Source: Vulcanimicrobiota bacterium (GTDB lineage: Bacteria > Vulcanimicrobiota > Vulcanimicrobiia > Vulcanimicrobiales > Vulcanimicrobiaceae). From it: a DNA stretch of 58,647 bases. The stretch is taken from NCBI GenBank assembly GCA_964658425.1, contig CAZZYZ010000001.1:1-58647 (forward strand), written 5' to 3'. The notes beneath the pieces were generated by a model. It searched no databases, was not told the origin of the DNA, and worked only from the letters and a program-made list of their open reading frames with translations. Made by a program: the position numbers and the translations under genes. Shown in pieces: positions 1 to 58,647 of the stretch; position 1 is the first letter of the stretch, and every line of letters begins with the position of its first letter.

Positions 1-150
1 CGGGCGCTCCCGGGGATGCTGCCGCAGCGGGCGGACGTCTTGCCCGGCGGCGGTCTGCTCCTCGCGGCCGCCTACGCTCGCCTCGGCGTGCGCGAGGCGC
101 TGCTCGAGCGCAACGACCTGCTCCTCGGGCACCTGCTCGCGACGCACTGA
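1..150 (+). CDS. C-terminal fragment (49 codons + stop) of a gene starting upstream of the window; the tail resembles the end of a Ppx/GppA-type phosphatase domain
   Basis: Frame 1 is open from nt 1 to TGA 148-150 with G/C-dominated third positions. Translation: RALPGMLPQRADVLPGGGLLLAAAYARLGVREALLERNDLLLGHLLATH. The RADxxPxG..LL...LG pattern is recalled from Ppx/GppA proteins; the family call is tentative. Confidence 0.35.
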   Translation, partial: RALPGMLPQRADVLPGGGLLLAAAYARLGVREALLERNDLLLGHLLATH

Positions 151-200
151 ACGCGCGGGAAGCGACCGGGCCCCGTGCGTCGAACGACCGGGACAGCCCT

Positions 201-506
201 GGGATGATGGTGGAATCGGTAGACACAGCAGACTTCAATTGGAGCCGGCCGCACGGAAACGGCGGTCGGGATGCGCTCAAAGTCGGTGAACTCTTCGCGG
301 CCGGTGCCGCATGACGACGCCGAGCCAAGCCGTCCGCGCGAGCGGCGGAAGGTGTAGAGACTGGACGGGCGCGGCCTACGTGTCGCAAGGCATAGGGTCA
401 AGGCACAGTCCGGACCATCAAACGCCGCGAGGCGGTGGCGAAAGCCATAGTGGTGCGAAAATTTGCCGCTCGTGAGAGCATCCGAGTTCGAGTCTCGGTC
501 GTCCCA
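201..506 (+). tRNA. trnL: tRNA-Leu(UAA) split by a 222-nt intron in the anticodon loop (exon 1 = 201-235, exon 2 = 458-506)
   Basis: The joined exons give an 84-nt type-II cloverleaf. Acceptor gggatga/tcgtccc (one G.U). D-stem gtg/cac with a GG-containing loop. Anticodon stem gcaga/tttgc (one G.U). Loop c-t-T|A-A-a-a gives anticodon TAA. Long variable arm gctc-gtga-gagc. T-arm ccgag-ttcgagt-ctcgg. Discriminator a506. CCA is not encoded. Confidence 0.9.
236..457 (+). ncRNA. Group I (IC3-like) intron inserted between anticodon nt 34 and 35 of tRNA-Leu(UAA); no internal ORF
   Basis: Splice-site U235 can form a U.G wobble with G242 in a short P1 hairpin (233-236/241-244). P2-like hairpin 245-269 is capped by GAAA. 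Core strings: ctcaaagtcgg (276-286), gagccaagcc (322-331), cagtcc (406-411). GNRA hairpins cgcc-gcga-ggcg (423-434) and tggc-gaaa-gcca (436-447). Terminal G457 abuts exon 2. The insertion site and the 35-nt exon 1 match my recollection of the cyanobacterial/plastid trnL intron. Confidence 0.8.
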
Positions 507-599
507 GCAGGGCCGAATCGCCGGCGCACGTAAGCGCCCCGGGTTCGGTCGCACCGCGGCGCGGACCAGTAGCGTCCCCGCCCCGCCGAAAGAGATCGA

Positions 600-2171
600 T
601 TGAAGCTAGTACCACGTTTCGCCGCCGGCACCGCCGCGCTCGCGATCGCCCTCATCGCGTTCGACCGGACCCCCGCCCACGCGAAGGGGAAGCCGGCCGA
701 AGCCTCGCCGTCGCCCGCCGCGAGCGGCTCGCCCGCTCCGTTGCCGACGGCGACGCCGGAGCCGCCCGAGGTCGCCGTTCCCCGGCTCGAAGCGAAGGTT
801 AAGGCGAATCCGAACGACCAGGATTCGCTGACCCAGCTCGCCGGTTACTATCTCGCGCAGAATCGGCCCCAGCAGGCGCTCGCGCTCACGCAGCGCCTGC
901 TCGCCATCGGCTCGAAATCGGCGCAGACCTACTTCTTGGACGGCGCGGCGAACGAGGCCGTCGGCCGGCTGCCCGAGGCGACCGTCGATTTCGAACAAGC
1001 CGCGAACCGCGAGCCGACGAATTCCCAGGTGCTGCTGACGCTCACCGATCTCTACAATCGTGAGAACCGACCGGCCGACGCCGAGCGCGTCGCGAAGCGC
1101 GCGACCACGTTCAATTCGACGGATCCGCGCGTCTTCGAAAACTACGGGCTGGTCCTCGCGCAAGAGAATAAATTCGACGATGCGCGCACGCAGTTCGAAG
1201 CCGCGGCGAAGCTCGCTCCGAAAGATCCGATGCCGCTGATTCTGGAAGCGCGCTCGTACATCTCGCAAAAGGCGCTCGCGCTCGCCGTGCAAGAGTTCGA
1301 TCGCGCGCTCGTCGTCGATCCGAAGAATCCCGACGCGATGCTCGGCAAGGCGCGCGTCCTCGCAGCCGATCACAACGTCAAAGATGCGATCGCCACGTAC
1401 GAGCAACTCTTCGCGATCGTCCCGACGGACGATGCGAAAGTCGCCGTCCTCGTCGAGGAATATCAGGTCTATCGCGATGCGAAGCAGTTCGACGACGGGC
1501 TCGCGGTCCTCAAGCGCGGCGAACAGCTCTTTCCGAAGGTCCCCGCGATCCACATCGCCTACGGCGATTACGACGTCGCGATCGCGAAGAATCAGGCGGC
1601 GGGCGAGGCCGAATGGAAGACCGCGCTCGGCCCCAATCGCGACAGCCCCGAAGCCCTGACGCGGCTCGCGGAACTCGCGCTACAGAATAAAAAACCCACC
1701 GATGCGATCGGCTATTTCAAGCGCCTGACCGAAGTCGTCCCGAACGATCCGGCCGCGTGGAACACGTACGGCCAGATCAACGCGCAGTCCGGGAACTTCT
1801 CGGCCGCTCACGATGCGTTCCGGCACGCCTTCGAGATCGCGCATACGCCGCAAGCGCTCGCGGGCGTCGGCACGTCCGATCTCGAGCTCAAGAACTTCAA
1901 GGAGTGCACGCAGATCTTCGACGCGATCGACAAGAACGCGAACCCGTTCATGAAGGCGAATCCGCAGCTCTATTACGTGTACGGCAAATGCGCGATCGGC
2001 AACAACGACAAGCCTCGCGCGAAAACGGCGTTCACGAGTTTGCGCGCGCTCGTCAAGAGCGGCACGCCGCTCGCGAAATCGATCGACACCGAGCTCAAGA
2101 CGCTCAATGCGAACGCACCCGCGAAACCGAAACCGAAACCGCAACCGCACGCGTCGGCCGCGGCACACTAG
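600..2171 (+). CDS. Secreted tetratricopeptide (TPR) repeat protein
   Basis: 523-aa ORF with a TTG start. N-terminal signal peptide (KLVPRFAAGTAALAIALIAF..AHA). Repeated TPR-like A/L/Y-rich 34-aa units throughout. Pro/Lys-rich tail. Confidence 0.8.
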   Translation: MKLVPRFAAGTAALAIALIAFDRTPAHAKGKPAEASPSPAASGSPAPLPTATPEPPEVAVPRLEAKVKANPNDQDSLTQLAGYYLAQNRPQQALALTQRLLAIGSKSAQTYFLDGAANEAVGRLPEATVDFEQAANREPTNSQVLLTLTDLYNRENRPADAERVAKRATTFNSTDPRVFENYGLVLAQENKFDDARTQFEAAAKLAPKDPMPLILEARSYISQKALALAVQEFDRALVVDPKNPDAMLGKARVLAADHNVKDAIATYEQLFAIVPTDDAKVAVLVEEYQVYRDAKQFDDGLAVLKRGEQLFPKVPAIHIAYGDYDVAIAKNQAAGEAEWKTALGPNRDSPEALTRLAELALQNKKPTDAIGYFKRLTEVVPNDPAAWNTYGQINAQSGNFSAAHDAFRHAFEIAHTPQALAGVGTSDLELKNFKECTQIFDAIDKNANPFMKANPQLYYVYGKCAIGNNDKPRAKTAFTSLRALVKSGTPLAKSIDTELKTLNANAPAKPKPKPQPHASAAAH

Positions 2172-2178
2172 CGCCTCG

Positions 2179-3192
2179 ATGATCGTCGTCTACGACGAAG
2201 CGTACACGGAACATCTGCGGAACGTCTCGCACGTCGAATCGCCCGATCGCGTCGCGATCGTCGCCGCGCGGCTCGCGGAGCTCGGGCTCTTCGGCGAGCG
2301 GACCGCCGCCCGCGACGCGACCGATGCGGAACTCGAACTCGTCCATCCGCACGCGTACCTCGAGCGCGTGAAGCGCGACGTCGCGACGGTCGGGGATCGC
2401 GCGGGCTACCTTTCGACGGGCGACACCGTCGTCGATGCGTCGTCGCTCTCGGTCGCGCGGCGCGCGACGGGCGGCGCGATCGTCGCGATGGAGCGCGCGG
2501 TCGCGGGCGACTGCGCGACGTTCGCGCTCGTGCGGCCGCCCGGCCATCACGCCGAAGCGTCGCGCGGCATGGGATTCTGCGTGTTCGGAAACGCGGCCGT
2601 CGCCGCGCGGGCATTCGTTGGAAAGACGGGCGGCCGCGCGCTCGTCGTCGATTTCGATTACCATCACGGGAACGGAACGCAATCGGTCGCGGGTGACGGC
2701 GTCTCGTTCGTTTCCACGCACGCGTTCCCGGCCTACCCCGGCAGCGGCGGCCCGAACGAACAACGCTTCGATTCCGGCGGTGCGATCGTCAACGTCCCGC
2801 TGACCGCCCATTCGTACGGTACCGAAGCATTCGTCGCCACGTGGCAGCGTTTGCTCCCGGCCGTCGCCGCGCGCGTGCGGCCCGATCTCATCGTCGTGAG
2901 CGCGGGCTACGATTTCGCGGCGGGCGATCCCGTCGGAGATCTCGGCGTCGATGCCGTCGTTGCCGCGCGCGCGCTCGCGGAGCTCGTCGCGGACGTCGCG
3001 CAGACGTATTCGCGCGGGCGCGTCGCGTACTGCCTCGAAGGCGGATACGACCCCGAGACGCTCGCGGCCGCGATCGCCGAAACCGTGCGAACGCACGCGT
3101 CGACGGCCGGCGTGACCGATCGCGCGGATATCGGCTCGATCCCGGCGGAGCAGTCGCGATTGATCGATCGGGCGCAGGCGTGGGTCTCGTAG
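2179..3192 (+). CDS. Histone deacetylase-family (AcuC/HDAC-like) Zn-dependent deacetylase
   Basis: Internal ATG 2179 (MIVVYDEAY...) of track ORF 2107-3192. Motifs RPPGHHA, DFDYHHGNGTQ and the EGGY tail are typical of the arginase/deacetylase superfamily. Confidence 0.9.
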   Translation: MIVVYDEAYTEHLRNVSHVESPDRVAIVAARLAELGLFGERTAARDATDAELELVHPHAYLERVKRDVATVGDRAGYLSTGDTVVDASSLSVARRATGGAIVAMERAVAGDCATFALVRPPGHHAEASRGMGFCVFGNAAVAARAFVGKTGGRALVVDFDYHHGNGTQSVAGDGVSFVSTHAFPAYPGSGGPNEQRFDSGGAIVNVPLTAHSYGTEAFVATWQRLLPAVAARVRPDLIVVSAGYDFAAGDPVGDLGVDAVVAARALAELVADVAQTYSRGRVAYCLEGGYDPETLAAAIAETVRTHASTAGVTDRADIGSIPAEQSRLIDRAQAWVS

Positions 3193-3656
3193 TCTTCGCG
3201 CTTCGCGTGTCGCTCGGCGCGCTACTCGTCGTCGCGGGGATCCTCAAAGCGCTCGACGGCCCGACTGCGGGTGCGTCGCTCGTCGCGGGCTATCGGATGG
3301 TCCCCGCGCCGCTCGTCGCGCCGGTCGGTGTCGCGCTGCCGTATCTGGAGATCTTTCTCGGCACCTATCTCGTGCTCGGGCTCTTCACGCGGCCCGTCGC
3401 AGCCGTCGTGACGCTGCAGTTCGGCGCGTTCGCGATCGCCGTCGCATCGCTCGTCATCCGGCATATCCCGGCGAATTGCGGCTGCTTCGGATCCGCGATC
3501 CCGACGCCGCCGACGTGGGCGCACGTCGCGGCCGATCTCGCGCTCGCGGCGGTCGCCGCCGCGATCGTCGGTTTCGCACCCGGACGATACGCGCTCGATC
3601 GCGTGCTCCGGCCGAGCGGTAGCATCGCCTCGTTCCCCGAAACGGAGACGTCATGA
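3180..3656 (+). CDS. MauE/DoxX-family integral membrane protein
   Basis: GTG 3180 within track ORF 2841-3656, overlapping the deacetylase stop. About four hydrophobic helices and a CGCFG motif typical of MauE-like proteins. Confidence 0.7.
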   Translation: MGLVVFALRVSLGALLVVAGILKALDGPTAGASLVAGYRMVPAPLVAPVGVALPYLEIFLGTYLVLGLFTRPVAAVVTLQFGAFAIAVASLVIRHIPANCGCFGSAIPTPPTWAHVAADLALAAVAAAIVGFAPGRYALDRVLRPSGSIASFPETETS

Positions 3657-4300
3657 ACCGAGCGGACCGTCGTAACACCATCCCGTCGCGTGCGGAACTC
3701 GAAGCGCAGGCGAAGCGCAAGCGCACGATCCTCTTCGCCTCGCTCGGACTCGTCGCGATCCTGATCGTCGTCGCGATCGCGCTCGCATCGAACGTCCCGA
3801 AGACGGCCTCGCTCGCGCCGCAGAACGCGAAGCTCGCGGTCGGCGCGCAAGCGCCCGAATTCCAAGTCGCGACGACGGGCGGCGCGTTCGACCTCGCGCA
3901 CGCCGGCGGCAAGCCGACGCTCTTGGAAGTCTTCGCGACGTGGTGCCCGCACTGTCAGCGCGAGACCGCCGTCCTCAACGCGGTCGATGCGAAATATCAC
4001 GGCCGCGCGAACGTCGTCGCCGTCTCCGGAAGCCCGTACGGCATGGACTCGACGACGCCCGAGAATCAGGCCGACGTCGTCGGCTTCATGCAGAAGTACA
4101 GCGTGACGTATCCGATCGCATTCGATCCGAATCTCTCGGTCGCGAACGCGTATCTGCAGGGCGGCTTCCCGACGATCGTGCTGATCGGAGCCGACGGCAA
4201 GATCCAATCGATCACGAGCGGCGAAGTCGCACGCGCCTCGATCGACCGCGCGCTCGACGCTTCGGTCGCCGGAAAGAAGCCCAGCCCGACGATGTCGTAG
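3653..4300 (+). CDS. TlpA/ResA-like membrane-anchored thiol:disulfide oxidoreductase (thioredoxin fold)
   Basis: 215-aa ORF with an ATGA overlap with the upstream gene. N-terminal TM anchor. WCPHC active site. Confidence 0.9.
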   Translation: MNRADRRNTIPSRAELEAQAKRKRTILFASLGLVAILIVVAIALASNVPKTASLAPQNAKLAVGAQAPEFQVATTGGAFDLAHAGGKPTLLEVFATWCPHCQRETAVLNAVDAKYHGRANVVAVSGSPYGMDSTTPENQADVVGFMQKYSVTYPIAFDPNLSVANAYLQGGFPTIVLIGADGKIQSITSGEVARASIDRALDASVAGKKPSPTMS

Positions 4301-4332
4301 GCCGGCCGCGCGTCTCGCAAATCCGAACGTCG

Positions 4333-4791
4333 TCAGTCGGTAAGCTTCAGCATCATCTCGTCCGCGGACGAGAACCCGACCGCACCGTAGAGCGCGCGCG
4401 CTTCGTCCGACGGGCGAAGCGAGAGCGAGATGAGGTTCGCCGCGCGTGCGTCCTCGAGCAGCAGCTTCATCATCGCGAGCGCGACGCCGGTCCGGCGCGC
4501 GTCCGGGACGACGTACACGGATTGGACGCGGCCCGCACGCTCGGAATCCAGATGCGGCCGCGGCATCGCCGCGTGGATGAGAAACCCCGCGGTCCCGATC
4601 GCTCGACCGTCACGTTCCGCGACCCGCGCGACGTACGTCCCGCCCGCGAGATGACCCGCTAAAAATGTCGTCCACGCCGGGAGCACCTCTCGGATCTCCG
4701 AGACGCTCCATCCGCTGACTTCTCGCCACACGGCCGCACGATGCTCCGCGAGCAACGAAGCATCAGCGACCGAAGCGTGCCGAATCGTCAT
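4333..4791 (-). CDS. GNAT-family N-acetyltransferase
   Basis: Internal ATG (MTIRHASVADA...) of track ORF 4333-4848. Acetyl-CoA binding-type segment VVPDARRTGVALAMMKLLLEDA. Confidence 0.8.
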   Translation of the reverse strand: MTIRHASVADASLLAEHRAAVWREVSGWSVSEIREVLPAWTTFLAGHLAGGTYVARVAERDGRAIGTAGFLIHAAMPRPHLDSERAGRVQSVYVVPDARRTGVALAMMKLLLEDARAANLISLSLRPSDEARALYGAVGFSSADEMMLKLTD

Positions 4792-4989
4792 CGCCCGCAT
4801 TTCTCGCCGCCCCCCACGCCATCCGCCGCCCACGCGCCGCCACCGCAACGATCCGTCTCATAGCGCAACCGACCCCGCCACCCCGCGTCGCGCAACGCAA
4901 CATCACGTGACGTTATTTACCTCGGCATCAAACCCACCGAACGCACCGACGCTCGTGCCTACGAAAGACGCGAGGACGGTCCGTCCCCA

Positions 4990-6033
4990 CTAAGGAACGA
5001 CGCTGATGGCGATCGATACCAACTCCGGCAGCAGCAGATCGCCGACGAGGGCGAAGTGCAATCCCTCTTCGTTCCAGGTCAGGAGCGTCGTCGGGCCGTC
5101 TTCGACGTACTCGGCATCGTGATTGTCGAAGCGCGTCGTCTTGGGGCGCAGCGTTCCGAAATCGGCGGCGGCGCCGCGCGCGTTTTCGAAGAGCGAGATC
5201 GACCGTAGCCCGTCGCTGTAGACGAGCTGCAACGTTCGCACTCCGTCCACCGTCGTGACCGCGGCGCTCGTTACCGCGAAGCCTTGCGGCAACACCTTGG
5301 GCTCGATCGGCTTGAAGCCGGCTTCCCTGAGCGCGCGCGCAACGTCGCTGGAAGGCGTCGCGAGATCGACGCCGGCCTGCTTCGTGTAGCCGGTCGGAAT
5401 CTCCGAATCGAAGACGTCCGGCGGGATCGCGGCGGTGAAGCCGATCTCTTCGAAGCGCGACTGGGCGGCGACCGAACCGTTCGCGTGATACTCTTCTTTT
5501 TTCAGCGCGAGATGCGACTCGCGGTCGAGCCAAATTCGAACGGCCCGTTCGCCCGTGTAGCGATTGACGAGGACGATCGAGATCGTCGGCCGGTCGGCGA
5601 CGATCCCCTCACCGTCGGCGACGACGCGATAGTTGCGCATGACGCGATCGAACTCGCCGGTCGGCGAGATCGCGTTATCGATCGTCGGATCGTGGCTGAT
5701 CGTGACGTTCTTGCGTTTCGTGTCGAACTCGTAATTCGTGAGCCCGCGCGTGACGACGTAATCGCCGTAGATCGATTCGGGCGCGAGGTACCAGCGCCGC
5801 GTCGCATCGGGTGCGAGATGTTCGATCTTGACGATCGTCGCGCTCGCGCGATTCGAGCTGAAGCGGACCGTATCGAATTGGCCGACGTACGAAACGGTGC
5901 GCGGAGCGTCGATGCTCTCGCGCAACAGCGTTTCGAGCGACGCGTCGCTCCCGGCAACGCTCGGTGCGGCGCCCGCGAGCCCGAAGGCCAGCGACGCCGC
6001 GGCGAACGAACCCGCGATCCTACGGCACGGCAT
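4990..6033 (-). CDS. RseB/MucB-like sigma-E regulatory protein (LolA-like fold), exported
   Basis: Internal ATG 6033 (MPCRRIAGSFAAASLAFGLAGA...) of track ORF 4990-6432. The start overlaps the anti-sigma stop by 14 nt. Domain pattern and position downstream of sigma/anti-sigma fit MucB/RseB. Confidence 0.75.
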   Translation of the reverse strand: MPCRRIAGSFAAASLAFGLAGAAPSVAGSDASLETLLRESIDAPRTVSYVGQFDTVRFSSNRASATIVKIEHLAPDATRRWYLAPESIYGDYVVTRGLTNYEFDTKRKNVTISHDPTIDNAISPTGEFDRVMRNYRVVADGEGIVADRPTISIVLVNRYTGERAVRIWLDRESHLALKKEEYHANGSVAAQSRFEEIGFTAAIPPDVFDSEIPTGYTKQAGVDLATPSSDVARALREAGFKPIEPKVLPQGFAVTSAAVTTVDGVRTLQLVYSDGLRSISLFENARGAAADFGTLRPKTTRFDNHDAEYVEDGPTTLLTWNEEGLHFALVGDLLLPELVSIAISVVP

Positions 6034-6574
6034 CGAACCTCTCGGTCGAGGCGAAGCCGACGTACTGCCGAGCGAGGAGCGCCGGCGCGGCGTTCGCCGC
6101 ACCGTCGCCGGCGCCGTCGACCATCGCGGTCTCCATGTTTTGCGGACCCGACGGCGCGGCGAACGGCGTCCGGCTCGCTTGGGCCGCATGCGCTTCCAAA
6201 TAATAGAGCGCGTCGATCTTCGGACTCGCCCCACCCGGATGCGCGAGCGGCGATGCGAAGTACCCGCCGACCAGGAGCGCCGCCGCGATCGGAATTGCGA
6301 ATGCGGGCCGTAAGAACGCGCGCATCCGCGCGAGCGTCGAGGGCCGGCCTTCGCGGATCCGCTGCCAGACGGCGGCCGAGACGAGCGACGGGAACTCGCG
6401 TTCGTCCGCGGCGAGCGAGACGCGCAGCGCATCGGCGAGCGAACGCTCCGCTTCGAGCTCCGCGGTACACACGTCGCAGGCCGCGACGTGGGCGTAGACC
6501 AGCGCGTCGTCGGCCGGGGCCAGTTCGCCGTGGAGGTAATCGATGAGGGAGTCGTTCGTAATGTGCTGATTCAT
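6020..6574 (-). CDS. Anti-sigma factor, zf-HC2 type, single TM
   Basis: Internal ATG 6574 (MNQHITNDSLIDYLHGEL...HVAACDVC) of track ORF 6020-6664. ATGA overlap with the sigma gene stop. TM segment AFAIPIAAALLVGGYF. Confidence 0.85.
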   Translation of the reverse strand: MNQHITNDSLIDYLHGELAPADDALVYAHVAACDVCTAELEAERSLADALRVSLAADEREFPSLVSAAVWQRIREGRPSTLARMRAFLRPAFAIPIAAALLVGGYFASPLAHPGGASPKIDALYYLEAHAAQASRTPFAAPSGPQNMETAMVDGAGDGAANAAPALLARQYVGFASTERFDAVP

Positions 6575-7143
6575 CGCTCTTGTTGCTGCTGCGCGCGTTC
6601 GACGAGGCGGCGGAGGAGGGACCGGGCCCGGTGCAATCGCGACCGCACGGTCCCGATCGAACATCCCATGATCTCCGCAATCTCTTGGTAGCTGTATTCC
6701 TCGATATCCGCGAGGAGAATGACTTGGCGTTGGTCGCTCGAGAGGCCGGCGAGTGCCTTGGACATCGATTCGCCGACCTGCCGTTCGACGAAATCGTCGA
6801 TCGGCGTGACCGCGAGCGGGCGGCTTCCGGCAAAACTTTGGGGCGCGTTGTCCTCGGGGAGCTCTTCATGGAAACGCCCTTTTCGTCTCCGAAGTTCGTC
6901 CCGATGGAGATTTGTCACGATCCGGTAGATCCACGAGAGGAACGACGTCCCGGGCTGAAATGAACGCCACGCGCGATAGACGCGGACGAACGCGTCCTGC
7001 GTGAGATCGCGCGCGTCGGCTTCGTTGTTCGTCAGTCGGAAGGCGAAGTTATACGTCGCCTTGCCGTACTGCTCCATCGCTCGCTCGAGAAACGCCGCCT
7101 GCTCCGGTGTCGGCGCCTCGAGCGGCGTTCGGGGTTCGGCCAT
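6571..7143 (-). CDS. ECF (group IV) RNA polymerase sigma-70 factor
   Basis: 190-aa ORF. Region 2 (DLTQDAFVRVYRAW, FLSWIYRIVTN) and region 4 HTH (SYQEIAEIMGCSIGTVRSRLHRAR). Confidence 0.95.
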   Translation of the reverse strand: MAEPRTPLEAPTPEQAAFLERAMEQYGKATYNFAFRLTNNEADARDLTQDAFVRVYRAWRSFQPGTSFLSWIYRIVTNLHRDELRRRKGRFHEELPEDNAPQSFAGSRPLAVTPIDDFVERQVGESMSKALAGLSSDQRQVILLADIEEYSYQEIAEIMGCSIGTVRSRLHRARSLLRRLVERAQQQQER

Positions 7144-7185
7144 CGCGCGATACTTACGACTGCCTGGGAAAAGCCCCCGCCAAAC

Positions 7186-8067
7186 TCAAGTCGCCGTGAT
7201 GACGAAAGGTGCCACGTGAAGCGTGCCGCCGCCGCGGAACTGAAGCCAGAGCTTATAGGCGCCGGTCTTGGGCGCATCGACGTGCAGGGCCATCTCGGGC
7301 GCGACCGCGGTATCCGGCGGTAGCGCCGGCATCGAGTCGGCTCCCATCGGCATCGCCATCGCCTTCATCGCTCCGGCTTTGGCGATCGGTGTCGGATGCA
7401 CGTGGAGGTACGCGAGCGTTCGCGCGTCGATGAAGACCGCGTGCGCCGCGCCGCCGAGGTAGGGCCGCAGGTCGGTCGCGGGCCGGCCGTCTTTCGTGAT
7501 CGAGACGTGCACCTCGCTCTCGTGCCCGGCGATGACGCGCAGCGACCCGAGCGTCACGCGGTACGGTCCAACCCGGGTGCTGCGCCCGGTCGGTGCGAGC
7601 GAGACGCGCGGCGCCGCCGCCGGAGACGCGACGCCGAAGGCGACCGGGAAACGGAAGACCTGTTGGCCGAGGCCGCGCGGATCGGTGTCGGCATAGACCT
7701 GATACGTCCCGGATTTCGGCACGTCGACCGTGATCGAGAAGCGCCCGCGTCCGTCGAGGGCGGGGTGATCGTGTTGGAACGTCGCGAGATCGTTTCCGAT
7801 CACGATGAGGTGCATGCGCTGCGTCATCTCGTCATCGAAGGTGCGCACCGGTCGGCCGTCGCTGTTCTCGGTGACGATCAGGCGCGCCGAGCGCGCGCCG
7901 AGCGGAACGACTTGCAGGCTCGCCGTAACGTTCGCGCGGCCCGACCGGCTCGCGAGCGCATCGATGCCGGCGATCCGCTCGACGGCCCCGGAAACGAGCG
8001 GGACGCACGCGACGACGCCGATCGAGAGTGCTGCGAGCAGACGGGGCGTTGCTGAGAACGATTGCAT
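7186..8067 (-). CDS. Secreted protein with two tandem beta-rich (Ig/YtkA-like) domains and a His/Met-rich loop; possible periplasmic metal binder
   Basis: Internal ATG 8067 (MQSFSATPRLLAALSIGVVACVPLVSG) of track ORF 7186-8226. Repeated MHLIVI..F.H.HP / YLHVHP modules. Loop HVHPTPIAKAGAMKAMAMPMGADSMP. Confidence 0.6.
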   Translation of the reverse strand: MQSFSATPRLLAALSIGVVACVPLVSGAVERIAGIDALASRSGRANVTASLQVVPLGARSARLIVTENSDGRPVRTFDDEMTQRMHLIVIGNDLATFQHDHPALDGRGRFSITVDVPKSGTYQVYADTDPRGLGQQVFRFPVAFGVASPAAAPRVSLAPTGRSTRVGPYRVTLGSLRVIAGHESEVHVSITKDGRPATDLRPYLGGAAHAVFIDARTLAYLHVHPTPIAKAGAMKAMAMPMGADSMPALPPDTAVAPEMALHVDAPKTGAYKLWLQFRGGGTLHVAPFVITAT

Positions 8068-8146
8068 ATGCGGCGCTTTGGCGAGGATGAGTATGCCCCT
8101 GCGCCGGCCGGAGCTTTCGTACCGCGAGACGAACGCGAGCCGACAC

Positions 8147-8674
8147 ATGCTCGCGCGTAGGATCGGCGTCGGATCCGCCGTCGCTCTCGCCGGCGCGTTG
8201 TTGACGCACGCCGCCGTTTTCGGCATGGCACACGCGGCGGGCGGCGTTCACGCCGCGAGGCTCGACGCGATCCTCGCGGCGGCGCTCGGCCTCGTGATCT
8301 CGGGCGCGTTCTTGCGTTCCGCACTCGATCGTGCGGCGCCGTTCGCACGCCACGGGTGTACGTTGCCGCTCGCGCTCGGCCCGGGTGCGCTCGGCGCCTA
8401 CGCGCTCATCGAATGTTCCGAAGGCCGCGCCCCGCTCGCGGGCGGGATCGCCATCCTCATCGGCTGGGCGTTCGCCGCGTTCGTCGCGAGCTGCGCCGCG
8501 CGCTGCGTCGCACGGATCGCGACGCGTTCGGGAGCCGCGCTCTGCGCGCTCGCGAGCCACGTCTCGCGCGAGCGTCACGCCGCGTGGCGTACGATCCGGC
8601 GCGCCGTCACCATCGCCGTCATGGCGTTCGTCCCCGCCCGCAGCTGCGACCGAGCGCCCCCGCTCGCGAGGTAG
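8147..8674 (+). CDS. Hypothetical integral membrane protein
   Basis: In-frame ATG 8147 of track ORF 7805-8674, divergent from 7186-8067. G/C-rich third positions, 3-4 hydrophobic segments, no recognised family. Start uncertain (8087/8093 also possible). Confidence 0.4.
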   Translation: MLARRIGVGSAVALAGALLTHAAVFGMAHAAGGVHAARLDAILAAALGLVISGAFLRSALDRAAPFARHGCTLPLALGPGALGAYALIECSEGRAPLAGGIAILIGWAFAAFVASCAARCVARIATRSGAALCALASHVSRERHAAWRTIRRAVTIAVMAFVPARSCDRAPPLAR

Positions 8675-8734
8675 GTCCGGCCGCGCTCGCATTTGGTCGA
8701 GCGCTCCTCTCCTTTCTTCCGCAGGGGCATCTTC

Positions 8735-11059
8735 ATGCGTTTTCTTTCCGCGGCGTCATTCGCCGTGACGATCTCCATCGCCGCATCCGCATCCGCACCA
8801 GCGCTCGCCGATACGACGGGCGTCGTGCGCGGCACGATCACGATCTCCGGCAAGGCCGCCGCCGGCGTCCCGGTGACGCTCTCGGGCGAGGGCACGGTCT
8901 ACCACGCGACGACGGGCGCGGCCGGCCGCTTCACGTTCCTCCGCGTGCCCTACGGCCGGTACGAGATACGAGCGGTCTCGGCCGAAGGCTCGTCGTTCGG
9001 TCAATCGGTCGATCTCGCGAGCGACGCCGTCGTCGATCTGCCGATCGATCTCTCGCTCAAGCGAATCGGTCGCGTCGCGACCGTGACGACGCGCGGCGCG
9101 AGCTCGCAGCCCGTCGCCGTCAACTCGCTCGATCGCGCGCAGATCGCGGCCGCACCGGAAGATCAGAGCCTCAATCGACTCGTCGAGACGCTGCCCGGCA
9201 TCGTTCGCTTCTCGTATAACGAACCGGTCGCGCACGGGTTCCACGGCCTCTCCTACGAGCTCGACGGGATTCCGCTCCCGCAGAGCACCGCCTCGAATTT
9301 CAGCGAGGTGATCGATCCGCGATCGATCGATTCGCTCGAAGTCTTCACAGGCGCGTTTCCGGCGGAGTTCGGCGGCTCGCGGCAGGGCGCGGTCGTCAAC
9401 ATCATCAGCCATCGCGCCGACCTCGGCGCGCCCGAGGACGGCGCGTTCACGGCGGGCTTCGGCAGCTACGGCGAGCTCCAGAGCTCGGTCGCCGAATCGT
9501 TCACCGCGGGCAAGACGCGCGTGTTCTTCAACGCGAACGAAGAGCGCTCGAATCGTGGGATCGATTCGCCGACCTATCTGCCGCAGCACGACAATTCGAA
9601 TGCCAGCAATCAGTTTTTGCGCACGATCACGAACGTCGGGAAGAACGATACGCTCGGCTTCGACGCCTCCAACAACGACTCGACGTTCGAGATCCCGATC
9701 AATACGAATCCGAACGATCCGAACGATCCGATCACCTCGGTCCCGGGCACGAGCGACGTCCAGCGCGAGCACGATTCGTTCTTCACGCTCGCCTATACGC
9801 ACAACGCGGCGAACGGCACCGCATACACGCAGATCGCGCCCTATTATAAGTACGATCGCATCGTGTACGACGGCGACCTCGCGCGAGACGTCCTCGCGAC
9901 GACGGGCGGGATGCCGAACGCGAACGCGGGCCTGCGGCAAGATCGGCATTCGACGTTTACCGGCGTGCGGCTCACGCAGTTCGATACGTTCGGCGCGCAT
10001 GCGGTCAAGGCCGGGATCGACGCGGACCTCGAGAATTTCGTCGGAAACGAGCAGATCGCGTATTTCCCCGCACCGCCCAACGGCGCGCCGCCGAGCACGG
10101 CGGTCGCGAACTTCTTCGATAATCAAGCGCAGCGGGGGACGAATTTCGGTGCGTACGTCGAGGACAAGTGGACGCCGATCAACGCGCTCTCGATTCGGGC
10201 CGGGTTGCGCTACGATCACTCGACGGGCTACACGAGCGGCGGCCAGCTCAGCCCCCGGTTCGAGATCAACGGCGCGGCGAGCAAGAACGACGTGCTCCAC
10301 TTCTATTTCGGCCGGCTCTACGCGGCGCCGTTCTTAGAAGATACGCGCGCCGCGGCGGTCGTCGTCGGCGGGGTGCAGGGGCCCGCGCCGATCTACGACC
10401 TCAAACCCGAGCGCGACTCCTATTACGAGTTCGGGATCGCGCACACGATCTCGCCGAACGCGCGGATCACGCTCGACGCCTGGAAGCGCAACGTGCAGAA
10501 CGTGCTCGATACGACCCAGCTCGCGAACACGCCGATCTTCGCCGTCTACAACAACTCGGTCGGGATCGCGAAGGGGATCGACGCCCGGATCGATTCCCGG
10601 TACCGCAACGGCGATACGCTCTTCGTCTCGGCGGCGCTCTCGCAATCGCTCGCCGGCGGAATCTCGGGCGGGACGTTTCTCTTCCCGCCCGCCTCCGGCA
10701 CCGACCCGACCGACGTGACGCTCAATCCCGAAGATCACGATCAGACGCTCTCCGCCACGCTCGGGTACACGAAGCGCCTCGGCCGCGATCGCAGCTACTT
10801 CGCGACGATCGAACCGGAGTACGGAACGGGCTACCCCGTGAACTTCCAAAACGGCGCGACTCGGTTGCCGCCGCATCTCACGGCGAACGCTTCGTTCGGT
10901 CGGGAGGCCGGCCGCGGAGCGACGCGGCGGATCGGCTTCAAAGCCGACTTCCAGAACTTCACGAACACCGCATACATCCTCAAGATCGCCAACGGCTTCA
11001 ACACGACGCAGTGGGGAGAGGGCTTCCAAGCGGATCTCCGGATCACCGCACCGTTCTGA
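8735..11059 (+). CDS. TonB-dependent outer-membrane receptor with N-terminal carboxypeptidase-regulatory-like domain
   Basis: ATG 8735 (MRFLSAASFAVTISIAASASAPALA signal peptide) of track ORF 8693-11059. CarboxypepD_reg-like GRFTFLRVPYGRYEI. Plug-like region (LVETLPGIV...). Beta-barrel with C-terminal aromatic residue (..LRITAPF). Confidence 0.85.
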   Translation: MRFLSAASFAVTISIAASASAPALADTTGVVRGTITISGKAAAGVPVTLSGEGTVYHATTGAAGRFTFLRVPYGRYEIRAVSAEGSSFGQSVDLASDAVVDLPIDLSLKRIGRVATVTTRGASSQPVAVNSLDRAQIAAAPEDQSLNRLVETLPGIVRFSYNEPVAHGFHGLSYELDGIPLPQSTASNFSEVIDPRSIDSLEVFTGAFPAEFGGSRQGAVVNIISHRADLGAPEDGAFTAGFGSYGELQSSVAESFTAGKTRVFFNANEERSNRGIDSPTYLPQHDNSNASNQFLRTITNVGKNDTLGFDASNNDSTFEIPINTNPNDPNDPITSVPGTSDVQREHDSFFTLAYTHNAANGTAYTQIAPYYKYDRIVYDGDLARDVLATTGGMPNANAGLRQDRHSTFTGVRLTQFDTFGAHAVKAGIDADLENFVGNEQIAYFPAPPNGAPPSTAVANFFDNQAQRGTNFGAYVEDKWTPINALSIRAGLRYDHSTGYTSGGQLSPRFEINGAASKNDVLHFYFGRLYAAPFLEDTRAAAVVVGGVQGPAPIYDLKPERDSYYEFGIAHTISPNARITLDAWKRNVQNVLDTTQLANTPIFAVYNNSVGIAKGIDARIDSRYRNGDTLFVSAALSQSLAGGISGGTFLFPPASGTDPTDVTLNPEDHDQTLSATLGYTKRLGRDRSYFATIEPEYGTGYPVNFQNGATRLPPHLTANASFGREAGRGATRRIGFKADFQNFTNTAYILKIANGFNTTQWGEGFQADLRITAPF

Positions 11060-11291
11060 GCCCGCTCGAGGCGCGTGCCCCCGAAATCGGGCTCGCGGGC
11101 CGGTCGTTCGGTCGCGATCGTACCGGGGCGAGGCCGTCGTTCGCCGGACCTCGCCCCACGCGAAGGCAGCGTCCGGTCCGGGCGGCGGGACGCGAGGGCT
11201 TCCGGGATTCCTGCAAGGGACGCCTCGGACGGCTTCGAACACAGCCCGCCCCCGCCCGGCACCCCATGCCGCGTCCCTCCCGAGAAGGCTC

Positions 11292-11843
11292 ATGCGACCC
11301 ACTGCCGAGACCCGTATCCCGAGCGAACCCTCCGATGCCGTCGGGCTCGTGATCGCGCTTTTGGTACGGTATCCGCAACTCGCGACGCTCGTCTCGCACC
11401 CGAACGACCGTACGCTCACGCTCTCGTTCGCCGTTCGCGCCCGCCTCGGCAGCGACGTCGTGCGCGCGCTGCGCGACACGATCGTCGAACACGTTCGCGC
11501 GCTCGGTAGCTTCTCGGGCGAGACGCCGACCACGATTCGCATCGCGTCGGAGACGGACGGGGGCGTCGGGTTCGTGCGCGTGACGCGCGATGCCGCGACG
11601 TTCGTGCCGCAAGAACTCGGGCTGCTCGTCGCTCTCTTCACCGCGCGATTCGGCGACGCGCTCGTCGTCAGCACCACGGCCGACGAGGACGCCCTCGAAG
11701 ACGACGACGATCTCGTCGCCTACACGCTCGACGCGCTGCGCGATCCCTCGCAGAAGCGCAGCCTCGTCGGCTTCCGCGAAGAGAAGCGGGTCTTCGTTTA
11801 CTTCGCTCGCGATCGGAAGAAGAAGGCGCGGCCGCGCGCGTGA
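11292..11843 (+). CDS. Conserved hypothetical cytoplasmic protein
   Basis: 183-aa ORF with coding-type codon bias and a GAAGG RBS. Its stop overlaps the GTG start of the PHP gene (GTGA). No family recognised. Confidence 0.6.
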   Translation: MRPTAETRIPSEPSDAVGLVIALLVRYPQLATLVSHPNDRTLTLSFAVRARLGSDVVRALRDTIVEHVRALGSFSGETPTTIRIASETDGGVGFVRVTRDAATFVPQELGLLVALFTARFGDALVVSTTADEDALEDDDDLVAYTLDALRDPSQKRSLVGFREEKRVFVYFARDRKKKARPRA

Positions 11844-12646
11844 TCGTCGACTTCCATTCCCACACGCTAGAGAGCGACGGCACGTTCGCGCCCTCGGAGC
11901 TCGCGGCGGCGATGCGCGCCCGGGGCGTCGAGATCTTCTCGATCACCGATCACGACACGCTCGGCGCGTACGCGAGATTCGAGCCGGCTCCGGGCCAGCG
12001 CATCGTGCCCGGCGTCGAGATCAACACGACGTATCGCGGCAACGAGGTGCACGTGCTCGGATACGGATTCCCGCTCGACAGCGAGCCCGTGCTCTCCGCG
12101 CTGGCGTTCAACCGCTCGGAGCGCGAACGCCGCGCGAAAACGATGGCCGAGCAGTTGACCGCGAGCGGTTACGCGATCACGTACGAGGACGTTCGTGCCG
12201 AGACCGAGAGCGAGCGCACGACGCTCGGCCGGCCGCACGTCGCGCGGGCGCTCGTGCGCAAACATTACGTGCGCGATATCGACGTCGCGTTCCGCGATCT
12301 GCTGACGCGCGGCAAGCCGGGCTACGTCGAGCAACGGTACGTGCGGCCGCAGCAAGCGGTCGAGCTCATCAACGCGGCGGGCGGGGTGAGCGTCCTCGCG
12401 CATCCATGCCGCCTCAAGGATGAGGCGATCATCGAGGAGCTCGCCGAGGTCGGCCTGCAAGGGCTCGAGACGTTCTACCCGCGCCACGATCCGTCGCAGG
12501 TCTCGCACTATCGCGGGATCGCCGCGCGCCTGGGGCTCGTCATGACCGCGGGCTCCGATTTTCACGATGCGACGTACAACGCGCGCGGCGTCGGGATGGA
12601 CGTCGAACGCGCCGACCTCGCCCCGTTCTTCGATCTCGTCCTTTAA
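11840..12646 (+). CDS. PHP-domain metal-dependent phosphoesterase (TrpH/YciV-like)
   Basis: 268-aa ORF. N-terminal DFHSHTLESDG and ITDHDT motifs, C-terminal GSDFH. Confidence 0.9.
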   Translation: MIVDFHSHTLESDGTFAPSELAAAMRARGVEIFSITDHDTLGAYARFEPAPGQRIVPGVEINTTYRGNEVHVLGYGFPLDSEPVLSALAFNRSERERRAKTMAEQLTASGYAITYEDVRAETESERTTLGRPHVARALVRKHYVRDIDVAFRDLLTRGKPGYVEQRYVRPQQAVELINAAGGVSVLAHPCRLKDEAIIEELAEVGLQGLETFYPRHDPSQVSHYRGIAARLGLVMTAGSDFHDATYNARGVGMDVERADLAPFFDLVL

Positions 12647-12681
12647 CTCGAACCTCGTCCTCCCGGAGGACGTGGTTCGAG
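12647..12681. terminator. 35-nt near-perfect inverted repeat between convergent genes (bidirectional terminator-like hairpin, no U-tract)
   Basis: ctcgaacctcgtcctc-ccg-gaggacgtggttcgag: 15 of 16 positions pair, with a 3-nt loop. It starts directly after the PHP stop (12644-12646) and ends 12 nt before the stop of the ferritin-like gene. Confidence 0.5.
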
Positions 12682-12692
12682 ATGTTGCCGAC

Positions 12693-13226
12693 CTAGAGGA
12701 CGACGAGACCGCCCGGGTATGCCGGTCCCTTCGCGAGCGCTTCGGAGAGGAGCGCGACGTGCGTCGTCTCGACGCCGATGATCGAGCCCGAGCGTAACGC
12801 GTAGTCGCGATCTTTAAAGGTACCGACGGCGCCGAGATGCGCGAACGCGAGCGTCCGCTCGATGCCGAGCAGATACGAGAGATACTCGCCGTCGGTGTGT
12901 GCGGTCGTCACGGGGATCGGCGCGAGATCGTTGCCCGGGGCGATCCCCGCGGTCGTGTAGGCGGTCAGAATCGTATCGCGATGCGTCGAGTGATCGGCGA
13001 GGAAGCCCTGAAGGACCGCCGCAACCGGCTTCGAGAGCACGTTCGCGGCGAGGGCGTCCGTGTAGATCTTGATCGCCGCGAGTTCGAGGCCGAGGTTCGC
13101 AGCGAGCGTCTTGAGATCGTCGCCATCGACGCGCGCGGCCGCGCGTGCGGAATCCGAGAGGAGCGATGCGCCGAGGCCGAGCGCGCAGGTCGCGCCGAGG
13201 ATGTTCGCGCGTGAAATCGATGACAT
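12693..13226 (-). CDS. Exported ferritin-like domain protein
   Basis: Internal ATG 13226 (MSSISRANILGATCALGLGASLLSDSARA) of track ORF 12693-13424. Four-helix ferritin-like pattern (LELAAIKIYT..., FLADHSTHRD, ERTLAFAHLG, GVETTHVALL). Confidence 0.7.
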   Translation of the reverse strand: MSSISRANILGATCALGLGASLLSDSARAAARVDGDDLKTLAANLGLELAAIKIYTDALAANVLSKPVAAVLQGFLADHSTHRDTILTAYTTAGIAPGNDLAPIPVTTAHTDGEYLSYLLGIERTLAFAHLGAVGTFKDRDYALRSGSIIGVETTHVALLSEALAKGPAYPGGLVVL

Positions 13227-13303
13227 ATCGTGACTCTGTGGCGCCGGGTGCGAACGGTCCTTTCGAGCGGGCCGCGCCACATGCGGACGCAAAGACGGCT
13301 TCG

Positions 13304-13558
13304 ATGAGACGTGGCCTTCGTTCATACGCGTTCGCGGCCGCCGTCGCGTGCGTCGCGCTCGCGGCCCTCGCCGCCGTGGCGAACGCGGATCCGACGCCGT
13401 TCGCGTTCCCGACGGCGACCGCACCGCCGACGCATCAGGCGCAGACGGCGCGCGTCCAGTTGCTCGATGCGATCGTGTTTCTCATCGGTGCGTCGCTGCT
13501 CGGAAGCGCGCTCTTTTGGTGGGGCAAGCGCATCTTCGCGAGCGACGACCGAGGGTGA
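13304..13558 (+). CDS. Small exported/membrane-anchored hypothetical protein (84 aa)
   Basis: In-frame ATG 13304 of track ORF 13145-13558. Signal peptide plus a C-terminal TM (LLDAIVFLIGASLLGSALFWW). The stop overlaps the GTG start of the P450 (GTGA). Confidence 0.45.
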   Translation: MRRGLRSYAFAAAVACVALAALAAVANADPTPFAFPTATAPPTHQAQTARVQLLDAIVFLIGASLLGSALFWWGKRIFASDDRG

Positions 13559-14886
13559 TCGCGCGAAGCCGCGACGAAATTCCGACGCTCTCGGGATTCG
13601 TGCTGCGCGGGACGCCGTACGCCGACCTGCCGGAGTTCCTGCGCACGACCGCCGCCGAGCGCGGGCCGATCGTGCGCTTCCACTTTCCGTGGACCGATCT
13701 TTATCTCGTCAACGATCCGGCGACGATCGAGCGCGTGCTCGTCTCCGATGCGACGTCGTTTCGAAAGGGCCGCGGCACGCGGCGCCTGCGCCGGTTGCTC
13801 GGCAACGGGCTGCTGACGGCGGAGCGGCCCGACCATCTGCCGCATCGCCGGCTCGTGCAGCCCGCCTTCGCGCGGGCGCGCTTCGCGGCGTACGCGGAGG
13901 TGATGGTCTCGGCGACGCGCGCGTGCGTCGATCGCTGGCGCGACGGGGAGACGATCGATCTCGAACGCGAGACGAGCGGGCTCGCGCTCGAGATCGTGGC
14001 GCGAACGCTCTTCGGGACGACGCTACGCGCGCAAACGGACGCCATCTCGCACGCGCTCGACGAAGCGCTCGCGACGTTCCCGGCATCGATGCTGCCGCTC
14101 AGCGAACTCTGGGACGCGCTGCCTTTGCCGATGGTGTTGCGATTCAAGCGCGCGAAGCGGAGCCTCGACGCCGTCGTCGCCGCGCTCATCGCCGAGCATC
14201 GCGCCGGCGGCGGCGGTGAGGGCGACGTGCTCTCGCTGCTGCTCGCCTCGGCGGATCCGGCGGCCGGAGACGAGCCGGTGCGCGACGAGGTCCTCACGCT
14301 GCTGCTCGCCGGCCACGAGACGGTTGCGAACGCGCTCGCCTGGACGCTCCTCTCGCTCGGCCGTGCTCCGGGCGCGGCCGCCGCCGTGCAGGCCGAGGTC
14401 GATGCCGTGCTCGGCGAGCGGCTGCCGTCGCACGACGACGCGGCACGGTTGCCGCAGGTTCGCGCCGCGCTCGCCGAGGGTCTGCGGCTCTTTCCGCCGG
14501 CTTGGATCACGGGCCGGTCGGCGCTCCGACCGCTCCGCGTCGGCCCGCTATCGCTGCGGCGCGGCGATACGATCCTCGTCTCGCAGTACGTCACGCAGCG
14601 CGATGCGCGCTATTTCCCGGACCCGCTGCGCTTCGATCCGGCGCGATTCGCTCCGGGCGCTCCCGCGGTGCCGCGCTTCGCGTACTTTCCGTTCGGCGCG
14701 GGGACGCGCGTCTGCATCGGTGAGGCGTTCGCGATGCTCGAGGGGACCCTCGCACTCGCGACGATCGTCCAGCGCCTGACGCTCGAGCCGGAAGCGGCGC
14801 CCTTGCCGGCACTGCAGCCGTACGTTACCCTGCGGCCGATCGGCCCCGTGCGCGCGCGCGTTCGGTCGCGAAAGCGCGACGTTTAG
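13555..14886 (+). CDS. Cytochrome P450 monooxygenase
   Basis: GTG 13555 in track ORF 13348-14886. I-helix LLAGHETV, ExxR, and heme-binding FPFGAGTRVCIGEAFA. Confidence 0.9.
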   Translation: MIARSRDEIPTLSGFVLRGTPYADLPEFLRTTAAERGPIVRFHFPWTDLYLVNDPATIERVLVSDATSFRKGRGTRRLRRLLGNGLLTAERPDHLPHRRLVQPAFARARFAAYAEVMVSATRACVDRWRDGETIDLERETSGLALEIVARTLFGTTLRAQTDAISHALDEALATFPASMLPLSELWDALPLPMVLRFKRAKRSLDAVVAALIAEHRAGGGGEGDVLSLLLASADPAAGDEPVRDEVLTLLLAGHETVANALAWTLLSLGRAPGAAAAVQAEVDAVLGERLPSHDDAARLPQVRAALAEGLRLFPPAWITGRSALRPLRVGPLSLRRGDTILVSQYVTQRDARYFPDPLRFDPARFAPGAPAVPRFAYFPFGAGTRVCIGEAFAMLEGTLALATIVQRLTLEPEAAPLPALQPYVTLRPIGPVRARVRSRKRDV

Positions 14887-14903
14887 GGTAATCGAGGTGT
14901 TAG

Positions 14904-16265
<1,362 letters not shown>

Positions 16266-16293
16266 CGGACGACCCGCTGCCTTCGAACGCCGG

Positions 16294-16368
16294 CGATACG
16301 CGCGTCCCATCCACGAAGCTTCGCGCCTCGTGGATGAGTCGCGTATCGTCGGCACTTCTTTTTTTCTT
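16294..16368 (+). terminator. Compound hairpin followed by a T-run downstream of ahcY (intrinsic terminator candidate)
   Basis: Outer stem cgatacgcg (16294-16302) / cgcgtatcg (16340-16348). Inner stem ccacga (16311-16316) / tcgtgg (16328-16333). Followed by cttctttttttcttc (about 16355-16369). Confidence 0.45.
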
Positions 16369-16388
16369 CGCTGCGTCGTACGGTTCGT

Positions 16389-16404
16389 GCTCGCTCGAGC
16401 GAGC
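16389..16404 (+). promoter_or_regulatory. Perfect 16-nt palindrome in the metK leader (function unknown)
   Basis: gctcgctcgagcgagc, 26 nt upstream of the metK ATG and 15 nt upstream of the AGGAG RBS. Confidence 0.25.
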
Positions 16405-16429
16405 GGCGCCGAGTTTTAGGAGTTAACCA

Positions 16430-17653
16430 ATGGCCTATCGCAGGCTTTTCACGTCGGAATCGGTGACCGAGGGCCATCCCGATAAGATCGCGGATCAGAT
16501 TTCGGATGCCGTTCTCGATGCCATCCTCACGGACGATCCGCTCGGCCGCGTCGCGTGCGAGACGTTCGTCATCACGGGTCAGGTCCACATCGCGGGCGAG
16601 ATTACGACGAAGACCTATGCCGACATCCCGAAGATCGTCCGCTCGACGATCGCGGACATCGGCTACAATCATTCGACCGTCGGCTTCGATGCCGCGACGT
16701 GCGGCGTCTCGGTCTCGATCGACGAGCAATCGGCCGATATCGCGATGGGCGTCGACGCGTCGCTCGAGACGCGCGGCGGGAACGCCGATCCGTTCGAGAC
16801 GACGGGCGCGGGCGATCAGGGGATGATGTTCGGCTACGCGTGTCGCGAGACGGACGAACTCATGCCGCTTCCGATCGTGCTCGCGCACAATCTCACGCGC
16901 GAGCTCGCGAAGCAGCGGAAGAATCAGTCGATCTCGTGGTTGCGGCCCGATGCGAAATCGCAGGTCACGGTCGAGTACGACGGCCAGCGTCCCGCGCGCG
17001 TCGATGCCGTCGTCATCTCGACGCAGCACGATCCCGACGTCTCGATGGAAGAGATCCGCAAGACGATCGCGGAGCGAATCATCGTCCCGACGATCCCGGG
17101 TGCGCTCTTCGATACGAATACGCGCATCTTCGTGAATCCGACGGGCCGCTTCGTCATCGGCGGTCCGATGGGCGACGCCGGCCTGACCGGCCGGAAGATC
17201 ATCGCCGATACGTACGGCGGCATGGCGCGTCACGGCGGCGGCGCATTCTCGGGCAAGGATCCGACGAAGGTCGATCGGTCGGCGGCCTACGCCGCGCGAC
17301 ACGTCGCGAAGAACGTCGTCGCGGCCGGCCTCGCGGACCGTTGCGAAGTGCAGGTCGCCTATGCGATCGGCGTCGCGCAGCCGGTGAGCGTCCTCGTCGA
17401 GACGTTCGGTACCGGGAGGCTCGCCGAAGAGAAGATCGCCGAACTCGTGCAGCAGCATTTCGATCTGCGGCCCGCGGCGATCATCGCAAACCTCGATTTG
17501 CGCCGCCCGATCTACCGCCAGACCGCGGCCTACGGCCACTTCGGCCGCCCCGATCTCGATCTGCCGTGGGAGCGGACCGACAAGGCCGACGCCTTGCGCG
17601 CGGCAGCCGGCCTCGGCAACGCCGACCGCGAGCTCAGCGCCGCGCGGGCGTAA
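16430..17653 (+). CDS. metK: S-adenosylmethionine synthetase
   Basis: 407-aa [28 protein letters not shown] and GGGAFSGKD signatures. Confidence 0.97.
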
Positions 17654-17676
17654 CGTTCGAGCGCGGCCTCGTACAA

Positions 17677-17710
17677 AGAGCCGTCGATGCGATATCGGCG
17701 GCTCTTTTTC
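17677..17710 (+). terminator. Rho-independent terminator of metK
   Basis: 11-bp stem agagccgtcga / tcggcggctct (one G.U), loop tgcgata, followed by ttttc. Confidence 0.7.
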
Positions 17711-17754
17711 GAATAGGGGCGGCTTGCCCGTAGCGTTTTGCCGGTGCGGGAAAA

Positions 17755-18897
17755 TTACGACGCGTCGGCGCTCGTGACGATCTGACGGATCGGGTCGCGG
17801 TGGATCGCTTGCACGTACTCGAGGACGATGCGGATCGCGCCAGCGATCGGGACCGCGACGAGCATTCCGATGAGCCCAAACGCCTCGCCCCCTGCGACGA
17901 CCGCGAAGATGACGACGAGCGGCGAGATTCGCATCGCTCGGCTGACGATGCGCGGCGAGATGAAGTTGCCCTCGATCTGATACATCACCGCGAAGCCGAT
18001 CGACGCGGCGGCGGCGTCGGCCACGCCGTTCGTCAGCAGCGCGATCGCGACGCCCGGGATCGCGCCCGCGGCGGCGCCGAGATACGGGACGAGATCGAGG
18101 ATGCCCGCCCAGATCCCGATCAGGAGCGCGTAGGGAACGCGGAGCACGAGCAAGAGGATCGTCGTCATGATCCCGACCGTGAGCGCGACGAGGACCTGGC
18201 CGCGGACGAAGCCGCCGACGACTTCGTCGAGCGCGCGGATCAGCGTCCGCGTTCCTTCGCGCCGGTCGGCCGGCAGCGCGGCGAGCAGGTACGCTTGGAT
18301 CGGTACCGCTTCGTAGATCATGTATGCGGCGACGACCGGGATCGCGATGAAGAGCGCGACGATCGTGACGGCCGAGAGCAGCGCGGGGACGACGTTATCG
18401 CTGACGAGATGAGCGTTCGCCTGAACGTACGTCGCGACGCCGAGCGGGACGGTGCTGAGCGATTGCGCCATCGCGGGGGGCAGATGCGCCGCAAACGCCG
18501 AGGTATCGAGGAAGCGTTGGAGTTCGCGTTCGAGCGCCGGAACGGAAGCCGCGATCGCTTCGAGATCGGAGAGCGCGATCGGTACGACATACCAGAGCGT
18601 CGCTCCGGCGGCGATCGCGAACGCGCCGTACATGATCGCGATCGCGGCCCAGAGTGGCATGTGCGCGCGCAGCCAGCGGACCGCCGGGTAGATGAGGTAC
18701 GCGACGAATACGCCGCCGACGCAGACCGAGACGGCGAAGGCGACGTGCGAGAGATACATCCCGACCCGCTCGACGATCAGCCACACGAGCACGATCACAC
18801 CGAGCGTCTTCAGCCAGCTTCCGACGCGCTGCTCGTACGAAACCCGCGCGGGCGACGCGGGCTCGTAGGGCGGCCGCTGACCTCGCGGCTGGATCAT
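17755..18897 (-). CDS. AI-2E family transporter (PerM/UPF0118 permease)
   Basis: Internal ATG 18897 (MIQPRGQRPP...) of track ORF 17755-18966. About 8 TM segments and the characteristic C-terminal region (LDLVPYLG, QIEGNFISPRI). Confidence 0.85.
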   Translation of the reverse strand: MIQPRGQRPPYEPASPARVSYEQRVGSWLKTLGVIVLVWLIVERVGMYLSHVAFAVSVCVGGVFVAYLIYPAVRWLRAHMPLWAAIAIMYGAFAIAAGATLWYVVPIALSDLEAIAASVPALERELQRFLDTSAFAAHLPPAMAQSLSTVPLGVATYVQANAHLVSDNVVPALLSAVTIVALFIAIPVVAAYMIYEAVPIQAYLLAALPADRREGTRTLIRALDEVVGGFVRGQVLVALTVGIMTTILLLVLRVPYALLIGIWAGILDLVPYLGAAAGAIPGVAIALLTNGVADAAAASIGFAVMYQIEGNFISPRIVSRAMRISPLVVIFAVVAGGEAFGLIGMLVAVPIAGAIRIVLEYVQAIHRDPIRQIVTSADAS

Positions 18898-19091
18898 CTC
18901 GAAGCCGCCGCTCTCCGAAGTGGCCGACCGTCGATCGCCCTCCGACGTTCTCCGCGCATGTCCCAAGGATACCTCCGACGGGGGGAGATCGCCTAGGCTT
19001 TCCGAGCCGCGAAGGGGTACGACGGTGGCGCGTACGCGAAAGGGAGGCGGATGCGTGCGTGGAAGCGTTCGCGTCGCGATAACAGCGCCGG

Positions 19092-19167
19092 TCCCGAATA
19101 GCTCAGTTGGTAGAGCAGCTGACTGTTAATCAGCGGGTCTCTGGTTCGAGTCCAGATTCGGGAGCCA
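19092..19167 (+). tRNA. trnN: tRNA-Asn(GTT), CCA encoded
   Basis: 76-nt canonical cloverleaf. Acceptor tcccgaa/ttcggga, D gctc/gagc, anticodon stem gctga/tcagc with loop ctGTTaa, T-arm tctgg-ttcgagt-ccaga, discriminator g, CCA. Confidence 0.95.
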
Positions 19168-19174
19168 TTCGAAA

Positions 19175-19200
19175 CCCTCGCCATGCGGGGGTTTTTTTTT
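19175..19200 (+). terminator. Rho-independent terminator after tRNA-Asn
   Basis: ccctcgc-cat-gcggggg hairpin (one mismatch) followed by a run of nine T. Confidence 0.7.
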
Positions 19201-19328
19201 CGCCGTATGTGCCGCCTCGGAAAACCTCGCCGCTAGCCTGTAATTTCCGTCGTGGCGTTTGCTTGCGGGCTTGCAAAAACTCGCGCTCATGATATGCGGC
19301 CTCGGAGCGAGCCTCGCACGTGTAGAGC

Positions 19329-19823
19329 TCACGGAGATCGCTTCGGTAAAACCGGCTGCCACAGTTCGACCTTCGTGCCGTCGAGATCGAGAATCGACGC
19401 GTATTCTCCGAATGCGTCGGCCGAACGTTTGATGATTCGTACGTTCTTCGCTTTCAATCGAGCCGCAAGCGCATCGAGATTATCGACGGTGAGATTGATC
19501 ATGAAATCACGATGTGAATGTGCGAACTCGTCGGCGCCGGCCGGGAACACCGTCCAGATGGCAAGCGGCGGACGTCTCGAACCGTACCGGAAGATCGCGC
19601 CGTTCCATGGCTGGACGGCGAACCCGAGTACGTCGCGATACCACGCTGCGAGCGCTTTCGGATGCGTACTGAGAACGAAGACGCCGCCGATCCCCGTTAC
19701 GTGTCCGGGTGCGTCGGCTGCACTCGCCGCAGCCGGCGATACCGTCAATGTGACGAGTATGGAAAAGATCCAGCGTCGCACGTCGTCCTCCGTACCGCTC
19801 GTCGAATTCCGATCGTTCCGCAT
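19329..19823 (-). CDS. Secreted VOC/glyoxalase-bleomycin-resistance family protein
   Basis: 164-aa ORF. Signal peptide (RRWIFSILVTLTVSPAAASAADA). VOC-fold pattern (GIGGVFV...WYRDVLGF, ILDLDGTKVELWQ). Confidence 0.75.
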   Translation of the reverse strand: MRNDRNSTSGTEDDVRRWIFSILVTLTVSPAAASAADAPGHVTGIGGVFVLSTHPKALAAWYRDVLGFAVQPWNGAIFRYGSRRPPLAIWTVFPAGADEFAHSHRDFMINLTVDNLDALAARLKAKNVRIIKRSADAFGEYASILDLDGTKVELWQPVLPKRSP

Positions 19824-19991
19824 ATCCAGAGTGCCTTTGCATCGGCCTCGGCTCCGCAGCCGTACGATCCGGATTCAACGTGTTGTATCTACGCCTCAAG
19901 CTCGTCGGCCTTTCGACGCATGCTTCGGGCCCGAATGCGCCTCGGCCGGCCCGCTCCGGTAATCGAAGCTCGCGGCGGCGAAGCGTCCGGG

Positions 19992-20390
19992 ATGTCCGCG
20001 CGCGCCGTCGACCTCATCGATCGCTATCTCCTGGGCGAGCCCGTCTCGAAGCCGGACGTGGTCGCATCGCTGCTGCGGGAACGCACGACCGAACCGGCGG
20101 CGGCGCCGTTCTATCGCGCTTTCGAAGCGGTCGGCGCGCGGGCGGCCGACGAGGCGTTCATCGCGCTGCGTCTCGTCCTTGCAGGGCGCGCTCCCGAGGA
20201 CGACGCCGTCGCGCGTTTGCGAGCGTTCGCGCGGATCGCTCGCGCGTGCGCGACGGGCGACACGACCGGCCTTCGCGCGCTCGAGGGCAAGGAACGCGCT
20301 CACGTTCCGGACCTCCCGTGGTCGGCGGGCCCGGCGGCGCTCGGAGCCGCGGCGAAGGCGGGCTTCCGCGAGGCGCTCGGTGCGCTGTGA
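19992..20390 (+). CDS. Hypothetical protein
   Basis: In-frame ATG 19992 (alternative 19920) of track ORF 19518-20390. Ala/Arg-rich helical protein, no family recognised. Codon bias is compatible with coding. Confidence 0.35.
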   Translation: MSARAVDLIDRYLLGEPVSKPDVVASLLRERTTEPAAAPFYRAFEAVGARAADEAFIALRLVLAGRAPEDDAVARLRAFARIARACATGDTTGLRALEGKERAHVPDLPWSAGPAALGAAAKAGFREALGAL

Positions 20391-20454
20391 TCGCAGGTCC
20401 GGTCGACCATCGGTCGGGAACGCATCCCATCCCCCCGCCCGTTCACTAGGTGTG

Positions 20455-20802
20455 ATGCCTCGGTCGTTCGCCATTCTGCTCGTCGCCGGTGCGCTCTCGT
20501 TCGGGACGCTCGGCTTTGCGATGCCCGCCGCGGTCCGCGGCGATGAGACCGCCGATGCGAAGCCCGCGACGAATGCGGGGACCGTTACCGGGACCGTCTC
20601 GGCGATCGACTATCGCTCGAATACGATGACGCTCGATGCGAAGGGCCGCAAGATCGCCGTAACGATCTTGCCGAGCACGTCGATCCAAGGTGCGGGGAGC
20701 GGCTTCCATTCCTCGACCGACATCAAGCGCGGTGCGCGCGTGACGGTCTTGCTGAGCGAACGCGCGGGGATGTTCTCCGCCCAATTGATCACGCTGCACT
20801 GA
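20455..20802 (+). CDS. Small secreted protein, single OB/beta-barrel-like domain (DUF5666-like)
   Basis: ATG 20455 (MPRSFAILLVAGALSFGTLGFA signal) in track ORF 20179-20802. Pattern GTVSAIDYRSNTMTLDAKGRKIAVTILPSTSI...IKRGARVTV. Confidence 0.6.
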   Translation: MPRSFAILLVAGALSFGTLGFAMPAAVRGDETADAKPATNAGTVTGTVSAIDYRSNTMTLDAKGRKIAVTILPSTSIQGAGSGFHSSTDIKRGARVTVLLSERAGMFSAQLITLH

Positions 20803-20845
20803 CGCAGCCGAAGTATCGCCGTGCCGCCGCTGCGAAGGGCGTGTC

Positions 20846-21862
20846 GTGGCGGAGGTGAGTCTCGCGCGGATCGACCTCTCGTTTGGCCGCGGGCCGAACG
20901 CGGTCGCGGCGTTGCGCGACGTCTCGTTCGACGTCCCGGCCGGCTCCCGGCTCGCGATCCTCGGCCCTTCGGGCTGCGGGAAGACGACGCTGCTGCGCGT
21001 GATCGCCGGCCTCGAACGCCCGTCGCGCGGGACGCTGCGCTTCGACGGCGTCGATATCGACGCGATTCGCCCCGAACGTCGGCGCGTCGGGTTCGTCTTC
21101 GCGAGCGACGCGCTCTTCCCGCATCTCTCGGCGCGCGAGAACATTGCGTACGGCGTTCGCGGTGACGCGCGGCGGCGCATCGACGATGTCGCGGAACGCT
21201 GCCGGATCGGCGAGCTCCTCGAGCGCAAGCCGCGCGAACTCTCGGGCGGCGAACGGCAGCGCGTCGCGCTCGCGCGCGCGCTCGCGAGCGACCCGCGCGT
21301 CCTTCTGCTCGACGAGCCGTTCTCGCGGCTCGATGCGCCGCTTCGGCTCGAACTGCGCCGCGAGATCGCGCGCATCCAACGCGAGGCCGCGCTCACGGCG
21401 ATCGTGGTGACGCACGATCAGGAAGAGGCGCTCGCGCTCGGCGATCGGGTCGCGGTCATGCGGGCGGGCCGGATCGAACAGCTCGGGGCGCCGCGCGCGC
21501 TCGTCGACGACCCCGCGACGGCCTTCGTCGCCGGTTTCGTCGGATCGCCCGCGATGGCGTTCCTGCCGGCGTCCGCGCTCGGCATCACGGATGCGCCCAT
21601 GGGAGCGCTCGCCGGGATCCGTGCCGCCGACGTGCACTTGGGCGCCCCGGGTCGCCTCACGGCGCCGGTCCTCGGCGTCGAGGACGGTGCGGAACGCGCG
21701 ATCGTGCAGCTCGGGTTCGCGGGCGCGACGCTCGGCGCCGTCGTCGCGGGCGGTGAGCCGCGCCCGATCGTCGGCGAACGCGTCCGCTTCGACGTCGATC
21801 CCGATCGCGCGCTGCTCTTCGACGCGGACGGCGCGCGCCTCGAACGTCGAATCCGTGCCTGA
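20846..21862 (+). CDS. ABC transporter ATP-binding protein, MalK/UgpC/MsiK-like (sugar-importer type); no permease or binding-protein gene adjacent
   Basis: 338-aa ORF with a GTG start. Walker A GPSGCGKTT, signature LSGGERQRVALARA, Walker B LLLDEP, and a C-terminal MalK-like regulatory domain. Confidence 0.9.
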   Translation: MAEVSLARIDLSFGRGPNAVAALRDVSFDVPAGSRLAILGPSGCGKTTLLRVIAGLERPSRGTLRFDGVDIDAIRPERRRVGFVFASDALFPHLSARENIAYGVRGDARRRIDDVAERCRIGELLERKPRELSGGERQRVALARALASDPRVLLLDEPFSRLDAPLRLELRREIARIQREAALTAIVVTHDQEEALALGDRVAVMRAGRIEQLGAPRALVDDPATAFVAGFVGSPAMAFLPASALGITDAPMGALAGIRAADVHLGAPGRLTAPVLGVEDGAERAIVQLGFAGATLGAVVAGGEPRPIVGERVRFDVDPDRALLFDADGARLERRIRA

Positions 21863-23354
21863 CCTCGAACGGCTCGCGGGCCGCGTTCTCTGCGTCGGCT
21901 TGCCCGGACCGGAGGCGGACGGCGCGTTGCTCGCGCGGCTGCGCCGGCTCGGGCCCGGCGCGATCGTCCTTTTCGCGCGCAACGTCGAATCGGTCGCCGG
22001 CGCGCGCGCGCTCGTCGGGGTCCTGCGCGCGGCGCTCGCGAGCGACGGCTCCATCGCCGTATGCGTCGATCAGGAGGGTGGGCGCGTCGCGCGGATCCCG
22101 CTCGAGAGCCCGATGCCCGCGATGCTCGCACTCGGCGCGACGGACGATCCCGCGCTCGCCGAGCGGGTCGGCCGCGCGCTTGCGGCGACGCTACGCGCGA
22201 TCGATGCCGACGTCGCGTTCGCACCCGTCCTCGATCTCGCGACGAATCACGCGAGCACGGTCATCGGAACGCGCTCGCTCGGCGAGGATCCGGTCCGCGT
22301 CGCCGTGCTCGGCGCCGCGCTCGTGCGCGGCCTGCAGGCGGGCGGCGTCGTTGCGACGCCCAAGCATTTTCCCGGGCACGGAGCGACCGCGGCCGACTCG
22401 CATACGTCGCTGCCGCGCCTCGACGCGCCGCTCGCGACGCTGCGCGCGCGCGAGTGGGAGCCGTTCCGGGCGGCGTTCGCGGCGGGTGCGCGGGCCGTGA
22501 TGACGGCGCACGTCGTCGCACCCGAGCTCGATCCGGCGCGTCCGGCGACGCTTTCGGCGCGCGTGCTCGGAGCGTTACGCGAGGAGCTCGGGTTCGCGGG
22601 CACGTGCTTCACCGATTGCCTCGAGATGGCGGCCGTCGCCGAGGGCTTCGGCACGGCGCGGGCCGGAGTGCTCGCGTTGCGGGCGGGGGCCGATTGCCTC
22701 GTCGTCAGCGCGGATCTCGATCGCGCCGAAGAGCTCCGGGTCGAGATCGTTCGGGCGGTCCGCGCGGGGACGCTGCCGCTCGCGCGGCTCGAGCGGGCGG
22801 CGGCGCGCGTCGCGAGCCTCGTCCCGGGGCGGACGGCTACGGGCGAACCCGACCCGTCGCCGATCGACGCGGCGGCGGTCGCGAAAGAAGTCGCGGCGCG
22901 CGCGATCGTCACCGTTCGCGGCGAGCCGCGGATCGTCGCGGGTTCCGCGGCGACGGTGATCTCGTTCGAGGGCGGTTCGGGCGACGGGGTCGCGGCGAGT
23001 TCGGGCGAGCGTCCGTCGCTCAGCGCCGCGCTGCGTCGCCGGCGCGTGCGGAGCGAAGCGATGCGCGTCCCGCTCGATCCGAGCCCGGGCGCGGTCGAAG
23101 CGCTGCTCGACGTCCTCGGCGATCAGCCCGGGCGCTCGCTCGCGATCGTCACGCGGCGGGCGCACCTCTATGCGGGTCAGCGTGCAACGATCGGCGCACT
23201 GCTCGCGGCGTTTCCCCACGCGATCGTCGTCTCGGCGCTCGAGCCGTACGACCTCGCGGCGAGCGCCGCCGCGCGGCACGTCGCGTGCACGTTCGGCGAC
23301 GATGCGACGACGATCGATGCGCTCGCCGACGCCCTCGTGAGCGGCGCGCGATGA
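21855..23354 (+). CDS. nagZ: Beta-N-acetylhexosaminidase NagZ (GH3) with C-terminal extension; no signal peptide
   Basis: GTG 21855 in track ORF 21591-23354, overlapping the ATPase stop by 8 nt. Motifs DQEGGRV and KHFPGHG are GH3 N-domain hallmarks. Confidence 0.85.
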   Translation: MPDLERLAGRVLCVGLPGPEADGALLARLRRLGPGAIVLFARNVESVAGARALVGVLRAALASDGSIAVCVDQEGGRVARIPLESPMPAMLALGATDDPALAERVGRALAATLRAIDADVAFAPVLDLATNHASTVIGTRSLGEDPVRVAVLGAALVRGLQAGGVVATPKHFPGHGATAADSHTSLPRLDAPLATLRAREWEPFRAAFAAGARAVMTAHVVAPELDPARPATLSARVLGALREELGFAGTCFTDCLEMAAVAEGFGTARAGVLALRAGADCLVVSADLDRAEELRVEIVRAVRAGTLPLARLERAAARVASLVPGRTATGEPDPSPIDAAAVAKEVAARAIVTVRGEPRIVAGSAATVISFEGGSGDGVAASSGERPSLSAALRRRRVRSEAMRVPLDPSPGAVEALLDVLGDQPGRSLAIVTRRAHLYAGQRATIGALLAAFPHAIVVSALEPYDLAASAAARHVACTFGDDATTIDALADALVSGAR

Positions 23355-24427
23355 ACGCCGCCGATGCGGTCCTGCGCGATGCGTGCGGCTCGCGTTTCAC
23401 CGCGGCGGTCCTACGCGTCGAGCGCGGCGGGCGGCTCGCCTTCGAGCGCGCGTACGGTGCGGTCGACGACGCGCCGGGCGCGCGGCGTATCGACATCGCG
23501 ACGCCCTTCGATCTCGCGTCGCTCACGAAGCTCTTCGTCGCGACCGCCGCACTCGAAGCCGTCGCGCGCGGGGCGCTCGAAGTCGACGCGCCGCTCGCGG
23601 CGCTCGTCCCGGCCTGGCGCGGGACCGCGCACGAACGGGTCACGCTGCGAATGCTGCTCGCGCACGCGTCCGGGATGGCCTCGGGCGCCGATTACCGTAC
23701 GCTGCGCGAGCGCAGCGTCGAGACGTTCGCGATCGAACGCGAACTCGCCGGCGTTCCGGGCGCCGCGGTCATCTACAGCGATCTCGGCTTCATCGCTCTC
23801 GGGGCCGTCGTCGCGCGCGCGAACCGCGCGGCGCTCCCCGCGGCGCTGCGACCGGTCCTCGCGTGTCTGCGAACCGAGGCGACGGCGTATCGGCCCCGCA
23901 ACGACGGCGTGGCCGCGATCCCGGCGACGGAGCTCGACGGATGGCGCGGGCGCGTTCGCGGCTTCGTTCACGACGAGAAGGCGTACCTGATGAACGGCAT
24001 CGCGGGGCACGCCGGGCTCTTCGGAACCGCGCGCGACGTGGCCGCGCTCGCGGAGGCGTATCTCGCGCACGTGCGCGGTCGCGAACACGCGCTCTTGCCG
24101 CCCGCGCTCGCGCGCGACGCGATCGCCGAGCAGGCGGCCGATCCCGTTTTGCGGCGCGGCCTCGGTTGGGCGCTCAAGACGAGCGATGCGAACTCGTGCG
24201 GCGCGGCGATGTCGCGCGAAACGTTCGGCCACACGGGCTTCACGGGGACCTCGGTCTGGGTCGACCCCGCGCGCGATCTGTCGATCGTGTTGCTTACGAA
24301 CGCCGTCTACTTCGGCCGCGGGGATCTGCGCGACGTTCGTGCCGCCGTTTGCGATGCCGTCGCCGCGTGGTCCGATGCCGGAGCGCCTTCGGGCGTCGGC
24401 TGCGAATCGAACGCGGACCTGCGATGA
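23351..24427 (+). CDS. Beta-lactamase/transpeptidase-fold serine hydrolase (class C/AmpH-like); candidate AmiE-type MurNAc-L-Ala amidase; no signal peptide
   Basis: ATG 23351 in track ORF 22061-24427 (ATGA overlap with nagZ). SxxK = SLTK, YSD(L)G, HTGFTG box. Confidence 0.75.
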   Translation: MNAADAVLRDACGSRFTAAVLRVERGGRLAFERAYGAVDDAPGARRIDIATPFDLASLTKLFVATAALEAVARGALEVDAPLAALVPAWRGTAHERVTLRMLLAHASGMASGADYRTLRERSVETFAIERELAGVPGAAVIYSDLGFIALGAVVARANRAALPAALRPVLACLRTEATAYRPRNDGVAAIPATELDGWRGRVRGFVHDEKAYLMNGIAGHAGLFGTARDVAALAEAYLAHVRGREHALLPPALARDAIAEQAADPVLRRGLGWALKTSDANSCGAAMSRETFGHTGFTGTSVWVDPARDLSIVLLTNAVYFGRGDLRDVRAAVCDAVAAWSDAGAPSGVGCESNADLR

Positions 24428-25602
24428 GCGTGCGCGCGATCGGGCTCATGTCGGGGACGTCGCTCGACGGGATCGACGCCGCACGCGTCGCGCTGCGTCC
24501 CCGCGGCGACGGATACGACGTGAACGTTGAAAACTTCATCACCGTACCGTTCGAGGATCCGCTGCGCGAGCGCATCCTCGCGGCGCTCCCGCCGAGCGCG
24601 CCGACCGTCGAGGAGGTGTGCGCGCTCGACGCGGTGCTCGGCGACGCGTTCGCCTCGGCCGCGCGCGAAGCGGCGGCGGGTCTCGCAATCGATTACGTCG
24701 CGACGCACGGGTTGACCGCATTCCATCGCGGCGAGGCCTCGCTCACGCTGCAGATCGGATCGCCGTACGCGATCCGCGACGCCGCGCGGGCGAGCGTGGT
24801 CTTCGATTTTCGACGTGCGGATTGCGCCGCCGGCGGCAACGGCGCGCCGCTCGTCCCGTACGTCGACGGGCTGCTCTTCGCGGCGCCGGGGGAAGACGTC
24901 GTCGCGCTCAATCTCGGCGGGATCGCGAACGTCACGGTGCTGCGCGGCGATCGTTCCCCGAGCGCTGCGATCGCGTTCGATACGGGTCCGGCGAACATGC
25001 TGCTCGACGCTTTCGTACGGGACCGTACGGGTGGCCGCGAGCGCTGCGATCGAGACGGCGCGTACGCGCTGCGCGGCGAGCCCGCTCGCGCGATCGTGAG
25101 CGAGCTCGCGCGCCGCAATGCGGCGTATCTCGACGCGCCGCCGCCGAAATCGACGGGCCGCGAACGTTTCGGGGCGCACGCGCTGCACGCGCACGCCGAT
25201 CTGCTCGCGCCGCTCTCGCTTCACGACGGCTGCGCGACGCTCGTCGCGTTCACCGTCGCGACGATCGGCGATGCGCTCGGCGCTCACGCCCCCGCCGGAG
25301 CGCGCGTGATCGCGAGCGGCGGCGGAGCGCGCAATCCCGCCCTCGTCGCCGCGCTCGCGCGTCGCATCGCGGAGCGCGGCGGGTCGCTCGTGCTCTCGGA
25401 CGCGCTCGGCCTCGACGCGGATGCGAAGGAGGCCGTCGCGTTCGCGGTGCTCGGCTACGAAACGCTGCGCGGCCGTCCGGCGAATCTGCCGAGCGCGACG
25501 GGCGCCCGCCGCCCCGCGATCCTCGGCGCGATCGCTCCGTACGATCTCGCGGCGCTGCTCGACAAGATCGCGCGCGATGCCGCGACGAATGGTGCCGCAT
25601 GA
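24424..25602 (+). CDS. anmK: Anhydro-N-acetylmuramic acid kinase
   Basis: ATG 24424 in track ORF 23383-25602 (ATGA overlap). N-terminus IGLMSGTSLDGIDAA and full-length AnmK pattern. Confidence 0.9.
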   Translation: MSVRAIGLMSGTSLDGIDAARVALRPRGDGYDVNVENFITVPFEDPLRERILAALPPSAPTVEEVCALDAVLGDAFASAAREAAAGLAIDYVATHGLTAFHRGEASLTLQIGSPYAIRDAARASVVFDFRRADCAAGGNGAPLVPYVDGLLFAAPGEDVVALNLGGIANVTVLRGDRSPSAAIAFDTGPANMLLDAFVRDRTGGRERCDRDGAYALRGEPARAIVSELARRNAAYLDAPPPKSTGRERFGAHALHAHADLLAPLSLHDGCATLVAFTVATIGDALGAHAPAGARVIASGGGARNPALVAALARRIAERGGSLVLSDALGLDADAKEAVAFAVLGYETLRGRPANLPSATGARRPAILGAIAPYDLAALLDKIARDAATNGAA

Positions 25603-26498
25603 ACGAGCGGATCGCGGTCGGGATCGATGCGGGCGGCACGGCGACGGCGGCGGCGAGTTCGTGCGGCGGCACGCGCGCGGCGAGCGCGCGCGAGGGTCCG
25701 GCGAACGCGAGTTCGGCCGGGACGACGGCCGCGCTCGCGACGATCATGCGTGCGGTGAGCGCGGTGACCGGCGGCCGCATCCCGAGCGCGCTCTACGTCG
25801 CGGCGGCCGGGGCGGGCCGCGAAGAGATTCGAACGAGTTTGGAAGGCGGTCTTCGCGCCGCGTATCCCGGGGCGCGCCTCGCCGTCGAGAGCGACGTGCG
25901 CGTCGCGCTCCGTGCGACGCTGCCGGCCGGGCCCGGGATCGTGCTGATCGCCGGGACCGGGAGCGTCGCCTACGCGGAATCGGGCGACCGTCGCGCGCGC
26001 GTCGGCGGCGCCGGCTATCTGCTCGGCGACGAGGGTTCGGCGTACGCGATCGGATTCGCGGCGTTGCGGCGGCTCGCGCGCGTCTTCGACGGCCGCGAAC
26101 GCGAAGACGAGACGACCGCGCTCGCGGCTCGCGCGCTCGACGCGCCGGATCGCGACGCGCTGCTGCGCGCGCTCTACGCGAAGCCGGTCGACGTGGCGAC
26201 GATCGCCGCCCTCGCGCCGAGCGTGATCGCATTCGCGGCGAAAGGCAATCGCGTCGCGATGAAGATCGTGCAGGACGCGGCGCGCGAGCTCGGCGACCTC
26301 GTCCTCGCCGCCGCGCGCGCCGCGGAACTGCGCGACGCATCGCCCGCCGTCGTTCTGGCGGGCGGTCTCCTGCGCGAGAACTCCGTGCTCTCGTTTCTGC
26401 TCGAGACGCGGATCGCGGGCGATCTTCCCGGCGCGAACGTGCTGCGCGCGCATGCCGAGCCCGTCGATGCGGCGCTCGCGTTCGCCGAGGCATTGTGA
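25599..26498 (+). CDS. BadF/BadG/BcrA/BcrD-type ATPase = GlcNAc/MurNAc kinase (NagK/MurK-like)
   Basis: ATG 25599 in track ORF 24618-26498 (ATGA overlap). GIDAGGT, AGTGSV and GGAGYLLGDEGSAY motifs. Confidence 0.8.
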   Translation: MNERIAVGIDAGGTATAAASSCGGTRAASAREGPANASSAGTTAALATIMRAVSAVTGGRIPSALYVAAAGAGREEIRTSLEGGLRAAYPGARLAVESDVRVALRATLPAGPGIVLIAGTGSVAYAESGDRRARVGGAGYLLGDEGSAYAIGFAALRRLARVFDGREREDETTALAARALDAPDRDALLRALYAKPVDVATIAALAPSVIAFAAKGNRVAMKIVQDAARELGDLVLAAARAAELRDASPAVVLAGGLLRENSVLSFLLETRIAGDLPGANVLRAHAEPVDAALAFAEAL

Positions 26499-27391
26499 GC
26501 GACGGACTCTCCGCGGTCACGGAGGCGATCAACGCCGCGACGCACGATCTCGATTTGCTCGCGACGGCCGATCTCGTCGCGCTGCTCGGCCGCGAACAGC
26601 GCGCGGCGGCGGAAGCGGTCGAACGCGCGACGCCGCAGATCGCGCGTGCGGTCGATGCGATCTCCGCGCGCCTGCGCGACGGCGGCTCGCTGCATTACGT
26701 CGGCGCGGGGACGAGCGGGCGACTCGCGACGCTCGACGCCGCGGAATGTCCGCCGACGTTCGGGACGCCCGCGAAACTCGTCGTCGCGCACGTCGCCGGG
26801 GGTGCGTCCGCGCTCGTGCGCGCGATCGAGGGCGCCGAAGACGACGCGGCCGCCGGTGCCGCGGCGGTCGCGGCGCTCGCGCCGTGCGACGTCGCCGCGT
26901 GCATCTCCGCGAGCGGCCGCGCGCCGTTCGTCGTGGCCGCGCAGCGCGCCGCACGCGCCCGCGGCGCGCTGACGATTGCGGTGACGAGCGACGCGGATTC
27001 GCCGCTCGCACGCGAAGCCGAGATCGCGATCGCGGTCGCGACCGGCCCCGAGCCGCTCGCCGGTTCGACGCGCCTCAAGGCCGGGACCGCGCAGAAACTC
27101 GTGCTCAATGCCCTCTCCACGGCGACGATGGTTCGGCTCGGAAAAGTCTACGACAACGTGATGATCGACGTCGTCGCCACGAACGCGAAACTGCGCGTGC
27201 GCGCGCGGCTGCTCGTGGAGTCGCTCGCGACGGTCGATGCCGCGGAGGCCGAGCGATTGCTTCGCGCCGCGGACGGCAGCGCGAAGGTCGCCGTCGCGAT
27301 GGCGCGGCTCGGCATCGATGCGCCCGCAGCTCGCGCCGCGCTCGCGGGCGTCGGCGGCTTCCTACGGCCGCTGATGTCGCCGCGCGCGTGA
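26495..27391 (+). CDS. murQ: N-acetylmuramic acid 6-phosphate etherase
   Basis: GTG 26495 in track ORF 25421-27391 (GTGA overlap). SIS-domain signature LHYVGAGTSGRLATLDAAECPPTFG. TRLKAGTAQKLVLN. Confidence 0.92.
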   Translation: MSDGLSAVTEAINAATHDLDLLATADLVALLGREQRAAAEAVERATPQIARAVDAISARLRDGGSLHYVGAGTSGRLATLDAAECPPTFGTPAKLVVAHVAGGASALVRAIEGAEDDAAAGAAAVAALAPCDVAACISASGRAPFVVAAQRAARARGALTIAVTSDADSPLAREAEIAIAVATGPEPLAGSTRLKAGTAQKLVLNALSTATMVRLGKVYDNVMIDVVATNAKLRVRARLLVESLATVDAAEAERLLRAADGSAKVAVAMARLGIDAPAARAALAGVGGFLRPLMSPRA

Positions 27392-29046
27392 GCGCGGCGT
27401 CGCGCGTTCGCGTCGCCGTATCCGCGCTCGCGATTTTCTTCTCGTGGTGCGCGCTCGTACGCACGCCGATGCCGTCGAGCGCCTCGGCGAACGATGCACC
27501 CGCCGCGCCGATCGTTGCGCAAACGGTGTTGCGGTCGATCGCCTTCGTGCCGCTCGACGATCGGCCCGTGACGTTGCAGTTGCCGATCGATCTCGGCACG
27601 ATCGCGGGGCAGCCGGTGCTGACGCCGCCGCGTGCGACGATCGGTAACTATCTGCGGCCAGGCGACGGCGATGCGATCCTACGGTGGCTTACCTCCGATG
27701 CGACCCGCGGTGCGAGCGCGCTCGTCGCGTCGACCGACATGATCGCGTACGGCGGCCTCGTCGCGTCGCGGATACCCGGCATCGCTGCGGACGATGCGTA
27801 CGTACGCCTTCGCGCGCTCGCGGATCTCAAAGCGTCGCGCGAGCTCGGGTTCGTCGGTGCGTTCGCGACGGTGATGCGGCTCGCTCCGACGGGCGTTCCG
27901 CGACTCGGTTTGGCAATGAACTATTATGCGACCGGGCGGACGGTCGATGACCTGCAGGCGTATGCGAACCTCCCCGACCCGCCGGCTTCGGCCGCGGACC
28001 GCGGGAAGGCGACGCGCTTGCGCGCGGCGATCGGCCCGACCGCGCTCGACGCCTATCTCGCGACGCGGCGCCGAAATCGCGCCGTCGACACCTTCGCGCT
28101 CGAGCTCGCGTCGCGCGGCGGTTTCGATCGGCTCGTCATCGGCCAGGACGATGCGGGGCCGGTCGGCCTGCACCTCAGGGACGTCGCGGCCCTCGAAGGG
28201 ACGGCGCGGGATCTCGGCCTCGGCGAGCGTGCCGCGATCGAACCGGGCGCCGACGAACTCGGCATGGTGCTCCTCGCGCAGGCCTTCGCACGCAACGTCG
28301 GCTGGCTGCCGACCGTACGCGTCGTCTATTCGCGGCCCGACGGCGGCGCGGTGAACGATCGCCTCGAATTCGCGCCGATCGACGTGACGATCGCTCGGCT
28401 GATCGCGGGCTGCGGCGCGCGCCGCGTCGCGCGGGACGCCGACGTGACGCTCTACGTACGCGTCGGCGGCACGAACGACGCCGACGAGCGAACGTTCGAG
28501 GACGGCCTGGTCGCCGACGTTCGCGCCGGGCGCAGCGTCACCGTCGCCGATCTCACGTTCCTCGACGGCGAGCCCGGGCCGCAGCAGCGCGAGCTGACCG
28601 AAGCGCTCGTCGCGAGCGGGGTCGCGGGGCGGCTCGACGGTTTCGCGTCGTGGAACACGGATGCGAACACCGTCGGCACGTCGCTCGCGGCCGCGATCGC
28701 GGCGGGCGCGGGGAGGCGCGCGGGGCGATTCGACGCGCGCGCGCTCGCCGCGTTCCTCCTCGATCGCTACGTCGACGATTACGCGTTCCATCAATACGTG
28801 CGGCCCGCGCTCAATCGCACGCTGCGCGCCGACGATATCGATACGACGCTGCTGCTGCCCGAGATCGCACGCGAGGCGGCTTCGCAGAATCGCGGCGATC
28901 TCTGGCCCTACGCGGTCGATTTACTCGCGAGAATTTTTCCGCAATACGGTGACGCCGGGCTCACGATCACGCTGCCGTGGAGCCGGACGTTCGAAACGCA
29001 GATCGACGTCCGCTTACGAGCGGCGAACCCGACGCGGCGCCCGTAA
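27388..29046 (+). CDS. Exported DUF4127-like protein of unknown function
   Basis: GTG 27388 in track ORF 26452-29046 (GTGA overlap with murQ). Signal-peptide-like N-terminus (VAVSALAIFFSWCALV...SASA). The about 550-aa length and the IAFVPLDDRPV motif match my recollection of DUF4127; the family call is from memory only. Confidence 0.6.
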   Translation: MSAASRVRVAVSALAIFFSWCALVRTPMPSSASANDAPAAPIVAQTVLRSIAFVPLDDRPVTLQLPIDLGTIAGQPVLTPPRATIGNYLRPGDGDAILRWLTSDATRGASALVASTDMIAYGGLVASRIPGIAADDAYVRLRALADLKASRELGFVGAFATVMRLAPTGVPRLGLAMNYYATGRTVDDLQAYANLPDPPASAADRGKATRLRAAIGPTALDAYLATRRRNRAVDTFALELASRGGFDRLVIGQDDAGPVGLHLRDVAALEGTARDLGLGERAAIEPGADELGMVLLAQAFARNVGWLPTVRVVYSRPDGGAVNDRLEFAPIDVTIARLIAGCGARRVARDADVTLYVRVGGTNDADERTFEDGLVADVRAGRSVTVADLTFLDGEPGPQQRELTEALVASGVAGRLDGFASWNTDANTVGTSLAAAIAAGAGRRAGRFDARALAAFLLDRYVDDYAFHQYVRPALNRTLRADDIDTTLLLPEIAREAASQNRGDLWPYAVDLLARIFPQYGDAGLTITLPWSRTFETQIDVRLRAANPTRRP

Positions 29047-29409
29047 CGCATAGACGATCGCGAGCGCCGCGTTGAAGGGCATCGGGCCGAGCGTCTTCCA
29101 CGTCGCGACGACGTTGCCGCGCGTGATCTCGACGAGCGGGAGAAGCACGGCGAAGGCTTGATCGAGCGCGATCAGCCAGAGCAGCATGCGATAGCGTCGC
29201 AGATCGTAGAGCAGCAGCACGTAGAGCAACGTGACGACGAGGTACTCTCCGCCCGCGATCGTCGTAAGCGCGGGATCCTTCGTCGGGACGTCCAGCAACG
29301 GGCCGAGCAATTGCTGGAAGAAGAGCGTGAGGACGACGACCGTGAGATCGACGCAGCCGCCGATCGCGATCGCGATGCGCAGCACCGAGAGGCGCGCGAG
29401 CGCCGTCAC
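29014..29409 (-). CDS. Small integral membrane protein (4 TM), unknown function
   Basis: 131-aa ORF with a GTG start overlapping the fabI stop (GTGA). Hydrophobic helices throughout. Confidence 0.6.
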   Translation of the reverse strand: MTALARLSVLRIAIAIGGCVDLTVVVLTLFFQQLLGPLLDVPTKDPALTTIAGGEYLVVTLLYVLLLYDLRRYRMLLWLIALDQAFAVLLPLVEITRGNVVATWKTLGPMPFNAALAIVYALRAPRRVRRS

Positions 29410-30188
29410 GCAGCCGGTTCCGGAAACATCCCCATCGCATGATAGCCCGCATCGACGAAGTGCACGTCGGCGGTGATCGCGGCGGAGAGATCGGAGGCCA
29501 GATAGACGGCCGTCTTGCCCACGTCTTCCGCCGTCACGTTACGCCGCAGCGGAGCCGCGGCCGAGACGCGATCGAGCATCTTGCGAAAGTCCTTGACCTG
29601 GCGCGAACTCGCGGTCGAGATCGGGCCGGCCGAGATCGCGTTCACGCGGATCGCACGATCGCCGAGGTCGAAGGCGAGATAGCGCACGATCGATTCGAGC
29701 GCGGCTTTCACGATGCCGGCGACGTTGTAATTCGGGACGATCGCGGTCGAGCCGAGGTAGGAGAGCGCCATGACGCTCGCGCCGTCCGAGAGCTCGCCGA
29801 CGAGCGCGTTGACGAGCGCGATCAGCGAGAACGCCGAGATGTCGGCCGCGAGCGCGAAGCCCGCGCGCGTCGTCGTATAGACCTTGCCCGCGAGATCTTC
29901 TTTGTTGACGAACGCGATCGAATGCACGAGCGTGTCGAGGCGGCCGTACTCCGCGCGAACGCTCGCGGCGAGCGCGGCGAGCGATTCGTCGGAAGCGACG
30001 TCGCACGGATACGCGCGTCCGCCGAGTTCGGCCGCGAGCTTCTCGACCTCGCCGCGCACGCGCTCGCCCTGATACGTCAGCGCGACCCGTGCGCCGTGAG
30101 CGTGCAACTCGCGTGCGATACCGGTCGCGATACTCCAGCGATTCGCGACGCCCGTCACGAGTGCGATCTTGCCGTTCAACAACTCCAT
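29406..30188 (-). CDS. fabI: Enoyl-[acyl-carrier-protein] reductase (NADH), FabI
   Basis: Internal ATG 30188 (MELLNGKIALVTGVANRWSIA...) of track ORF 29406-30329. SDR fold with FabI-type Y..M...K region. Confidence 0.93.
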   Translation of the reverse strand: MELLNGKIALVTGVANRWSIATGIARELHAHGARVALTYQGERVRGEVEKLAAELGGRAYPCDVASDESLAALAASVRAEYGRLDTLVHSIAFVNKEDLAGKVYTTTRAGFALAADISAFSLIALVNALVGELSDGASVMALSYLGSTAIVPNYNVAGIVKAALESIVRYLAFDLGDRAIRVNAISAGPISTASSRQVKDFRKMLDRVSAAAPLRRNVTAEDVGKTAVYLASDLSAAITADVHFVDAGYHAMGMFPEPAA

Positions 30189-30231
30189 GCCGCGCACTAA
30201 CGACCTCGACGCGCGCGGACCCTTCCCGGCA

Positions 30232-30543
30232 TTACCAGATGCCGAGCAGAACCTTCGCGTCGTCGCTCGCCATCGTGCGCGGGTCCCACGGCGGCGTGAA
30301 CGTGATCTCGACGCTCGCCTTCTCGACACCGTCCATCGAACGAACCTTCGTTTCGACTGCCTCCTTGAACATCGGGCCGACGGGGCACATCGGCGACGTC
30401 AGCGTCATCGTAACGAGGACGTCTTGATTGCGCTCGCCTTCGACGGCGACTCCATACACGAGGCCGAGATCGACGATCCCCATGTGCAGCTCGGGGTCTT
30501 CGACCTCTTTGAGGGCTTCGCGAACTTGTTCTTGCGTCGGCAT
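30232..30543 (-). CDS. DUF59/MIP18-family Fe-S cluster assembly protein (SufT/PaaD-like)
   Basis: 103-aa ORF. DPELHMGIVDLGLVY and TLTSPMCP motifs. Confidence 0.9.
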   Translation of the reverse strand: MPTQEQVREALKEVEDPELHMGIVDLGLVYGVAVEGERNQDVLVTMTLTSPMCPVGPMFKEAVETKVRSMDGVEKASVEITFTPPWDPRTMASDDAKVLLGIW

Positions 30544-30636
30544 GGTTCTTAGATTACCACGCCCGCGTCCGGGACGGCGACTCGCCGCCTCCCCGACATG
30601 CAGGGAGTAGTTCTTGGTTCATAGTACGTAGCGGGA

Positions 30637-30933
30637 ATGGCGCTCCGAAAATCCGATGTTACGACTTCGCGTAGCGAGCCCGATTCGCTCGCGCTCGGTA
30701 ACGATCGTTCCCCGTCGAGCGAATCCCCGAAGCGTTCGCTGAAGATCTCGACCGTCTCCCATACGCTCGAAGAGTCGATCGCGGAACGCCTCCGCTACTT
30801 TGCGTTCCGCGAGCGTATCAGCGAGAGTGCCGTCATCGAGTTCGCCCTGCGGGTGTTCTTCGAAGAGGGCGACGATACGACGCTCGGACAGAAGTTGCGC
30901 GCTGCGGGCGCGGCGCTTCGCCGCAGGATCTGA
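30637..30933 (+). CDS. Small ribbon-helix-helix (CopG/Arc/MetJ-like) DNA-binding protein, paralog A
   Basis: 98-aa ORF. Disordered N-terminus, then a beta-strand + two-helix pattern KISTVSHTLEESIAERLRYFAFRERISESAVIEFALRVFF, and a basic tail. About half the residues over the last about 65 aa are identical to 30959-31258. Confidence 0.7.
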   Translation: MALRKSDVTTSRSEPDSLALGNDRSPSSESPKRSLKISTVSHTLEESIAERLRYFAFRERISESAVIEFALRVFFEEGDDTTLGQKLRAAGAALRRRI

Positions 30934-30958
30934 CGAACGTCACCCCGCGCAAACGGCC

Positions 30959-31258
30959 CTAGTTTTTCCGGCGGCGTCCGGCGCCGGCGCGGCGCAGGAG
31001 GTCTCCGAGCGCCGCATCGTCATCGCTGACCGCGAAAAATTCGCGTAGCGAGTGTTCGATCACCGAGCTCTCGCTCACGCGTTGGAAAAACGCGAACCGT
31101 TCGAGCCGCTCGGCGAGCGGCAGGCTCAGCGTATGCGAGACCTTCGCGACGCTGCTTTTCCGAGAGCTCGGCGGCGTTTCGCCGGCGGAGCGCACGACGA
31201 CACGGTCCGCGTTTTCCGCGGAGACCTCGTCGGGGATCGTGTCATCAGACTTTTTCAT
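30959..31258 (-). CDS. Small ribbon-helix-helix DNA-binding protein, paralog B (convergent with paralog A)
   Basis: 99-aa ORF. AKVSHTLSLPLAERLERFAFFQRVSESSVIEHSLREFF plus tail LGDLLRRAGAGRRRKN, mirroring paralog A (LGQKLRAAGAALRRRI). Confidence 0.7.
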   Translation of the reverse strand: MKKSDDTIPDEVSAENADRVVVRSAGETPPSSRKSSVAKVSHTLSLPLAERLERFAFFQRVSESSVIEHSLREFFAVSDDDAALGDLLRRAGAGRRRKN

Positions 31259-31486
31259 AGTTGGTATTACGTGGTCTTACATACCAGGTAAAAATTAGAT
31301 ATCGTCAACGTCGTTCGCGGACCTGCCGCGGGGCGAAACTCCGAGGGATGCGGCTTGAGTTATGGCGGGTCCGCACGATCTTCTCTCGGCAAGCCGACAA
31401 AGGGTATAGCCCATGAAGCGGCAAGTCGTTCTGAAAGAGGCGGGCGCCGGCCGCGATTCGGTCGGTAATTAGGGAGTCGAAGCAGC

Positions 31487-33988
31487 ATGTCAATGTGGGA
31501 ACCGTTCACCGAGCGAGCGAGGCGCAGCATCGTCCTCGCTCAAGAAGAAGCGCAGCGCCTAGGCAACAACTACATCGGTACCGAGCACATCCTGCTCGGC
31601 ATCATCTCCGAGGGCGAGAGCCTCGCGGCGAAAGTGCTCGAGACGCTCGGCGTCAATCTCGCGAAGGTGCGCCAAGAGGTCGAGGCGATCGTCGGTCGCG
31701 GCGGCCAAACCGTGCAACAGGAGATGGTTTTCACGCCGCGCGCGAAGCGCGTGATCGAGCTCGCCTTCGAAGAAGCGCGTCAGCTCAATCACAACTACAT
31801 CGGCACGGAGCATCTCTTGCTCGGGCTGATCCGCGAAGGCGAGGGCGTGGCGGCTCGCGTCCTGACGAATCTCGGCGTCGATCCCGCGAAGGTACGCGTG
31901 CAAACGACGTCGTTGCTCGGCGCCGAGGGCCAACCCGTCGCGCCGAAGGGCAAATCGAAGACGCCGACGCTCGATGCGTACGGCCGCGACCTCACGACGC
32001 TCGCGCGCGACAACAAACTCGATCCGGTGATCGGGCGCGCGAACGAGATCGAGCGCGTCATCCAGATTCTCGCGCGGCGCACGAAGAACAACCCCGCGCT
32101 CATCGGAGAGCCCGGCGTCGGTAAGACGGCGATCGCCGAAGGTCTCGCCCAGCGCGTCATCAAGGGCGAGGTCCCCGAGCCCTTGCGCGAGCGGCGCGTC
32201 ATCACGCTCGATCTCGCGGGACTCGTCGCCGGCACGAAATATCGCGGCGAATTCGAAGAGCGCATGAAGCGCGTGATGGACGAGATCCGCACCGCCGCGG
32301 GCGAGATCATCCTATTCATCGACGAGCTGCACACGCTCGTCGGTGCGGGTGCCGCCGAAGGCGCGATCGACGCGAGCAACATCATCAAGCCCGCGCTCGC
32401 GCGCGGCGAATTGCAGTGCATCGGTGCGACGACGCTCAACGAGTATCGCAAGCACATTGAAAAGGACAGCGCGCTCGAGCGCCGTTTTCAGCCCGTCATG
32501 GTCGGCGAGCCCTCGGTCGAAGAGACGATCGAGATCCTCAAGGGCCTGCGCGATCGTTACGAAGCGCATCACAAGGTCGTGATCACGGACGAGGCGCTCG
32601 CCGCTGCGGCGAAGCTCTCGGACCGCTACATCTCCGACCGGTTCTTGCCGGACAAGGCCGTCGATCTCATCGACGAAGCGAGCTCGCGCGTTCGCTTGCA
32701 GGCGACGTTGCCGCCGCCCGAAGTGCGCGAGATCGAGAATCAGATCCGCAAGGTGAAGACGGAGAAAGAGGCCGTCGTCAAGTCGCAAGAGTTCGAAAAA
32801 GCGGCCGCGATTCGCGATCGCGAGGAGAAGCTGCGGCTCGAGAAAGCGCGCCTCGAACAAGAATGGCAAGAGCGCAAGGCGCAGGGCGAAAAAACCCTCA
32901 AAGTCACCGAAGACGATATCGCCCACATCGTCAGCGCCTGGACGCGGATCCCGGTCGCGAAACTCGCGCAAGCCGAGACCGCGAAGTTGCTCTCGATGAA
33001 GGAGCAGCTGCACGAGCGCGTCATCGGCCAGGACGAATCGATCGAAGTCGTCACGCGTGCGATCCGTCGTTCGCGCGCGGGCCTCAAGAATCCGAAGCGT
33101 CCGATCGGCTCGTTCATCTTCCTCGGGCCCACGGGCGTCGGCAAGACCGAAGTCGCGCGTAGCCTCGCGGAGTATCTCTTCGACGATTCCGAATCGATGA
33201 TCCGGATCGACATGTCGGAGTACATGGAGAAGTACGCCGTTTCGCGTCTCGTCGGCGCACCGCCGGGATACGTCGGCTACGAAGAGGGCGGCCAGCTCAC
33301 GGAAGCGGTCCGTCGTCGGCCCTATTGCGTCATCTTGCTCGACGAGATCGAGAAGGCGCATCCGGACGTGTTCAACTTGCTCTTGCAAGTCCTCGAAGAC
33401 GGACGATTGACGGACTCTCAGGGCCGCGTCGTCGATTTCAAGAACGCCGTGATCATCATGACCTCGAACGTCGGTGCCGCCGGTATGCAGACGACGACCG
33501 AGATCGGCTTCCGGCCGCAGCGTTCGAGTAACGAGATCGATACGGCCGCCTACGAGCGTATGAAAGGCAAGGTTCTCGAAGAGGTCAAGCATACGTTCCG
33601 GCCCGAGTTCCTGAATCGCATCGACGAGGTCGTCGTGTTCCATCAGCTCGATCGCGGGCAGATCGAGCAGATCGTCTCGCTCGAACTCGATAAGGTCGTG
33701 CGCGAGGTCCGGGCGCAAGAGATGTATCTCGAGGTCGTCGAGGAAGCGAAAGCGCTGCTCGCGCGCAAGGGCTGGGATCCGCAGTTCGGCGCTCGTCCGC
33801 TTCGCCGGGCGATCCAGCGCGAGGTCGAAGACGAGCTCGCGGAGCAATTGATCAAGGGCGTGTTCTCTTCGGGCGATCGCATCCTCGCAGAGATCGATCC
33901 GGACAATCCGGAGAAGCTCCGCTTCTCCAAAATCCCGTCGATGGAGCCGCCCGCGGCGCCGTCTCCGGAACTCACCGTCGGCGGCTGA
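31487..33988 (+). CDS. clpC: ATP-dependent Clp protease ATP-binding subunit ClpC
   Basis: 833-aa ORF with an AGGGAG RBS. Two Clp_N repeats ([10 protein letters not shown] / [10 protein letters not shown]), AAA+ D1 (GEPGVGKT), UVR-like linker ([11 protein letters not shown]), D2 (GPTGVGKT). Confidence 0.96.
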
Positions 33989-34012
33989 TCCGCCCCGAGT
34001 GATCGGTAGGCG

Positions 34013-37000
34013 ATGCCCGCGACGCCCGTCGCGGGCATCGCTCCGTTCCGCCGCATTTGGAGAACGATCCTGACCCCTTTCGCGACCTGGCGTGCCCGGC
34101 TTCCCGCTTCCATCGGCTCGTGGTTCGCCCGCGATCTCGTTCGCATCGCCCTCGAACTCGCCGCGGCCAAGCGCGTTTCGCTTCGAACCGTCGAAGATCT
34201 CAAGATCGAATCGCTCGTCAAGGATCCGCGCGGTCCGCGCGAGGTCTCGATCGAGTGGGGCGCCGGGACGGGCCCGCTCGCGCTGCGTGCCGTCTGCTCG
34301 TGCGCCGGCAACGGCATCTGCGAACACGTGATCGCGACGCTCGAGACCGTTCGCTCGCAGACCGAACTCGAAGAATCGGAGCCGGCGATCCCCGAGATCG
34401 ATCTGAGCTGGCTCCCCGCGCCGCGGATCGACGCGCGCCAGGCTCGCGCGCGCAGCGTGTGGCCGGTCTTCACGTCACCCGACGGGCAGACGCTCGCGGC
34501 GACGCTCGTCCTCGATAGCCCGCGCTTGCGGGGTGCGGTCCGCGATGCGGCGGCGATCGCGGCGATGATGGACCAGACGCCGGTCGACGATTGGGACGAA
34601 CTCGACCGCGAACTTTTGCGCGACGAAGCGGTGCAGGAGGCGTTCGCGGGGCGCACGCTGCCGAAGGCGCTCGCACGCGCGCTTTTCCGGCTCGCACGCC
34701 ATCCGCGGTTGCGATTCGATGCCGAACCGACGCTCGGGCGGCACCCCTCGGAACTCCCGGAGTTTCGCGTCGACCTACGCGGGATTACGCTGCGCGCGGC
34801 GCGCTACGGTGCGGCGTTCAGCCCCGTCTTCGCGGGCGCCGACGGCACGAAGATCGCCGCCAAGGAAGTCCTCGTCCTCGACGGGCCGCCCGTCTGGATC
34901 GCGACGCGCGAGGTCGTCTATCTTACCGACGGTACCTTCGACGTGAAAAAGACGATCGCGGCGGCGCGTTCGCTCAACGGCGCGAGCGAGAGCGGGCCGC
35001 CGCTCACGCCGCGCACGATCGCACGCGTCGCCCCGTTCCTGACGCCCGAGGATCGCGGCGCGCTCGGGATCGTCGATGCGAAACGCCCGTCGGGCGAGAT
35101 CGCGCTCGGCTGGACGAGCGGCGCGCTCGTCGCGAACCTGACGTTCATCGACCGCGAGACGGAATCGCGCGCGCCGTATACCGCGCTCGGCGCGATCAGC
35201 CCGCACGGCAAGGGTTTCGTGCGCTTCCCGGGCGAGCTCGCGGCGATGCTTCGCGCGCGGCTGCTCGAAGCGGGGTTCGTACCGCGTTCGAGCGACGGCT
35301 TCGCGCTTCACGGCACCGATCGCGCGGCCGCGTTCGTGCGCGAGACGCTGCCGCTGTGGGACGACCTCGACCGGCGGCTCGACCCCGGCCTGACCGATCT
35401 CGTGCGCGGCGATGTCGAACTCGACATCAACGTCGTCGCCGAGCGGTCGGGCGAAGATTCGGATTGGTTCGAACTCAAGGTCGACGTGTTCGTCGGCGGC
35501 TCGAGCGAGGCGCTCTCGCCGAAGGAACTCGCGGCGCTGCTCTCCTCGAGCGGCCGCTACGCCGAGGTTCGCGGCAAGCTCGTCGACGTCGAGAAGCTGC
35601 GCGCGCGCAACGAGCTCATCACGGATCTCGCCGAACGGCGCCGCAGCGGTCTCGCGGCGCTGCTCGCGCTGCGCGACGAACTGCACGAGAACTTCGGCAG
35701 CGTCTCGCTGCCGCCCGAAGTCGAGAAGATGCGCGAGAAGCTGCGCGACTTCAACGGTATCGCGGTCGTCGAGGCGCCGGAACTCACCGGCGGGTCGCTG
35801 CGCGGCTATCAGCAGCGCGGGCTCGATTTCCTCGCCTATCTCTCGGAGTTCGGTTTCGGCGGCATCCTCGCCGACGAGATGGGGCTCGGCAAGACGATCC
35901 AAGTCGTCAGCTATCTCTTGCGCCGCAAGCAGATCGACGGGCCGTCGCCCTCGCTCGTGATCGCGCCGACCTCGGTCACGCACACCTGGCAGAACGAGCT
36001 CGCGCGCTTCGCGCCCGAACTGCGCACGCTGCGTTTGCATTCGGGCAGCGAACGCGCCGCGCGCTACGACGAGATCCCCAACGCCGACGTCGTCATCACG
36101 TCCTACGCGCTCGCGCGGCTCGACGCACAGCAGCTCTCGCAATTCAATTTCCGCGCGCTGATCTTGGACGAGGCGCAGAACGCGAAGAATCCGTCCTCGC
36201 AGATCGCGCGCGTCGTGCGCGGCCTGCACGCGGAACACCGGCTCGCGCTCACGGGTACGCCCGTCGAGAATTCGCTGCGCGATCTGTGGGCGATCTTCGC
36301 CTTCGTCGAGCCGGGGCTGCTCGGCACCGAAAGCTCGTTCCGCAAACGCTTCGAGATCCCGATCGCGGAGAACGATCCCGTCGCGGCGGCGACGCTTCGC
36401 TCGCGGCTCGAACCGTTTCTCTTACGGCGCACGAAAGAAGACGTCGCGCCCGAGCTCCCGGACCGCACCGAGGTCTCGCTCGCATGCGACCTTTCGCCGC
36501 TGCAGCGCCGGCTCTATCGCGGCGTCGCGGAAGCCGCCCGGCGCGACGTGTTCGCCGTCGTCGAAGAACAGGGCCTCGAACACGCGACCGTCCACGTCCT
36601 CGCGGCGCTGACGCGGCTGCGTCAGATCTGCGCGCATCCGGGGTTGCTCTTCGACGAGTACAAGAACGAGCCCGACGCATCGTCGAAGTTCGAGGCGTTC
36701 CTCGAGACCGTCGAGGAGATTTTATCGGGCGGCCATCGCGTACTCGTGTTCAGCGCGTTCACGTCGATGCTCCGGCTGATGCGCGCCGAGTTCGATCGGC
36801 GCGGCACGGCCTACGGGTATCTCGACGGCTCGACGAAGGACAAGGATCGTCAGGACGAGGTCGCGCGCTTCATGGACCCCGAGGGCCCGCCGATCTTCCT
36901 GTGCTCCCTCAAGGCCGGCGGCGTCGGCCTAACGTTGACGGCGGCCGATTACGTCGTGCTCTATGATCCGTGGTGGAACCCCGCCGTCGAGCGGCAGGCG

Positions 37001-37201
37001 ATCGACCGTACGCATCGCATCGGTCAGCACCGGGCGGTCACGGCGTACCGCCTCGTCACGAGCGGCACGGTCGAGGAAAAGATTCGCGCGCTCGCGGAAC
37101 GCAAGTCGAGTCTCTCGAAGAACATCATCAAAGCTGATGGTGCGCTCGCGAAATCGCTCACGCGTGAAGACCTCGAACTGCTGCTCGCCGATCCCGAATG
37201 A
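34013..37201 (+). CDS. SNF2-family helicase/ATPase with N-terminal SWIM zinc finger
   Basis: 1062-aa ORF. SWIM CxC..CxH (CSCAGNGICEHV). SNF2_N motifs (LADEMGLGKT, DEAQNAKN, LTGTPVEN). Helicase_C (LKAGGVGLTLT, QAIDRTHRIGQ). Confidence 0.9.
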   Translation: MPATPVAGIAPFRRIWRTILTPFATWRARLPASIGSWFARDLVRIALELAAAKRVSLRTVEDLKIESLVKDPRGPREVSIEWGAGTGPLALRAVCSCAGNGICEHVIATLETVRSQTELEESEPAIPEIDLSWLPAPRIDARQARARSVWPVFTSPDGQTLAATLVLDSPRLRGAVRDAAAIAAMMDQTPVDDWDELDRELLRDEAVQEAFAGRTLPKALARALFRLARHPRLRFDAEPTLGRHPSELPEFRVDLRGITLRAARYGAAFSPVFAGADGTKIAAKEVLVLDGPPVWIATREVVYLTDGTFDVKKTIAAARSLNGASESGPPLTPRTIARVAPFLTPEDRGALGIVDAKRPSGEIALGWTSGALVANLTFIDRETESRAPYTALGAISPHGKGFVRFPGELAAMLRARLLEAGFVPRSSDGFALHGTDRAAAFVRETLPLWDDLDRRLDPGLTDLVRGDVELDINVVAERSGEDSDWFELKVDVFVGGSSEALSPKELAALLSSSGRYAEVRGKLVDVEKLRARNELITDLAERRRSGLAALLALRDELHENFGSVSLPPEVEKMREKLRDFNGIAVVEAPELTGGSLRGYQQRGLDFLAYLSEFGFGGILADEMGLGKTIQVVSYLLRRKQIDGPSPSLVIAPTSVTHTWQNELARFAPELRTLRLHSGSERAARYDEIPNADVVITSYALARLDAQQLSQFNFRALILDEAQNAKNPSSQIARVVRGLHAEHRLALTGTPVENSLRDLWAIFAFVEPGLLGTESSFRKRFEIPIAENDPVAAATLRSRLEPFLLRRTKEDVAPELPDRTEVSLACDLSPLQRRLYRGVAEAARRDVFAVVEEQGLEHATVHVLAALTRLRQICAHPGLLFDEYKNEPDASSKFEAFLETVEEILSGGHRVLVFSAFTSMLRLMRAEFDRRGTAYGYLDGSTKDKDRQDEVARFMDPEGPPIFLCSLKAGGVGLTLTAADYVVLYDPWWNPAVERQAIDRTHRIGQHRAVTAYRLVTSGTVEEKIRALAERKSSLSKNIIKADGALAKSLTREDLELLLADPE

Positions 37202-37404
37202 CGCGCGACGCGTTCGCGTTAGCGTAACCGCGGGCCCCAGCCCGAGAGCCCGGGGTCGGTCTTCGGCATGCGAATGGTGGTCGGTACCTGGTCCGGGCGT
37301 TTGTCGGTCGAATGTGGGACGATCATCGTTTGCTCCTCGGGGTGGCGTGTGATTCGCAGGCATGTAGCGTTCGGTCGCGCCCGTTGTTTCGCGGGCCCGC
37401 GCAC

Positions 37405-38409
37405 GTGAACGGCGATCGTGGGAAGACGCCGAAGATCGCGTTGCTGCTGCGTTTGCTCACCGCGCTCGACGAGGGGCGGCACACCTTCGAATCGCTTAAG
37501 GACCGTATCGATTCGGAACAGCCGCCGAGTACGCGCAGCTTGCGGCGCTATCTCGCGACGCTCGCGGAGGCGGGTTTTCCGTGGCGCTACGATCGCGGCT
37601 CGGGGACGTACGGCTTCGATGCGGGGTATTCGCTGCGGCGGCTCGAGCTCTCGGGCAACGAACTCTTCGGCTTGCTCGCGTTACGCGGTATCGCGACGTC
37701 GCTCGGCGGAAATATCGGCGCGTCGATCGACGAGGTCGCGCAGAAACTCACGAGCGTCGCGGGCGCCGGCACGACGCGGGCGGGCGCGAAGCCGTCGATG
37801 CGCGTGCACCTCGCGGATCCCCATCTCGACGGCGAGCGCAGCGCGAACTTCGAACTGCTGCAGAGAGCGCAGCGCGACCGGCAAAGCGTCCGCTTCGCCT
37901 ACGTCGATAAATCCGATAAGCGCTCGCAACGTCACGTCGACGTCTACGGATTCGTCGTCTCCGGCGGCCGCGTCTACGCCGTCGCGTTCGATCGCGGGCG
38001 CGGCGCGAAGCGCGTCTTCGCGCTCGACAACGTGAGCGAGCCCAAGATCGCGCCGCAGCGCTACAGCATCCCGGACGACTTCGATATCGAGGCGTTCGCG
38101 GCGCGTTCGGTCAGCGGCATCATGGATTCGGGCGCGTCGACGCGGGTCGCGATGCGCTTCTCGCCCGTCATCGCGCGCGCCGCGCGGGCCGATCGCGTCG
38201 TCGCCGAACGCACGATGAGCGATCTGCCGGGCGGCGGCGTCGAGATCGCATACGTCGTCTCCGACCCGAACGAATTCGTTCGCTGGGCGATGAAGTGGGG
38301 TGCGGAGGCCGAGATCATCGCGCCGCCCGACGTCCGGGCCGCGGCCGTCGCGCTCGCGCGTGAGATCGTCGCGCGCTACGCGGAAACGGATTCGACGGCG
38401 GACGCGTAA
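37405..38409 (+). CDS. WYL-domain transcriptional regulator (HTH-WYL-WCX; YafY/PafBC-like)
   Basis: GTG 37405 in track ORF 37312-38409. N-terminal wHTH (IALLLRLLTAL...SLRRYLATLAEAGF). WYL core (RHVDVYGFVVSGGRVYAVAF). C-terminal WCX-like domain. Confidence 0.85.
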   Translation: MNGDRGKTPKIALLLRLLTALDEGRHTFESLKDRIDSEQPPSTRSLRRYLATLAEAGFPWRYDRGSGTYGFDAGYSLRRLELSGNELFGLLALRGIATSLGGNIGASIDEVAQKLTSVAGAGTTRAGAKPSMRVHLADPHLDGERSANFELLQRAQRDRQSVRFAYVDKSDKRSQRHVDVYGFVVSGGRVYAVAFDRGRGAKRVFALDNVSEPKIAPQRYSIPDDFDIEAFAARSVSGIMDSGASTRVAMRFSPVIARAARADRVVAERTMSDLPGGGVEIAYVVSDPNEFVRWAMKWGAEAEIIAPPDVRAAAVALAREIVARYAETDSTADA

Positions 38410-38419
38410 TAGGCATACC

Positions 38420-38929
38420 ATGGCCGCGCCTCGCTTTTCGTTCGCCCTGTTCGCCGCGCTGATCTCGTTCGCGCCGCGGCTCGCCGTCGCGCAGGCGAAC
38501 CTCAATCCGACGATCGACGGCGTTCGCTGCGATCAGGCCGAGGGCGCCGTCTTTCACATCCATCAGCATCTCACGATCGAGGATCACGGCAAGCCGGTCG
38601 CGATCCCGGACGACGTCGGGCGGCCGATCGTCGGGCAGTGCCTCTACTGGACGCACACGCATACGCCCGACGGCCTGATCCACGTCGAATCGCCGACGTT
38701 CCGGACGTTCACGCTCGGGAATTTCTTCGACGTGTGGGGTCAGCCGCTCTCGAAAACCGCGGTCGCCTCCGCGCGGACGAAGCCGGGCCAAGTGCGCGTC
38801 TTCGTCGACGGCCGCCCGTACGCCGGAGATCCGCGGAAGATCGAGCTCTCGCAGCACACGGAGGTCACGCTCGAAGCGGGCCCCCCCTACGCCAAGCCGA
38901 CGCCGTTCACCGACTGGCAGGGCCAGTAG
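38420..38929 (+). CDS. Secreted conserved hypothetical protein (His/Cys-containing)
   Basis: ATG 38420 (MAAPRFSFALFAALISFAPRLAVAQA) in track ORF 38300-38929. Motif CLYWTHTHTPDGLIHVE. No family name recalled. Confidence 0.6.
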   Translation: MAAPRFSFALFAALISFAPRLAVAQANLNPTIDGVRCDQAEGAVFHIHQHLTIEDHGKPVAIPDDVGRPIVGQCLYWTHTHTPDGLIHVESPTFRTFTLGNFFDVWGQPLSKTAVASARTKPGQVRVFVDGRPYAGDPRKIELSQHTEVTLEAGPPYAKPTPFTDWQGQ

Positions 38930-38952
38930 CGCCGTCGCGCCCGCGATCGCGC

Positions 38953-39756
38953 CTACGCGGGCGCGCTCGAAGCGGGTCGGACGTCGAGTAGGGGGCGCAG
39001 CGCCCGCGCGAACGCGCCGAAGCGCGGGGCCGTCTCGGGGGTCGCCGGGAGCGTCGTGTAGACGACGATGACGAAGCGCCGGCCGTCGGCGAGGCGCAAG
39101 ATGCCGCCGTCGTGCGAGGTCTCGTCGGTATCGCCCGTCTTGTGCGCGAAGCGATCGGTCCCAAGAAAGCCCGCCGGGAGTTTCTCGTTCCAATGTTGCG
39201 CTTCGAGCGCGCGGCGGACGACGTCGAACGCCGGGTCGATCGCCCGTGCGATCCGTTCGAAGAGCAACGCGGCATCGTCCGCCGGATGCGCGTTCCGACC
39301 GGTCGCCGCGGGATCGTCGATGAGCGGCAGCGAGCCCGAGAGTTTGCGCCGGATCGCCGTCTCCCGGAGCCCGAGGCGCGCGCAATCGGCGCCGAGCTCG
39401 TCGCGGCCGAGCGTCTCGATGAGGACGTTCGTCGCGACGTTGTCGGAGAAGGAGAGCATCGCCGCCGCAAGCTCGTCGAGTCGCGCCGCGTACCCCGGGA
39501 CGAACGGTGACGGCGCGTCGTTCGCGGTCATCTCGCCTTCGCCGACGCGGACCGTCCGCTCGAAGCGCTCGGCACCCGCGGCGACGCGCGATGCGAGCGC
39601 GACGGCGATCGGGAGCTTGATCATGCTCGCCGGATAGATCGCCGCGGTTGGGCGCAGCGTCGCGTGCGGGCCGCCGTCGAGCGAGCGCACGACGATCGAG
39701 GCGTCCTCGAGGCCGGCCGCCGCCGCCAGCACCTCGAGTGCGAGATCGGTCACCAT
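38953..39756 (-). CDS. Class A beta-lactamase-like serine hydrolase without signal peptide
   Basis: 267-aa ORF. SxxK (SMIK), SDN and KTG boxes at class A spacing. The N-terminus MVTDLALEVLAAAAG is not signal-like. Confidence 0.8.
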   Translation of the reverse strand: MVTDLALEVLAAAAGLEDASIVVRSLDGGPHATLRPTAAIYPASMIKLPIAVALASRVAAGAERFERTVRVGEGEMTANDAPSPFVPGYAARLDELAAAMLSFSDNVATNVLIETLGRDELGADCARLGLRETAIRRKLSGSLPLIDDPAATGRNAHPADDAALLFERIARAIDPAFDVVRRALEAQHWNEKLPAGFLGTDRFAHKTGDTDETSHDGGILRLADGRRFVIVVYTTLPATPETAPRFGAFARALRPLLDVRPASSAPA

Positions 39757-39779
39757 CGTGCGTTCGTGCGTGTACGTGC

Positions 39780-39808
39780 TTGCATCGCATTCGCGGCCGT
39801 GATACAGT
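39780..39808 (+). promoter_or_regulatory. Candidate sigma-70-type promoter for the 39844 operon
   Basis: TTGCAT - 17 nt - TACAGT (4/6 + 4/6 matches), 36 nt upstream of ATG 39844. A GGAGAGG RBS lies between. Sequence-only prediction. Confidence 0.3.
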
Positions 39809-39843
39809 GCGTGTAAGTACCCGCACGGCTCGGAGAGGGCAAG

Positions 39844-40845
39844 ATGCGTATCGTCTCACGATTCACGCTTCCGGACGTTCTGCCGGCCGGCGTTCCCTCA
39901 TTTTTAGAGACGCTCCGCGCGGCCGTCGATTCGGGCGCCTGCGCGATCGCGATCGATCTCGATCCGATCCCCGCGCTCGACGATCGGATCGTGGCGGCGT
40001 TGATCAGCGTGTTGCGTGCGGGGCGCGAGCGCGGCGTGGAAACGGTCCTGATCGTCGGTCGGCCGGAGATGCGCTCCGCGCTCGCCCTCTTCGCCCTCGA
40101 TCGGATCTTTGCGGTGCGGCCGCCGAACGGTCTCGGACTCGCGTGTCCGGACGAGCGCATCGACGTGAAGAAGGCGCGCCGCAAGAATCGGCCGGCCGTC
40201 GCCGGAGCGGCATTCGCGCTCGCGCTCGGCGCCGTGACCGCCGCGGGGGTCGGCGCGTCCGCAAATCTCACGCCCGCGCAGATCGTCACGAACGTCATCG
40301 ATAGCGGCGCGAACGTGAACTCGTACCGCGCGCGCGTCGATGTCGCGCTCCGTCTGCACAGCTTTCCGTTCTTCTCGCAGCGCCTCGCCGGGACGACCTA
40401 TTATAAGCGGCCCGCGAACTTCAAGGTCGTCTTCGATCGCGTCCCGTCCTACGAGCGCAATTTCGAGACCGTCTACTCCGATATCGACGATCCGAGCAGT
40501 TGGCCCGCGCGGTTCACGATCTCGTATTCCGGCTCGCGCACCGTCGGCGACCACACCGATACCGTGTTGCGGCTCGTGCAGAAAGTTCGCGGGATGATCG
40601 ATCACGAGGATGTCGCGATCGATCCGGCCACGTGGCACATCGACGGGATGGAGTGGCACTATTACAACGGCGGGTCGATCGCGATGACGCAGGCATACGA
40701 GAGTGTGGGCGGCTACGCCGTCCTCTCTCGGCAACACGCCGACATTACGATCCCGTACGTCAACGCGGTCGCCGATGCGTCGTATCACGATTACCGAACG
40801 AACGTCGCGATCGACGACAGCGTCTTCGCGCAGCGCGCCAAGTGA
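39844..40845 (+). CDS. Fusion protein: cytoplasmic STAS domain - single TM - periplasmic LolA/RseB-like (lipoprotein-sorting-fold) domain
   Basis: 333-aa ORF. Residues 1-95 show a STAS-like pattern (IAIDLDPIPALDDRIVAALISVLRAGRERGVETVLI). KKARRKNR + AVAGAAFALALGAVTAAGVGA forms the TM. The C-terminal about 200 aa show a LolA-like pattern ending YHDYRTNVAIDDSVF. Confidence 0.6.
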   Translation: MRIVSRFTLPDVLPAGVPSFLETLRAAVDSGACAIAIDLDPIPALDDRIVAALISVLRAGRERGVETVLIVGRPEMRSALALFALDRIFAVRPPNGLGLACPDERIDVKKARRKNRPAVAGAAFALALGAVTAAGVGASANLTPAQIVTNVIDSGANVNSYRARVDVALRLHSFPFFSQRLAGTTYYKRPANFKVVFDRVPSYERNFETVYSDIDDPSSWPARFTISYSGSRTVGDHTDTVLRLVQKVRGMIDHEDVAIDPATWHIDGMEWHYYNGGSIAMTQAYESVGGYAVLSRQHADITIPYVNAVADASYHDYRTNVAIDDSVFAQRAK

Positions 40846-41456
40846 TGCAAGCGACGATCGCATCCACGCCGCGTGCGGGCGCGAGCGAGACGCGGCTGCG
40901 CATCATCGCCGCCGCGCGCGCGATGTACGCACGCAAGGGAAGCCGCGGGATGACGACGCGCGAGGTCGCCGATCTCGCCGCCGTCAACGAGGCCACGCTC
41001 TTCCGGCACTTTCATACGAAGCAGCAGCTCATCGTCGCGATGCTCGATCATTACAACGATGCCTCGGAGATGATCGACGTCCTCGAGCGCCTTCCCGGCT
41101 GCGGCACGCTCGAAGAGCAACTCCGCATCCTCGCGCATTGGGCGATCGAGGCGATGCGGCGAAAAGAAGACCTCATCAAGATCTCGATGGCAGAAGAGAT
41201 TTCCGATCCGGAGGGGTATGCTTGCGTGTGGCGAGCGCCCGCCGCCGCGCGTGCGCTGATCTCGACGTATTTTCAAGGGAAAGTCGACGCGGGCGAGATG
41301 CGCGGCGATCCGGATTGGCTCGCGCGAACGTTCATGTCGCTCTTCTTCGCGTATGTCATGGCTCGCAAATTGTGGGCGGATCTCGTGAACATGCCGCAAG
41401 ACGACGCAGTCGCGTCGATGATAGACGTCTTTTTGAATGGAGCTCGAGCCAGGTAA
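40845..41456 (+). CDS. TetR/AcrR-family transcriptional regulator
   Basis: ATG 40845 in track ORF 40500-41456 (TGATG overlap). HTH TTREVADLAAVNEATLFRHFHTKQQL. Confidence 0.9.
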   Translation: MQATIASTPRAGASETRLRIIAAARAMYARKGSRGMTTREVADLAAVNEATLFRHFHTKQQLIVAMLDHYNDASEMIDVLERLPGCGTLEEQLRILAHWAIEAMRRKEDLIKISMAEEISDPEGYACVWRAPAAARALISTYFQGKVDAGEMRGDPDWLARTFMSLFFAYVMARKLWADLVNMPQDDAVASMIDVFLNGARAR

Positions 41457-42793
41457 TGTCCACGGCAACCGAAGTCGACACGCGACGTACGACGCCGCGC
41501 GGTCCGCTGACGCGACTGATCGTGATCGCGGTCGTCGTGATCGCCGTTCTTTTCGTGCTCGTGTACGCGGTCCACGCGCTCGCGTACGCGATCAGTCACG
41601 AGACGACCGACGACGCCACGATCGACGCCGATCAAGTACAGCTCACGAGCAAGATCTCCGAGCGCGTCGATGCGATCGCATCGAATACGAATCAGTACGT
41701 TCGCAAGGGCCAGCTCATCATCTCGCTCGACGATAGCGAGGAACGCGATCGCTATCAGCAGGCACTGGCCGACGTCAACGCGCAGCGCGCGAACACGTTC
41801 GCGGCGCAGGAGAACGTCACGCTCACGCGCGTGACGCAGCAGGCGCAGAATCTCGAGAATCGCGGCGCGATCGAACAGGCCGACGCGGGCGTTCGCGCCG
41901 CCGCCGCCGACTCGAACTCCGCGCAGAAGCAGATCGCGGTCGCCGCGGCGGCGGTGACGACCTCGGTCGCGCAGCTCCGGGCGACGCAAGCGGCCGTGCC
42001 GGGTTCGCTCGAGCAGTTGCGCCGCGCCGATGCCGATCTGCGGCGTACGCAATCGCTCGTCTCGACGGGCGATCTCGCGGTCACGCAGCTCGACGCGACT
42101 CGCGCGACGTATCAGCAAGCGCGTTCGTCGTACGCGCAGTCGCTCGCGAACGTCTCGGCGTCGGAAGCGAGCGTCGCGCAGGCCGAGCAGCGCTTGGAAT
42201 CGCAGCGCTTTACGGCTCAGGGCTCGGTCGCGCAGATCGGCGTTCAAGAGGCCCAACTGACGACCGCGCGCGGGAAGTACGACGAGAGCAGCGCGCCGAG
42301 CCGGATCCGCACGCAACAGGCGAGCGCGAACGCGCAGCAGGCGCAGATCTCGTCGCTCCGGTCGGCGTTGCGCACGGCGGCCGATAACCTCTCGTACACG
42401 CGGATCGTCTCGCCGATCGACGCGTTCATCGGCGAAAAAGATATCGAGGTCGGCCAGACCGTCGCGCCCGGTCAGGCGCTGATCACCCTGATCCCGGCGA
42501 ACGGTATCTACATCACGGCGAACTTCAAGGAGACGCAAGTCGGGCACATGCACGTCGGCGACGAGGTCGACATCAACGTCGATGCGTACGGCGGGCATCC
42601 GTTCGTGGGCCACGTCGAGAATCTCTCACCGGCATCGCAGAACTCGTTCAGCCTCGTCCCCGCGCAAAACGCGACGGGGAACTTCGTGAAGATCACGCAG
42701 CGCGTCCCCGTCCGGATCCTATTCGATCGTCCCGATTCGCGCTTTCCGCTCCGTCCCGGCCTCTCCGTCGAGACGTCGGTCAAAGTCAAATAG
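41456..42793 (+). CDS. HlyD/EmrA-type membrane fusion (periplasmic adaptor) protein
   Basis: ATG 41456 in track ORF 40703-42793 (TAATG overlap). N-terminal TM, lipoyl-like halves (QLTSKISERV.. / VSPIDAFIG), long coiled-coil, beta-barrel domain. Confidence 0.88.
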   Translation: MSTATEVDTRRTTPRGPLTRLIVIAVVVIAVLFVLVYAVHALAYAISHETTDDATIDADQVQLTSKISERVDAIASNTNQYVRKGQLIISLDDSEERDRYQQALADVNAQRANTFAAQENVTLTRVTQQAQNLENRGAIEQADAGVRAAAADSNSAQKQIAVAAAAVTTSVAQLRATQAAVPGSLEQLRRADADLRRTQSLVSTGDLAVTQLDATRATYQQARSSYAQSLANVSASEASVAQAEQRLESQRFTAQGSVAQIGVQEAQLTTARGKYDESSAPSRIRTQQASANAQQAQISSLRSALRTAADNLSYTRIVSPIDAFIGEKDIEVGQTVAPGQALITLIPANGIYITANFKETQVGHMHVGDEVDINVDAYGGHPFVGHVENLSPASQNSFSLVPAQNATGNFVKITQRVPVRILFDRPDSRFPLRPGLSVETSVKVK

Positions 42794-42813
42794 GGTTGCT
42801 CGTGAACGTTTTC

Positions 42814-44763
42814 ATGCGTCGCGGCACGCGCGCGGCGTTTGCGGCACTCGTGCTCGCGAGCCTCACGACCTACGCATCCGCGATCCCGCGCGCCCGAGCG
42901 GCCGCACGTCCGTCGCCGGCGCCGACGGCCGGCACGGAATTCGCGATCCCGCCGCTCGCGAAGCCGATCCCGCTCGCGACGCCCGCGCTCATCGCGACGC
43001 CGGCGCCGACGTCGACCGCAACGCAGAATCTCGTCCTGCCGCCCGTCCCCGCGCTCGCGACGATCTCGCCCGGCGGCAAAGAGCTGCCCTCGGGCGGGAT
43101 CGTCGGCGCCGCGGAACCGTTCGTCGGCATCTCGCTCACCGATGCGATCGGCATGGCGTTGCGGCGCAATACCGACCTCGCGGTCTCGCAGAGCAATCGC
43201 CGCATCGCCGCGTATCAGATCGTGACGGCGCGCGGTGCGTACGATCTGAACCTGCAAGTAATGCCGTCGTACACGGTTGCGATCACGCCGCCCGTATCGG
43301 CGCTCCAGACGGGCCCGAACGGCGCGCCCGAAGAGCGCGTCACCGCGGGAGCGACGCTCGGCGTCTCGCAGCTCACGGGTTCGGGCGGCCGGATCCAGGC
43401 GAGCACGCAAGCGCAGCGCATCAACGATAATATTCTCTACGATACGTACAATCCGTATTACGAAGCGTCGTTCGCGCTATCGTATTCGCAGCCGCTCGCG
43501 CGTAATCTCGCGATCGACGTGTACCGCGAGCAACTGCAACTCACGAAGATCAATCGCGACCTCACGAGCGATAACGCGCTGCTCACCGCATCCAACACGA
43601 TCGATTCCGTCTCGGTCGCCTACGACAATCTCATCTCCGCTTGGAAGAACGTCGGCATTCAAGAAGACTCGCTCTTGCAAGCGAAGGCGCAGAGCGAATC
43701 GAACGCGCGCCTCGTGCGCCGGGGGCAGTCCGCACCGATCGACGTCGTCCAATCGAACGAGCAGATCAACGAGTTCCAGGATAGCGTCTATTCGGCGATC
43801 CAAAACGTCGCGACGCAGCAGAACCAGCTCAAGTCGCTGATCCTCTCCGATCCCGCGGATGCGATCTGGACGGCGAACCTCGTTCCGACGACGCCCGTCG
43901 GTGCCGCACCGCCCGAACCGTCGTTGACGGACGTGACGGTCGCCGCGCTCGATCATCGGCCCGAGGTCGCGCAGCTGCGCGACGATCTGCGCAGCCAGAA
44001 CGTTCGCGTCGCGTACAGCAAGGATCAGACGAAGCCGCAGGTCGATCTCAACTTCAGCATCACCGAACTAGGCTTCGCGGGCGCGCAGCAGAACGTCAGC
44101 AATACGCCGCTGTTTTCCGTCCTCACGCAGGAGATTTCGACGCTCAATGCGCTGGTCGCAGCGGCGAACGCCGCGGCCGCTCCCGGCACGCCGCCGCTCG
44201 CGACGATATCCGGCGCCGGCCTATCGAGCCCGCTGCAGCCCGGCAGCGTCGGGAAGATCGGTGCCGCCTATCACAGCGCGCTCGTGAGTCAGTATCCGCA
44301 ATATCAGGTCTCGGCGACGATCGGCTTCCCGTTGCAGAATCGGGTCGCGAAGAGCGAGCTCGCGATCGCGCGCGAACAACGCGCGCAATACCTCACGCAG
44401 GAGCTCGCGCTCGTGCAGCGCGTGCAGCTCGAATCGCGAAACGCGTTGCAGGCCTACCGTTCGGCCCGATCGCGGCTCATCGCCGCGTCGGCCGCCCGAG
44501 ATGCCGCCGCACGCGTCTCCGCGAGCGAGATCCGGAGATTCCGCGCCGGCGAATCGACGACGTACCTCGTCTTGCAGCGCCAGGTGATGCTATCGAACGA
44601 GCGCCTGCGCGAACTGCAAGCGCAAACCGACGTCGCGAACGCGCTCGTCGAACTCGATCGCGTGACGGGGGCGATCCTCTCGAAGAACAACGTGGACGTC
44701 GGTTCGCTCGGGACCGGCCCGCAGGGCAACGTGCCCGTCCTCGTGACGCCGACGAAACGCTAA
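42814..44763 (+). CDS. TolC-family outer-membrane efflux protein with Pro-rich N-terminal linker
   Basis: ATG 42814 (MRRGTRAAFAALVLASLTTYASA signal) in track ORF 42796-44763. Two OEP repeats (LTDAIGMALRRNTDL..., LDHRPEVAQLRDDL...). Confidence 0.85.
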   Translation: MRRGTRAAFAALVLASLTTYASAIPRARAAARPSPAPTAGTEFAIPPLAKPIPLATPALIATPAPTSTATQNLVLPPVPALATISPGGKELPSGGIVGAAEPFVGISLTDAIGMALRRNTDLAVSQSNRRIAAYQIVTARGAYDLNLQVMPSYTVAITPPVSALQTGPNGAPEERVTAGATLGVSQLTGSGGRIQASTQAQRINDNILYDTYNPYYEASFALSYSQPLARNLAIDVYREQLQLTKINRDLTSDNALLTASNTIDSVSVAYDNLISAWKNVGIQEDSLLQAKAQSESNARLVRRGQSAPIDVVQSNEQINEFQDSVYSAIQNVATQQNQLKSLILSDPADAIWTANLVPTTPVGAAPPEPSLTDVTVAALDHRPEVAQLRDDLRSQNVRVAYSKDQTKPQVDLNFSITELGFAGAQQNVSNTPLFSVLTQEISTLNALVAAANAAAAPGTPPLATISGAGLSSPLQPGSVGKIGAAYHSALVSQYPQYQVSATIGFPLQNRVAKSELAIAREQRAQYLTQELALVQRVQLESRNALQAYRSARSRLIAASAARDAAARVSASEIRRFRAGESTTYLVLQRQVMLSNERLRELQAQTDVANALVELDRVTGAILSKNNVDVGSLGTGPQGNVPVLVTPTKR

Positions 44764-44849
44764 CGCTCGATTCGTGATCCGAACCAGGTGTGGCGGCCGC
44801 ACCTTCCGGGTACTCCTCTATCGTGGCACACATGAGGAGCTATTCGAAG

Positions 44850-45224
44850 ATGACGACGAAGCAATTGATTTCAACCGCGATCCTGACCGCCGCCACGTTC
44901 GCCGTTTCGGCGCCCGCCGCGGTGATGGCCGATCCGCCGGCCGTCGGTGCTCCGACGATCCCGGGTGCGTTCATCAACTCGCCGACGACGCAGGGTCCGA
45001 ATGGCGGAGAATTCACCGCGAACTTTGCGGACAACGGTCGATTCGAAAGCTTCGGACGCGTCGATCAGCATTACCAGGCGTTCGACCTCACGACGGCTCG
45101 CAGCCGTCGCCAGGCGAGCGCGCGACAGAAGCTGAACGCAAAGGCCGAGCAGTCTGGTGTCAACGGCGTCTTTACCAGCTTTACGAATCAGCTCCGCTCG
45201 ATCGATGAGAGCGACTCGCGCTAA
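44850..45224 (+). CDS. Small secreted hypothetical protein (124 aa)
   Basis: ATG 44850, preceded by GAGGAG at a 9-nt spacing, in track ORF 44790-45224. Signal peptide (LISTAILTAATFAVSAPAAVMA). No family recognised. Confidence 0.55.
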   Translation: MTTKQLISTAILTAATFAVSAPAAVMADPPAVGAPTIPGAFINSPTTQGPNGGEFTANFADNGRFESFGRVDQHYQAFDLTTARSRRQASARQKLNAKAEQSGVNGVFTSFTNQLRSIDESDSR

Positions 45225-45311
45225 CTCTCCTTAGTGAACGGCGTTGGCAATTTTGGATGAACGTTGCCGGGCACGATCGTGATTCGATGAAAAATACGAG
45301 TGTGAGATGAG

Positions 45312-45345
45312 AGCGACGTCGGCTTCGTGCCGGCGTCGCTTTTTC
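45312..45345. terminator. Strong hairpin + T-run between convergent operons (terminator)
   Basis: gcgacgtcggc-ttcgt-gccggcgtcgc (11 bp, one G.U) followed by tttttct. It lies between the stops at 45224 (+) and 45379 (-). Confidence 0.75.
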
Positions 45346-45378
45346 TCAGACCTCGGAACGCGGACGCGGCGGTGCGAG

Positions 45379-46137
45379 TTACGAGACGGCTCGCGCCAGC
45401 CGTCTCGCGTCCAATCTCGCGGCCGCCGCGCGATCGACGAGCCACGTCGTTTTCGCATCGGCCGTGACGGCTTGGATCGGATACTCGCTCGGACAATCCG
45501 GCCCGTCGAAGACCGCCGTTAGCGCATCCGCCTTGCTCGAGCCCGCGGTCGCGATCGTGATCCCGCGCGCGGCGTTTATCAGCCGCGGCGTGAACGTGAT
45601 CCGAAACGTCGAAAATTGGTCGACGTAGGGTGCGCGAACGAGCGCGTCGTCGTCGTAGAACGGGTCGTTTCCCGGGAAGAGCGATGCGGTGTGGCCGTCG
45701 GTACCCATGCCGAGCAAGACGAGATCGAGGACGGGCGCCGGCCCGAACTCCGCGCGCAGGATGCTCGCATACGCCGTCGCCGCATCGGCGGGCGTCGCCT
45801 CACCGAGTATCCGCGCGATGTGATCGGGCGCGATGCCGACGCGGCCGAGCAGCGCGTCGAGGGCCATCTTGTAATTCGATTGCGGGTCGGTCGGCGGCAC
45901 GCAACGTTCGTCGCTGAAGAAGACGTGCACGCGCGACCAGTCGACCGTATCCCGATACGGTGCCGCCGCGAGCAACTTGTAGGTCGCTTCCGGGGTCGAC
46001 CCGCCGGCGAGTGCGAGATCGAAGCGTCCGCGGCTCGCGATCGCGCCGCGTGCGGCACTCGCGACGTGTTCGGCGAGCACGTGCGCGAGCGAGGCCGTCT
46101 CCTCGACGACGAGCAGGCGCTCGTAGCGCTCGTTCAT
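45379..46137 (-). CDS. pgl: 6-phosphogluconolactonase
   Basis: Internal ATG 46137 (MNERYERLLVVEE...) of track ORF 45379-46452, with an ATGA overlap with opcA. Motifs LAGGSTP, FFSDERCVP, LLGMGTDGHTASLFP. Confidence 0.92.
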   Translation of the reverse strand: MNERYERLLVVEETASLAHVLAEHVASAARGAIASRGRFDLALAGGSTPEATYKLLAAAPYRDTVDWSRVHVFFSDERCVPPTDPQSNYKMALDALLGRVGIAPDHIARILGEATPADAATAYASILRAEFGPAPVLDLVLLGMGTDGHTASLFPGNDPFYDDDALVRAPYVDQFSTFRITFTPRLINAARGITIATAGSSKADALTAVFDGPDCPSEYPIQAVTADAKTTWLVDRAAAARLDARRLARAVS

Positions 46138-47174
46138 CCGAGTAGATCGCGTACGGTGAGCAACGACGTCTCGAAGATGCGGTCCCGATCGTGCTCGAGG
46201 ATCGCCCGTTCGATGAGCGACGTGTTCTCGATATTGCGGAGCGGCATCCACCAGGCGGGCTTCGCGCGCGACCCGGCGACCGAGAGACAGACGACGTTTT
46301 CGTCGTCGGCGGAGAGCTCCGCACGATAGGTCGACGTGCCGGCGTCGAGGACGACGGAAAGGACGCGCCGCTGATCGCCGCGATCGATCTTCGTGACCGG
46401 GATCGTGCGGCCGTTGCGATCGCGGAACGAATCCCGCCCGACCGGTTGCCACGAGAGGCGGCTCCCGAGCCAGCCGGCGAGGTAGAGTGCCTCCGCTTCG
46501 GAACCGCTCGTAATCTCGAGCGACCGTAACGAAAAAAGATCCTCCCTAAGCGCGGGATCGTCGAAAAACTGTGCGATCATGTCCTGCCACGGTGCGAGGC
46601 GCATGAACGCAAGATCCTGCAGTACGACGCTCGGGAAGCGCGTGAGAAACTCTCCGAGTTCTTGAATCGTCTCTTTCCCGCGCGCCTTTCCGGACGAATC
46701 GACGACGACCGTCTGCGCTTGCTGCGCGAGCCCCGAGAAGGTACGGCTCTGTAACAATCGCGCGCCGCTCCACCAGAGCACGAGCGGGACCTCGGGGACC
46801 GTCAGCTCGTGCACGAGGCTGATGATCGCGCGATGACCGAGCGAGCGGACCGCGATATCGACGCGTTCGTTGACGTGCGGAGCGCCGTTGGTCGTTCGGA
46901 TCGAGCTTCCGACCGAGATGCCGGTCGTCGCATCGGTCGAGTCCAGGACGATTAGTCGCGACGGATGCTTCTCGACGACCGTCGCGGCCCGCTCGAGGAC
47001 CCAGGATCGATAGACCGGATCGTCCGTGAAGACGACGAAATTCATCGTCGCGACGCGCGCGGCGACGTCGAGGCCCTCGCCTTCCAATCGCTGCCGCGAC
47101 TCGCGTAGCGCCGTGAGGATCGACGAGGCGTCTTGAAGCGAACCCGCATCCGTGGTCACTAAATTCTCCTCCAT
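46134..47174 (-). CDS. opcA: Glucose-6-phosphate dehydrogenase assembly protein OpcA
   Basis: Internal ATG 47174 (MEENLVTTD...) of track ORF 46134-47300. Its position between zwf and pgl, its length and its sequence pattern fit OpcA. The start overlaps the zwf 3' end by 16 nt. Confidence 0.8.
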   Translation of the reverse strand: MEENLVTTDAGSLQDASSILTALRESRQRLEGEGLDVAARVATMNFVVFTDDPVYRSWVLERAATVVEKHPSRLIVLDSTDATTGISVGSSIRTTNGAPHVNERVDIAVRSLGHRAIISLVHELTVPEVPLVLWWSGARLLQSRTFSGLAQQAQTVVVDSSGKARGKETIQELGEFLTRFPSVVLQDLAFMRLAPWQDMIAQFFDDPALREDLFSLRSLEITSGSEAEALYLAGWLGSRLSWQPVGRDSFRDRNGRTIPVTKIDRGDQRRVLSVVLDAGTSTYRAELSADDENVVCLSVAGSRAKPAWWMPLRNIENTSLIERAILEHDRDRIFETSLLTVRDLLG

Positions 47175-48724
47175 TCGCGACCGTCGGCGACGAGCAGGGC
47201 GTCCGCGTTTTGCGGCCCTTGACTGCCGGCGAGGTAATTCGGAAAGTCGACGAGCCGCGTCTCGCTCCAGCGTTGCATGATCGGCGTGACCGCGCGCCAC
47301 GCCTGTTCGACGGCGTCCCAGCGGGTGAAGAGCGTCGCATCTCCGCGGATCGCATCACCGATGAGTCGCTCGTACGCCGGCGGCGAAGAGACGCCGAAAC
47401 CGGTCCCGTAATTGAAGTCCATCGTCACGCCGCGAATGTGCATCTTCGGGCCCGGCACTTTCGCATTGAAGCGAATGGAGACGCCCTCTTCGGGTTGGAT
47501 TTTCATGACGAGCGTGTTGGTCTCGATCTGATCGTCCGCCTCACCGAAGATGCGATGCGGGATCGAACGAAACGTCACCGCGATCTCGGAATGTTTGTGC
47601 GCGAGCCGCTTCCCGCTGCGCAGATAGAACGGGACGTTCGCCCAACGCCAATTGTCGATGAAGAACTTGACGCACGCGTACGTGTCGGTCGTCGAGTTCG
47701 GCTGAACGCTCTCTTCCTCGCGATAGCCGGGCACGGCTTTGCCGCCGATGAGCCCCGGGCCGTACTGACCGCGCGCCGTCACCTTCGGAACGTCGTCGAG
47801 CGTGATCGGCCGTAGCGCCGAGAGCACTTTGAACTTCTCGTCTCGGATGCGATCGGCACTCGGCGAGATCGGCGGCTCCATCGCGACGAGCGCGAGCAGA
47901 TTGATGACGTGGTTTTGGATCATGTCGCGCAGCGCGCCAGAACTCTCGTAATACCCGCCGCGCCCTTCGACGCCGACGGTCTCGGCCGCGGTGATCTGCA
48001 CGTGATCGACGTACTGTCGGTTCCAGATCGGCTCGAACATGACGTTCGCGAAGCGAAGCGCCATGATGTCCTGCACGGGCTCCTTGCCGAGATAGTGATC
48101 GATGCGATAGACGTGCTGCTCTTCGAAGACCTTCGTCACGTCGGCTTGCAACGCGCGCGCCGATTCCAGATCGGTCCCGAACGGCTTCTCGATGATGATG
48201 CGCGACCAGCCCTTGGCTTGATCGCGCGGCGCGAGGCCCGCTTCGTTCAGTCCTAAAACGATTTTCGAGAAGACGCTCGGCGGCGTCGAGAGATAGTAGA
48301 GCCGATTGTGCGCCGTCCCGAGCGCCTCGTCGTTCGCGTCGATCTGCGCTTTGAGCCGCCGGAACGCGTCGACGTCGTCGAAATCGCCGCTGACGTACGA
48401 GAGGCGATTCGCGAAGTCGGACCACAGCGGTTCTTTCGCGGGCCCGGTGCGCGAGAAATCCGAGATCGCTTCCTTCATCTGATCGCGGAACGCCTCATCG
48501 GAGATGTCCGAACGCGAGAAACCGATGATCCCGAATTGCGAGGGAAGGATCCCGCCGAGTCGCAGATTGTACATCGCCGGCATCAGCATGCGCTTCACGA
48601 GATCTCCGCTCGCACCGAAGAAGACGACGTTGCACGGGTCGGAGATCCGATTGGAATCGAGGCCTTCGCGTAGCGGATTTCCGAACGGAGCGAGCGGGTT
48701 GTCGGGGCGGACGAGCGTCTCCAT
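47159..48724 (-). CDS. zwf: Glucose-6-phosphate 1-dehydrogenase
   Basis: Internal ATG 48724 (METLVRPDNP...) of track ORF 47159-48910. Motifs FGASGDLVKR, RIDHYLGKE, EKPFG. Confidence 0.96.
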   Translation of the reverse strand: METLVRPDNPLAPFGNPLREGLDSNRISDPCNVVFFGASGDLVKRMLMPAMYNLRLGGILPSQFGIIGFSRSDISDEAFRDQMKEAISDFSRTGPAKEPLWSDFANRLSYVSGDFDDVDAFRRLKAQIDANDEALGTAHNRLYYLSTPPSVFSKIVLGLNEAGLAPRDQAKGWSRIIIEKPFGTDLESARALQADVTKVFEEQHVYRIDHYLGKEPVQDIMALRFANVMFEPIWNRQYVDHVQITAAETVGVEGRGGYYESSGALRDMIQNHVINLLALVAMEPPISPSADRIRDEKFKVLSALRPITLDDVPKVTARGQYGPGLIGGKAVPGYREEESVQPNSTTDTYACVKFFIDNWRWANVPFYLRSGKRLAHKHSEIAVTFRSIPHRIFGEADDQIETNTLVMKIQPEEGVSIRFNAKVPGPKMHIRGVTMDFNYGTGFGVSSPPAYERLIGDAIRGDATLFTRWDAVEQAWRAVTPIMQRWSETRLVDFPNYLAGSQGPQNADALLVADGREWRRI

Positions 48725-48732
48725 CGTGCTCC

Positions 48733-49647
48733 CTACGAGCCCGCCGGTGCGGGCTCGTGCTTGACGGCATGACCGCCGAACTGATTGCGAAGCGCCGCGA
48801 CGACCTTCGCGTTGAACGACTCGTCTTGCCGCGATGCGAATCGCGAGAAGAGTGCGGCCGTGATTACGGGCGCCGGGACGTTCTCGTCGATCGCGGCGGC
48901 GATCGTCCAACGGCCTTCGCCCGAGTCATCGACGTAGCCGCGGATCGACGTCAGGCCCGGATCTTCGCGGAACGCGAGCTCGGCGAGTTCGAGCAGCCAG
49001 GAGCGAATGACGCTCGAGTGCAGCCAGAGCTCCGAGAGTTGATGGAGATCGAATTTGAATTCGGATTTCTCGAGGATCTCGAAGCCCTCGCCGTATGCGG
49101 CGAGCATGCCGTATTCGATACCGTTGTGAACCATCTTCGAGAAGTGCCCGGCACCGATCGGCCCGACGTGTGCGTAGCCGTCGGGCGGCGCGAGCGTGAC
49201 GAAGATCGGTGCGACGCGGTTTACCGCGGCGTCGTCGCCGCCGACCATCAGGCAGTAGCCGTTCTTGAGGCCCCAAACGCCGCCGCTCGTTCCGGCGTCG
49301 ATGAAGTCGACGCCGTGTTCTTTCGCTCGCGCGTATCGCGCCTGCGAATCGCGGAACATCGAGTTCCCGCCGTCGACGATCGCGTCGCCGGGCGAGAGAT
49401 GCTCCAGGAGTACGGCGATCGTATCGTCCGTCGGCTTTCCCGAGGGGACCATGATCCATACCGTCCGCGGCGCGGCGAGCTTTGCGACGAGATCTGCAAG
49501 CGACGTCGCGCCCGACGCGCCGTCGGCGACCGAGCGCGCGACGGCATCCGGCGAGACGTCGTACGCGACGACGCTATGTTTGCCGAGGACGAGACGCGTC
49601 GCCATGTTCGCGCCCATTCGGCCGAGGCCGACCATTCCGAGTTGCAT
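48733..49647 (-). CDS. gnd: 6-phosphogluconate dehydrogenase, decarboxylating (short, about 300-aa Gnd type)
   Basis: 304-aa ORF with an AGGAG RBS. Motifs MVGLGRMGANM, GTSGGVWG, KMVHNGIEYG. Confidence 0.93.
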   Translation of the reverse strand: MQLGMVGLGRMGANMATRLVLGKHSVVAYDVSPDAVARSVADGASGATSLADLVAKLAAPRTVWIMVPSGKPTDDTIAVLLEHLSPGDAIVDGGNSMFRDSQARYARAKEHGVDFIDAGTSGGVWGLKNGYCLMVGGDDAAVNRVAPIFVTLAPPDGYAHVGPIGAGHFSKMVHNGIEYGMLAAYGEGFEILEKSEFKFDLHQLSELWLHSSVIRSWLLELAELAFREDPGLTSIRGYVDDSGEGRWTIAAAIDENVPAPVITAALFSRFASRQDESFNAKVVAALRNQFGGHAVKHEPAPAGS

Positions 49648-49688
49648 TCTTCCGCGTTACTCCTTCGCGACGTGTCGCGTCGTACTGA

Positions 49689-52598
49689 TCAGGCGTGCGC
49701 GACGATGGCGTCGTCGATCGCATCCGCGAGCGCTTCGAGCCCCGTGTCGAGTGGGAGCGCGAGATGGATGCGCGCGCCGCGCCGGTCGCGCGAATCGAGC
49801 GATTCGAAATCGCCGAGCGCTTGCGAGCGCAGCAGCGTTCCGAACGAGACCATCCCCGGGATATCGAGATCGTCCGACTTCGGCGTATCGGTCGTCAGCT
49901 GGAAGAAGACGCCGGTGTTCGGCCCGCCCTTGTGCAGCTGACCCGTCGAGTGCAGGAAGCGCGGCCCGAATCCGACGGTCGTCGCGACTTTGAGCGCGTT
50001 ACGGACCGCGAGCCGGATCTCGCGCAATTGCTGCTCGTGCGCTTCGTTCCGTTCGACGTACGCGTTGAACGCGACGTAATCGCCCGGTTCGATCTGCGCG
50101 ACGATCGCGCGAACGGCGCTGCGCAGATCGCTCCCGAGATCGATCTTCTTCGAACCGGAGATCGGAAAGATCTCCGCGAGCTTCGAGCTCTGCTTCGGCT
50201 CGGGCTCGCCGAACGTGCCCTGCCTCACGTACTCCGCGAGCAGGCGCTTCGTATTGTCCTTGGATTCTTGCACGTTGGGCTGATCGAAGGCATCGATCCC
50301 GAGGACGCTCCCGGCGGCCGCGGTCGCGACTTCCCACAGCGCGAATTGCGCGCCGATGTCGAGCGTATCGGCCATCGCGAGCCGGATCACCGGATGGCCC
50401 GCCTCTTGAAGTGCGGCGAGCCGCGTCTCGATCGTCGATGCGTCCATCTCGGCGTGCACGTGGCCGCCCGCGGGGAGCCCGGCGCCGACGTAGACGAAGA
50501 CGCGGTCGTTGCCGTAGTCGTGCGGCATCCCGAGCGGCTCGCCCTCGATCGGCACGATCCCGGTGCCGCTCTTCCCGGTCGATTCCGCCACGAGCTGTTC
50601 CGCCCAGGCGCCGAATGCGGCGATGGCGGGATGCGTGACGATCGTCAGCTTATCGCGGCCGGCCTTCGCGAGCGATCCGAGCGCGGCACCGAAGACGACG
50701 GCGTATGCATCGTCGACCTTCGTCGTGCGCGCGTTCGCGTCGAGGACGCCGAGGCCGCGATCGACGATCGCCGCGGCATCGTAGCCGGCGAGCGCTGCCG
50801 GAACCATGCCAAAAAACGAGAGCGCGGAGTAGCGGCCGCCGATGTTCGGATCGTTCTCGAAGATGCGCAAGAATTTCGCATCCTTGGCTTCCGATTCGAG
50901 CTTCGTCCCGGGATCGGTGATGGCGATGAAGTGATCGCCCGCGCGATCGACGCCGACCGTTTTCTGGACGCGCTCGAAGAAGTAGCGGAAGAACGCCTCG
51001 GGTTCGGTCGTCGAGCCGCTCTTGCTCGCGACGATGAACAGCGTACGCTCGAGATCGAGCGCCGCTTCGAGCGTCTTGACCTGTAACGGATCGCTCGAAT
51101 CGAGCACGTGGAGCTCGGGTCGATTCTCGAGTTTCCCGAACGTCACGCGTAGCGTGTCGGGGGCGAGCGAACTGCCGCCCATGCCGAGGACGACGACGTG
51201 CGCGAACGTCTTCGCGACGTCGCTCGCGAACGTCACGAGTTCGAGCGCGCGTTCGTGAACGGTTCTCGGAAAGTCGAGCCAACCGAGGGCGTTCGAGATG
51301 ATCTTGACGTGTGCCGGATCGGACGACCACGGCGACGCGTCGTGTGCCCAGAGCTTCGCGAGAAAATCGTTGCGTGAAAGCTCGTCGAGCGCCGAGCGCG
51401 CCGCTGCCGTGCCGTCTCCGAGCGAGAGCTCGACGTGCGCCGCCGCGCCGCCGCCGCCGCTCCCGTTCCCATTCGGGCCGCCGTCGCCGCGAAGTTTCGA
51501 CTGCTTCTCACGAATCGCATCGAGCATCTTGTCGTACGAATCGGAGAACGACTGCAAGCCGTCGACTTGCAACTTTTGCGTGACGTCGAAGAGCGAGATG
51601 TTCGCAGCCGTGAGCCCGTCGAGCGTCGTCTGCGCGCTCTCGAAATTTCGCTCGACCGTGTCGGGCACGACGCGGCCGTGATCGAGAAAATCATCGAGCG
51701 TCGCCGGCGGGACCGTATCGACGGTATTCTTGCCGATGAGATTCTCGACGTACATCACGTCGCGATACGCCGGATTCTTCGTGCCGGTGCTCGCCCAAAG
51801 CGGCCGCTGCACGCGAGCCCCCTTCGCCTCGAGCTTTTCGAACCGTTCGCCCTCGAAGATTTCCTTGTAGCGCTTGTAGATGAGCTTGACGTTCGCGATG
51901 CCCGTCTTCCCGAGCAGCGGTTCGAGCGCTTGCTCGCCGTTTTTGATCCGCGTCTCGAGCTGCGCATCGATCGCGCTGTCGATCCGGCTGATGAACACGC
52001 TCGCGACCGAGGCGACGCGATCAACCGGCTCGCCCGCAGCGACGCGTTTCTCGATACCCTTGACGTAGGCATCGGCGGTCGCCGCATACGTATCGACGGA
52101 GAAGATGAGCGTGATGTTAACGTTGATGCCGGCCGCGATCACGTCCGTGACCGCGAGCAGGCCCTCGGGCGTGGCCGGGATCTTGATCATCACGTTCGGT
52201 CGATCGACGAGCGCCCAGAGCCGCTTCGCGGATTCAATCGTCTTCGCGGTATCGTGCGAGACGCCGGGGGAGACTTCCAAGCTGACGTATCCGTCGCCGC
52301 CGCCGGTCGAATCGTAGAGCGCGCGAAATTCGTCGCACGCGTGCTGGATATCGTCCGATGCGATCGCTTCGAAGAGCAGGTTCGCGTCGTCTTCCTTGCC
52401 GATCAGGCTCTTGAGTTGTGCGTCGTAATCGTTGCCGCTGCCGATCGCCTTTTCGAAGATCGTCGGATTGGAGGTCATCCCACGGACCCCCACCTCGATG
52501 AGCCGATGCAGTTCGCCCGATGCGAACATGCTGCGCCGAATGTTGTCGAGCCAAATGCTCTGTCCGGCTTCGTGCAAGGCGTTGAGGTTGGAATCCAT
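49689..52598 (-). CDS. tal-pgi: Bifunctional transaldolase / glucose-6-phosphate isomerase fusion
   Basis: 969-aa ORF. The N-terminal about 370 aa are transaldolase (QSIWLDNIRR, GMTSNPTIF, KIPAT). The C-terminal about 550 aa are a PGI-type SIS domain (VVLGMGGSSL, SKSGSTTE). Confidence 0.9.
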   Translation of the reverse strand: MDSNLNALHEAGQSIWLDNIRRSMFASGELHRLIEVGVRGMTSNPTIFEKAIGSGNDYDAQLKSLIGKEDDANLLFEAIASDDIQHACDEFRALYDSTGGGDGYVSLEVSPGVSHDTAKTIESAKRLWALVDRPNVMIKIPATPEGLLAVTDVIAAGINVNITLIFSVDTYAATADAYVKGIEKRVAAGEPVDRVASVASVFISRIDSAIDAQLETRIKNGEQALEPLLGKTGIANVKLIYKRYKEIFEGERFEKLEAKGARVQRPLWASTGTKNPAYRDVMYVENLIGKNTVDTVPPATLDDFLDHGRVVPDTVERNFESAQTTLDGLTAANISLFDVTQKLQVDGLQSFSDSYDKMLDAIREKQSKLRGDGGPNGNGSGGGGAAAHVELSLGDGTAAARSALDELSRNDFLAKLWAHDASPWSSDPAHVKIISNALGWLDFPRTVHERALELVTFASDVAKTFAHVVVLGMGGSSLAPDTLRVTFGKLENRPELHVLDSSDPLQVKTLEAALDLERTLFIVASKSGSTTEPEAFFRYFFERVQKTVGVDRAGDHFIAITDPGTKLESEAKDAKFLRIFENDPNIGGRYSALSFFGMVPAALAGYDAAAIVDRGLGVLDANARTTKVDDAYAVVFGAALGSLAKAGRDKLTIVTHPAIAAFGAWAEQLVAESTGKSGTGIVPIEGEPLGMPHDYGNDRVFVYVGAGLPAGGHVHAEMDASTIETRLAALQEAGHPVIRLAMADTLDIGAQFALWEVATAAAGSVLGIDAFDQPNVQESKDNTKRLLAEYVRQGTFGEPEPKQSSKLAEIFPISGSKKIDLGSDLRSAVRAIVAQIEPGDYVAFNAYVERNEAHEQQLREIRLAVRNALKVATTVGFGPRFLHSTGQLHKGGPNTGVFFQLTTDTPKSDDLDIPGMVSFGTLLRSQALGDFESLDSRDRRGARIHLALPLDTGLEALADAIDDAIVAHA

Positions 52599-52616
52599 GG
52601 GAGCCTCCTTAAGGCG

Positions 52617-54656
52617 TTAGACCTTCGCGAGCAATCCTGTCGCGGCTTCGACGACACCATCCGCGGTGAAGCCGAGCTTTTTGGCGATGTCGGCGGCGGG
52701 CGCCGACATGCCGAAGTGATCGATTCCGAATGCGAAGCCCCGATCGCCGACGATCTTCGACCAGCCGTAGGTCGAGCCGGCTTCGATCGAGACGCGAGCG
52801 CGAACGTCGCTCGGCAAGATGCTCTCGCGATACGCTTCGTCTTGGCCGAGAAAGAGCTCCATCGACGGCATAGAGACGACGCGCGTTTTCGTTCCGCGGC
52901 CATCGAGCGTTTTTGCCGCTTCGAGTGCGAGCGAAACTTCGGAGCCCGTCGCGATCAGAATCACGTCCGGTTGAACAGTCGCATCACCGAGGATGTATGC
53001 GCCGCGGCTGACATCTGCGTTGCGCGCACCCAGGAACGGAAGTTTCTGACGTGAGAGCACGAGCGCGGTCGGCCCCTTTTTCGCGATCGCGAACTTCCAT
53101 GCTTCGAGCGTTTCGAGCGAGTCGGCCGGCCGGATGACGGTCACGTTCGGCGTCGCGCGGAGATTGCCGAGCTGCTCGATCGGCTGATGCGTCGGGCCGT
53201 CTTCGCCGAGGAAGACGCTATCGTGTGTGAAGACGAAGATCGCGCGCGTCTCGTTGATGGCGGCGAGCCGGATCGCGGGCTTCATGTAATCCAAGAAGGT
53301 GAAGAACGTCGCCGTGAACGGCACGATCCCGCTGTGAACGGCAAGGCCGTTCGTGATCGCGCCCATCGCGTGCTCGCGCACGCCGTAGTGGAAGTTCCGC
53401 CCGGCGTAGCTGCCGGGTTGGAAGTCGCCCATCCCCTTGAGATACGTCTTCGTCGAGGGATCGAGGTCGGCCGACCCGCCGCAGAGTTCCGGCATGTCCT
53501 TCGCAATCGCGTTCATCACGGTGCCGCCCGCTTCGCGCGAAGCCACGCTACCGTTGGCTTCGTCGAACGTCGGCCAAGAAATCGTGTCGGGGAGTTTTTC
53601 GTCGCGCACGCGCTGCAACTGCTTCGCGAGATCGGGATTCGCTTTCTCCCAGGCATCGAAGGCCTTGGTCCAGGCCTCTTGTGCGGCGCCGCCCTTCTTC
53701 CCGGCCTCGCGCCACCACGCGAGCACGTCGTCCGGGACGTAGAAATCGGGCGTCGTCGGCCAGCCGAGCGCCTCTTTCGTCTTGACCACGTTCTCTTTGC
53801 CGAGCGGCTCGCCGTGTGCTCCGGCCGTTCCGGCCCGCGGGGAACCGAAGCCGATGATCGTGCGAATGTTGAGCAGCGACGGCCGCGGATCTTGCTTGGC
53901 CGCATTGAGGGCCGCATCGATCGCCGCGACGTCGTTCCCGTCGTCGGCGACGATCTTTTGCACATGCCAGCCGTACGCTTCGTAGCGCGCGCCGACGTCT
54001 TCGGTGAACGAGAGATCGGTCGGGCCGGCGAGCGAGACCTTGTTATCGTCGTAGAGGACGATCAGCTTGCCGAGCTTGAGATGCCCCGCGAGCGACGATG
54101 CTTCGCTCGAAACGCCTTCCATCAGATCGCCGTCGCCGACGATGCAATACGTGTAATGATCGACGATCGTCTGCTCGCGATTGTACGTCGCCGCGAGTTG
54201 GGCTTCGGCCATCGCGAGCCCGACGGCATTTCCGATCCCTTGGCCGAGCGGGCCCGTCGTGACTTCGACGCCGGCCGTGTGATGGAGCTCGGGGTGTCCC
54301 GGCGTCTTGCTGCCGAGTTGCCGGAACGATTTGAGATCGTCGAGCGTCAGCGGATACCCCGAGAGGTAGAGGAGCGCGTAGATCAGCATCGAGCCGTGCC
54401 CGGCGCTCAAAACGAAGCGATCGCGGTCGAACCATGCGGAATCGTTCGCGTTGTATTTGAGATGGCGCGTCCAGAGGGTGTACGCCATCGCGGCGGCACC
54501 GAGCGGGAGGCCGGGATGGCCGGAGTTCGCTTTTTGCACGCCGTCGACCGCGAGAAAGCGGATGGCGTTGATGCGTTGCTGATCGTCTGGCGTATTAGGC
54601 AAGCTCGTTCTCCTCGAGACAGGCGCAGGCGGGACGGGTTCTTGACGTTCGCCCAT
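52617..54656 (-). CDS. tkt: Transketolase
   Basis: Internal ATG 54656 (MGERQEPV...) of track ORF 52617-54770. Motifs [26 protein letters not shown]. Confidence 0.96.
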
Positions 54657-54774
54657 CGGTTCACCATTCCCCGAACGGCTCCGTTGACTCGAAAAGTCGG
54701 GGCGGCGGAGGTCCTTCCAACCTCCGCCGTGCGTGCGTAGGAGTTCTCGGGCGGCGACGAACACAGGCACGCGG

Positions 54775-55596
54775 ATGGATGCCGAGCGACTCGAAGCCGA
54801 GATACATGCCTTGCAGTCGGACCGCTCGGAGCTGCGCGGAAAACGCGGGGAAGCGGTCGACGAGGTGCTCGCCGCACTCGACGTCGGTGCCCTGCGCGTC
54901 TGCGAACCGGGCCCCGCGGGCTGGGTGACGCACGCCTGGGTAAAACAGGCGATCCTGCTCTACTTCGGCCGCTACGACAGCGTCGCGTCCGGGGTCCCGG
55001 GCGGTCTTTCGTATTACGACAAGGTGCCGACGAAGCAAAATTACGCGCTGCTCGGTGCGCGTTGCGTCCCGCCGGGCGTCGCGCGTTACGGTTCGTTCCT
55101 CGGTCGCGGCACGATCCTGATGCCGGGCTTCGTCAACGTGGGCGGCTACGTCGATGAAGGCTCGATGGTCGATACGTGGGCGACCGTCGGCTCGTGCGCG
55201 CAGATCGGGAAGAACGTCCATCTCTCGGGCGGGGTCGGGATCGGCGGCGTCCTCGAACCGGCGCAAGCGCAGCCCGTCGTGATCGAGGACGGCGCGTTCA
55301 TCGGGTCGCGGGCGATCGTCGTCGAGGGAGTCTTCGTCGGGCGCGAAGCGGTCCTCGGTGCGGGCGTCGTGCTGACGGCGAGCACGCCCATCGTCGACGT
55401 GCGCGGCGCCGAGCCGACGACGACGAAGGGGCGCATCGAACCGCGCTCGGTCGTCATCCCCGGGTCGATTCCGAAGGCGTTTCCGGCGGGGACGTTCGGC
55501 GTGCCGTGCGCGCTCGTCATCGGCGAGCGTACGGAATCGACCGATCGCAAAACGAGCCTCGAAACGGCGCTGCGCGCGTTCGGGGTCTCGGTTTGA
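54775..55596 (+). CDS. dapD: 2,3,4,5-tetrahydropyridine-2,6-dicarboxylate N-succinyltransferase
   Basis: ATG 54775 in track ORF 54733-55596. Near-identical core to the recalled E. coli DapD ([31 protein letters not shown]). Confidence 0.93.
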
Positions 55597-56747
55597 ATCC
55601 CGCGATCGCAGCGGTCCCGGGATCGCTCATTCGCGCGTTGCACGCGCGGCGCGGACCGGCGACGATCGACCTCGGCATCGGGCAACCGACGCTCGCGCCC
55701 GACATCGCGTATTTCGAGCGCGCGACCGCGTGGACCGCGAAGCACGGCTGCCGCTATTCCTCCAACCTCGGCGACGAGGATCTGCGTGAGATGATCGCCG
55801 TGCATTACGCCTATCTCGGGCTCGCCGCGCCCGGGAACGTGTGCGTCACGAACGGCTCGGCGGAGGCCGTCTACGTCGCGTTGCGTTCGCTGATCGACGT
55901 CCGTGCGGGCGACGAGGTGCTCGTCGTCGAGCCCGCGTTCCCGATCTACGTGAAGATCGCGCAGGTCGAAGGGATGGCGCTACGCCGGGTATTCATCGAT
56001 CCGCGTTCGCAGGATGGCTTCGATCCACAGGCGATCCTCGGCGCGATCACGCCGCAGACGCGCGTGATCGTCATCTGTTCGCCTTCGAACCCGACGGGGC
56101 GCGTGATCACGCAGCGCAGCGTCGATGAGATCGCGCGCGGCCTGCTCGCACGCGACGGGCCGCCCGTCTACGTGCTTCACGACGAGATCTATCGCGAGAT
56201 CGCGTTTACGGACGACGTCGGGACGTTCGGCTCGGTCTATCCGCACACGATCGCGATCAATTCGCTCTCGAAATCGAACGCGCTCACGGGGCTGCGCATC
56301 GGATGGGCGATCGCGCCGGCCGAGGTGATGGCGCAGCTCGTCAAGATGCACGGCTGGGTATCGTCGTGCGCGAATACGTTCGGCCAACGCATCGCGGCCG
56401 AGATCTTCGCCGCGAACGATCTCGGCGGACATCGGGCGTGGTATGCGGCGCAGCGTTCCGGCGTCCTCGCGACGCTCGGTGAGATCGGGCTCGAACACGT
56501 CGTGCCGGAAGGGGCGTTCTACGTCTGCGTGCGCGTCGGCGGCGATACGCTCGCGTTCGCGGAGGAACTCGTCGTCACGCACGACGTCATCGCGATCCCG
56601 GGCGACATCTTCGCGCCCGAGATGGCGGGCTGGCTGCGAACGAGTTTCGTCTCGCCGCTCGCGGACGTGCGTACGGGGCTGACGCGGATCGCGGCGCTGC
56701 GCGACTGCGGGCTTCCCGACGAGAGTCTCGCGGAATGGGCGACGTGA
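55593..56747 (+). CDS. Class I/II PLP-dependent aminotransferase; candidate N-succinyl-LL-diaminopimelate aminotransferase (DapC)
   Basis: TTG 55593 in track ORF 55176-56747, overlapping the dapD stop (TTGA). PLP-lysine motif NSLSKSNALTGLRIGW. The DapC role is inferred from coupling to dapD only. Confidence 0.8.
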   Translation: MNPAIAAVPGSLIRALHARRGPATIDLGIGQPTLAPDIAYFERATAWTAKHGCRYSSNLGDEDLREMIAVHYAYLGLAAPGNVCVTNGSAEAVYVALRSLIDVRAGDEVLVVEPAFPIYVKIAQVEGMALRRVFIDPRSQDGFDPQAILGAITPQTRVIVICSPSNPTGRVITQRSVDEIARGLLARDGPPVYVLHDEIYREIAFTDDVGTFGSVYPHTIAINSLSKSNALTGLRIGWAIAPAEVMAQLVKMHGWVSSCANTFGQRIAAEIFAANDLGGHRAWYAAQRSGVLATLGEIGLEHVVPEGAFYVCVRVGGDTLAFAEELVVTHDVIAIPGDIFAPEMAGWLRTSFVSPLADVRTGLTRIAALRDCGLPDESLAEWAT

Positions 56748-56759
56748 GCCGCATCGCCG

Positions 56760-58151
56760 TTATTCATCGCCTCCGATCCAGACGGTTTGGACGTTTACGA
56801 ATTCGTGGATCCCGAACGAGCTGAGCTCGCGGCCGTAGCCGCTGCGCTTGACGCCGCCGAACGGTAGGCGTGGGTCCGAGACCGTCATACCGTTAACGAA
56901 GACGGCGCCCGATTCGAGGCGCTCGGCGAGGCGTCGCGCGCGTTCGACGTCGCGCGTCCACAGATTCCCGCCGAGCCCGTATTGCGATGCGTTCGCGAGC
57001 GCGACGCATTCGTCGAGATCTTTGGCGCGGACGACCGCCGCGACCGGCCCGAACGTCTCTTCGTCGAAGAGCGGCATCCCGGGTAGGACGCCCGTCACGA
57101 TCGTCGGAGCGTAGAAGAACCCCGGCCCGGCGACGCGCGTGCCGCCGAGCGCGAGCGTCGCGCCCATTGCGAGCGTGCGCGCGACTTGGCCTTCGAGGTT
57201 GTCGCGCAGATCGGCGCGCGCGAGTGGGCCGAGCGTGGTTTGTGCGTCGCGCGGATCCCCCGTCCGCAGCGCCGACGCAAGCGCGACGAACGCGGCGAGG
57301 AACGCGTCGTAGACGGGCGCTTCGACGATGAATCGCTTCGCGGCGATGCAGCTCTGCCCGGCGTTCTGAAAGCGCGCCTTCACGGCCGTCTCCGCGGCGC
57401 GCTCGATGTCGGCATCGGCGAGGACGATGAACGCATCGGAGCCGCCGAGTTCGAGGACGGTCTTCTTGAGCGCACCGCCCGCGGCCGCGGCGACGCTCGC
57501 GCCCGCGCGCTCGCTCCCGGTGAGCGTGACCGCGGCGATGCGCGAATCGACGACGACGGCCGACATGTCGTCGTTCCCGACGACGATTGTCGTGAACGCG
57601 CCCGCGGGGAAACCCGCGCGCTCGAACAGCGTCGCGATCGCGTACGCGCAGCCCGTTACGTTCGCGGCGTGTTTGAGCACGACGGTATTCCCCGCGACGA
57701 GCGCCGGCGCGGCGACGCGGAAGACTTGCCAGAACGGGAAATTCCACGGCATGATCGCGAGTAAAACGCCGAGCGGTCGATAGGCGACGTAGCTCTCGCG
57801 CGCGTTCGTCGCGACGTTCTCGTTCGCGAGCAGATCCGCGCCGCGGTCCGCGTAGAAGTCGCAGCCGACCGCGCACTTCTCGACCTCCGCTTCCGCTTCG
57901 GCGAGCGTCTTGCCCATCTCGCGCGACGCGAGGCGCGCGAGCTTCGCCTTCTTCGCACGCAGCTCGACGCCGACGGCGCGCACGAGCCGCGCGCGTTCGT
58001 CGATTCGGCGTTGCGACCAAACGCGATAACAGGCGACCGCACCATCGAGCGCTCGGTCCACCGTCTCCGCGTCGTCGAAGGCATACGTTTCGAGCGGTTC
58101 CTCCGAAGCCGGATCGATCGTCGAGAAGGTCCGCTCGTGCGTTGCGTTCAT
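56760..58151 (-). CDS. NAD(P)+-dependent aldehyde dehydrogenase, succinate-semialdehyde dehydrogenase-like
   Basis: Internal ATG 58151 (MNATHERTFSTIDPA...) of track ORF 56760-58271. Motifs PWNFPFWQV, LELGGSD, and catalytic Cys in NAGQSCIAAKR. Confidence 0.88.
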   Translation of the reverse strand: MNATHERTFSTIDPASEEPLETYAFDDAETVDRALDGAVACYRVWSQRRIDERARLVRAVGVELRAKKAKLARLASREMGKTLAEAEAEVEKCAVGCDFYADRGADLLANENVATNARESYVAYRPLGVLLAIMPWNFPFWQVFRVAAPALVAGNTVVLKHAANVTGCAYAIATLFERAGFPAGAFTTIVVGNDDMSAVVVDSRIAAVTLTGSERAGASVAAAAGGALKKTVLELGGSDAFIVLADADIERAAETAVKARFQNAGQSCIAAKRFIVEAPVYDAFLAAFVALASALRTGDPRDAQTTLGPLARADLRDNLEGQVARTLAMGATLALGGTRVAGPGFFYAPTIVTGVLPGMPLFDEETFGPVAAVVRAKDLDECVALANASQYGLGGNLWTRDVERARRLAERLESGAVFVNGMTVSDPRLPFGGVKRSGYGRELSSFGIHEFVNVQTVWIGGDE

Positions 58152-58303
58152 CTGCAGCACGTTTGCGATACGCGACGCCGGGTCCGTTCCGATCGGCGTG
58201 ATCCGGCGGGAAGTGGTCGCAGCCGACGGCAATGTACGCGGGCGCGTTCCGGCCGATCGAAGCTCGTGCAACCGCGTACTCGCACCCCGACGTTCGGAGG
58301 CCC

Positions 58304-58647
58304 GTGCCGATTCTCTCTCCGCGAACGAAGCCGACCATCGTTTTCATCGGCGTGACGACCGAGGGTAGTTCGATTCACCGCGTCTTCCCCGCCTGGGCGC
58401 GCCGGCTCGGCCTCGAAGCCGAGATCCTCGGGCTCGATCTCGCTCCGCGTAGCGACCCCGCGGTCTATCGCGATGCGGTCCGCGCGATTCGCGAAGATCC
58501 GCTCGTGCGCGGCGCGGCGATCACGACGCACAAGCTCGCACTCTACGACGCCTGCTACGATCTCTTCGACGAGTTCGACGCGTATGCCGAGGCGATGGCG
58601 GAGGTGAGCTGCATCTCCAAACGCGGCGATCGCCTGCGGTGCGGTGC
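58304..58647 (+). CDS. 5' part of a gene running off the window; N-terminus resembles the substrate-binding domain of shikimate/quinate dehydrogenase-like proteins
   Basis: Open frame from GTG 58304 (GGAGG just upstream) to the window end, with G/C-rich third positions. Translation ..TIVFIGVTTEGSSIHRVFPAWARRLGLEAEILGLDL...VRGAAITTHK...DEFDAYAEAMAEVSCISKRGDRL parallels the AroE pattern (G..VT.P.K ... D..A...GAVN). Not in the ORF track because it has no stop. The function call is tentative. Confidence 0.45.
   Translation, partial: MPILSPRTKPTIVFIGVTTEGSSIHRVFPAWARRLGLEAEILGLDLAPRSDPAVYRDAVRAIREDPLVRGAAITTHKLALYDACYDLFDEFDAYAEAMAEVSCISKRGDRLRCG

Follow-up and report, generated by a model that had tools for sequence, protein, structure and literature searches.

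A 222-nt ORF-less group I intron of a phylum-typical sub-lineage predicted in the tRNA-Leu(UAA) gene of a Vulcanimicrobiota bacterium

Introduction

A group I intron interrupts the tRNA-Leu(UAA) gene of cyanobacteria and plastids (Xu et al. 1990 and Kuhsel et al. 1990, as cited in PMC3984707), and this type of intron has long been treated as a cyanobacterial/plastid marker. A candidate of the same type lies at nucleotides 201 to 506 of a 58,647-nt stretch of DNA from a Vulcanimicrobiota bacterium (GCA_964658425.1, CAZZYZ010000001.1:1-58647; the whole stretch is referred to here as the window). The locus therefore raises the question of whether a genuine group I intron is present and, if so, whether its occurrence outside cyanobacteria is exceptional. 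An earlier note, made from the sequence alone, had regarded it as an unusual occurrence bearing on the origin of the intron.

We hold with high confidence that a Vulcanimicrobiota tRNA-Leu(UAA) gene is split between U34 and A35 by a 222-nt ORF-less IC3 group I intron, which is predicted to be spliced and belongs to a sub-lineage typical of its phylum. The intron is real, yet ordinary: the same split gene is found in well over a hundred other non-cyanobacterial species listed in our genome scan. The supposed cyanobacterial/plastid marker is common in other phyla, and the window case opens no new question on the origin of the intron.

A tRNA-Leu(UAA) gene split in the anticodon loop

The two tRNA halves that the earlier note had placed at 201 to 235 and 458 to 506 were both recovered there by ARAGORN, with an insert of exactly 222 nt (236 to 457) parting U34 from A35 (Table 1). 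Exon 1 (GGGATGATGGTGGAATCGGTAGACACAGCAGACTT) and exon 2 (AAAATTTGCCGCTCGTGAGAGCATCCGAGTTCGAGTCTCGGTCGTCCCA), when joined, give an 84-nt type-II (class II) cloverleaf with the anticodon UAA; the tRNA call on these spliced exons, run with ARAGORN, was tRNA-Leu(taa), as had been expected. When introns were allowed, the genomic sequence yielded the same tRNA-Leu gene with a 222-nt intron in the anticodon loop. The predicted 235/458 ligation junction reads GCAGACTT on the exon 1 side and AAAATTTGCC on the exon 2 side, the discriminator is A506, and CCA is not encoded. A tRNA-Leu(UAA) split between nucleotides 34 and 35 falls in class Leu.3Ug. The acceptor stem reads GGGATGR, which is common to Eremiobacterota exons, whereas proteobacterial genes have GCGGACG. 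No second tRNA-Leu(UAA) was seen in the 58.6-kb window, where the sole other tRNA found by default ARAGORN is tRNA-Asn (19092 to 19167), and a simple consensus scan gave no promoter- or terminator-like site at the tRNA-Leu gene.

A minus-strand ORF of 160 codons (72 to 554) overlaps the tRNA-Leu/intron region and might be taken to mean that the locus is part of a protein-coding gene, the resemblance to an intron being due to chance. There is hardly any likelihood of this, since the antisense ORF has no Pfam match, long spurious ORFs occur throughout the window with its 67% GC, and the RNA-level matches reach E-values of 1e-25 to 1e-29.

Predicted structure and splicing of the intron

Helices were assigned under the guidance of a curated alignment of bacterial tRNA introns (Williams 2020, supplementary gpI.sto), and all 70 proposed intron pairs are standard pairs in the window. 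The marks of a group I intron occur together, namely, U(-1) in a U·G wobble of P1, a terminal omega-G, and a covariation-supported P3-P8 core with the P3/P7 pseudoknot. Every hallmark picked out in the earlier note (U235·G242, the P2 hairpin, three core strings, two GNRA hairpins, and G457) is present, and the P3-P8 core, whose failure to fold it would have taken as a refutation, folds with standard pairs throughout. The minimum-free-energy fold includes P2, P3, P6a, P8/P8a, and the P9 region; its energy is no better than that of shuffled sequences (z = -1.19), which is usual for GC-rich RNA. A homing endonuclease gene has no room in the 222-nt intron, and no long ORF fits within it.

Table 1. 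Features of the split tRNA-Leu(UAA) gene, in window coordinates
Feature	Position	Strand	Description	Basis
tRNA-Leu(UAA) exon 1	201-235	+	35 nt; acceptor 5' strand, D arm, anticodon stem 5' strand, C32 U33 U34	ARAGORN
Group I (IC3-type) intron	236-457	+	222 nt, ORF-less, ends in omega-G457	nhmmer, covariance model, helix check
P1 with 5' splice site	233-236 with 241-244	+	C233-G244, U234-A243, U235·G242, C236-G241; loop AAUU	
P2 hairpin	245-269	+	10 bp, bulged A253, GAAA loop 256-259	also in minimum-free-energy fold
P3	273-278 with 367-372	+		
Core string CTCAAAGTCGG	276-286	+		
P4	283-288 with 318-323	+		
P5	292-293 with 313-314	+		
P5a hairpin	297-310	+		
Core string GAGCCAAGCC	322-331	+		
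P6	324-326 with 351-353	+		
P6a hairpin	330-348	+	bulged U333, GCGA loop	
P7	357, 359-362 with 407-411	+	bulged A358; 3' strand AGUCC; pseudoknot with P3	
P8	373-376 with 396-399	+		
P8a hairpin	380-393	+	GCAA loop	
J8/7	400-406	+	AAGGCAC; then P7 3' strand 407-411	
Core string CAGTCC	406-411	+		
P9	414-417 with 451-454	+	encloses P9a and P9b; then GCG ending in omega-G457	
P9a	423-434	+	GCGA loop	
P9b	435-448	+	GAAA loop (GNRA hairpin 436-447)	
tRNA-Leu(UAA) exon 2	458-506	+	49 nt; A35 A36, anticodon stem 3' strand, long variable arm, T arm, acceptor 3' strand	ARAGORN

By homology, the precursor RNA would fold into P1-P9, with P7 as the putative guanosine-binding helix. The U235·G242 wobble marks U235 as the 5' splice site, and the phosphate that follows it would be attacked by an external guanosine bound in P7; the terminal G457 would then occupy the guanosine site of P7, and the 3'-OH of U235 would attack after G457, so that the intron is released and the exons are ligated into an 84-nt tRNA. 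A short P10 could form if U239 paired with A459 and U240 with A458. Splicing by two transesterifications is established knowledge, with the IC3 introns of Azoarcus and Anabaena/Synechococcus as models (PMC3984707).

Detection by sequence profile and covariance models

A sequence profile (nhmmer) of 96 homologous introns, from which the window's clade/phylum was excluded, matched the window at 231 to 460 (E = 1.3e-29). Thirty introns from phyla other than that of the host served to build a covariance model (R1) of the P3-P8 core; along its whole length, this model matched 270 to 413 with 102.9 bits (E = 6.2e-25) and flagged no non-standard pair. Each was the sole match on both strands of the 58.6 kb. 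Together with the P1-P9 form, these matches bear out the earlier call of a group I intron that lacks an ORF and occupies the classical 34/35 site.

Standard tools are silent at this locus. Default ARAGORN, the Rfam tRNA model (RF00005), and the Rfam Intron_gpI model (RF00028) reported nothing at 201 to 506; at gathering thresholds, Rfam returned tRNA-Asn only across the whole window, and at E <= 10 on 100 to 650, it returned a spurious mir-263 match alone, with RF00028 absent. The window intron stays below the RF00028 gathering score (50 bits), and silence even at E <= 10 indicates that this intron clade has diverged from the Rfam model. Members of the aligned set from Alphaproteobacteria, Gammaproteobacteria, and Bacteroidota obtain 34 to 51 bits with RF00028 (50.9 for L035, 48.1 for L080, 44.9 for L002, and 34.3 for L003), but the model recognised none of the three Eremiobacterota loci tested, so the negative result reflects the model and not the sequence. 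The RF00028 check proposed in the earlier note thus came back empty, but it is invalid as a test of this intron, since the three loci of the same phylum are missed as well. A passage in Williams 2020 (bioRxiv 10.1101/2020.01.27.920355) gives the Rfam Intron_gpI model 12 seed sequences, none of them bacterial, and tRNAscan-SE is stated as not designed for group I introns (PMC8450103). Because the standard tools are silent at 201 to 506 and the three relatives are missed, tRNA-Leu(UAA) may be annotated as missing in the phylum; if it were scored as absent from these uncultured genomes, statistics on their tRNA complement and completeness would be affected.

Distribution among bacteria and covariation

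We scanned 185,579 species-representative genomes for a pattern in which the D-loop and anticodon stem of tRNA-Leu are linked to the J3/4-P4 string of the intron. At least 121 matches in at least 120 loci were obtained, and none among the matches listed is titled as a cyanobacterium. The exons join cleanly as tRNA-Leu(UAA), with the same insertion site, in 106 of the 121 listed matches; 12 of the remaining 15 are candidates, with a 3' exon starting AAAAT at the expected distance and one anticodon-stem mismatch. The listed carriers are mostly Alphaproteobacteria and also include Gamma- and Betaproteobacteria, Bacteroidota, Planctomycetota, and five Vulcanimicrobiota/Eremiobacterota. With at least 106 clean cases in non-cyanobacterial species listed, the premise that a non-cyanobacterial trnL intron is exceptional does not hold, and the claim of an unusual occurrence bearing on the intron's origin has to be given up; cases outside cyanobacteria were, moreover, already in the literature (Williams 2020; PMC4853749).

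Across the relatives, intron length ranges from 203 to 325 nt (median, 227 nt). The idea that this compact, GC-rich intron could be a useful minimal model did not survive the comparison, as 43 of the 106 relatives are shorter than 222 nt, and 8 of the 106 equal or exceed its GC content of 67%. The 205-nt Azoarcus intron is already a standard ribozyme model.

Some loci had further features. In a Proteobacteria MAG (JAFEFH010000001.1, L008), inverted matches to the tRNA-Leu pattern lie about 600 nt apart (5534-5613, plus strand; 6196-6268, minus strand), one of them being a clean split gene, and the split tRNA-Leu gene of Carnimonas nigrificans has a CRISPR array with CRISPR-DR4 repeats (Rfam) at a distance of about 500 nt (L035:3775-4223 and 4720-4932). 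The IC3 core motif AAGGTGYAGAGACTNGAYGGG had at least 120 matches in IMG/VR viral contigs (L204 onward); among the 120 listed, 119 belong to the non-cyanobacterial variant, and no close relative of the window intron is present. At least 25 of the matches are interrupted tRNA-Leu(UAA) genes. Many matches are only a few hundred bases away from where the contig stops, a position that suggests tRNA genes of the host next to prophages and not genes of the phages themselves.

U(-1) and G as the last intron base were each found in 107 of 107 clean genes, the window counted. A MAFFT alignment of 101 sequences (A1; 100 distinct homologues plus the window) has 68 invariant columns, every one common to the window intron, and U·G stands at the 5' splice-site pair in 100 of 100 homologues. 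P1, P3, P4, P5, P6, P7, and P8 are paired in 99.8 to 100% of cells, and two-sided changes occur at 48 of the 70 pairs. P3 is 100% paired, with four of its six pairs changed on both sides (e.g., CG:50/UA:49); P4, P5, and P6 are likewise 100% paired, one P5 pair being CG:53/GC:43/UA:4. P7 (99.8%) is almost invariant, P8 (99.8%) has one pair with GC:47/AU:44, and P9 and P9b are 90% paired with two-sided changes present. None of 500 shuffles attained the observed values, and sliding the 3' partners by one to three columns lowered pairing from 87% to 33 to 47%. Peripheral hairpins score worse in this alignment because MAFFT does not align length-variable loops. In seven aligned sequences of the phylum, P2 changes on both strands with pairing kept (a reading of the alignment, not a tool count). 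The motif AAGGCACAGTCC of the J8/7-P7 region is invariant in all seven aligned Eremiobacterota-clade sequences, and on our reading of the alignment, the core of this clade is invariant as a whole, with peripheral stems that vary and still pair.

Judged from sequence, this combination of an invariant core, intact pairs, and varying yet still-pairing peripheral stems argues for a ribozyme under selection. A decayed, non-splicing intron, which would make the gene a tRNA pseudogene, might be suspected from the failure of the Rfam model to recognise it and from P5/J5, which on reading the alignment deviates from the tetraloop-receptor-like sequence of proteobacterial relatives; splicing itself, too, is predicted from homology. 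We consider decay very improbable, however, because no core pair is broken in the window (the NC line of the covariance model is empty), none of the invariant columns is lost, and the core of the clade has stayed constant while its peripheral stems changed and still pair. In addition, tRNA-Asn is the only other tRNA in the window, and the uninterrupted tRNA-Leu genes on the metagenome contigs examined look like alleles and not like a second copy.

The host and its intron sub-lineage

Sequence comparisons place the host, a soil bacterium, in Vulcanimicrobiota (= Candidatus Eremiobacterota, WPS-2) and not among cyanobacteria, because homologues of the fused transaldolase/phosphoglucose isomerase (Tal-Pgi), the tRNA exons, and the intron all point to this phylum; the earlier view of a non-cyanobacterial host is upheld on the same grounds. 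The window has 67% GC and encodes a TonB-dependent receptor, a TolC-type outer-membrane protein, a P450, MetK, AdoHcy hydrolase, ClpC, G6PD, transketolase, and the Tal-Pgi fusion, and no photosynthesis genes were found among the 20 window ORFs scanned. Among the 120 Tal-Pgi matches listed, those with an organism name belong to Ca. Eremiobacteraeota or Vulcanimicrobiaceae (64 to 69% identity), with the exception of one from Acidoferrales (63%); homologues without an organism label reach up to 71% identity among the matches listed. NCBI taxonomy places these genera in the phylum Vulcanimicrobiota, kingdom Bacillati.

The Tal-Pgi gene (49689 to 52598, minus strand; 969 aa) adjoins transketolase and glucose-6-phosphate dehydrogenase, and its homologues are abundant in Eremiobacterota-labelled and unlabelled soil/peat metagenome proteins. 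The segment from 20000 to 28000 has 72 to 75% GC, against 63 to 69% elsewhere in the window, and holds ORFs for a 788-aa protein with a beta-lactamase domain, a 626-aa BadF/BcrA-type ATPase, and an 864-aa DUF4127 protein.

Exon identity between the window gene and five Eremiobacterota/Vulcanimicrobiota genomes (Ca. Tumulicola, Ca. Elarobacter, two further MAGs, and Vulcanimicrobiota bin6B) is 82 to 86%, and the median for the other listed loci is 60%. The same five genomes hold the nearest relatives of the intron among the listed genome loci (72 to 77% identity). In a neighbour-joining intron tree, the window intron, the five Eremiobacterota introns, and one Opitutus-binned contig form one cluster; with about 220 sites and a single cyanobacterial sequence, the deep branching is not readable from this tree. 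Synteny between the window and the five genome loci is not conserved within 8-kb pieces. From these comparisons, the interrupted tRNA-Leu gene looks native to the host phylum, and the intron would represent a sub-lineage typical of that phylum that travels with the phylum's own tRNA exons.

The Opitutus-binned contig (DAITQE010000801.1, 1.8 kb, from a MAG labelled Opitutus sp.; L004:1431-1744) has Eremiobacterota-type exons that are 86% identical to those of the window and an intron inside the Eremiobacterota cluster. It is probably mis-binned rather than a Verrucomicrobiota case.

Occupied and empty forms of one locus

JGI metagenomes were scanned with exon 1 (35 nt, with R permitted at position 7), giving 82 stretches, of which 80 (L122-L201) were examined. 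An uninterrupted tRNA-Leu gene, in which CTT is directly followed by AAAAT, was found on 43 of the 80 contigs (e.g., L175, L139, and L160), and an intron-bearing gene was found on 36 (e.g., L195, L199, L171, and L173). The metagenome introns comprise 32 complete ones, 30 of them distinct (206 to 304 nt), while four others start with the intron and are cut by the contig end. One further contig (JAABUQ010002206.1; L192:1303-1337, minus strand) carries exon 1 plus AAAATCTG followed by unrelated sequence, i.e., a truncated 5' tRNA-Leu, which may have been left behind by an element that had integrated at the tRNA gene.

Occupied and empty contigs alike have the end of the same upstream gene 55 to 200 nt 5' of the tRNA and, on its 3' side, the TPR and deacetylase genes that come next in the window. 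Since upstream and downstream genes are the same in both states, the two forms look like alleles of one locus, not paralogues, on the contigs examined. The uninterrupted gene on L175 is identical to the window's joined exons at 83 of 84 nt and, being only 1 nt off, independently validates the predicted splice junction.

Four mature tRNA sequences were found in occupied as well as in empty genes. Between carriers and non-carriers, the flanks share only 65 to 79% identity, so the polymorphism need not be recent and spans well-diverged lineages; a "recent" gain or loss of the intron was, for this reason, rejected as an established fact. The 32 complete metagenome introns are 73 to 84% identical to the window intron, as are introns of named Eremiobacterota genomes, and across the clade, exon identity does not predict how similar an intron is to that of the window. 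On L195, for instance, the exons are identical to those of the window and the intron is 76% identical, whereas L171 differs at two exon nucleotides and has an intron identity of 84%.

The presence/absence polymorphism at an orthologous locus, the four mature tRNAs that occur in both states, the discordance between intron and exon similarity, and the spread of the same intron family over many phyla would all fit a recent lateral acquisition by this lineage, from cyanobacteria or proteobacteria, in place of an intron resident in the phylum. We nevertheless regard such an acquisition as unlikely: the nearest introns are all in the host phylum (72 to 84% identity, against 50% for Synechococcus and at most 70% for proteobacterial introns), the exons are also phylum-typical, 32 of 32 complete introns with a phylum-type exon 1 lie within the range of 73 to 84%, and the diverged flanks do not require a recent event.

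We therefore favour a phylum-resident sub-lineage, for which carriage or lack of the intron at the same chromosomal locus implies repeated precise loss and/or re-acquisition. It is conceivable, although we would not expect it, that the phylum's intron is still mobile without a homing endonuclease, through reverse splicing or recombination via identical exons, and that the trnL family is pan-bacterial, with the cyanobacterial/plastid intron as one branch. Continued mobility would explain the occupied and empty locus, the same mature tRNAs in both states, and the intron/exon discordance. A clear presence/absence polymorphism at one orthologous locus offers material for studying the gain and loss of ORF-less group I introns. 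That of this phylum's tRNA-Leu intron is undescribed and may be new, though its patchiness resembles that of cyanobacterial tRNA introns, which is known from the titles of Paquin 1997 and Rudi 2002 as cited in PMC3984707.

Comparison with known introns

Williams 2020 (bioRxiv 10.1101/2020.01.27.920355) reports that about 80,000 bacterial genomes contain 5292 tRNA genes split by group I introns, which fall into 21 site classes; the frequency is highest in Cyanobacteria, other phyla are represented, and a Leu.3Cg variant was found in Proteobacteria. Interrupted tRNA-Leu-TAA genes are also described in Thiomargarita and Beggiatoa (PMC4853749), the review of Hausner 2014 gives the distribution by phylum without detail, and a 2025 intron database paper treats bacteria without a phylum breakdown. 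No mention of introns in Vulcanimicrobiota/Eremiobacterota tRNAs was found in the searchable literature, and the sub-lineage, invisible to Rfam, may be new. A tRNA-Leu intron was reportedly described in a subsurface gamma-proteobacterium in a 2002 J Bacteriol paper, on which nothing here relies.

The window intron shares with the tRNA-Leu(UAA) introns of other phyla the tRNA, the insertion site, U(-1)/omega-G, the P1-P9 architecture, and a P9 region that includes two hairpins and a GAAA loop. Across this set, identity is 57 to 70%, with 65 to 70% for its nearest proteobacterial members. The introns of Vulcanimicrobiota/Eremiobacterota make up a separate cluster and have characteristic P2, P3, P5, and P8 sequences (e.g., GGGATGCGCTC, GGCC...GGTC, and AAGGCACAGTCC).

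Sequences transcribed from the curated alignment of Williams 2020, among them those of Synechococcus elongatus and Azoarcus, align with the window intron along its length. The earlier note had matched it to the cyanobacterial/plastid trnL(UAA) IC3 intron, and this stands for the tRNA, the insertion site, and the fold (Anabaena, Synechococcus), as well as for the core strings CUCAAA, GAGCCAAG, GGUG.AGAGACU, and AGUCC. The likeness does not extend to overall sequence, as identity to the tRNA-Leu intron of S. elongatus, the single cyanobacterial sequence compared, is about 50%, against 72 to 84% for host-phylum introns. Within the core, the window has GUAGAGACU and UCGG, whereas S. elongatus has GCAGAGACU and UCAGG.

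The Azoarcus tRNA-Ile intron is 61% identical to the window intron over about 200 aligned positions. Both are small, GC-rich, ORF-less IC3 introns of an anticodon loop, and they have in common the P2 GAAA loop, the P3-P8 core, and P7 with a bulged A. However, the Azoarcus intron resides in another tRNA and at another position of the loop (after nt 36/37, class Ile2.5Ug), and its P9 is a single hairpin, in contrast to the P9 of the window intron, which holds two inner hairpins.

Follow-up and report, generated by a model that had tools for sequence, protein, structure and literature searches.

The window, the whole stretch of 58,647 nucleotides that was analysed, comes from a moss-derived, 91.7% complete MAG of the Vulcanimicrobiaceae (Eremiobacterota). 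Seven genes, all encoded in the same direction, span positions 20846-29046 of the plus strand in the order ABC ATPase, NagZ, beta-lactamase-fold hydrolase, AnmK, BadF-type kinase, MurQ and DUF4127 (Table 1). The ATPase gene ends with a TGA stop codon at 21860-21862 and NagZ starts with GTG at 21855, which results in an overlap of 8 nt. The remaining junctions are formed by ATGA (23351-23354, 24424-24427 and 25599-25602) and GTGA (26495-26498 and 27388-27391). The chosen starts agree with the family profiles, of which positions 1-29 correspond to residues 1-34 in all cases. An earlier note had described the run as fully translationally coupled; all the overlaps that it listed are present, and they suggest that the seven genes are probably co-transcribed and translationally coupled.

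Two small ORFs that were not on the list of the earlier note precede the operon and are kept in place in most relatives. The first is found by tblastn on the same strand upstream of the operon in about 50 relatives, with at most 76% identity over its N-terminal 70 residues, and in 37 relatives the second stands directly before the gene for the ABC ATPase or NagZ. The first has no Pfam or NCBIfam match and the second no family match.

Table 1. Genes of the operon and the small ORFs upstream of it
Feature	Position	Strand	Length (aa)	Supporting observation
Conserved ORF	19992..20390	+	132	First conserved gene of the syntenic block
Conserved secreted ORF	20455..20802	+	115	Signal peptide and beta-rich domain; 43 nt before the ATPase gene
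ABC importer ATP-binding subunit, orphan, MalK/UgpC/MsiK type	20846..21862	+	338	ABC_tran 135.6 bits
NagZ-type GH3 beta-N-acetylglucosaminidase	21855..23354	+	499	Glyco_hydro_3 227.6 bits; no signal peptide
Class-C beta-lactamase/PBP-fold serine hydrolase, cytoplasmic	23351..24427	+	358	PF00144 145.8 bits
AnmK, anhydro-N-acetylmuramic acid kinase	24424..25602	+	392	PF03702 293 bits, full length
BadF/BadG-type sugar kinase	25599..26498	+	299	BcrAD_BadFG PF01869 100.7 bits
MurQ, MurNAc-6-phosphate etherase	26495..27391	+	298	NF003915 348.2 bits (cut-off 168)
Exported DUF4127 protein	27388..29046	+	552	PF13552 321.7 bits; signal peptide ~1-35, conserved domain 51-539

Enzymes of the cytoplasmic steps

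Profile (HMM) annotation of each ORF confirmed every family call of the earlier note, and the catalytic motifs of the operon enzymes are intact. NagZ scores 206.9 bits with the NagZ model NF003740 (cut-off 207) and carries the signature KHFPGHGATAADSH at residue 170. AnmK scores 372.4 bits with NF007148 (cut-off 387), and MurQ, with the motifs ECPPT at 84 and EGAEDD at 112, scores 301.4 bits with TIGR00274 (cut-off 302). The BadF-type kinase matches NagK_SO3507 below the cut-off with 79.8 bits, and its solved relatives include the hexokinase 2e2n (E 1.4e-30) and, as the best-named match, the MurNAc/GlcNAc kinase 8zo3 (E 8e-26), which makes it a candidate GlcNAc and/or MurNAc kinase in the role of NagK or MurK.

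The hydrolase has the motifs SLTK at 57, YSD at 142 and HTG at 294. Like NagZ it bears no signal peptide, as had been noted before, and its 120 nearest homologues share its length (about 336-364 aa). No close solved structure was found and the top curated model, PBP4B/YfeW, scores 99.2 bits, far under its cut-off of 385. The hydrolase is a candidate (anh)MurNAc-L-Ala amidase or stem-peptide peptidase; the AmiE-like function given to it in the earlier note is putative and is deduced from the logic of the pathway. Possible, if rather doubtful, is that the protein is a PBP4B/YfeW-like DD-/LD-peptidase (or an aminopeptidase) with the task of trimming stem peptides after import, while Amidase_3 or DUF4127 would cut the sugar-peptide bond in the periplasm. 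PBP4B/YfeW is after all the best curated match, homologues are annotated merely as generic class-C peptidases or DD-carboxypeptidases, the genome encodes two Amidase_3 proteins, and the absence of LdcA means that a peptide-trimming activity is also missing. However, the distance of the score from the cut-off argues against this assignment, and the entry of intact muropeptides would require a cytoplasmic amidase upstream of AnmK. In E. coli the PBP4B-like gene yfeW adjoins murQ. The same position is held by amiE in the confirmed B. subtilis cluster (PMC5061867), and this shared placement of amiE and yfeW likewise speaks against the trimming role.

The orphan ATPase and the exported DUF4127 protein

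Among the models tested against the ATPase, UgpC, GlcV and MalK score best, and the protein has Walker A at 40, LSGG at 132 and Walker B at 152. No permease or binding-protein genes occur in the flanks of the operon within the window. The earlier note listed a permease as missing; as the ATPase is a sugar-importer subunit of the MalK/UgpC type, a permease is implied rather than just absent. The genome has two SBP_bac_1 importers, of which the set on contig C16 has its own ATPase and that on contig C23 (2939-6156) has none, so that the assembly contains a single orphan ATPase and a single CUT1 importer without an ATPase, which could form a pair. The C23 binding protein resembles generic sugar/trehalose-maltose binders and shares only 24-26% identity with the binding proteins found beside DUF4127 elsewhere. 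The pairing is therefore reached by elimination, within an assembly that is 91.7% complete.

In Streptomyces MsiK is an orphan, multitask sugar-importer ATPase that is encoded apart from the permease and binding-protein genes it serves. The ATPase described here is likewise of the MalK type and separated from the genes of its would-be binding protein and permeases, but unlike MsiK it heads a specific catabolic operon and only one importer in the assembly lacks an ATPase. It is conceivable, though on balance we doubt it, that the ATPase energises sugar ABC importers in general, in the manner of MsiK, or is a mere conserved neighbour, and that wall fragments enter by another carrier. About two thirds of relatives have the ATPase at the head of the operon and about one third lack it there, which would fit such a role, as would the generic nature of the C23 binding protein and a lactose/cellobiose-family PTS EIIC that is also present in the genome. 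Against this stand the 8-nt overlap with NagZ, an overlap-compatible start at this junction in 32 of 37 relatives, and the one-to-one match of orphan ATPase and incomplete importer.

The last gene had been called DUF4127-like, an understatement, since its PF13552 score marks the product as a full member of the family. The structure model (AlphaFold, pLDDT 93.9) has an N-terminal helix at 3-23 and no convincing match among solved structures, so that its fold is not recognisable among these. Orthologues bear Sec or twin-arginine (Tat) signal peptides. With its signal peptide, DUF4127 renders the salvage route not wholly cytoplasmic: the claim of an almost complete cytoplasmic route survives for the five middle genes, which are coherent for GlcNAc-(anh)MurNAc(-peptide), and fails for the exported last one. 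Of the 151 genomes sampled from the phylum, 145 have DUF4127. MurQ is kept in five related genomes without DUF4127 (4/4 if the unpublished genome G116 is left out), hence DUF4127 is dispensable for MurQ.

One natural protein (P0147) consists of a signal peptide, DUF4127 and a GH3 domain with the NagZ motif KHFPGHGSTEIDSH, and ESM Atlas clusters include fusions to SLH cell-wall-binding domains and to dockerins. The GH3 and SLH fusions suggest that DUF4127 may be functionally allied with NagZ-type enzymes. Fusions to LrgB domains also occur. In other phyla the neighbours of DUF4127 are PF12831 FAD oxidoreductases, sugar importers and regulators, not MurQ, and the gene lies within sugar-utilisation loci with importers, SusC/D and regulators; its role may therefore have nothing to do with MurNAc. 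On contig C73 of the same genome the genes for PF12831, a BadF-type kinase and NanE adjoin one another, and the DUF4127 gene of the operon sits apart from NanE and PF12831, attached to the MurQ operon.

Proposed salvage route and conservation of the operon

A genome-wide search for the genes noted as missing revealed nagA, unlinked on contig C134. AmpG, Amidase_2/AmpD, LdcA, NagB and APH/AmgK-type kinases were not found in the 91.7%-complete MAG, the sole Glucosamine_iso match being pgl, and Mpl gave nothing above the cut-off. The same picture emerges from five genomes of this family that are assembled as one contig each (AmpG 0/5, Amidase_2 1/5 and weak, LdcA 1/5), which indicates that the absences are not a gap in the MAG. 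The genome does have nine SLT-domain matches, two Amidase_3 and a NamZ with a Tat signal, and the exported NamZ together with Amidase_3 alters the likely set of imported fragments. The envelope of the cultured relative Vulcanimicrobium alpinus comprises an inner membrane, thin peptidoglycan and an outer membrane with LPS (PMC9758169), and the window contains a TolC-family gene.

It is proposed that lytic transglycosylases, amidases, exported NamZ and exported DUF4127 would free fragments in the periplasm, and that GlcNAc-anhMurNAc(-peptide), MurNAc and GlcNAc are imported. As AmpG is absent, entry would probably depend on a CUT1-type ABC importer that employs the first product of the operon and a binding protein and permeases encoded elsewhere. 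In the cytoplasm NagZ would remove GlcNAc, and the hydrolase may take off or trim the stem peptide in place of the absent AmpD. AnmK would then convert anhMurNAc to MurNAc-6-P, the BadF-type kinase may phosphorylate freed GlcNAc and/or reducing MurNAc, and MurQ would yield GlcNAc-6-P and D-lactate. The unlinked NagA would produce GlcN-6-P which, as NagB was not found, is most likely fed back into UDP-GlcNAc instead of glycolysis. The substrates given here for the hydrolase, the kinase and DUF4127 are putative. The interpretation of the earlier note is largely right, and the route is of the E. coli MurNAc type, from AnmK via MurQ to NagA.

We consider it unlikely that the operon mainly feeds on foreign, dead bacterial peptidoglycan in moss or peat, with NamZ and DUF4127 dismantling the wall and the cytoplasmic enzymes processing its sugars. 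The export of both proteins, the moss habitat, and the sugar-utilisation loci and dockerin or SLH fusions of DUF4127 in other phyla point in this direction. However, without NagB there is no obvious catabolic exit for GlcN-6-P, AnmK suggests that the substrates are 1,6-anhydro sugars released by lytic transglycosylases of the cell itself, and near-universal presence in the phylum fits a housekeeping function. Scavenging of foreign wall and recycling of the cell's own are compatible uses.

Of 56 species-level loci with 8.6 kb or more of sequence upstream of DUF4127, 50 preserve the order from NagZ to DUF4127. A 4-nt-overlap-compatible in-frame start is present in 51/64 loci between the kinase and MurQ, 38/58 between hydrolase and AnmK and 22/52 between MurQ and DUF4127; these counts, like that for the ATPase junction, are approximate because the start nearest -4 was chosen. 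In some relatives MurQ and DUF4127 are split by an opposite-strand GNAT or pyruvate carboxylase gene. That the seven genes are merely adjacent, with separate transcripts, unrelated roles and overlaps due to compact high-GC packing, is highly improbable: the scanned locus has no promoter or terminator patterns delimiting the operon and public runs containing the sequence are solely DNA runs from moss metagenome, but the order is conserved between genera at 48-78% protein identity and five products catalyse consecutive steps of one known pathway. In all likelihood the seven genes make up a real operon that is shared throughout the little-studied phylum Eremiobacterota and salvages MurNAc, anhydro-MurNAc and GlcNAc with mostly ordinary enzymes.

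Comparison with known recycling systems

The B. subtilis recycling cluster comprises murQ-murR-murP-amiE-nagZ-namZ(ybbC) (PMC5061867; PMC8054146). Both clusters unite MurQ, a NagZ-type GH3 and a beta-lactamase-fold hydrolase in one locus for MurNAc salvage, and NamZ, part of the cluster in B. subtilis, has a homologue at another site of the present genome. B. subtilis NagZ and AmiE work extracellularly and MurNAc enters via the PTS MurP (PMC5061867), whereas NagZ and the hydrolase described here lack signal peptides and the cluster has neither a MurP-type PTS nor a MurR regulator. AnmK, the BadF-type kinase, the ABC ATPase and DUF4127 go beyond the B. subtilis set.

E. coli-type recycling involves AmpG, NagZ, AmpD, LdcA, Mpl, AnmK, MurQ, NagK and NagA, and includes a murQ-murP-yfeW operon (PMC13691567). 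The chemistry from anhMurNAc via MurNAc-6-P to GlcNAc-6-P and the cytoplasmic NagZ are shared, but in E. coli the genes are scattered and here they form a single operon, the kinase is BadF-type rather than ROK-type, and AmpG, AmpD, LdcA, Mpl and NagB were not found.

The MurK-MurQ modules of Clostridium acetobutylicum and Tannerella forsythia, with the solved kinases 8zo3 and 8ow9 (PMC7670621), resemble the operon in that a BadF/BadG-family kinase adjoins MurQ, in keeping with the match to 8zo3. These modules handle reducing MurNAc from dedicated transporters; for the kinase described here such a substrate preference is putative. They are devoid of AnmK, NagZ, the serine hydrolase and DUF4127, all four of which are found in the operon.

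Taken as a whole, a scheme in which one operon serves peptidoglycan amino-sugar salvage in a Gram-negative-type Eremiobacterota cell appears quite probable. The operon does without the usual importer and amidase, begins with an orphan ATPase and ends with an exported, uncharacterised DUF4127 enzyme.

A probable seven-gene recycling cluster

What is understood of peptidoglycan recycling comes from a few model bacteria. The Eremiobacterota abound in soils, peat and moss and have one cultured member. Homologues of the proteins encoded in the window bear the names Vulcanimicrobiaceae or Candidatus Eremiobacterota. The metagenome-assembled genome (MAG) under study comprises 3.24 Mb in 350 contigs, is 91.7% complete and includes the window as its contig C1, on which seven ORFs on the + strand span positions 20846-29046. 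An earlier note, made from the sequence alone, had read these as a coupled murein recycling operon; all seven of its family assignments are borne out by profile scores and motifs, as is its statement that both NagZ and the neighbouring serine hydrolase lack a signal peptide.

Features of the cluster, its surroundings in the window and related genes elsewhere in the MAG (C, contig; L, locus; positions without a label are those of the window)
Feature	Position	Strand	Description
tRNA-Asn (GTT)	19092-19195		Clean hairpin-plus-T-run terminator directly after
VOC/glyoxalase-like ORF	19329-19823	opposite	Not conserved in relatives
First upstream ORF	19992-20390		Small
Second upstream ORF	20455-20802		Small, secreted
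ABC ATPase	20846-21862	+	MalK/UgpC-type importer subunit, all motifs
NagZ	21855-23354	+	GH3, signature KHFPGHGATAADSH, no signal peptide
Serine hydrolase	23351-24427	+	Class C beta-lactamase fold; SLTK, YSD, HTG; no signal peptide
AnmK	24424-25602	+	Full-length match
Sugar kinase	25599-26498	+	BadF/BadG type
MurQ	26495-27391	+	Far over subfamily cut-off
DUF4127	27388-29046	+	Full-length member, 321.7 bits
TolC-family outer-membrane protein	42796-44763		
zwf-opcA-pgl cluster	45379-48910	-	
PTS EIIC-like gene	C13:21615-22805 (L099:4616-5806)		Lactose/cellobiose family; lone, beside lexA
ATPase-less sugar importer	C23:2939-6156 (L007)		CUT1 type; SBP_bac_1 binding protein, two permeases
NamZ homologue	C31:17577-18893 (L100:6578-7894)		DUF1343, exo-beta-N-acetylmuramidase family; N-terminal twin-arginine signal
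PF12831 FAD oxidoreductase, second BadF-type kinase, NanE	C73:11593-14313 (L096)	-	Oxidoreductase gene cut by contig end
Two SLH proteins and CsaB-like polysaccharide pyruvyl transferase	C140:5334-5465, C19:22382-22492, C82:5591-6418		

NagZ belongs to the GH3 family (PF00933, 227.6 bits with a cut-off of 27) and scores 206.9 bits with the equivalog NF003740, that is, at its threshold of 207. The NagZ family is defined by the motif KH(F/I)PG(H/L)G...D(S/T)H, and the signature with its Asp-His dyad is found as KHFPGHGATAADSH at residue 170. AnmK matches PF03702 over its full length (293 bits, residues 4-372 on profile positions 2-366) and reaches 372.4 bits with its best NCBIfam equivalog, which has a cut-off of 387. 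MurQ, a SIS-domain protein, scores 348.2 bits with NF003915 (cut-off 168) and 301.4 bits with TIGR00274 (cut-off 302), and its conserved acidic residues are present in the stretches ECPPT at 84 and EGAEDD at 112. The kinase has the BadF/BadG ATPase fold (PF01869, 100.7 bits) and the solved structures closest to it are those of an archaeal hexokinase of broad specificity and of the MurNAc/GlcNAc kinase 8zo3 (E 8e-26), while the NagK_SO3507 model gives 79.8 bits with a cut-off of 370; to judge from its sequence, the protein is a candidate for the C6 phosphorylation of MurNAc and/or GlcNAc. The serine hydrolase (PF00144, 145.8 bits) carries SLTK at 57, YSD at 142 and HTG at 294, which correspond to the SxxK, Yx(N/D) and (K/H)(T/S)G motifs. 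PBP4B/YfeW is its best curated model, yet the score of 99.2 bits with NF002968 against a cut-off of 385 does not make it a member; its homologues bear generic names only and no close solved structure was found.

The gene junctions are exactly those described in the earlier note: the GTG start of NagZ at 21855 overlaps the ATPase gene, whose TGA ends at 21862, by 8 nt, and this is followed by three ATGA and two GTGA overlaps. Selection of the longest ORFs does not account for these overlaps, because the chosen starts put the first residues at the start of each family profile. Starts compatible with overlap recur at most junctions across relatives. A Shine-Dalgarno sequence is not visible at most of the internal starts within the 20 nt inspected, the murQ start with its GAGG being different in this respect, and such mostly SD-less starts would fit a termination-reinitiation mechanism. 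Sequencing runs containing the stretch number four, all of them DNA runs of a single study on a moss metagenome, with no RNA run listed.

The GC content is 72-75% across the operon (window 20000-29000) versus 63-69% in the flanks, and the encoded proteins consist of 42-50% Ala+Arg+Gly+Pro as compared with 28-38% in housekeeping neighbours. It is the abundance of these four residues that raises the GC content, at codon positions 1 and 2 only, and a rise of this kind is not evidence of transfer. The tRNA-Asn gene lies 1.7 kb upstream of the operon, and the conserved syntenic block begins approximately 800 nt past its terminator, beyond the VOC/glyoxalase-like ORF. A genomic island at tRNA-Asn was rejected, since GC3 is the same as in the neighbours (0.85-0.88 versus 0.81-0.88) and the locus is syntenic across the phylum.

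A locus scan of one genome per species, seeded with a 13-sequence alignment, yielded 80 loci which are essentially all from Eremiobacterota. In 56 loci the sequence upstream of DUF4127 extends for at least 8.6 kb, and 50 of these keep the order NagZ-hydrolase-AnmK-kinase-MurQ-DUF4127 on the same strand; the ATPase gene is found 5' of NagZ in about two thirds of loci. A few genomes have insertions, for instance a GNAT gene on the opposite strand or a gene for pyruvate carboxylase between MurQ and DUF4127, and one Elarobacter relative (L037:4865-6699) has two ORFs of about 300 aa without a Pfam match between the AnmK and kinase genes. The two small ORFs upstream of the operon, which have no family match, keep their position in most relatives.

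Partner functions elsewhere in the genome

The earlier note had named ampG, ampD, ldcA, mpl, nagA, amgK and murU as genes to be sought outside the operon. Among these nagA is present, so that the NagZ, AnmK, MurQ and NagA steps of the E. coli-type pathway are all encoded; it is located on contig C134, where it directly precedes a cytochrome oxidase operon other than the one on C73. Apart from murU, the others were not recovered. AmpG is represented in this MAG by a 26-bit MFS match only, Amidase_2/AmpD and LdcA (S66) have no match in it, Mpl remains below cut-off and a PF01636 search at E <= 1e-5 recovers no AmgK-type kinase from the MAG, which is 91.7% complete; MurU is not distinguishable among the NTP_transferase matches. 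Among five single-contig genomes of the family AmpG occurs in none, Amidase_2 in one (weak, 30 bits) and LdcA in one, so that what is missing here reflects the lineage and not gaps in the MAG. NagB was likewise not found in the MAG, as the sole Glucosamine_iso match is the 6-phosphogluconolactonase within the zwf-opcA-pgl cluster. The only PTS EIIC was rejected as MurP because it is of the lactose/cellobiose family.

Enzymes which act on the wall itself include nine SLT-domain matches, two Amidase_3 proteins and the NamZ homologue. A gene for a small secreted protein follows NamZ; this protein shows no relationship to the secreted protein encoded ahead of the operon and was rejected as its paralogue. 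The cultured relative Vulcanimicrobium alpinus has a Gram-negative envelope (PMC9758169) and a TolC-family protein is encoded in the window, so that export in this organism is taken to mean delivery to the periplasm.

The first gene of the operon encodes an ATPase of type I sugar ABC importers (MalK/UgpC/MsiK type) with Walker A, signature and Walker B motifs whose best matches are importer ATPases of the CUT1/CUT2 type. It misses all equivalog cut-offs and its substrate can therefore not be named, and no permease or binding-protein gene adjoins it. The assembly contains two sugar importers of the SBP_bac_1 type, of which that on C16 comes with a MalK-like ATPase and that on C23 is the only sugar importer of the assembly without an ATPase. 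By elimination, the orphan ATPase of the operon would serve the C23 permeases and binding protein, the latter resembling generic sugar binders. A BrkB-family gene follows the C23 importer.

The DUF4127 protein

The last gene, described in the earlier note as DUF4127-like, encodes a full-length member of this family (PF13552, 321.7 bits, residues 51-539 on profile positions 1-488). At 50% identity the family falls into 1672 clusters; the literature searched contained no publication on DUF4127/PF13552. A set of 87 diverse members shares the invariant residues P55, D57, R59, R128, R164, R227, D255, D289, R460, D464, W531, R533 and E536. The N-terminus consists of a basic stretch, a hydrophobic helix (model residues 3-23) and an Ala-rich cleavage region, and is similar in most of the 120 closest homologues, 12 of which have an RR-x-F/L-type twin-arginine motif. 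Among 115 full-length representatives a signal peptide is scored in 45, 48 begin at the invariant PLDDRP and the remainder are ambiguous. The AlphaFold model built from the 87 diverse sequences has a pLDDT of 93.9. Foldseek against the PDB returned nothing over TM 0.25, and VIA-align gave no convincing solved counterpart but a flat list of generic alpha/beta matches at about Z 10, namely SGNH/flavodoxin-like folds (46-305), type I periplasmic binding proteins and CheY-like folds (303-447); in the ESM Atlas the matches are other DUF4127 clusters only.

Of 151 genomes sampled from the phylum, 145 encode a DUF4127 protein. Five related genomes without it all keep MurQ (4/4 if the unpublished G116 is left out), which implies that DUF4127 is accessory to the route and not required. 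In other phyla its neighbours are PF12831 FAD oxidoreductases, CUT1 importers, LacI/AraC-type regulators, an MFS carrier and DUF4434. Natural fusions include P0147, which combines a signal peptide, DUF4127 and a GH3 domain bearing the NagZ motif, and P0129 and P0224, which join LrgB to DUF4127, with an LrgA gene upstream of P0129; in ESM Atlas clusters DUF4127 is joined to domains of the SLH or dockerin kind. The NagZ-type fusion gene has another gene for an exported GH3 protein beside it. The fusions, among which are also P0132 and locus L101, include one with a PQQ-type beta-propeller. Neither LrgB nor the DUF4127 partner protein of about 230 aa known from other phyla has a match in this genome. 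The C73 locus contains the gene types with which DUF4127 is usually associated in other phyla; it lies at a contig end, its NanE is a ManNAc-6-P epimerase and a cytochrome c oxidase operon follows directly. NanE, PF12831, the second kinase, NagA and the C23 binding protein were not found in the surroundings of the operon in relatives.

A speculative and rather unlikely role for DUF4127 is that of a new periplasmic or extracellular carbohydrate-active enzyme which strips a substituent off wall amino sugars before they are recycled. The invariant residues, mostly Arg and Asp/Glu, are such as would be expected for an anionic sugar substrate. Such a role would also be compatible with the export of DUF4127 in Eremiobacterota, its fusions to NagZ-type GH3, SLH, dockerin and LrgB, the C73 locus of this genome and the lack of a solved likeness other than generic alpha/beta domains. 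One candidate for the source of the substituent is the secondary cell-wall polymer bound by SLH proteins. This polymer contains ManNAc, is often pyruvylated and is attached at O-6 of MurNAc, a position which must be free for AnmK, MurK and lytic transglycosylases. The two SLH proteins and the CsaB-like transferase of this genome suggest, by analogy with Thermus, Deinococcus and cyanobacteria, an SLH/pyruvylated wall-polymer tether; of 14 control genomes four have SLH domains, and DUF4127 is confined to two of these four, Thermus and Deinococcus. Alternatively, DUF4127 may be a non-canonical muropeptide amidase or an exo-glycosidase acting beside NagZ. That it is the missing solute-binding protein was set aside, since about half of the family has no signal peptide and ordinary SBP_bac_1 genes adjoin DUF4127 elsewhere.

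A putative recycling route and its comparison

In the proposed route, lytic transglycosylases, amidases, NamZ and DUF4127 would generate wall fragments in the periplasm, which would then be imported by an ABC importer powered by the operon ATPase. NagZ would take off GlcNAc, and the serine hydrolase would release (anh)MurNAc from the peptide or else trim the peptide. AnmK and the BadF-type kinase would produce MurNAc-6-P and GlcNAc-6-P, MurQ would remove D-lactate and NagA would form GlcN-6-P, which in the absence of NagB most likely returns to UDP-GlcNAc. Of this scheme the sequences show the gene identities, motifs, conservation, localisation signals and absences, from which substrates, coupling and the pairing with the importer are inferred.

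The chemistry of the operon is like that of the E. coli-type route (summarised in PMC13691567), whereas the closest likeness in locus organisation is the murQRP-amiE-nagZ-namZ cluster of B. subtilis (PMC5061867; PMC8054146) and the kinase resembles the MurK type. Unlike these three systems, AnmK, NagZ, a cytoplasmic hydrolase, a BadF-type kinase and MurQ are here combined in one overlapping operon, with an orphan ATPase first and an exported DUF4127 last, and AmpG, AmpD, LdcA, Mpl and MurP are lacking. The linkage of an exported form of DUF4127 to MurQ is new.

The lineage thus runs the MurQ route without AmpG, AmpD, LdcA and Mpl, and candidates for the replacement parts, namely an ABC importer powered by the orphan ATPase, the cytoplasmic hydrolase and the exported DUF4127, may be found in one conserved putative transcription unit. 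Together with the NagZ-type fusion elsewhere, the linkage of DUF4127 to MurQ provides a defined set of substrates for the biochemistry of this family.

Follow-up and report, generated by a model that had tools for sequence, protein, structure and literature searches.

What does a protein from a family without an assigned function contribute at the end of an operon for peptidoglycan recycling? The question is raised by one gene in a 58,647-nucleotide stretch of DNA from a Vulcanimicrobiota bacterium (the window), whose product a sequence-only reading had put forward as an exported DUF4127-like protein and a candidate missing enzyme of cell-wall turnover. The gene is real, it is the last of a seven-gene peptidoglycan-recycling operon and it is coupled to murQ. 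For its product we propose, at a probability of roughly 0.45, a periplasmic hydrolase that trims amino-sugar fragments of the cell wall. The sections below set out the evidence from the operon, the protein family and the N-terminus, together with the competing explanations that each of these has to accommodate.

The last gene of a recycling operon

The DUF4127 gene occupies positions 27388..29046 of the forward strand (+) as an open frame with a stop-free translation of 552 aa and a third-position GC content (GC3) of 0.85 throughout. Its GTG start (27388-27390) lies over the TGA stop of murQ (27389-27391), and the resulting GTGA overlap (27388..27391, +), which can be read directly from the sequence, is an arrangement for translational coupling. 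Both the length of the frame and the overlap are as they had originally been described. Six cistrons precede the gene on the same strand. The operon opens with an orphan sugar-importer-type ABC ATPase (20846..21862; PF00005, E 2e-39; UgpC/MalK-like) and continues with nagZ, encoding a GH3 beta-N-acetylhexosaminidase (21855..23354; PF00933, E 5e-67; NF003740 at 206.9 bits versus a cut-off of 207), the gene for a beta-lactamase/PBP4B-like serine hydrolase (23351..24427; PF00144, E 1e-41; 99 bits to the PBP4B model, which is below cut-off) and anmK, encoding an anhydro-MurNAc kinase (24424..25602; PF03702, E 3e-86). These are followed by the gene for a BadF/BadG-type, GlcNAc-kinase-like sugar kinase (25599..26498; PF01869, E 1e-27; 79.8 bits to the NagK_SO3507 model, below its cut-off) and by murQ itself, encoding a MurNAc-6-phosphate etherase (26495..27391; NF003915 at 348 bits, SIS domains), which overlaps the kinase gene as GTGA. 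Besides the murQ/DUF4127 junction, all five others in the operon show an overlap: 8 nt at ABC/nagZ and 4 nt at the remaining four (ATGA or GTGA). No permease or binding-protein gene was found in the operon or its flanks, and nagZ is the sole GH3 match in the genome.

The neighborhood check suggested by the sequence-only reading, namely whether DUF4127 is linked to murQ, anmK and nagZ elsewhere, gave an answer that depends on phylogenetic distance. Within the phylum the linkage is firm: murQ stands immediately upstream of DUF4127 in 59 of 61 orthologous Eremiobacterota-type loci, which come from many genera at 47-67% identity and also hold the ABC, NagZ, beta-lactamase-fold, AnmK and kinase genes. 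The family as such is carried by 116 of the 121 sampled genomes of the phylum. At greater distance the linkage does not extend, as none of the three genes was found near 15 exported members from Acidobacteriota, Bacteroidota, Armatimonadota and Verrucomicrobiota (30-36% identity). Signal-less members of the family likewise occur in unrelated gene contexts with no linkage to murQ, anmK or nagZ. The murQ linkage is seen in one phylum and so counts as a single evolutionary event that was then inherited. The cell-wall role that had been proposed through guilt by association keeps part of its footing. Family membership, the linkage across the phylum and a fusion to a GH3 domain speak for it, and four relatives that retain murQ without any DUF4127 (G063, G097, G105 and the unpublished G117) speak against it.

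This pattern has to be weighed with a second possibility in mind. The protein could be a general hydrolase of amino-sugar glycans that is not specific for peptidoglycan, with substrates such as ManNAc- or GlcNAc-containing wall polymers or environmental glycans, and that became fixed behind murQ in the ancestor of the phylum. In that case, its place in the operon would exaggerate how specifically it serves murein recycling. The exported members outside the phylum fit this possibility, having neighbors that include GlcNAc 2-epimerase, GH20, GH38, ROK, MFS, SusD/TonB and PF12831 proteins and never murQ, anmK or nagZ, as do the relatives with murQ alone and two close orthologues that are not located behind murQ (L003, at 71% identity, and L056). 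We nevertheless regard it as unlikely. The start codon overlaps the murQ stop, the arrangement recurs in nearly all orthologous loci over a considerable span of genera and identities, and DUF4127 is almost universal in the phylum. In addition, a natural signal-DUF4127-GH3 fusion exists in which the GH3 part is NagZ-like, with 42% identity to the NagZ of the window and a beta-N-acetylhexosaminidase as its best NCBIfam model. A murein-directed hydrolase remains our preferred reading of the locus.

Family, predicted fold and candidate active site

The suggested assignment to DUF4127 was confirmed by a Pfam search, in which the protein matches PF13552 with an E-value of 9.5e-96 and 321.7 bits versus a gathering cut-off of 27; a six-frame search of the genome returned the same match. 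Coverage is nearly complete, with profile positions 1-488 of 489 aligned in a single stretch to aa 51-539 (27538..29004, +). The IAFVPLDDRPV segment that had been picked out as conserved is present at aa 51-61 and forms the beginning of the profile. According to the Pfam match, the AlphaFold2 (AF2) model and the conservation pattern, this region comprises two alpha/beta domains and a helical C-terminal part. The family itself is large, with about 1,700 clusters at 50% identity across many phyla, and signal-less members make up about half of it. A literature search for DUF4127, PF13552 and IPR025394 retrieved no paper naming the family and no activity data for any member. Six diverse members matched PF13552 only, even at E-values up to 10, and NCBIfam holds no model matching the protein of the window. 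The ESM Atlas provided no usable match beyond DUF4127 when searched by features and DUF4127 clusters only when searched by shape. A search for longer fused forms of the protein of the window returned nothing, which is weak evidence; in Bacillota, SLH-DUF4127 and dockerin-DUF4127 fusions were found.

An alignment of 141 DUF4127 sequences (27-74% identity) gives a first view of what the family preserves. Six residues (G122, R128, R164, R227, D255 and D289) are invariant, about 30 more positions are at least 90% conserved, all of which the protein of the window has, and about 25 polar residues are near-invariant. No His, Cys or Lys is invariant across the alignment; H262 is present in 112 of the 141 sequences and H468 in 57. 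Taken together, the conserved carboxylates and arginines and the fusions to NagZ-like GH3, SLH and dockerin domains favor an enzyme that would act on amino-sugar or cell-wall fragments. The neighbors that members outside the phylum have (GlcNAc 2-epimerase, GH20, ROK, MFS, SusD/TonB and PF12831) add an amino-sugar theme in favor of this reading.

The AF2 model has a pLDDT of 95.7, and structure searches with it recovered no glycosidase, amidase or peptidase fold. The PDB gave no match to DUF4127 by sequence or profile. Foldseek hits in the PDB, with TM-scores of at most 0.27 for the whole model and at most 0.40 for the N-domain at an rmsd of about 10 Å, were rejected as matches. SGNH/GDSL proteins appear in these results as a flat list near noise level. 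Their catalytic machinery was considered and rejected for DUF4127 as well, because an L-D-D-R-P sequence after strand 1 replaces the Ser of block I and there is no invariant His in the 141 sequences. SGNH/GDSL esterases, among them carbohydrate esterases and the peptidoglycan O-acetyl-transferase domains PatB and OatA, differ in having the catalytic Ser of the GDS block and the block V His. In the mechanism that we propose, the active site would be located where the parallel strands of two Rossmann/flavodoxin-like domains reach their C-terminal ends. The carboxylate pairs [D/E]254-D255 and D289-[E/Q]290, along with D57, D117, E327 and D388, may serve in acid/base catalysis or metal binding. 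A ring of conserved arginines (R59, R128, R164, R227, R229, R460, R472 and R533) could anchor an acidic substrate group, which might be the carboxylate on the lactyl moiety of MurNAc or those on the stem peptide.

The second of these options leads to a different enzyme. The protein might be an amidase or peptidase that cleaves the MurNAc-L-Ala bond or trims the stem peptide in the manner of LdcA or MpaA, on either side of the membrane depending on the orthologue. The eight conserved arginines suit a poly-carboxylate stem peptide, and variation in the localization of orthologues fits a soluble substrate. Neither AmpD/Amidase_2 nor LdcA/Peptidase_S66 was found in the genome, which is 91.7% complete. 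Gene neighborhoods also point in this direction: within the phylum, a paralogue without a signal ends an operon for a Liv-type (amino-acid/amide) ABC importer, and the neighbors in Acidobacteriota include PF12831/DAO-like flavoproteins and hydantoinase/oxoprolinase-like ATPases, the latter suggestive of lactam or amide chemistry. However, the family lacks the invariant His, Cys, Lys or Ser-Lys system that such enzymes typically have, and the operon already contains a candidate for the amidase step in its beta-lactamase-fold protein. The fusion partners (GH3, SLH and dockerin) and many of the neighbors (GH20, GlcNAc 2-epimerase and ROK) are related to sugars. We therefore give an amidase or peptidase a small share of the probability and continue to favor a hydrolase acting on amino-sugar fragments.

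Still less probable is a protein without catalytic activity, that is, a periplasmic solute-binding protein or receptor that would hand muropeptides to an ABC importer powered by the orphan ATPase. A predicted exported protein of about 500 aa with alpha/beta lobes would suit this task, the operon opens with a sugar-type ABC ATPase while no binding protein is encoded nearby, and AmpG is not detectable. On the other hand, about half of the family members have no signal, no permease genes adjoin, and the Liv-type operon that carries the DUF4127 paralogue encodes a binding protein of its own. The structural matches to binding proteins cover a single lobe and form a flat list near noise level. Fusions to GH3, SLH and dockerin domains are typical of enzymes, and the dense set of invariant Asp, Glu and Arg residues looks catalytic.

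The N-terminus and the site of action

The first 34 residues of the protein (27388..27489, +) resemble a signal peptide by sequence, hydropathy, GC3 and comparison with homologues, with an Arg-containing n-region, a 16-residue hydrophobic core and an ASA sequence directly before N. The order of the segments is SAASRVR, then VAVSALAIFFSWCALV, then RTPMPSSASA followed by ND. Inspection and hydropathy identify R6, R8, the 16-residue core (Kyte-Doolittle value of 2.3 over 12 residues) and A32-S-A34 as Sec-type features, and the spacing from the core to ASA is unusually long at about 10 residues. The twin-arginine motif S/T-R-R-x-F-L was not found in the copy of the window, which reads S-R-V-R-V. 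A lipoprotein reading was rejected, as the residues before Cys21 are F-S-W and do not form a lipobox. GC3 is 0.85 in 27391-27468, 0.83 in 27469-27537 and 0.85 in the remaining gene; the equality with the rest of the gene indicates that the N-terminal stretch is coding and not intergenic. A Sec-like N-terminus with positive charge, a hydrophobic run and SASA, as initially noted, is thus in place.

Homologues provide a wider view of export. Among 120 homologues at 63-74% identity, 96 have a signal-like N-terminal extension in which the sequences differ and the architecture is the same, and a Tat-type RRxFL motif is present in 16 of those 96. The operon-linked orthologues are less uniform, since 33 of 57 have a short hydrophobic N-terminus of 11-17 residues without a charged n-region or cleavage region. 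Export as a conserved trait of these orthologues is therefore not upheld, and periplasmic action does not appear to be a conserved requirement. On the family tree, export status is structured by clade, with 6 changes compared to about 39 in shuffles. The suggestion that the DUF4127 protein is the only exported product of the operon stands for NagZ, the beta-lactamase-fold protein (with its N-terminus of MNAADAVLRD...), AnmK and MurQ, which have no signal-like N-terminus; for the ABC ATPase and the kinase, the reading covered the first 30 residues only. The genome encodes Omp85, and a diderm envelope is known for the phylum from electron microscopy of a cultured relative (PMC9758169). We conclude from the features of its sequence that the DUF4127 protein of the window is probably targeted to the periplasm. 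A non-exported protein, which would start at the in-frame ATG 27469 or GTG 27526 or keep an uncleaved membrane anchor and work in the cytoplasm or at its edge, as the other products of the operon do, draws on those two start codons, the 33 orthologues and the long core-to-ASA region, yet it is very improbable given the coding GC3 upstream of 27469, a GTGA overlap in the coupling style of every operon junction, the signal-like architecture kept by close homologues despite differing sequences and Tat motifs that would be meaningless for a cytoplasmic protein.

With a periplasmic location, the proposed hydrolase would have a defined place among the other cell-wall enzymes of the genome. It encodes nine lytic transglycosylases as well as two Amidase_3 enzymes, and the DUF4127 protein would trim the glycan-strand ends or muropeptides that they release, acting beside a separately encoded NamZ exported through the Tat pathway. 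No periplasmic exo-acting N-acetylglucosaminidase is evident in the genome, in which the single GH3 protein is signal-less, GH73 is missing and GH20 is marginal. After import of the trimmed products, NagZ, the beta-lactamase-fold enzyme, AnmK, the kinase and MurQ would complete their processing. The DUF4127 protein of the window is in this sense a good, if unproven, candidate for an enzyme that processes cell-wall fragments. We hold more loosely the broader claim that DUF4127 may be a new family of enzymes hydrolyzing cell-wall fragments, whose fold would be without a solved relative, and that it would add a step to murein turnover that is periplasmic in this clade. If true, this would be the first physiological assignment for DUF4127, for a step that the E. 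coli and B. subtilis paradigms do not include, and possibly a new CAZy or peptidase family. Because so many clusters from diverse phyla carry the domain, a single assay could annotate a large orphan family. As the orthologues encoded in this operon carry a signal in some relatives and none in others, they offer a natural experiment on the site of the recycling step.

Comparison with known recycling systems

NamZ (YbbC, DUF1343, GH171) is the exo-beta-N-acetylmuramidase to which the DUF4127 protein had been likened. It is a secreted glycosidase, with its gene at the end of the murQ operon of B. subtilis, and has a Rossmann-like alpha/beta/alpha catalytic domain, with an inter-domain active site to which the second domain supplies an Arg (PMC8054146). 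The likeness is one of arrangement: both proteins are encoded last in a murQ-containing recycling operon, both are secreted (predicted on the DUF4127 side), and NamZ has two alpha/beta domains, acidic residues at strand ends and an arginine of the second domain reaching into the inter-domain cleft, features that DUF4127 would share. NamZ was also once a DUF family, and a functional assignment of DUF4127 could parallel that history as a second NamZ-type surprise. In contrast, DUF4127 is larger, its mature form having about 500 aa and an extra helical C-terminal part. Homology to NamZ was rejected at an hhalign probability of 0.3% (a 141-sequence DUF4127 profile versus a single NamZ sequence), and neither PF07075 nor PF20732 matched the DUF4127 protein, even at E-values up to 10. 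No NamZ-type chain is among the 50 best structural matches for the whole model and the N-domain, a result that is compatible with a shared fold. On another contig, the genome encodes a true NamZ (PF07075 and PF20732) that carries a Tat signal, a finding that weakens the analogy and makes it less needed.

A comparison within the family is also informative. Signal-less DUF4127 members share the same full-length domain, the same near-invariant residues and recurring PF12831 flavoprotein and amino-sugar neighbors with the exported ones. They differ in having no signal peptide and in standing apart from the exported clades on the tree, from which they are separated by the 6 state changes described above.

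Peptidoglycan recycling is known mainly from proteobacteria and Bacillus. In the Gram-negative pathway of E. coli and Pseudomonas, muropeptides are recycled through AmpG, NagZ, AmpD, AnmK, MurQ and NagK (cf. PMC5371409, PMC13046382). The operon of the window is like this pathway in that NagZ, AnmK, MurQ and an enzyme of the GlcNAc-kinase type are encoded together without signal-like N-termini, which implies the import of anhydro-muropeptides made by lytic transglycosylases. It is unlike the pathway in that AmpG (no match above cut-off), AmpD and LdcA were not found in the genome, and an ABC ATPase and a beta-lactamase-fold protein are encoded in the operon instead. Across a whole diderm phylum, a tightly coupled recycling operon of this kind, without the canonical AmpG, AmpD and LdcA, has an orphan protein at its end. 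In the model pathways nothing corresponds to this additional protein, which is predicted to be exported and is translationally coupled to murQ.

The DUF4127 gene and its recycling operon

The reading frame at 27388-29046 (+) is open over 552 codons and its GTG start overlaps the murQ TGA as GTGA, in agreement with the sequence-only reading, and profile NF003915 (348 bits) identifies the upstream gene as MurQ. The family assignment of that reading was borne out by a profile check: PF13552 (DUF4127) is the single Pfam match and covers the full length (E 9.5e-96, profile positions 1-488 of 489, aa 51-539), beginning at the IAFVPLDDRPV segment. The GC content of the window is 67%, and the nearest homologues found by sequence search are named Vulcanimicrobiaceae or Eremiobacterota. 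DUF4127 is the seventh gene of a forward-strand set encoding an ABC ATPase (20846-21862), a GH3 NagZ (21855-23354), a beta-lactamase/PBP4B-like protein (23351-24427), AnmK (24424-25602), a BadF/BadG-type GlcNAc-kinase-like protein (25599-26498), MurQ (26495-27391) and DUF4127 itself. Each of the six junctions is a start/stop overlap, 4 nt long (ATGA or GTGA) in five cases and 8 nt at ABC/nagZ. Because a reverse-strand coding signal begins right past its stop, DUF4127 is the last cistron. The convergent ORF there (28967-29452 (-), 131-161 aa) has a reverse-strand codon-position GC pattern and no Pfam family, and may overlap the DUF4127 3′ end by up to ~80 nt. Just 5′ of the ABC ATPase gene lies a small exported protein of ~116 aa (20452-20802 (+), MPRSFAILLVAGALSFGTLGFA...) with no Pfam match.

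A locus scan with one genome per species gave 80 loci, and adjacency was counted in the 61 with at least 45% identity and sufficient upstream DNA. In 59 of these 61, murQ lies directly 5′ of DUF4127 on the same strand, and most of the 59 also keep the ABC ATPase, NagZ, beta-lactamase-fold, AnmK and kinase genes in unchanged order. Loci L019, L040 and L044 were flagged solely through overlapping murQ and DUF4127 alignments; the two without murQ directly upstream are L056 and L003 (71% identity, behind pyruvate carboxylase). L003 (3310-4911, in a bin labelled Rhodospirillales) and L002 (34-1581, 78% identity, labelled Janthinobacterium) hold the closest genome-collection homologues. Their neighbours are pyruvate carboxylase or methylmalonyl-CoA mutase genes rather than the recycling operon, which reflects either mis-binning of the contigs or relocation of the gene. 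DUF4127 occurs in 116 of 121 sampled genomes of the phylum. One of the remaining five also lacks MurQ and four retain it (G063, G097, G105 and the unpublished G117), so DUF4127 is dispensable for MurQ; the three such loci inspected have unrelated, convergent genes 3′ of murQ. In 12 related loci (L023:9578-9940; also L007, L010, L012, L014, L020, L024, L036, L037, L048, L061 and L067) a small exported protein of ~120 aa, absent from the window, separates murQ from DUF4127. It is conserved as ...PPGGKYKDCHGY..HVS..NIRVHCIDG...GLYGFK, has no Pfam family and does not detectably resemble the small protein at 20452-20802.

Fold, family and candidate function

Our best reading, at a probability of roughly 45%, is that DUF4127 would be a periplasmic hydrolase pre-processing murein-derived amino-sugar fragments. 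The AlphaFold2 model of aa 40-552, built from 141 sequences (pLDDT 95.7, pTM 0.95; 94.9 for aa 46-305 alone), consists of an N-terminal alpha/beta/alpha sandwich with five strands and a long helical insertion, a second, flavodoxin-like domain, and a helical C-terminal region with a beta-hairpin. The structure search proposed for finding a known enzyme fold returned no convincing solved match (Foldseek TM ≤0.27 for the whole model, ≤0.40 for the N-domain), and sequence and profile searches of PDB and Pfam found nothing beyond DUF4127. G122, R128, R164, R227, D255 and D289 are invariant in all 141 sequences, and D57, R59, S115, D117, S127, R229, [D/E]254, [E/Q]290, E327, D388, W422-N-T, N427, R460, D464, R472, W531, R533 and E536 are nearly so. 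In the model, the conserved segments (PLDDRP, SxDMxxYGGLxxSR, MRLAPT, GQDDA, PGADE and WNTxxNTxG) follow strands, where the active sites of such folds usually lie. The pattern would suit carboxylate-based catalysis, with arginines lining a pocket that could take an acidic substrate. An amidase or peptidase acting on stem peptides is an unlikely alternative; no His, Cys or Lys position is invariant across the 141 sequences, a point against the SGNH and common amidase mechanisms.

Across the family, 1,672 representative clusters (50% identity) emerged from an exhaustive search, and among the best 149 of these, 56 are signal-like and 54 begin at the conserved core itself. On a tree built without N-termini, the export label changes 6 times, compared with ~39 in shuffles. 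The murQ-DUF4127 linkage is strong yet clade-bound: the proposed association with murQ, anmK and nagZ holds within the phylum, but none of these genes lies near exported members (30-36% identity) of Acidobacteriota, Bacteroidota, Armatimonadota or Verrucomicrobiota. Recurring neighbours of exported members outside the phylum are an unannotated ~430-aa protein, hydantoinase-A-like ATPases, PF12831 flavoproteins, MFS transporters, GlcNAc 2-epimerase, GH20, ROK, GH38 and SusD/TonB. A broad hydrolase of amino-sugar glycans, placed in the operon by inheritance and not for a specific role there, is similarly improbable. In Acidobacteriota, exported DUF4127 is followed by the ~430-aa protein, the hydantoinase-A-like ATPase (which in L073 and L076 is fused to an N-terminal extension) and often the flavoprotein (L077:2339-7556, L075:9827-16839, L076:1969-8546, L070:1345-7647, L073:4692-9885), apparently an undescribed, conserved gene set. 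Signal-less members adjoin SMC or housekeeping genes, and in Eremiobacterota a Liv-type ABC importer operon (Peripla_BP_6, LivH, LivM, LivG, LivF, DUF4127; L062:5134-11476, L063:2-4021) ends in a signal-less paralogue (39-40% identity), which in L062 lies ~3 kb 3′ of the anmK, kinase and murQ genes.

Natural fusions favour a carbohydrate- or wall-active enzyme, and a binding protein seems quite improbable. A signal-DUF4127-GH3 fusion has a NagZ-like GH3 part, 42% identical to NagZ of the window and best matched by a beta-N-acetylhexosaminidase model, LrgB is fused to DUF4127 at L047:9239-11554 (proteins P0128, P0223), and Bacillota have SLH- and dockerin-DUF4127 fusions. The GH3 fusion (P0146, L087:1578-5066, 1162 aa, GH3 two-domain) comes from a single 5.7-kb contig. 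The LrgB fusion joins, in frame, an LrgB-like membrane protein, a hydrophobic linker and the DUF4127 core, and in L047 lies between murQ and the usual DUF4127 position. A literature search returned no paper mentioning the family.

Predicted export and the side of the membrane

The Sec-like N-terminus noted earlier is upheld on inspection of the sequence: aa 1-34 contain two arginines, a hydrophobic core of 16 residues and A-S-A before N35, with neither lipobox nor twin-arginine motif. Since third-position GC (0.85 at 27391-27468, 0.83 at 27469-27537) is the same as in the gene body, this stretch is coding. Further in-frame starts at 27469 and 27526 would permit a protein that is not exported, but this is very improbable, as 96 of 120 homologues (63-74% identity) carry a signal-like extension before the conserved core and 16 of the 96 have an RRxFL Tat-type motif, for which a cytoplasmic protein would have no use. 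Given the Omp85 homologue in the window's genome and the typical Gram-negative envelope of the phylum's sole cultured member (PMC9758169), export would be to the periplasm.

The starts of 57 murQ-linked orthologues were assigned by means of the stop codon 5′ of each gene and that of murQ, and a signal-like N-terminus is present in only 24 of them. In the remaining 33 (L025, L028, L029, L032, L045 and 28 further loci) the protein starts at the ATGA/GTGA overlap and carries a short extension, 11-17 residues long and hydrophobic throughout, such as VNLAALLLASIV- or MQIAALLFALIT-, that leads directly into strand beta1. This is no canonical Sec signal, and it could form a membrane helix only at the expense of beta1, which leaves the location of these proteins uncertain. 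If they are cytoplasmic, one operon step occurs on opposite membrane sides by genus. NagZ and MurNAc-L-Ala amidase likewise differ in membrane side between B. subtilis and E. coli. Such a split in DUF4127 would suggest a soluble fragment rather than the sacculus as substrate.

Comparison with NamZ

The sequence-only reading, partly supported overall, had proposed DUF4127 as a NamZ-like missing enzyme of cell-wall turnover. The genome (91.7% complete) encodes its own true NamZ homologue (PF07075 and PF20732) on contig C31, so an analogue is not needed for muramidase activity. This gene (C31:17577-18893, equal to L089:8578-9894; twin-arginine signal TRRDLLRASAAAAVAASVAAF...ARAAA) lies apart from the recycling operon, beside a 3-hydroxyisobutyrate-dehydrogenase-like gene and a LuxR-type regulator. 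Searches of the genome also found nine SLT lytic transglycosylase matches, two Amidase_3, one NagA, a marginal GH20 match and a sole GH3, the signal-less operon NagZ; GH73, Amidase_2/AmpD and LdcA gave none, and AmpG none over cut-off. Periplasmic NamZ depends on partner enzymes exposing MurNAc ends, and none is evident in this genome, which leaves room for DUF4127. NamZ, a Rossmann-like glycosidase of two domains, is secreted and encoded by the last gene of its operon (PMC8054146). DUF4127 lacks profile similarity to NamZ, but the architectural analogy between the two is still fair.
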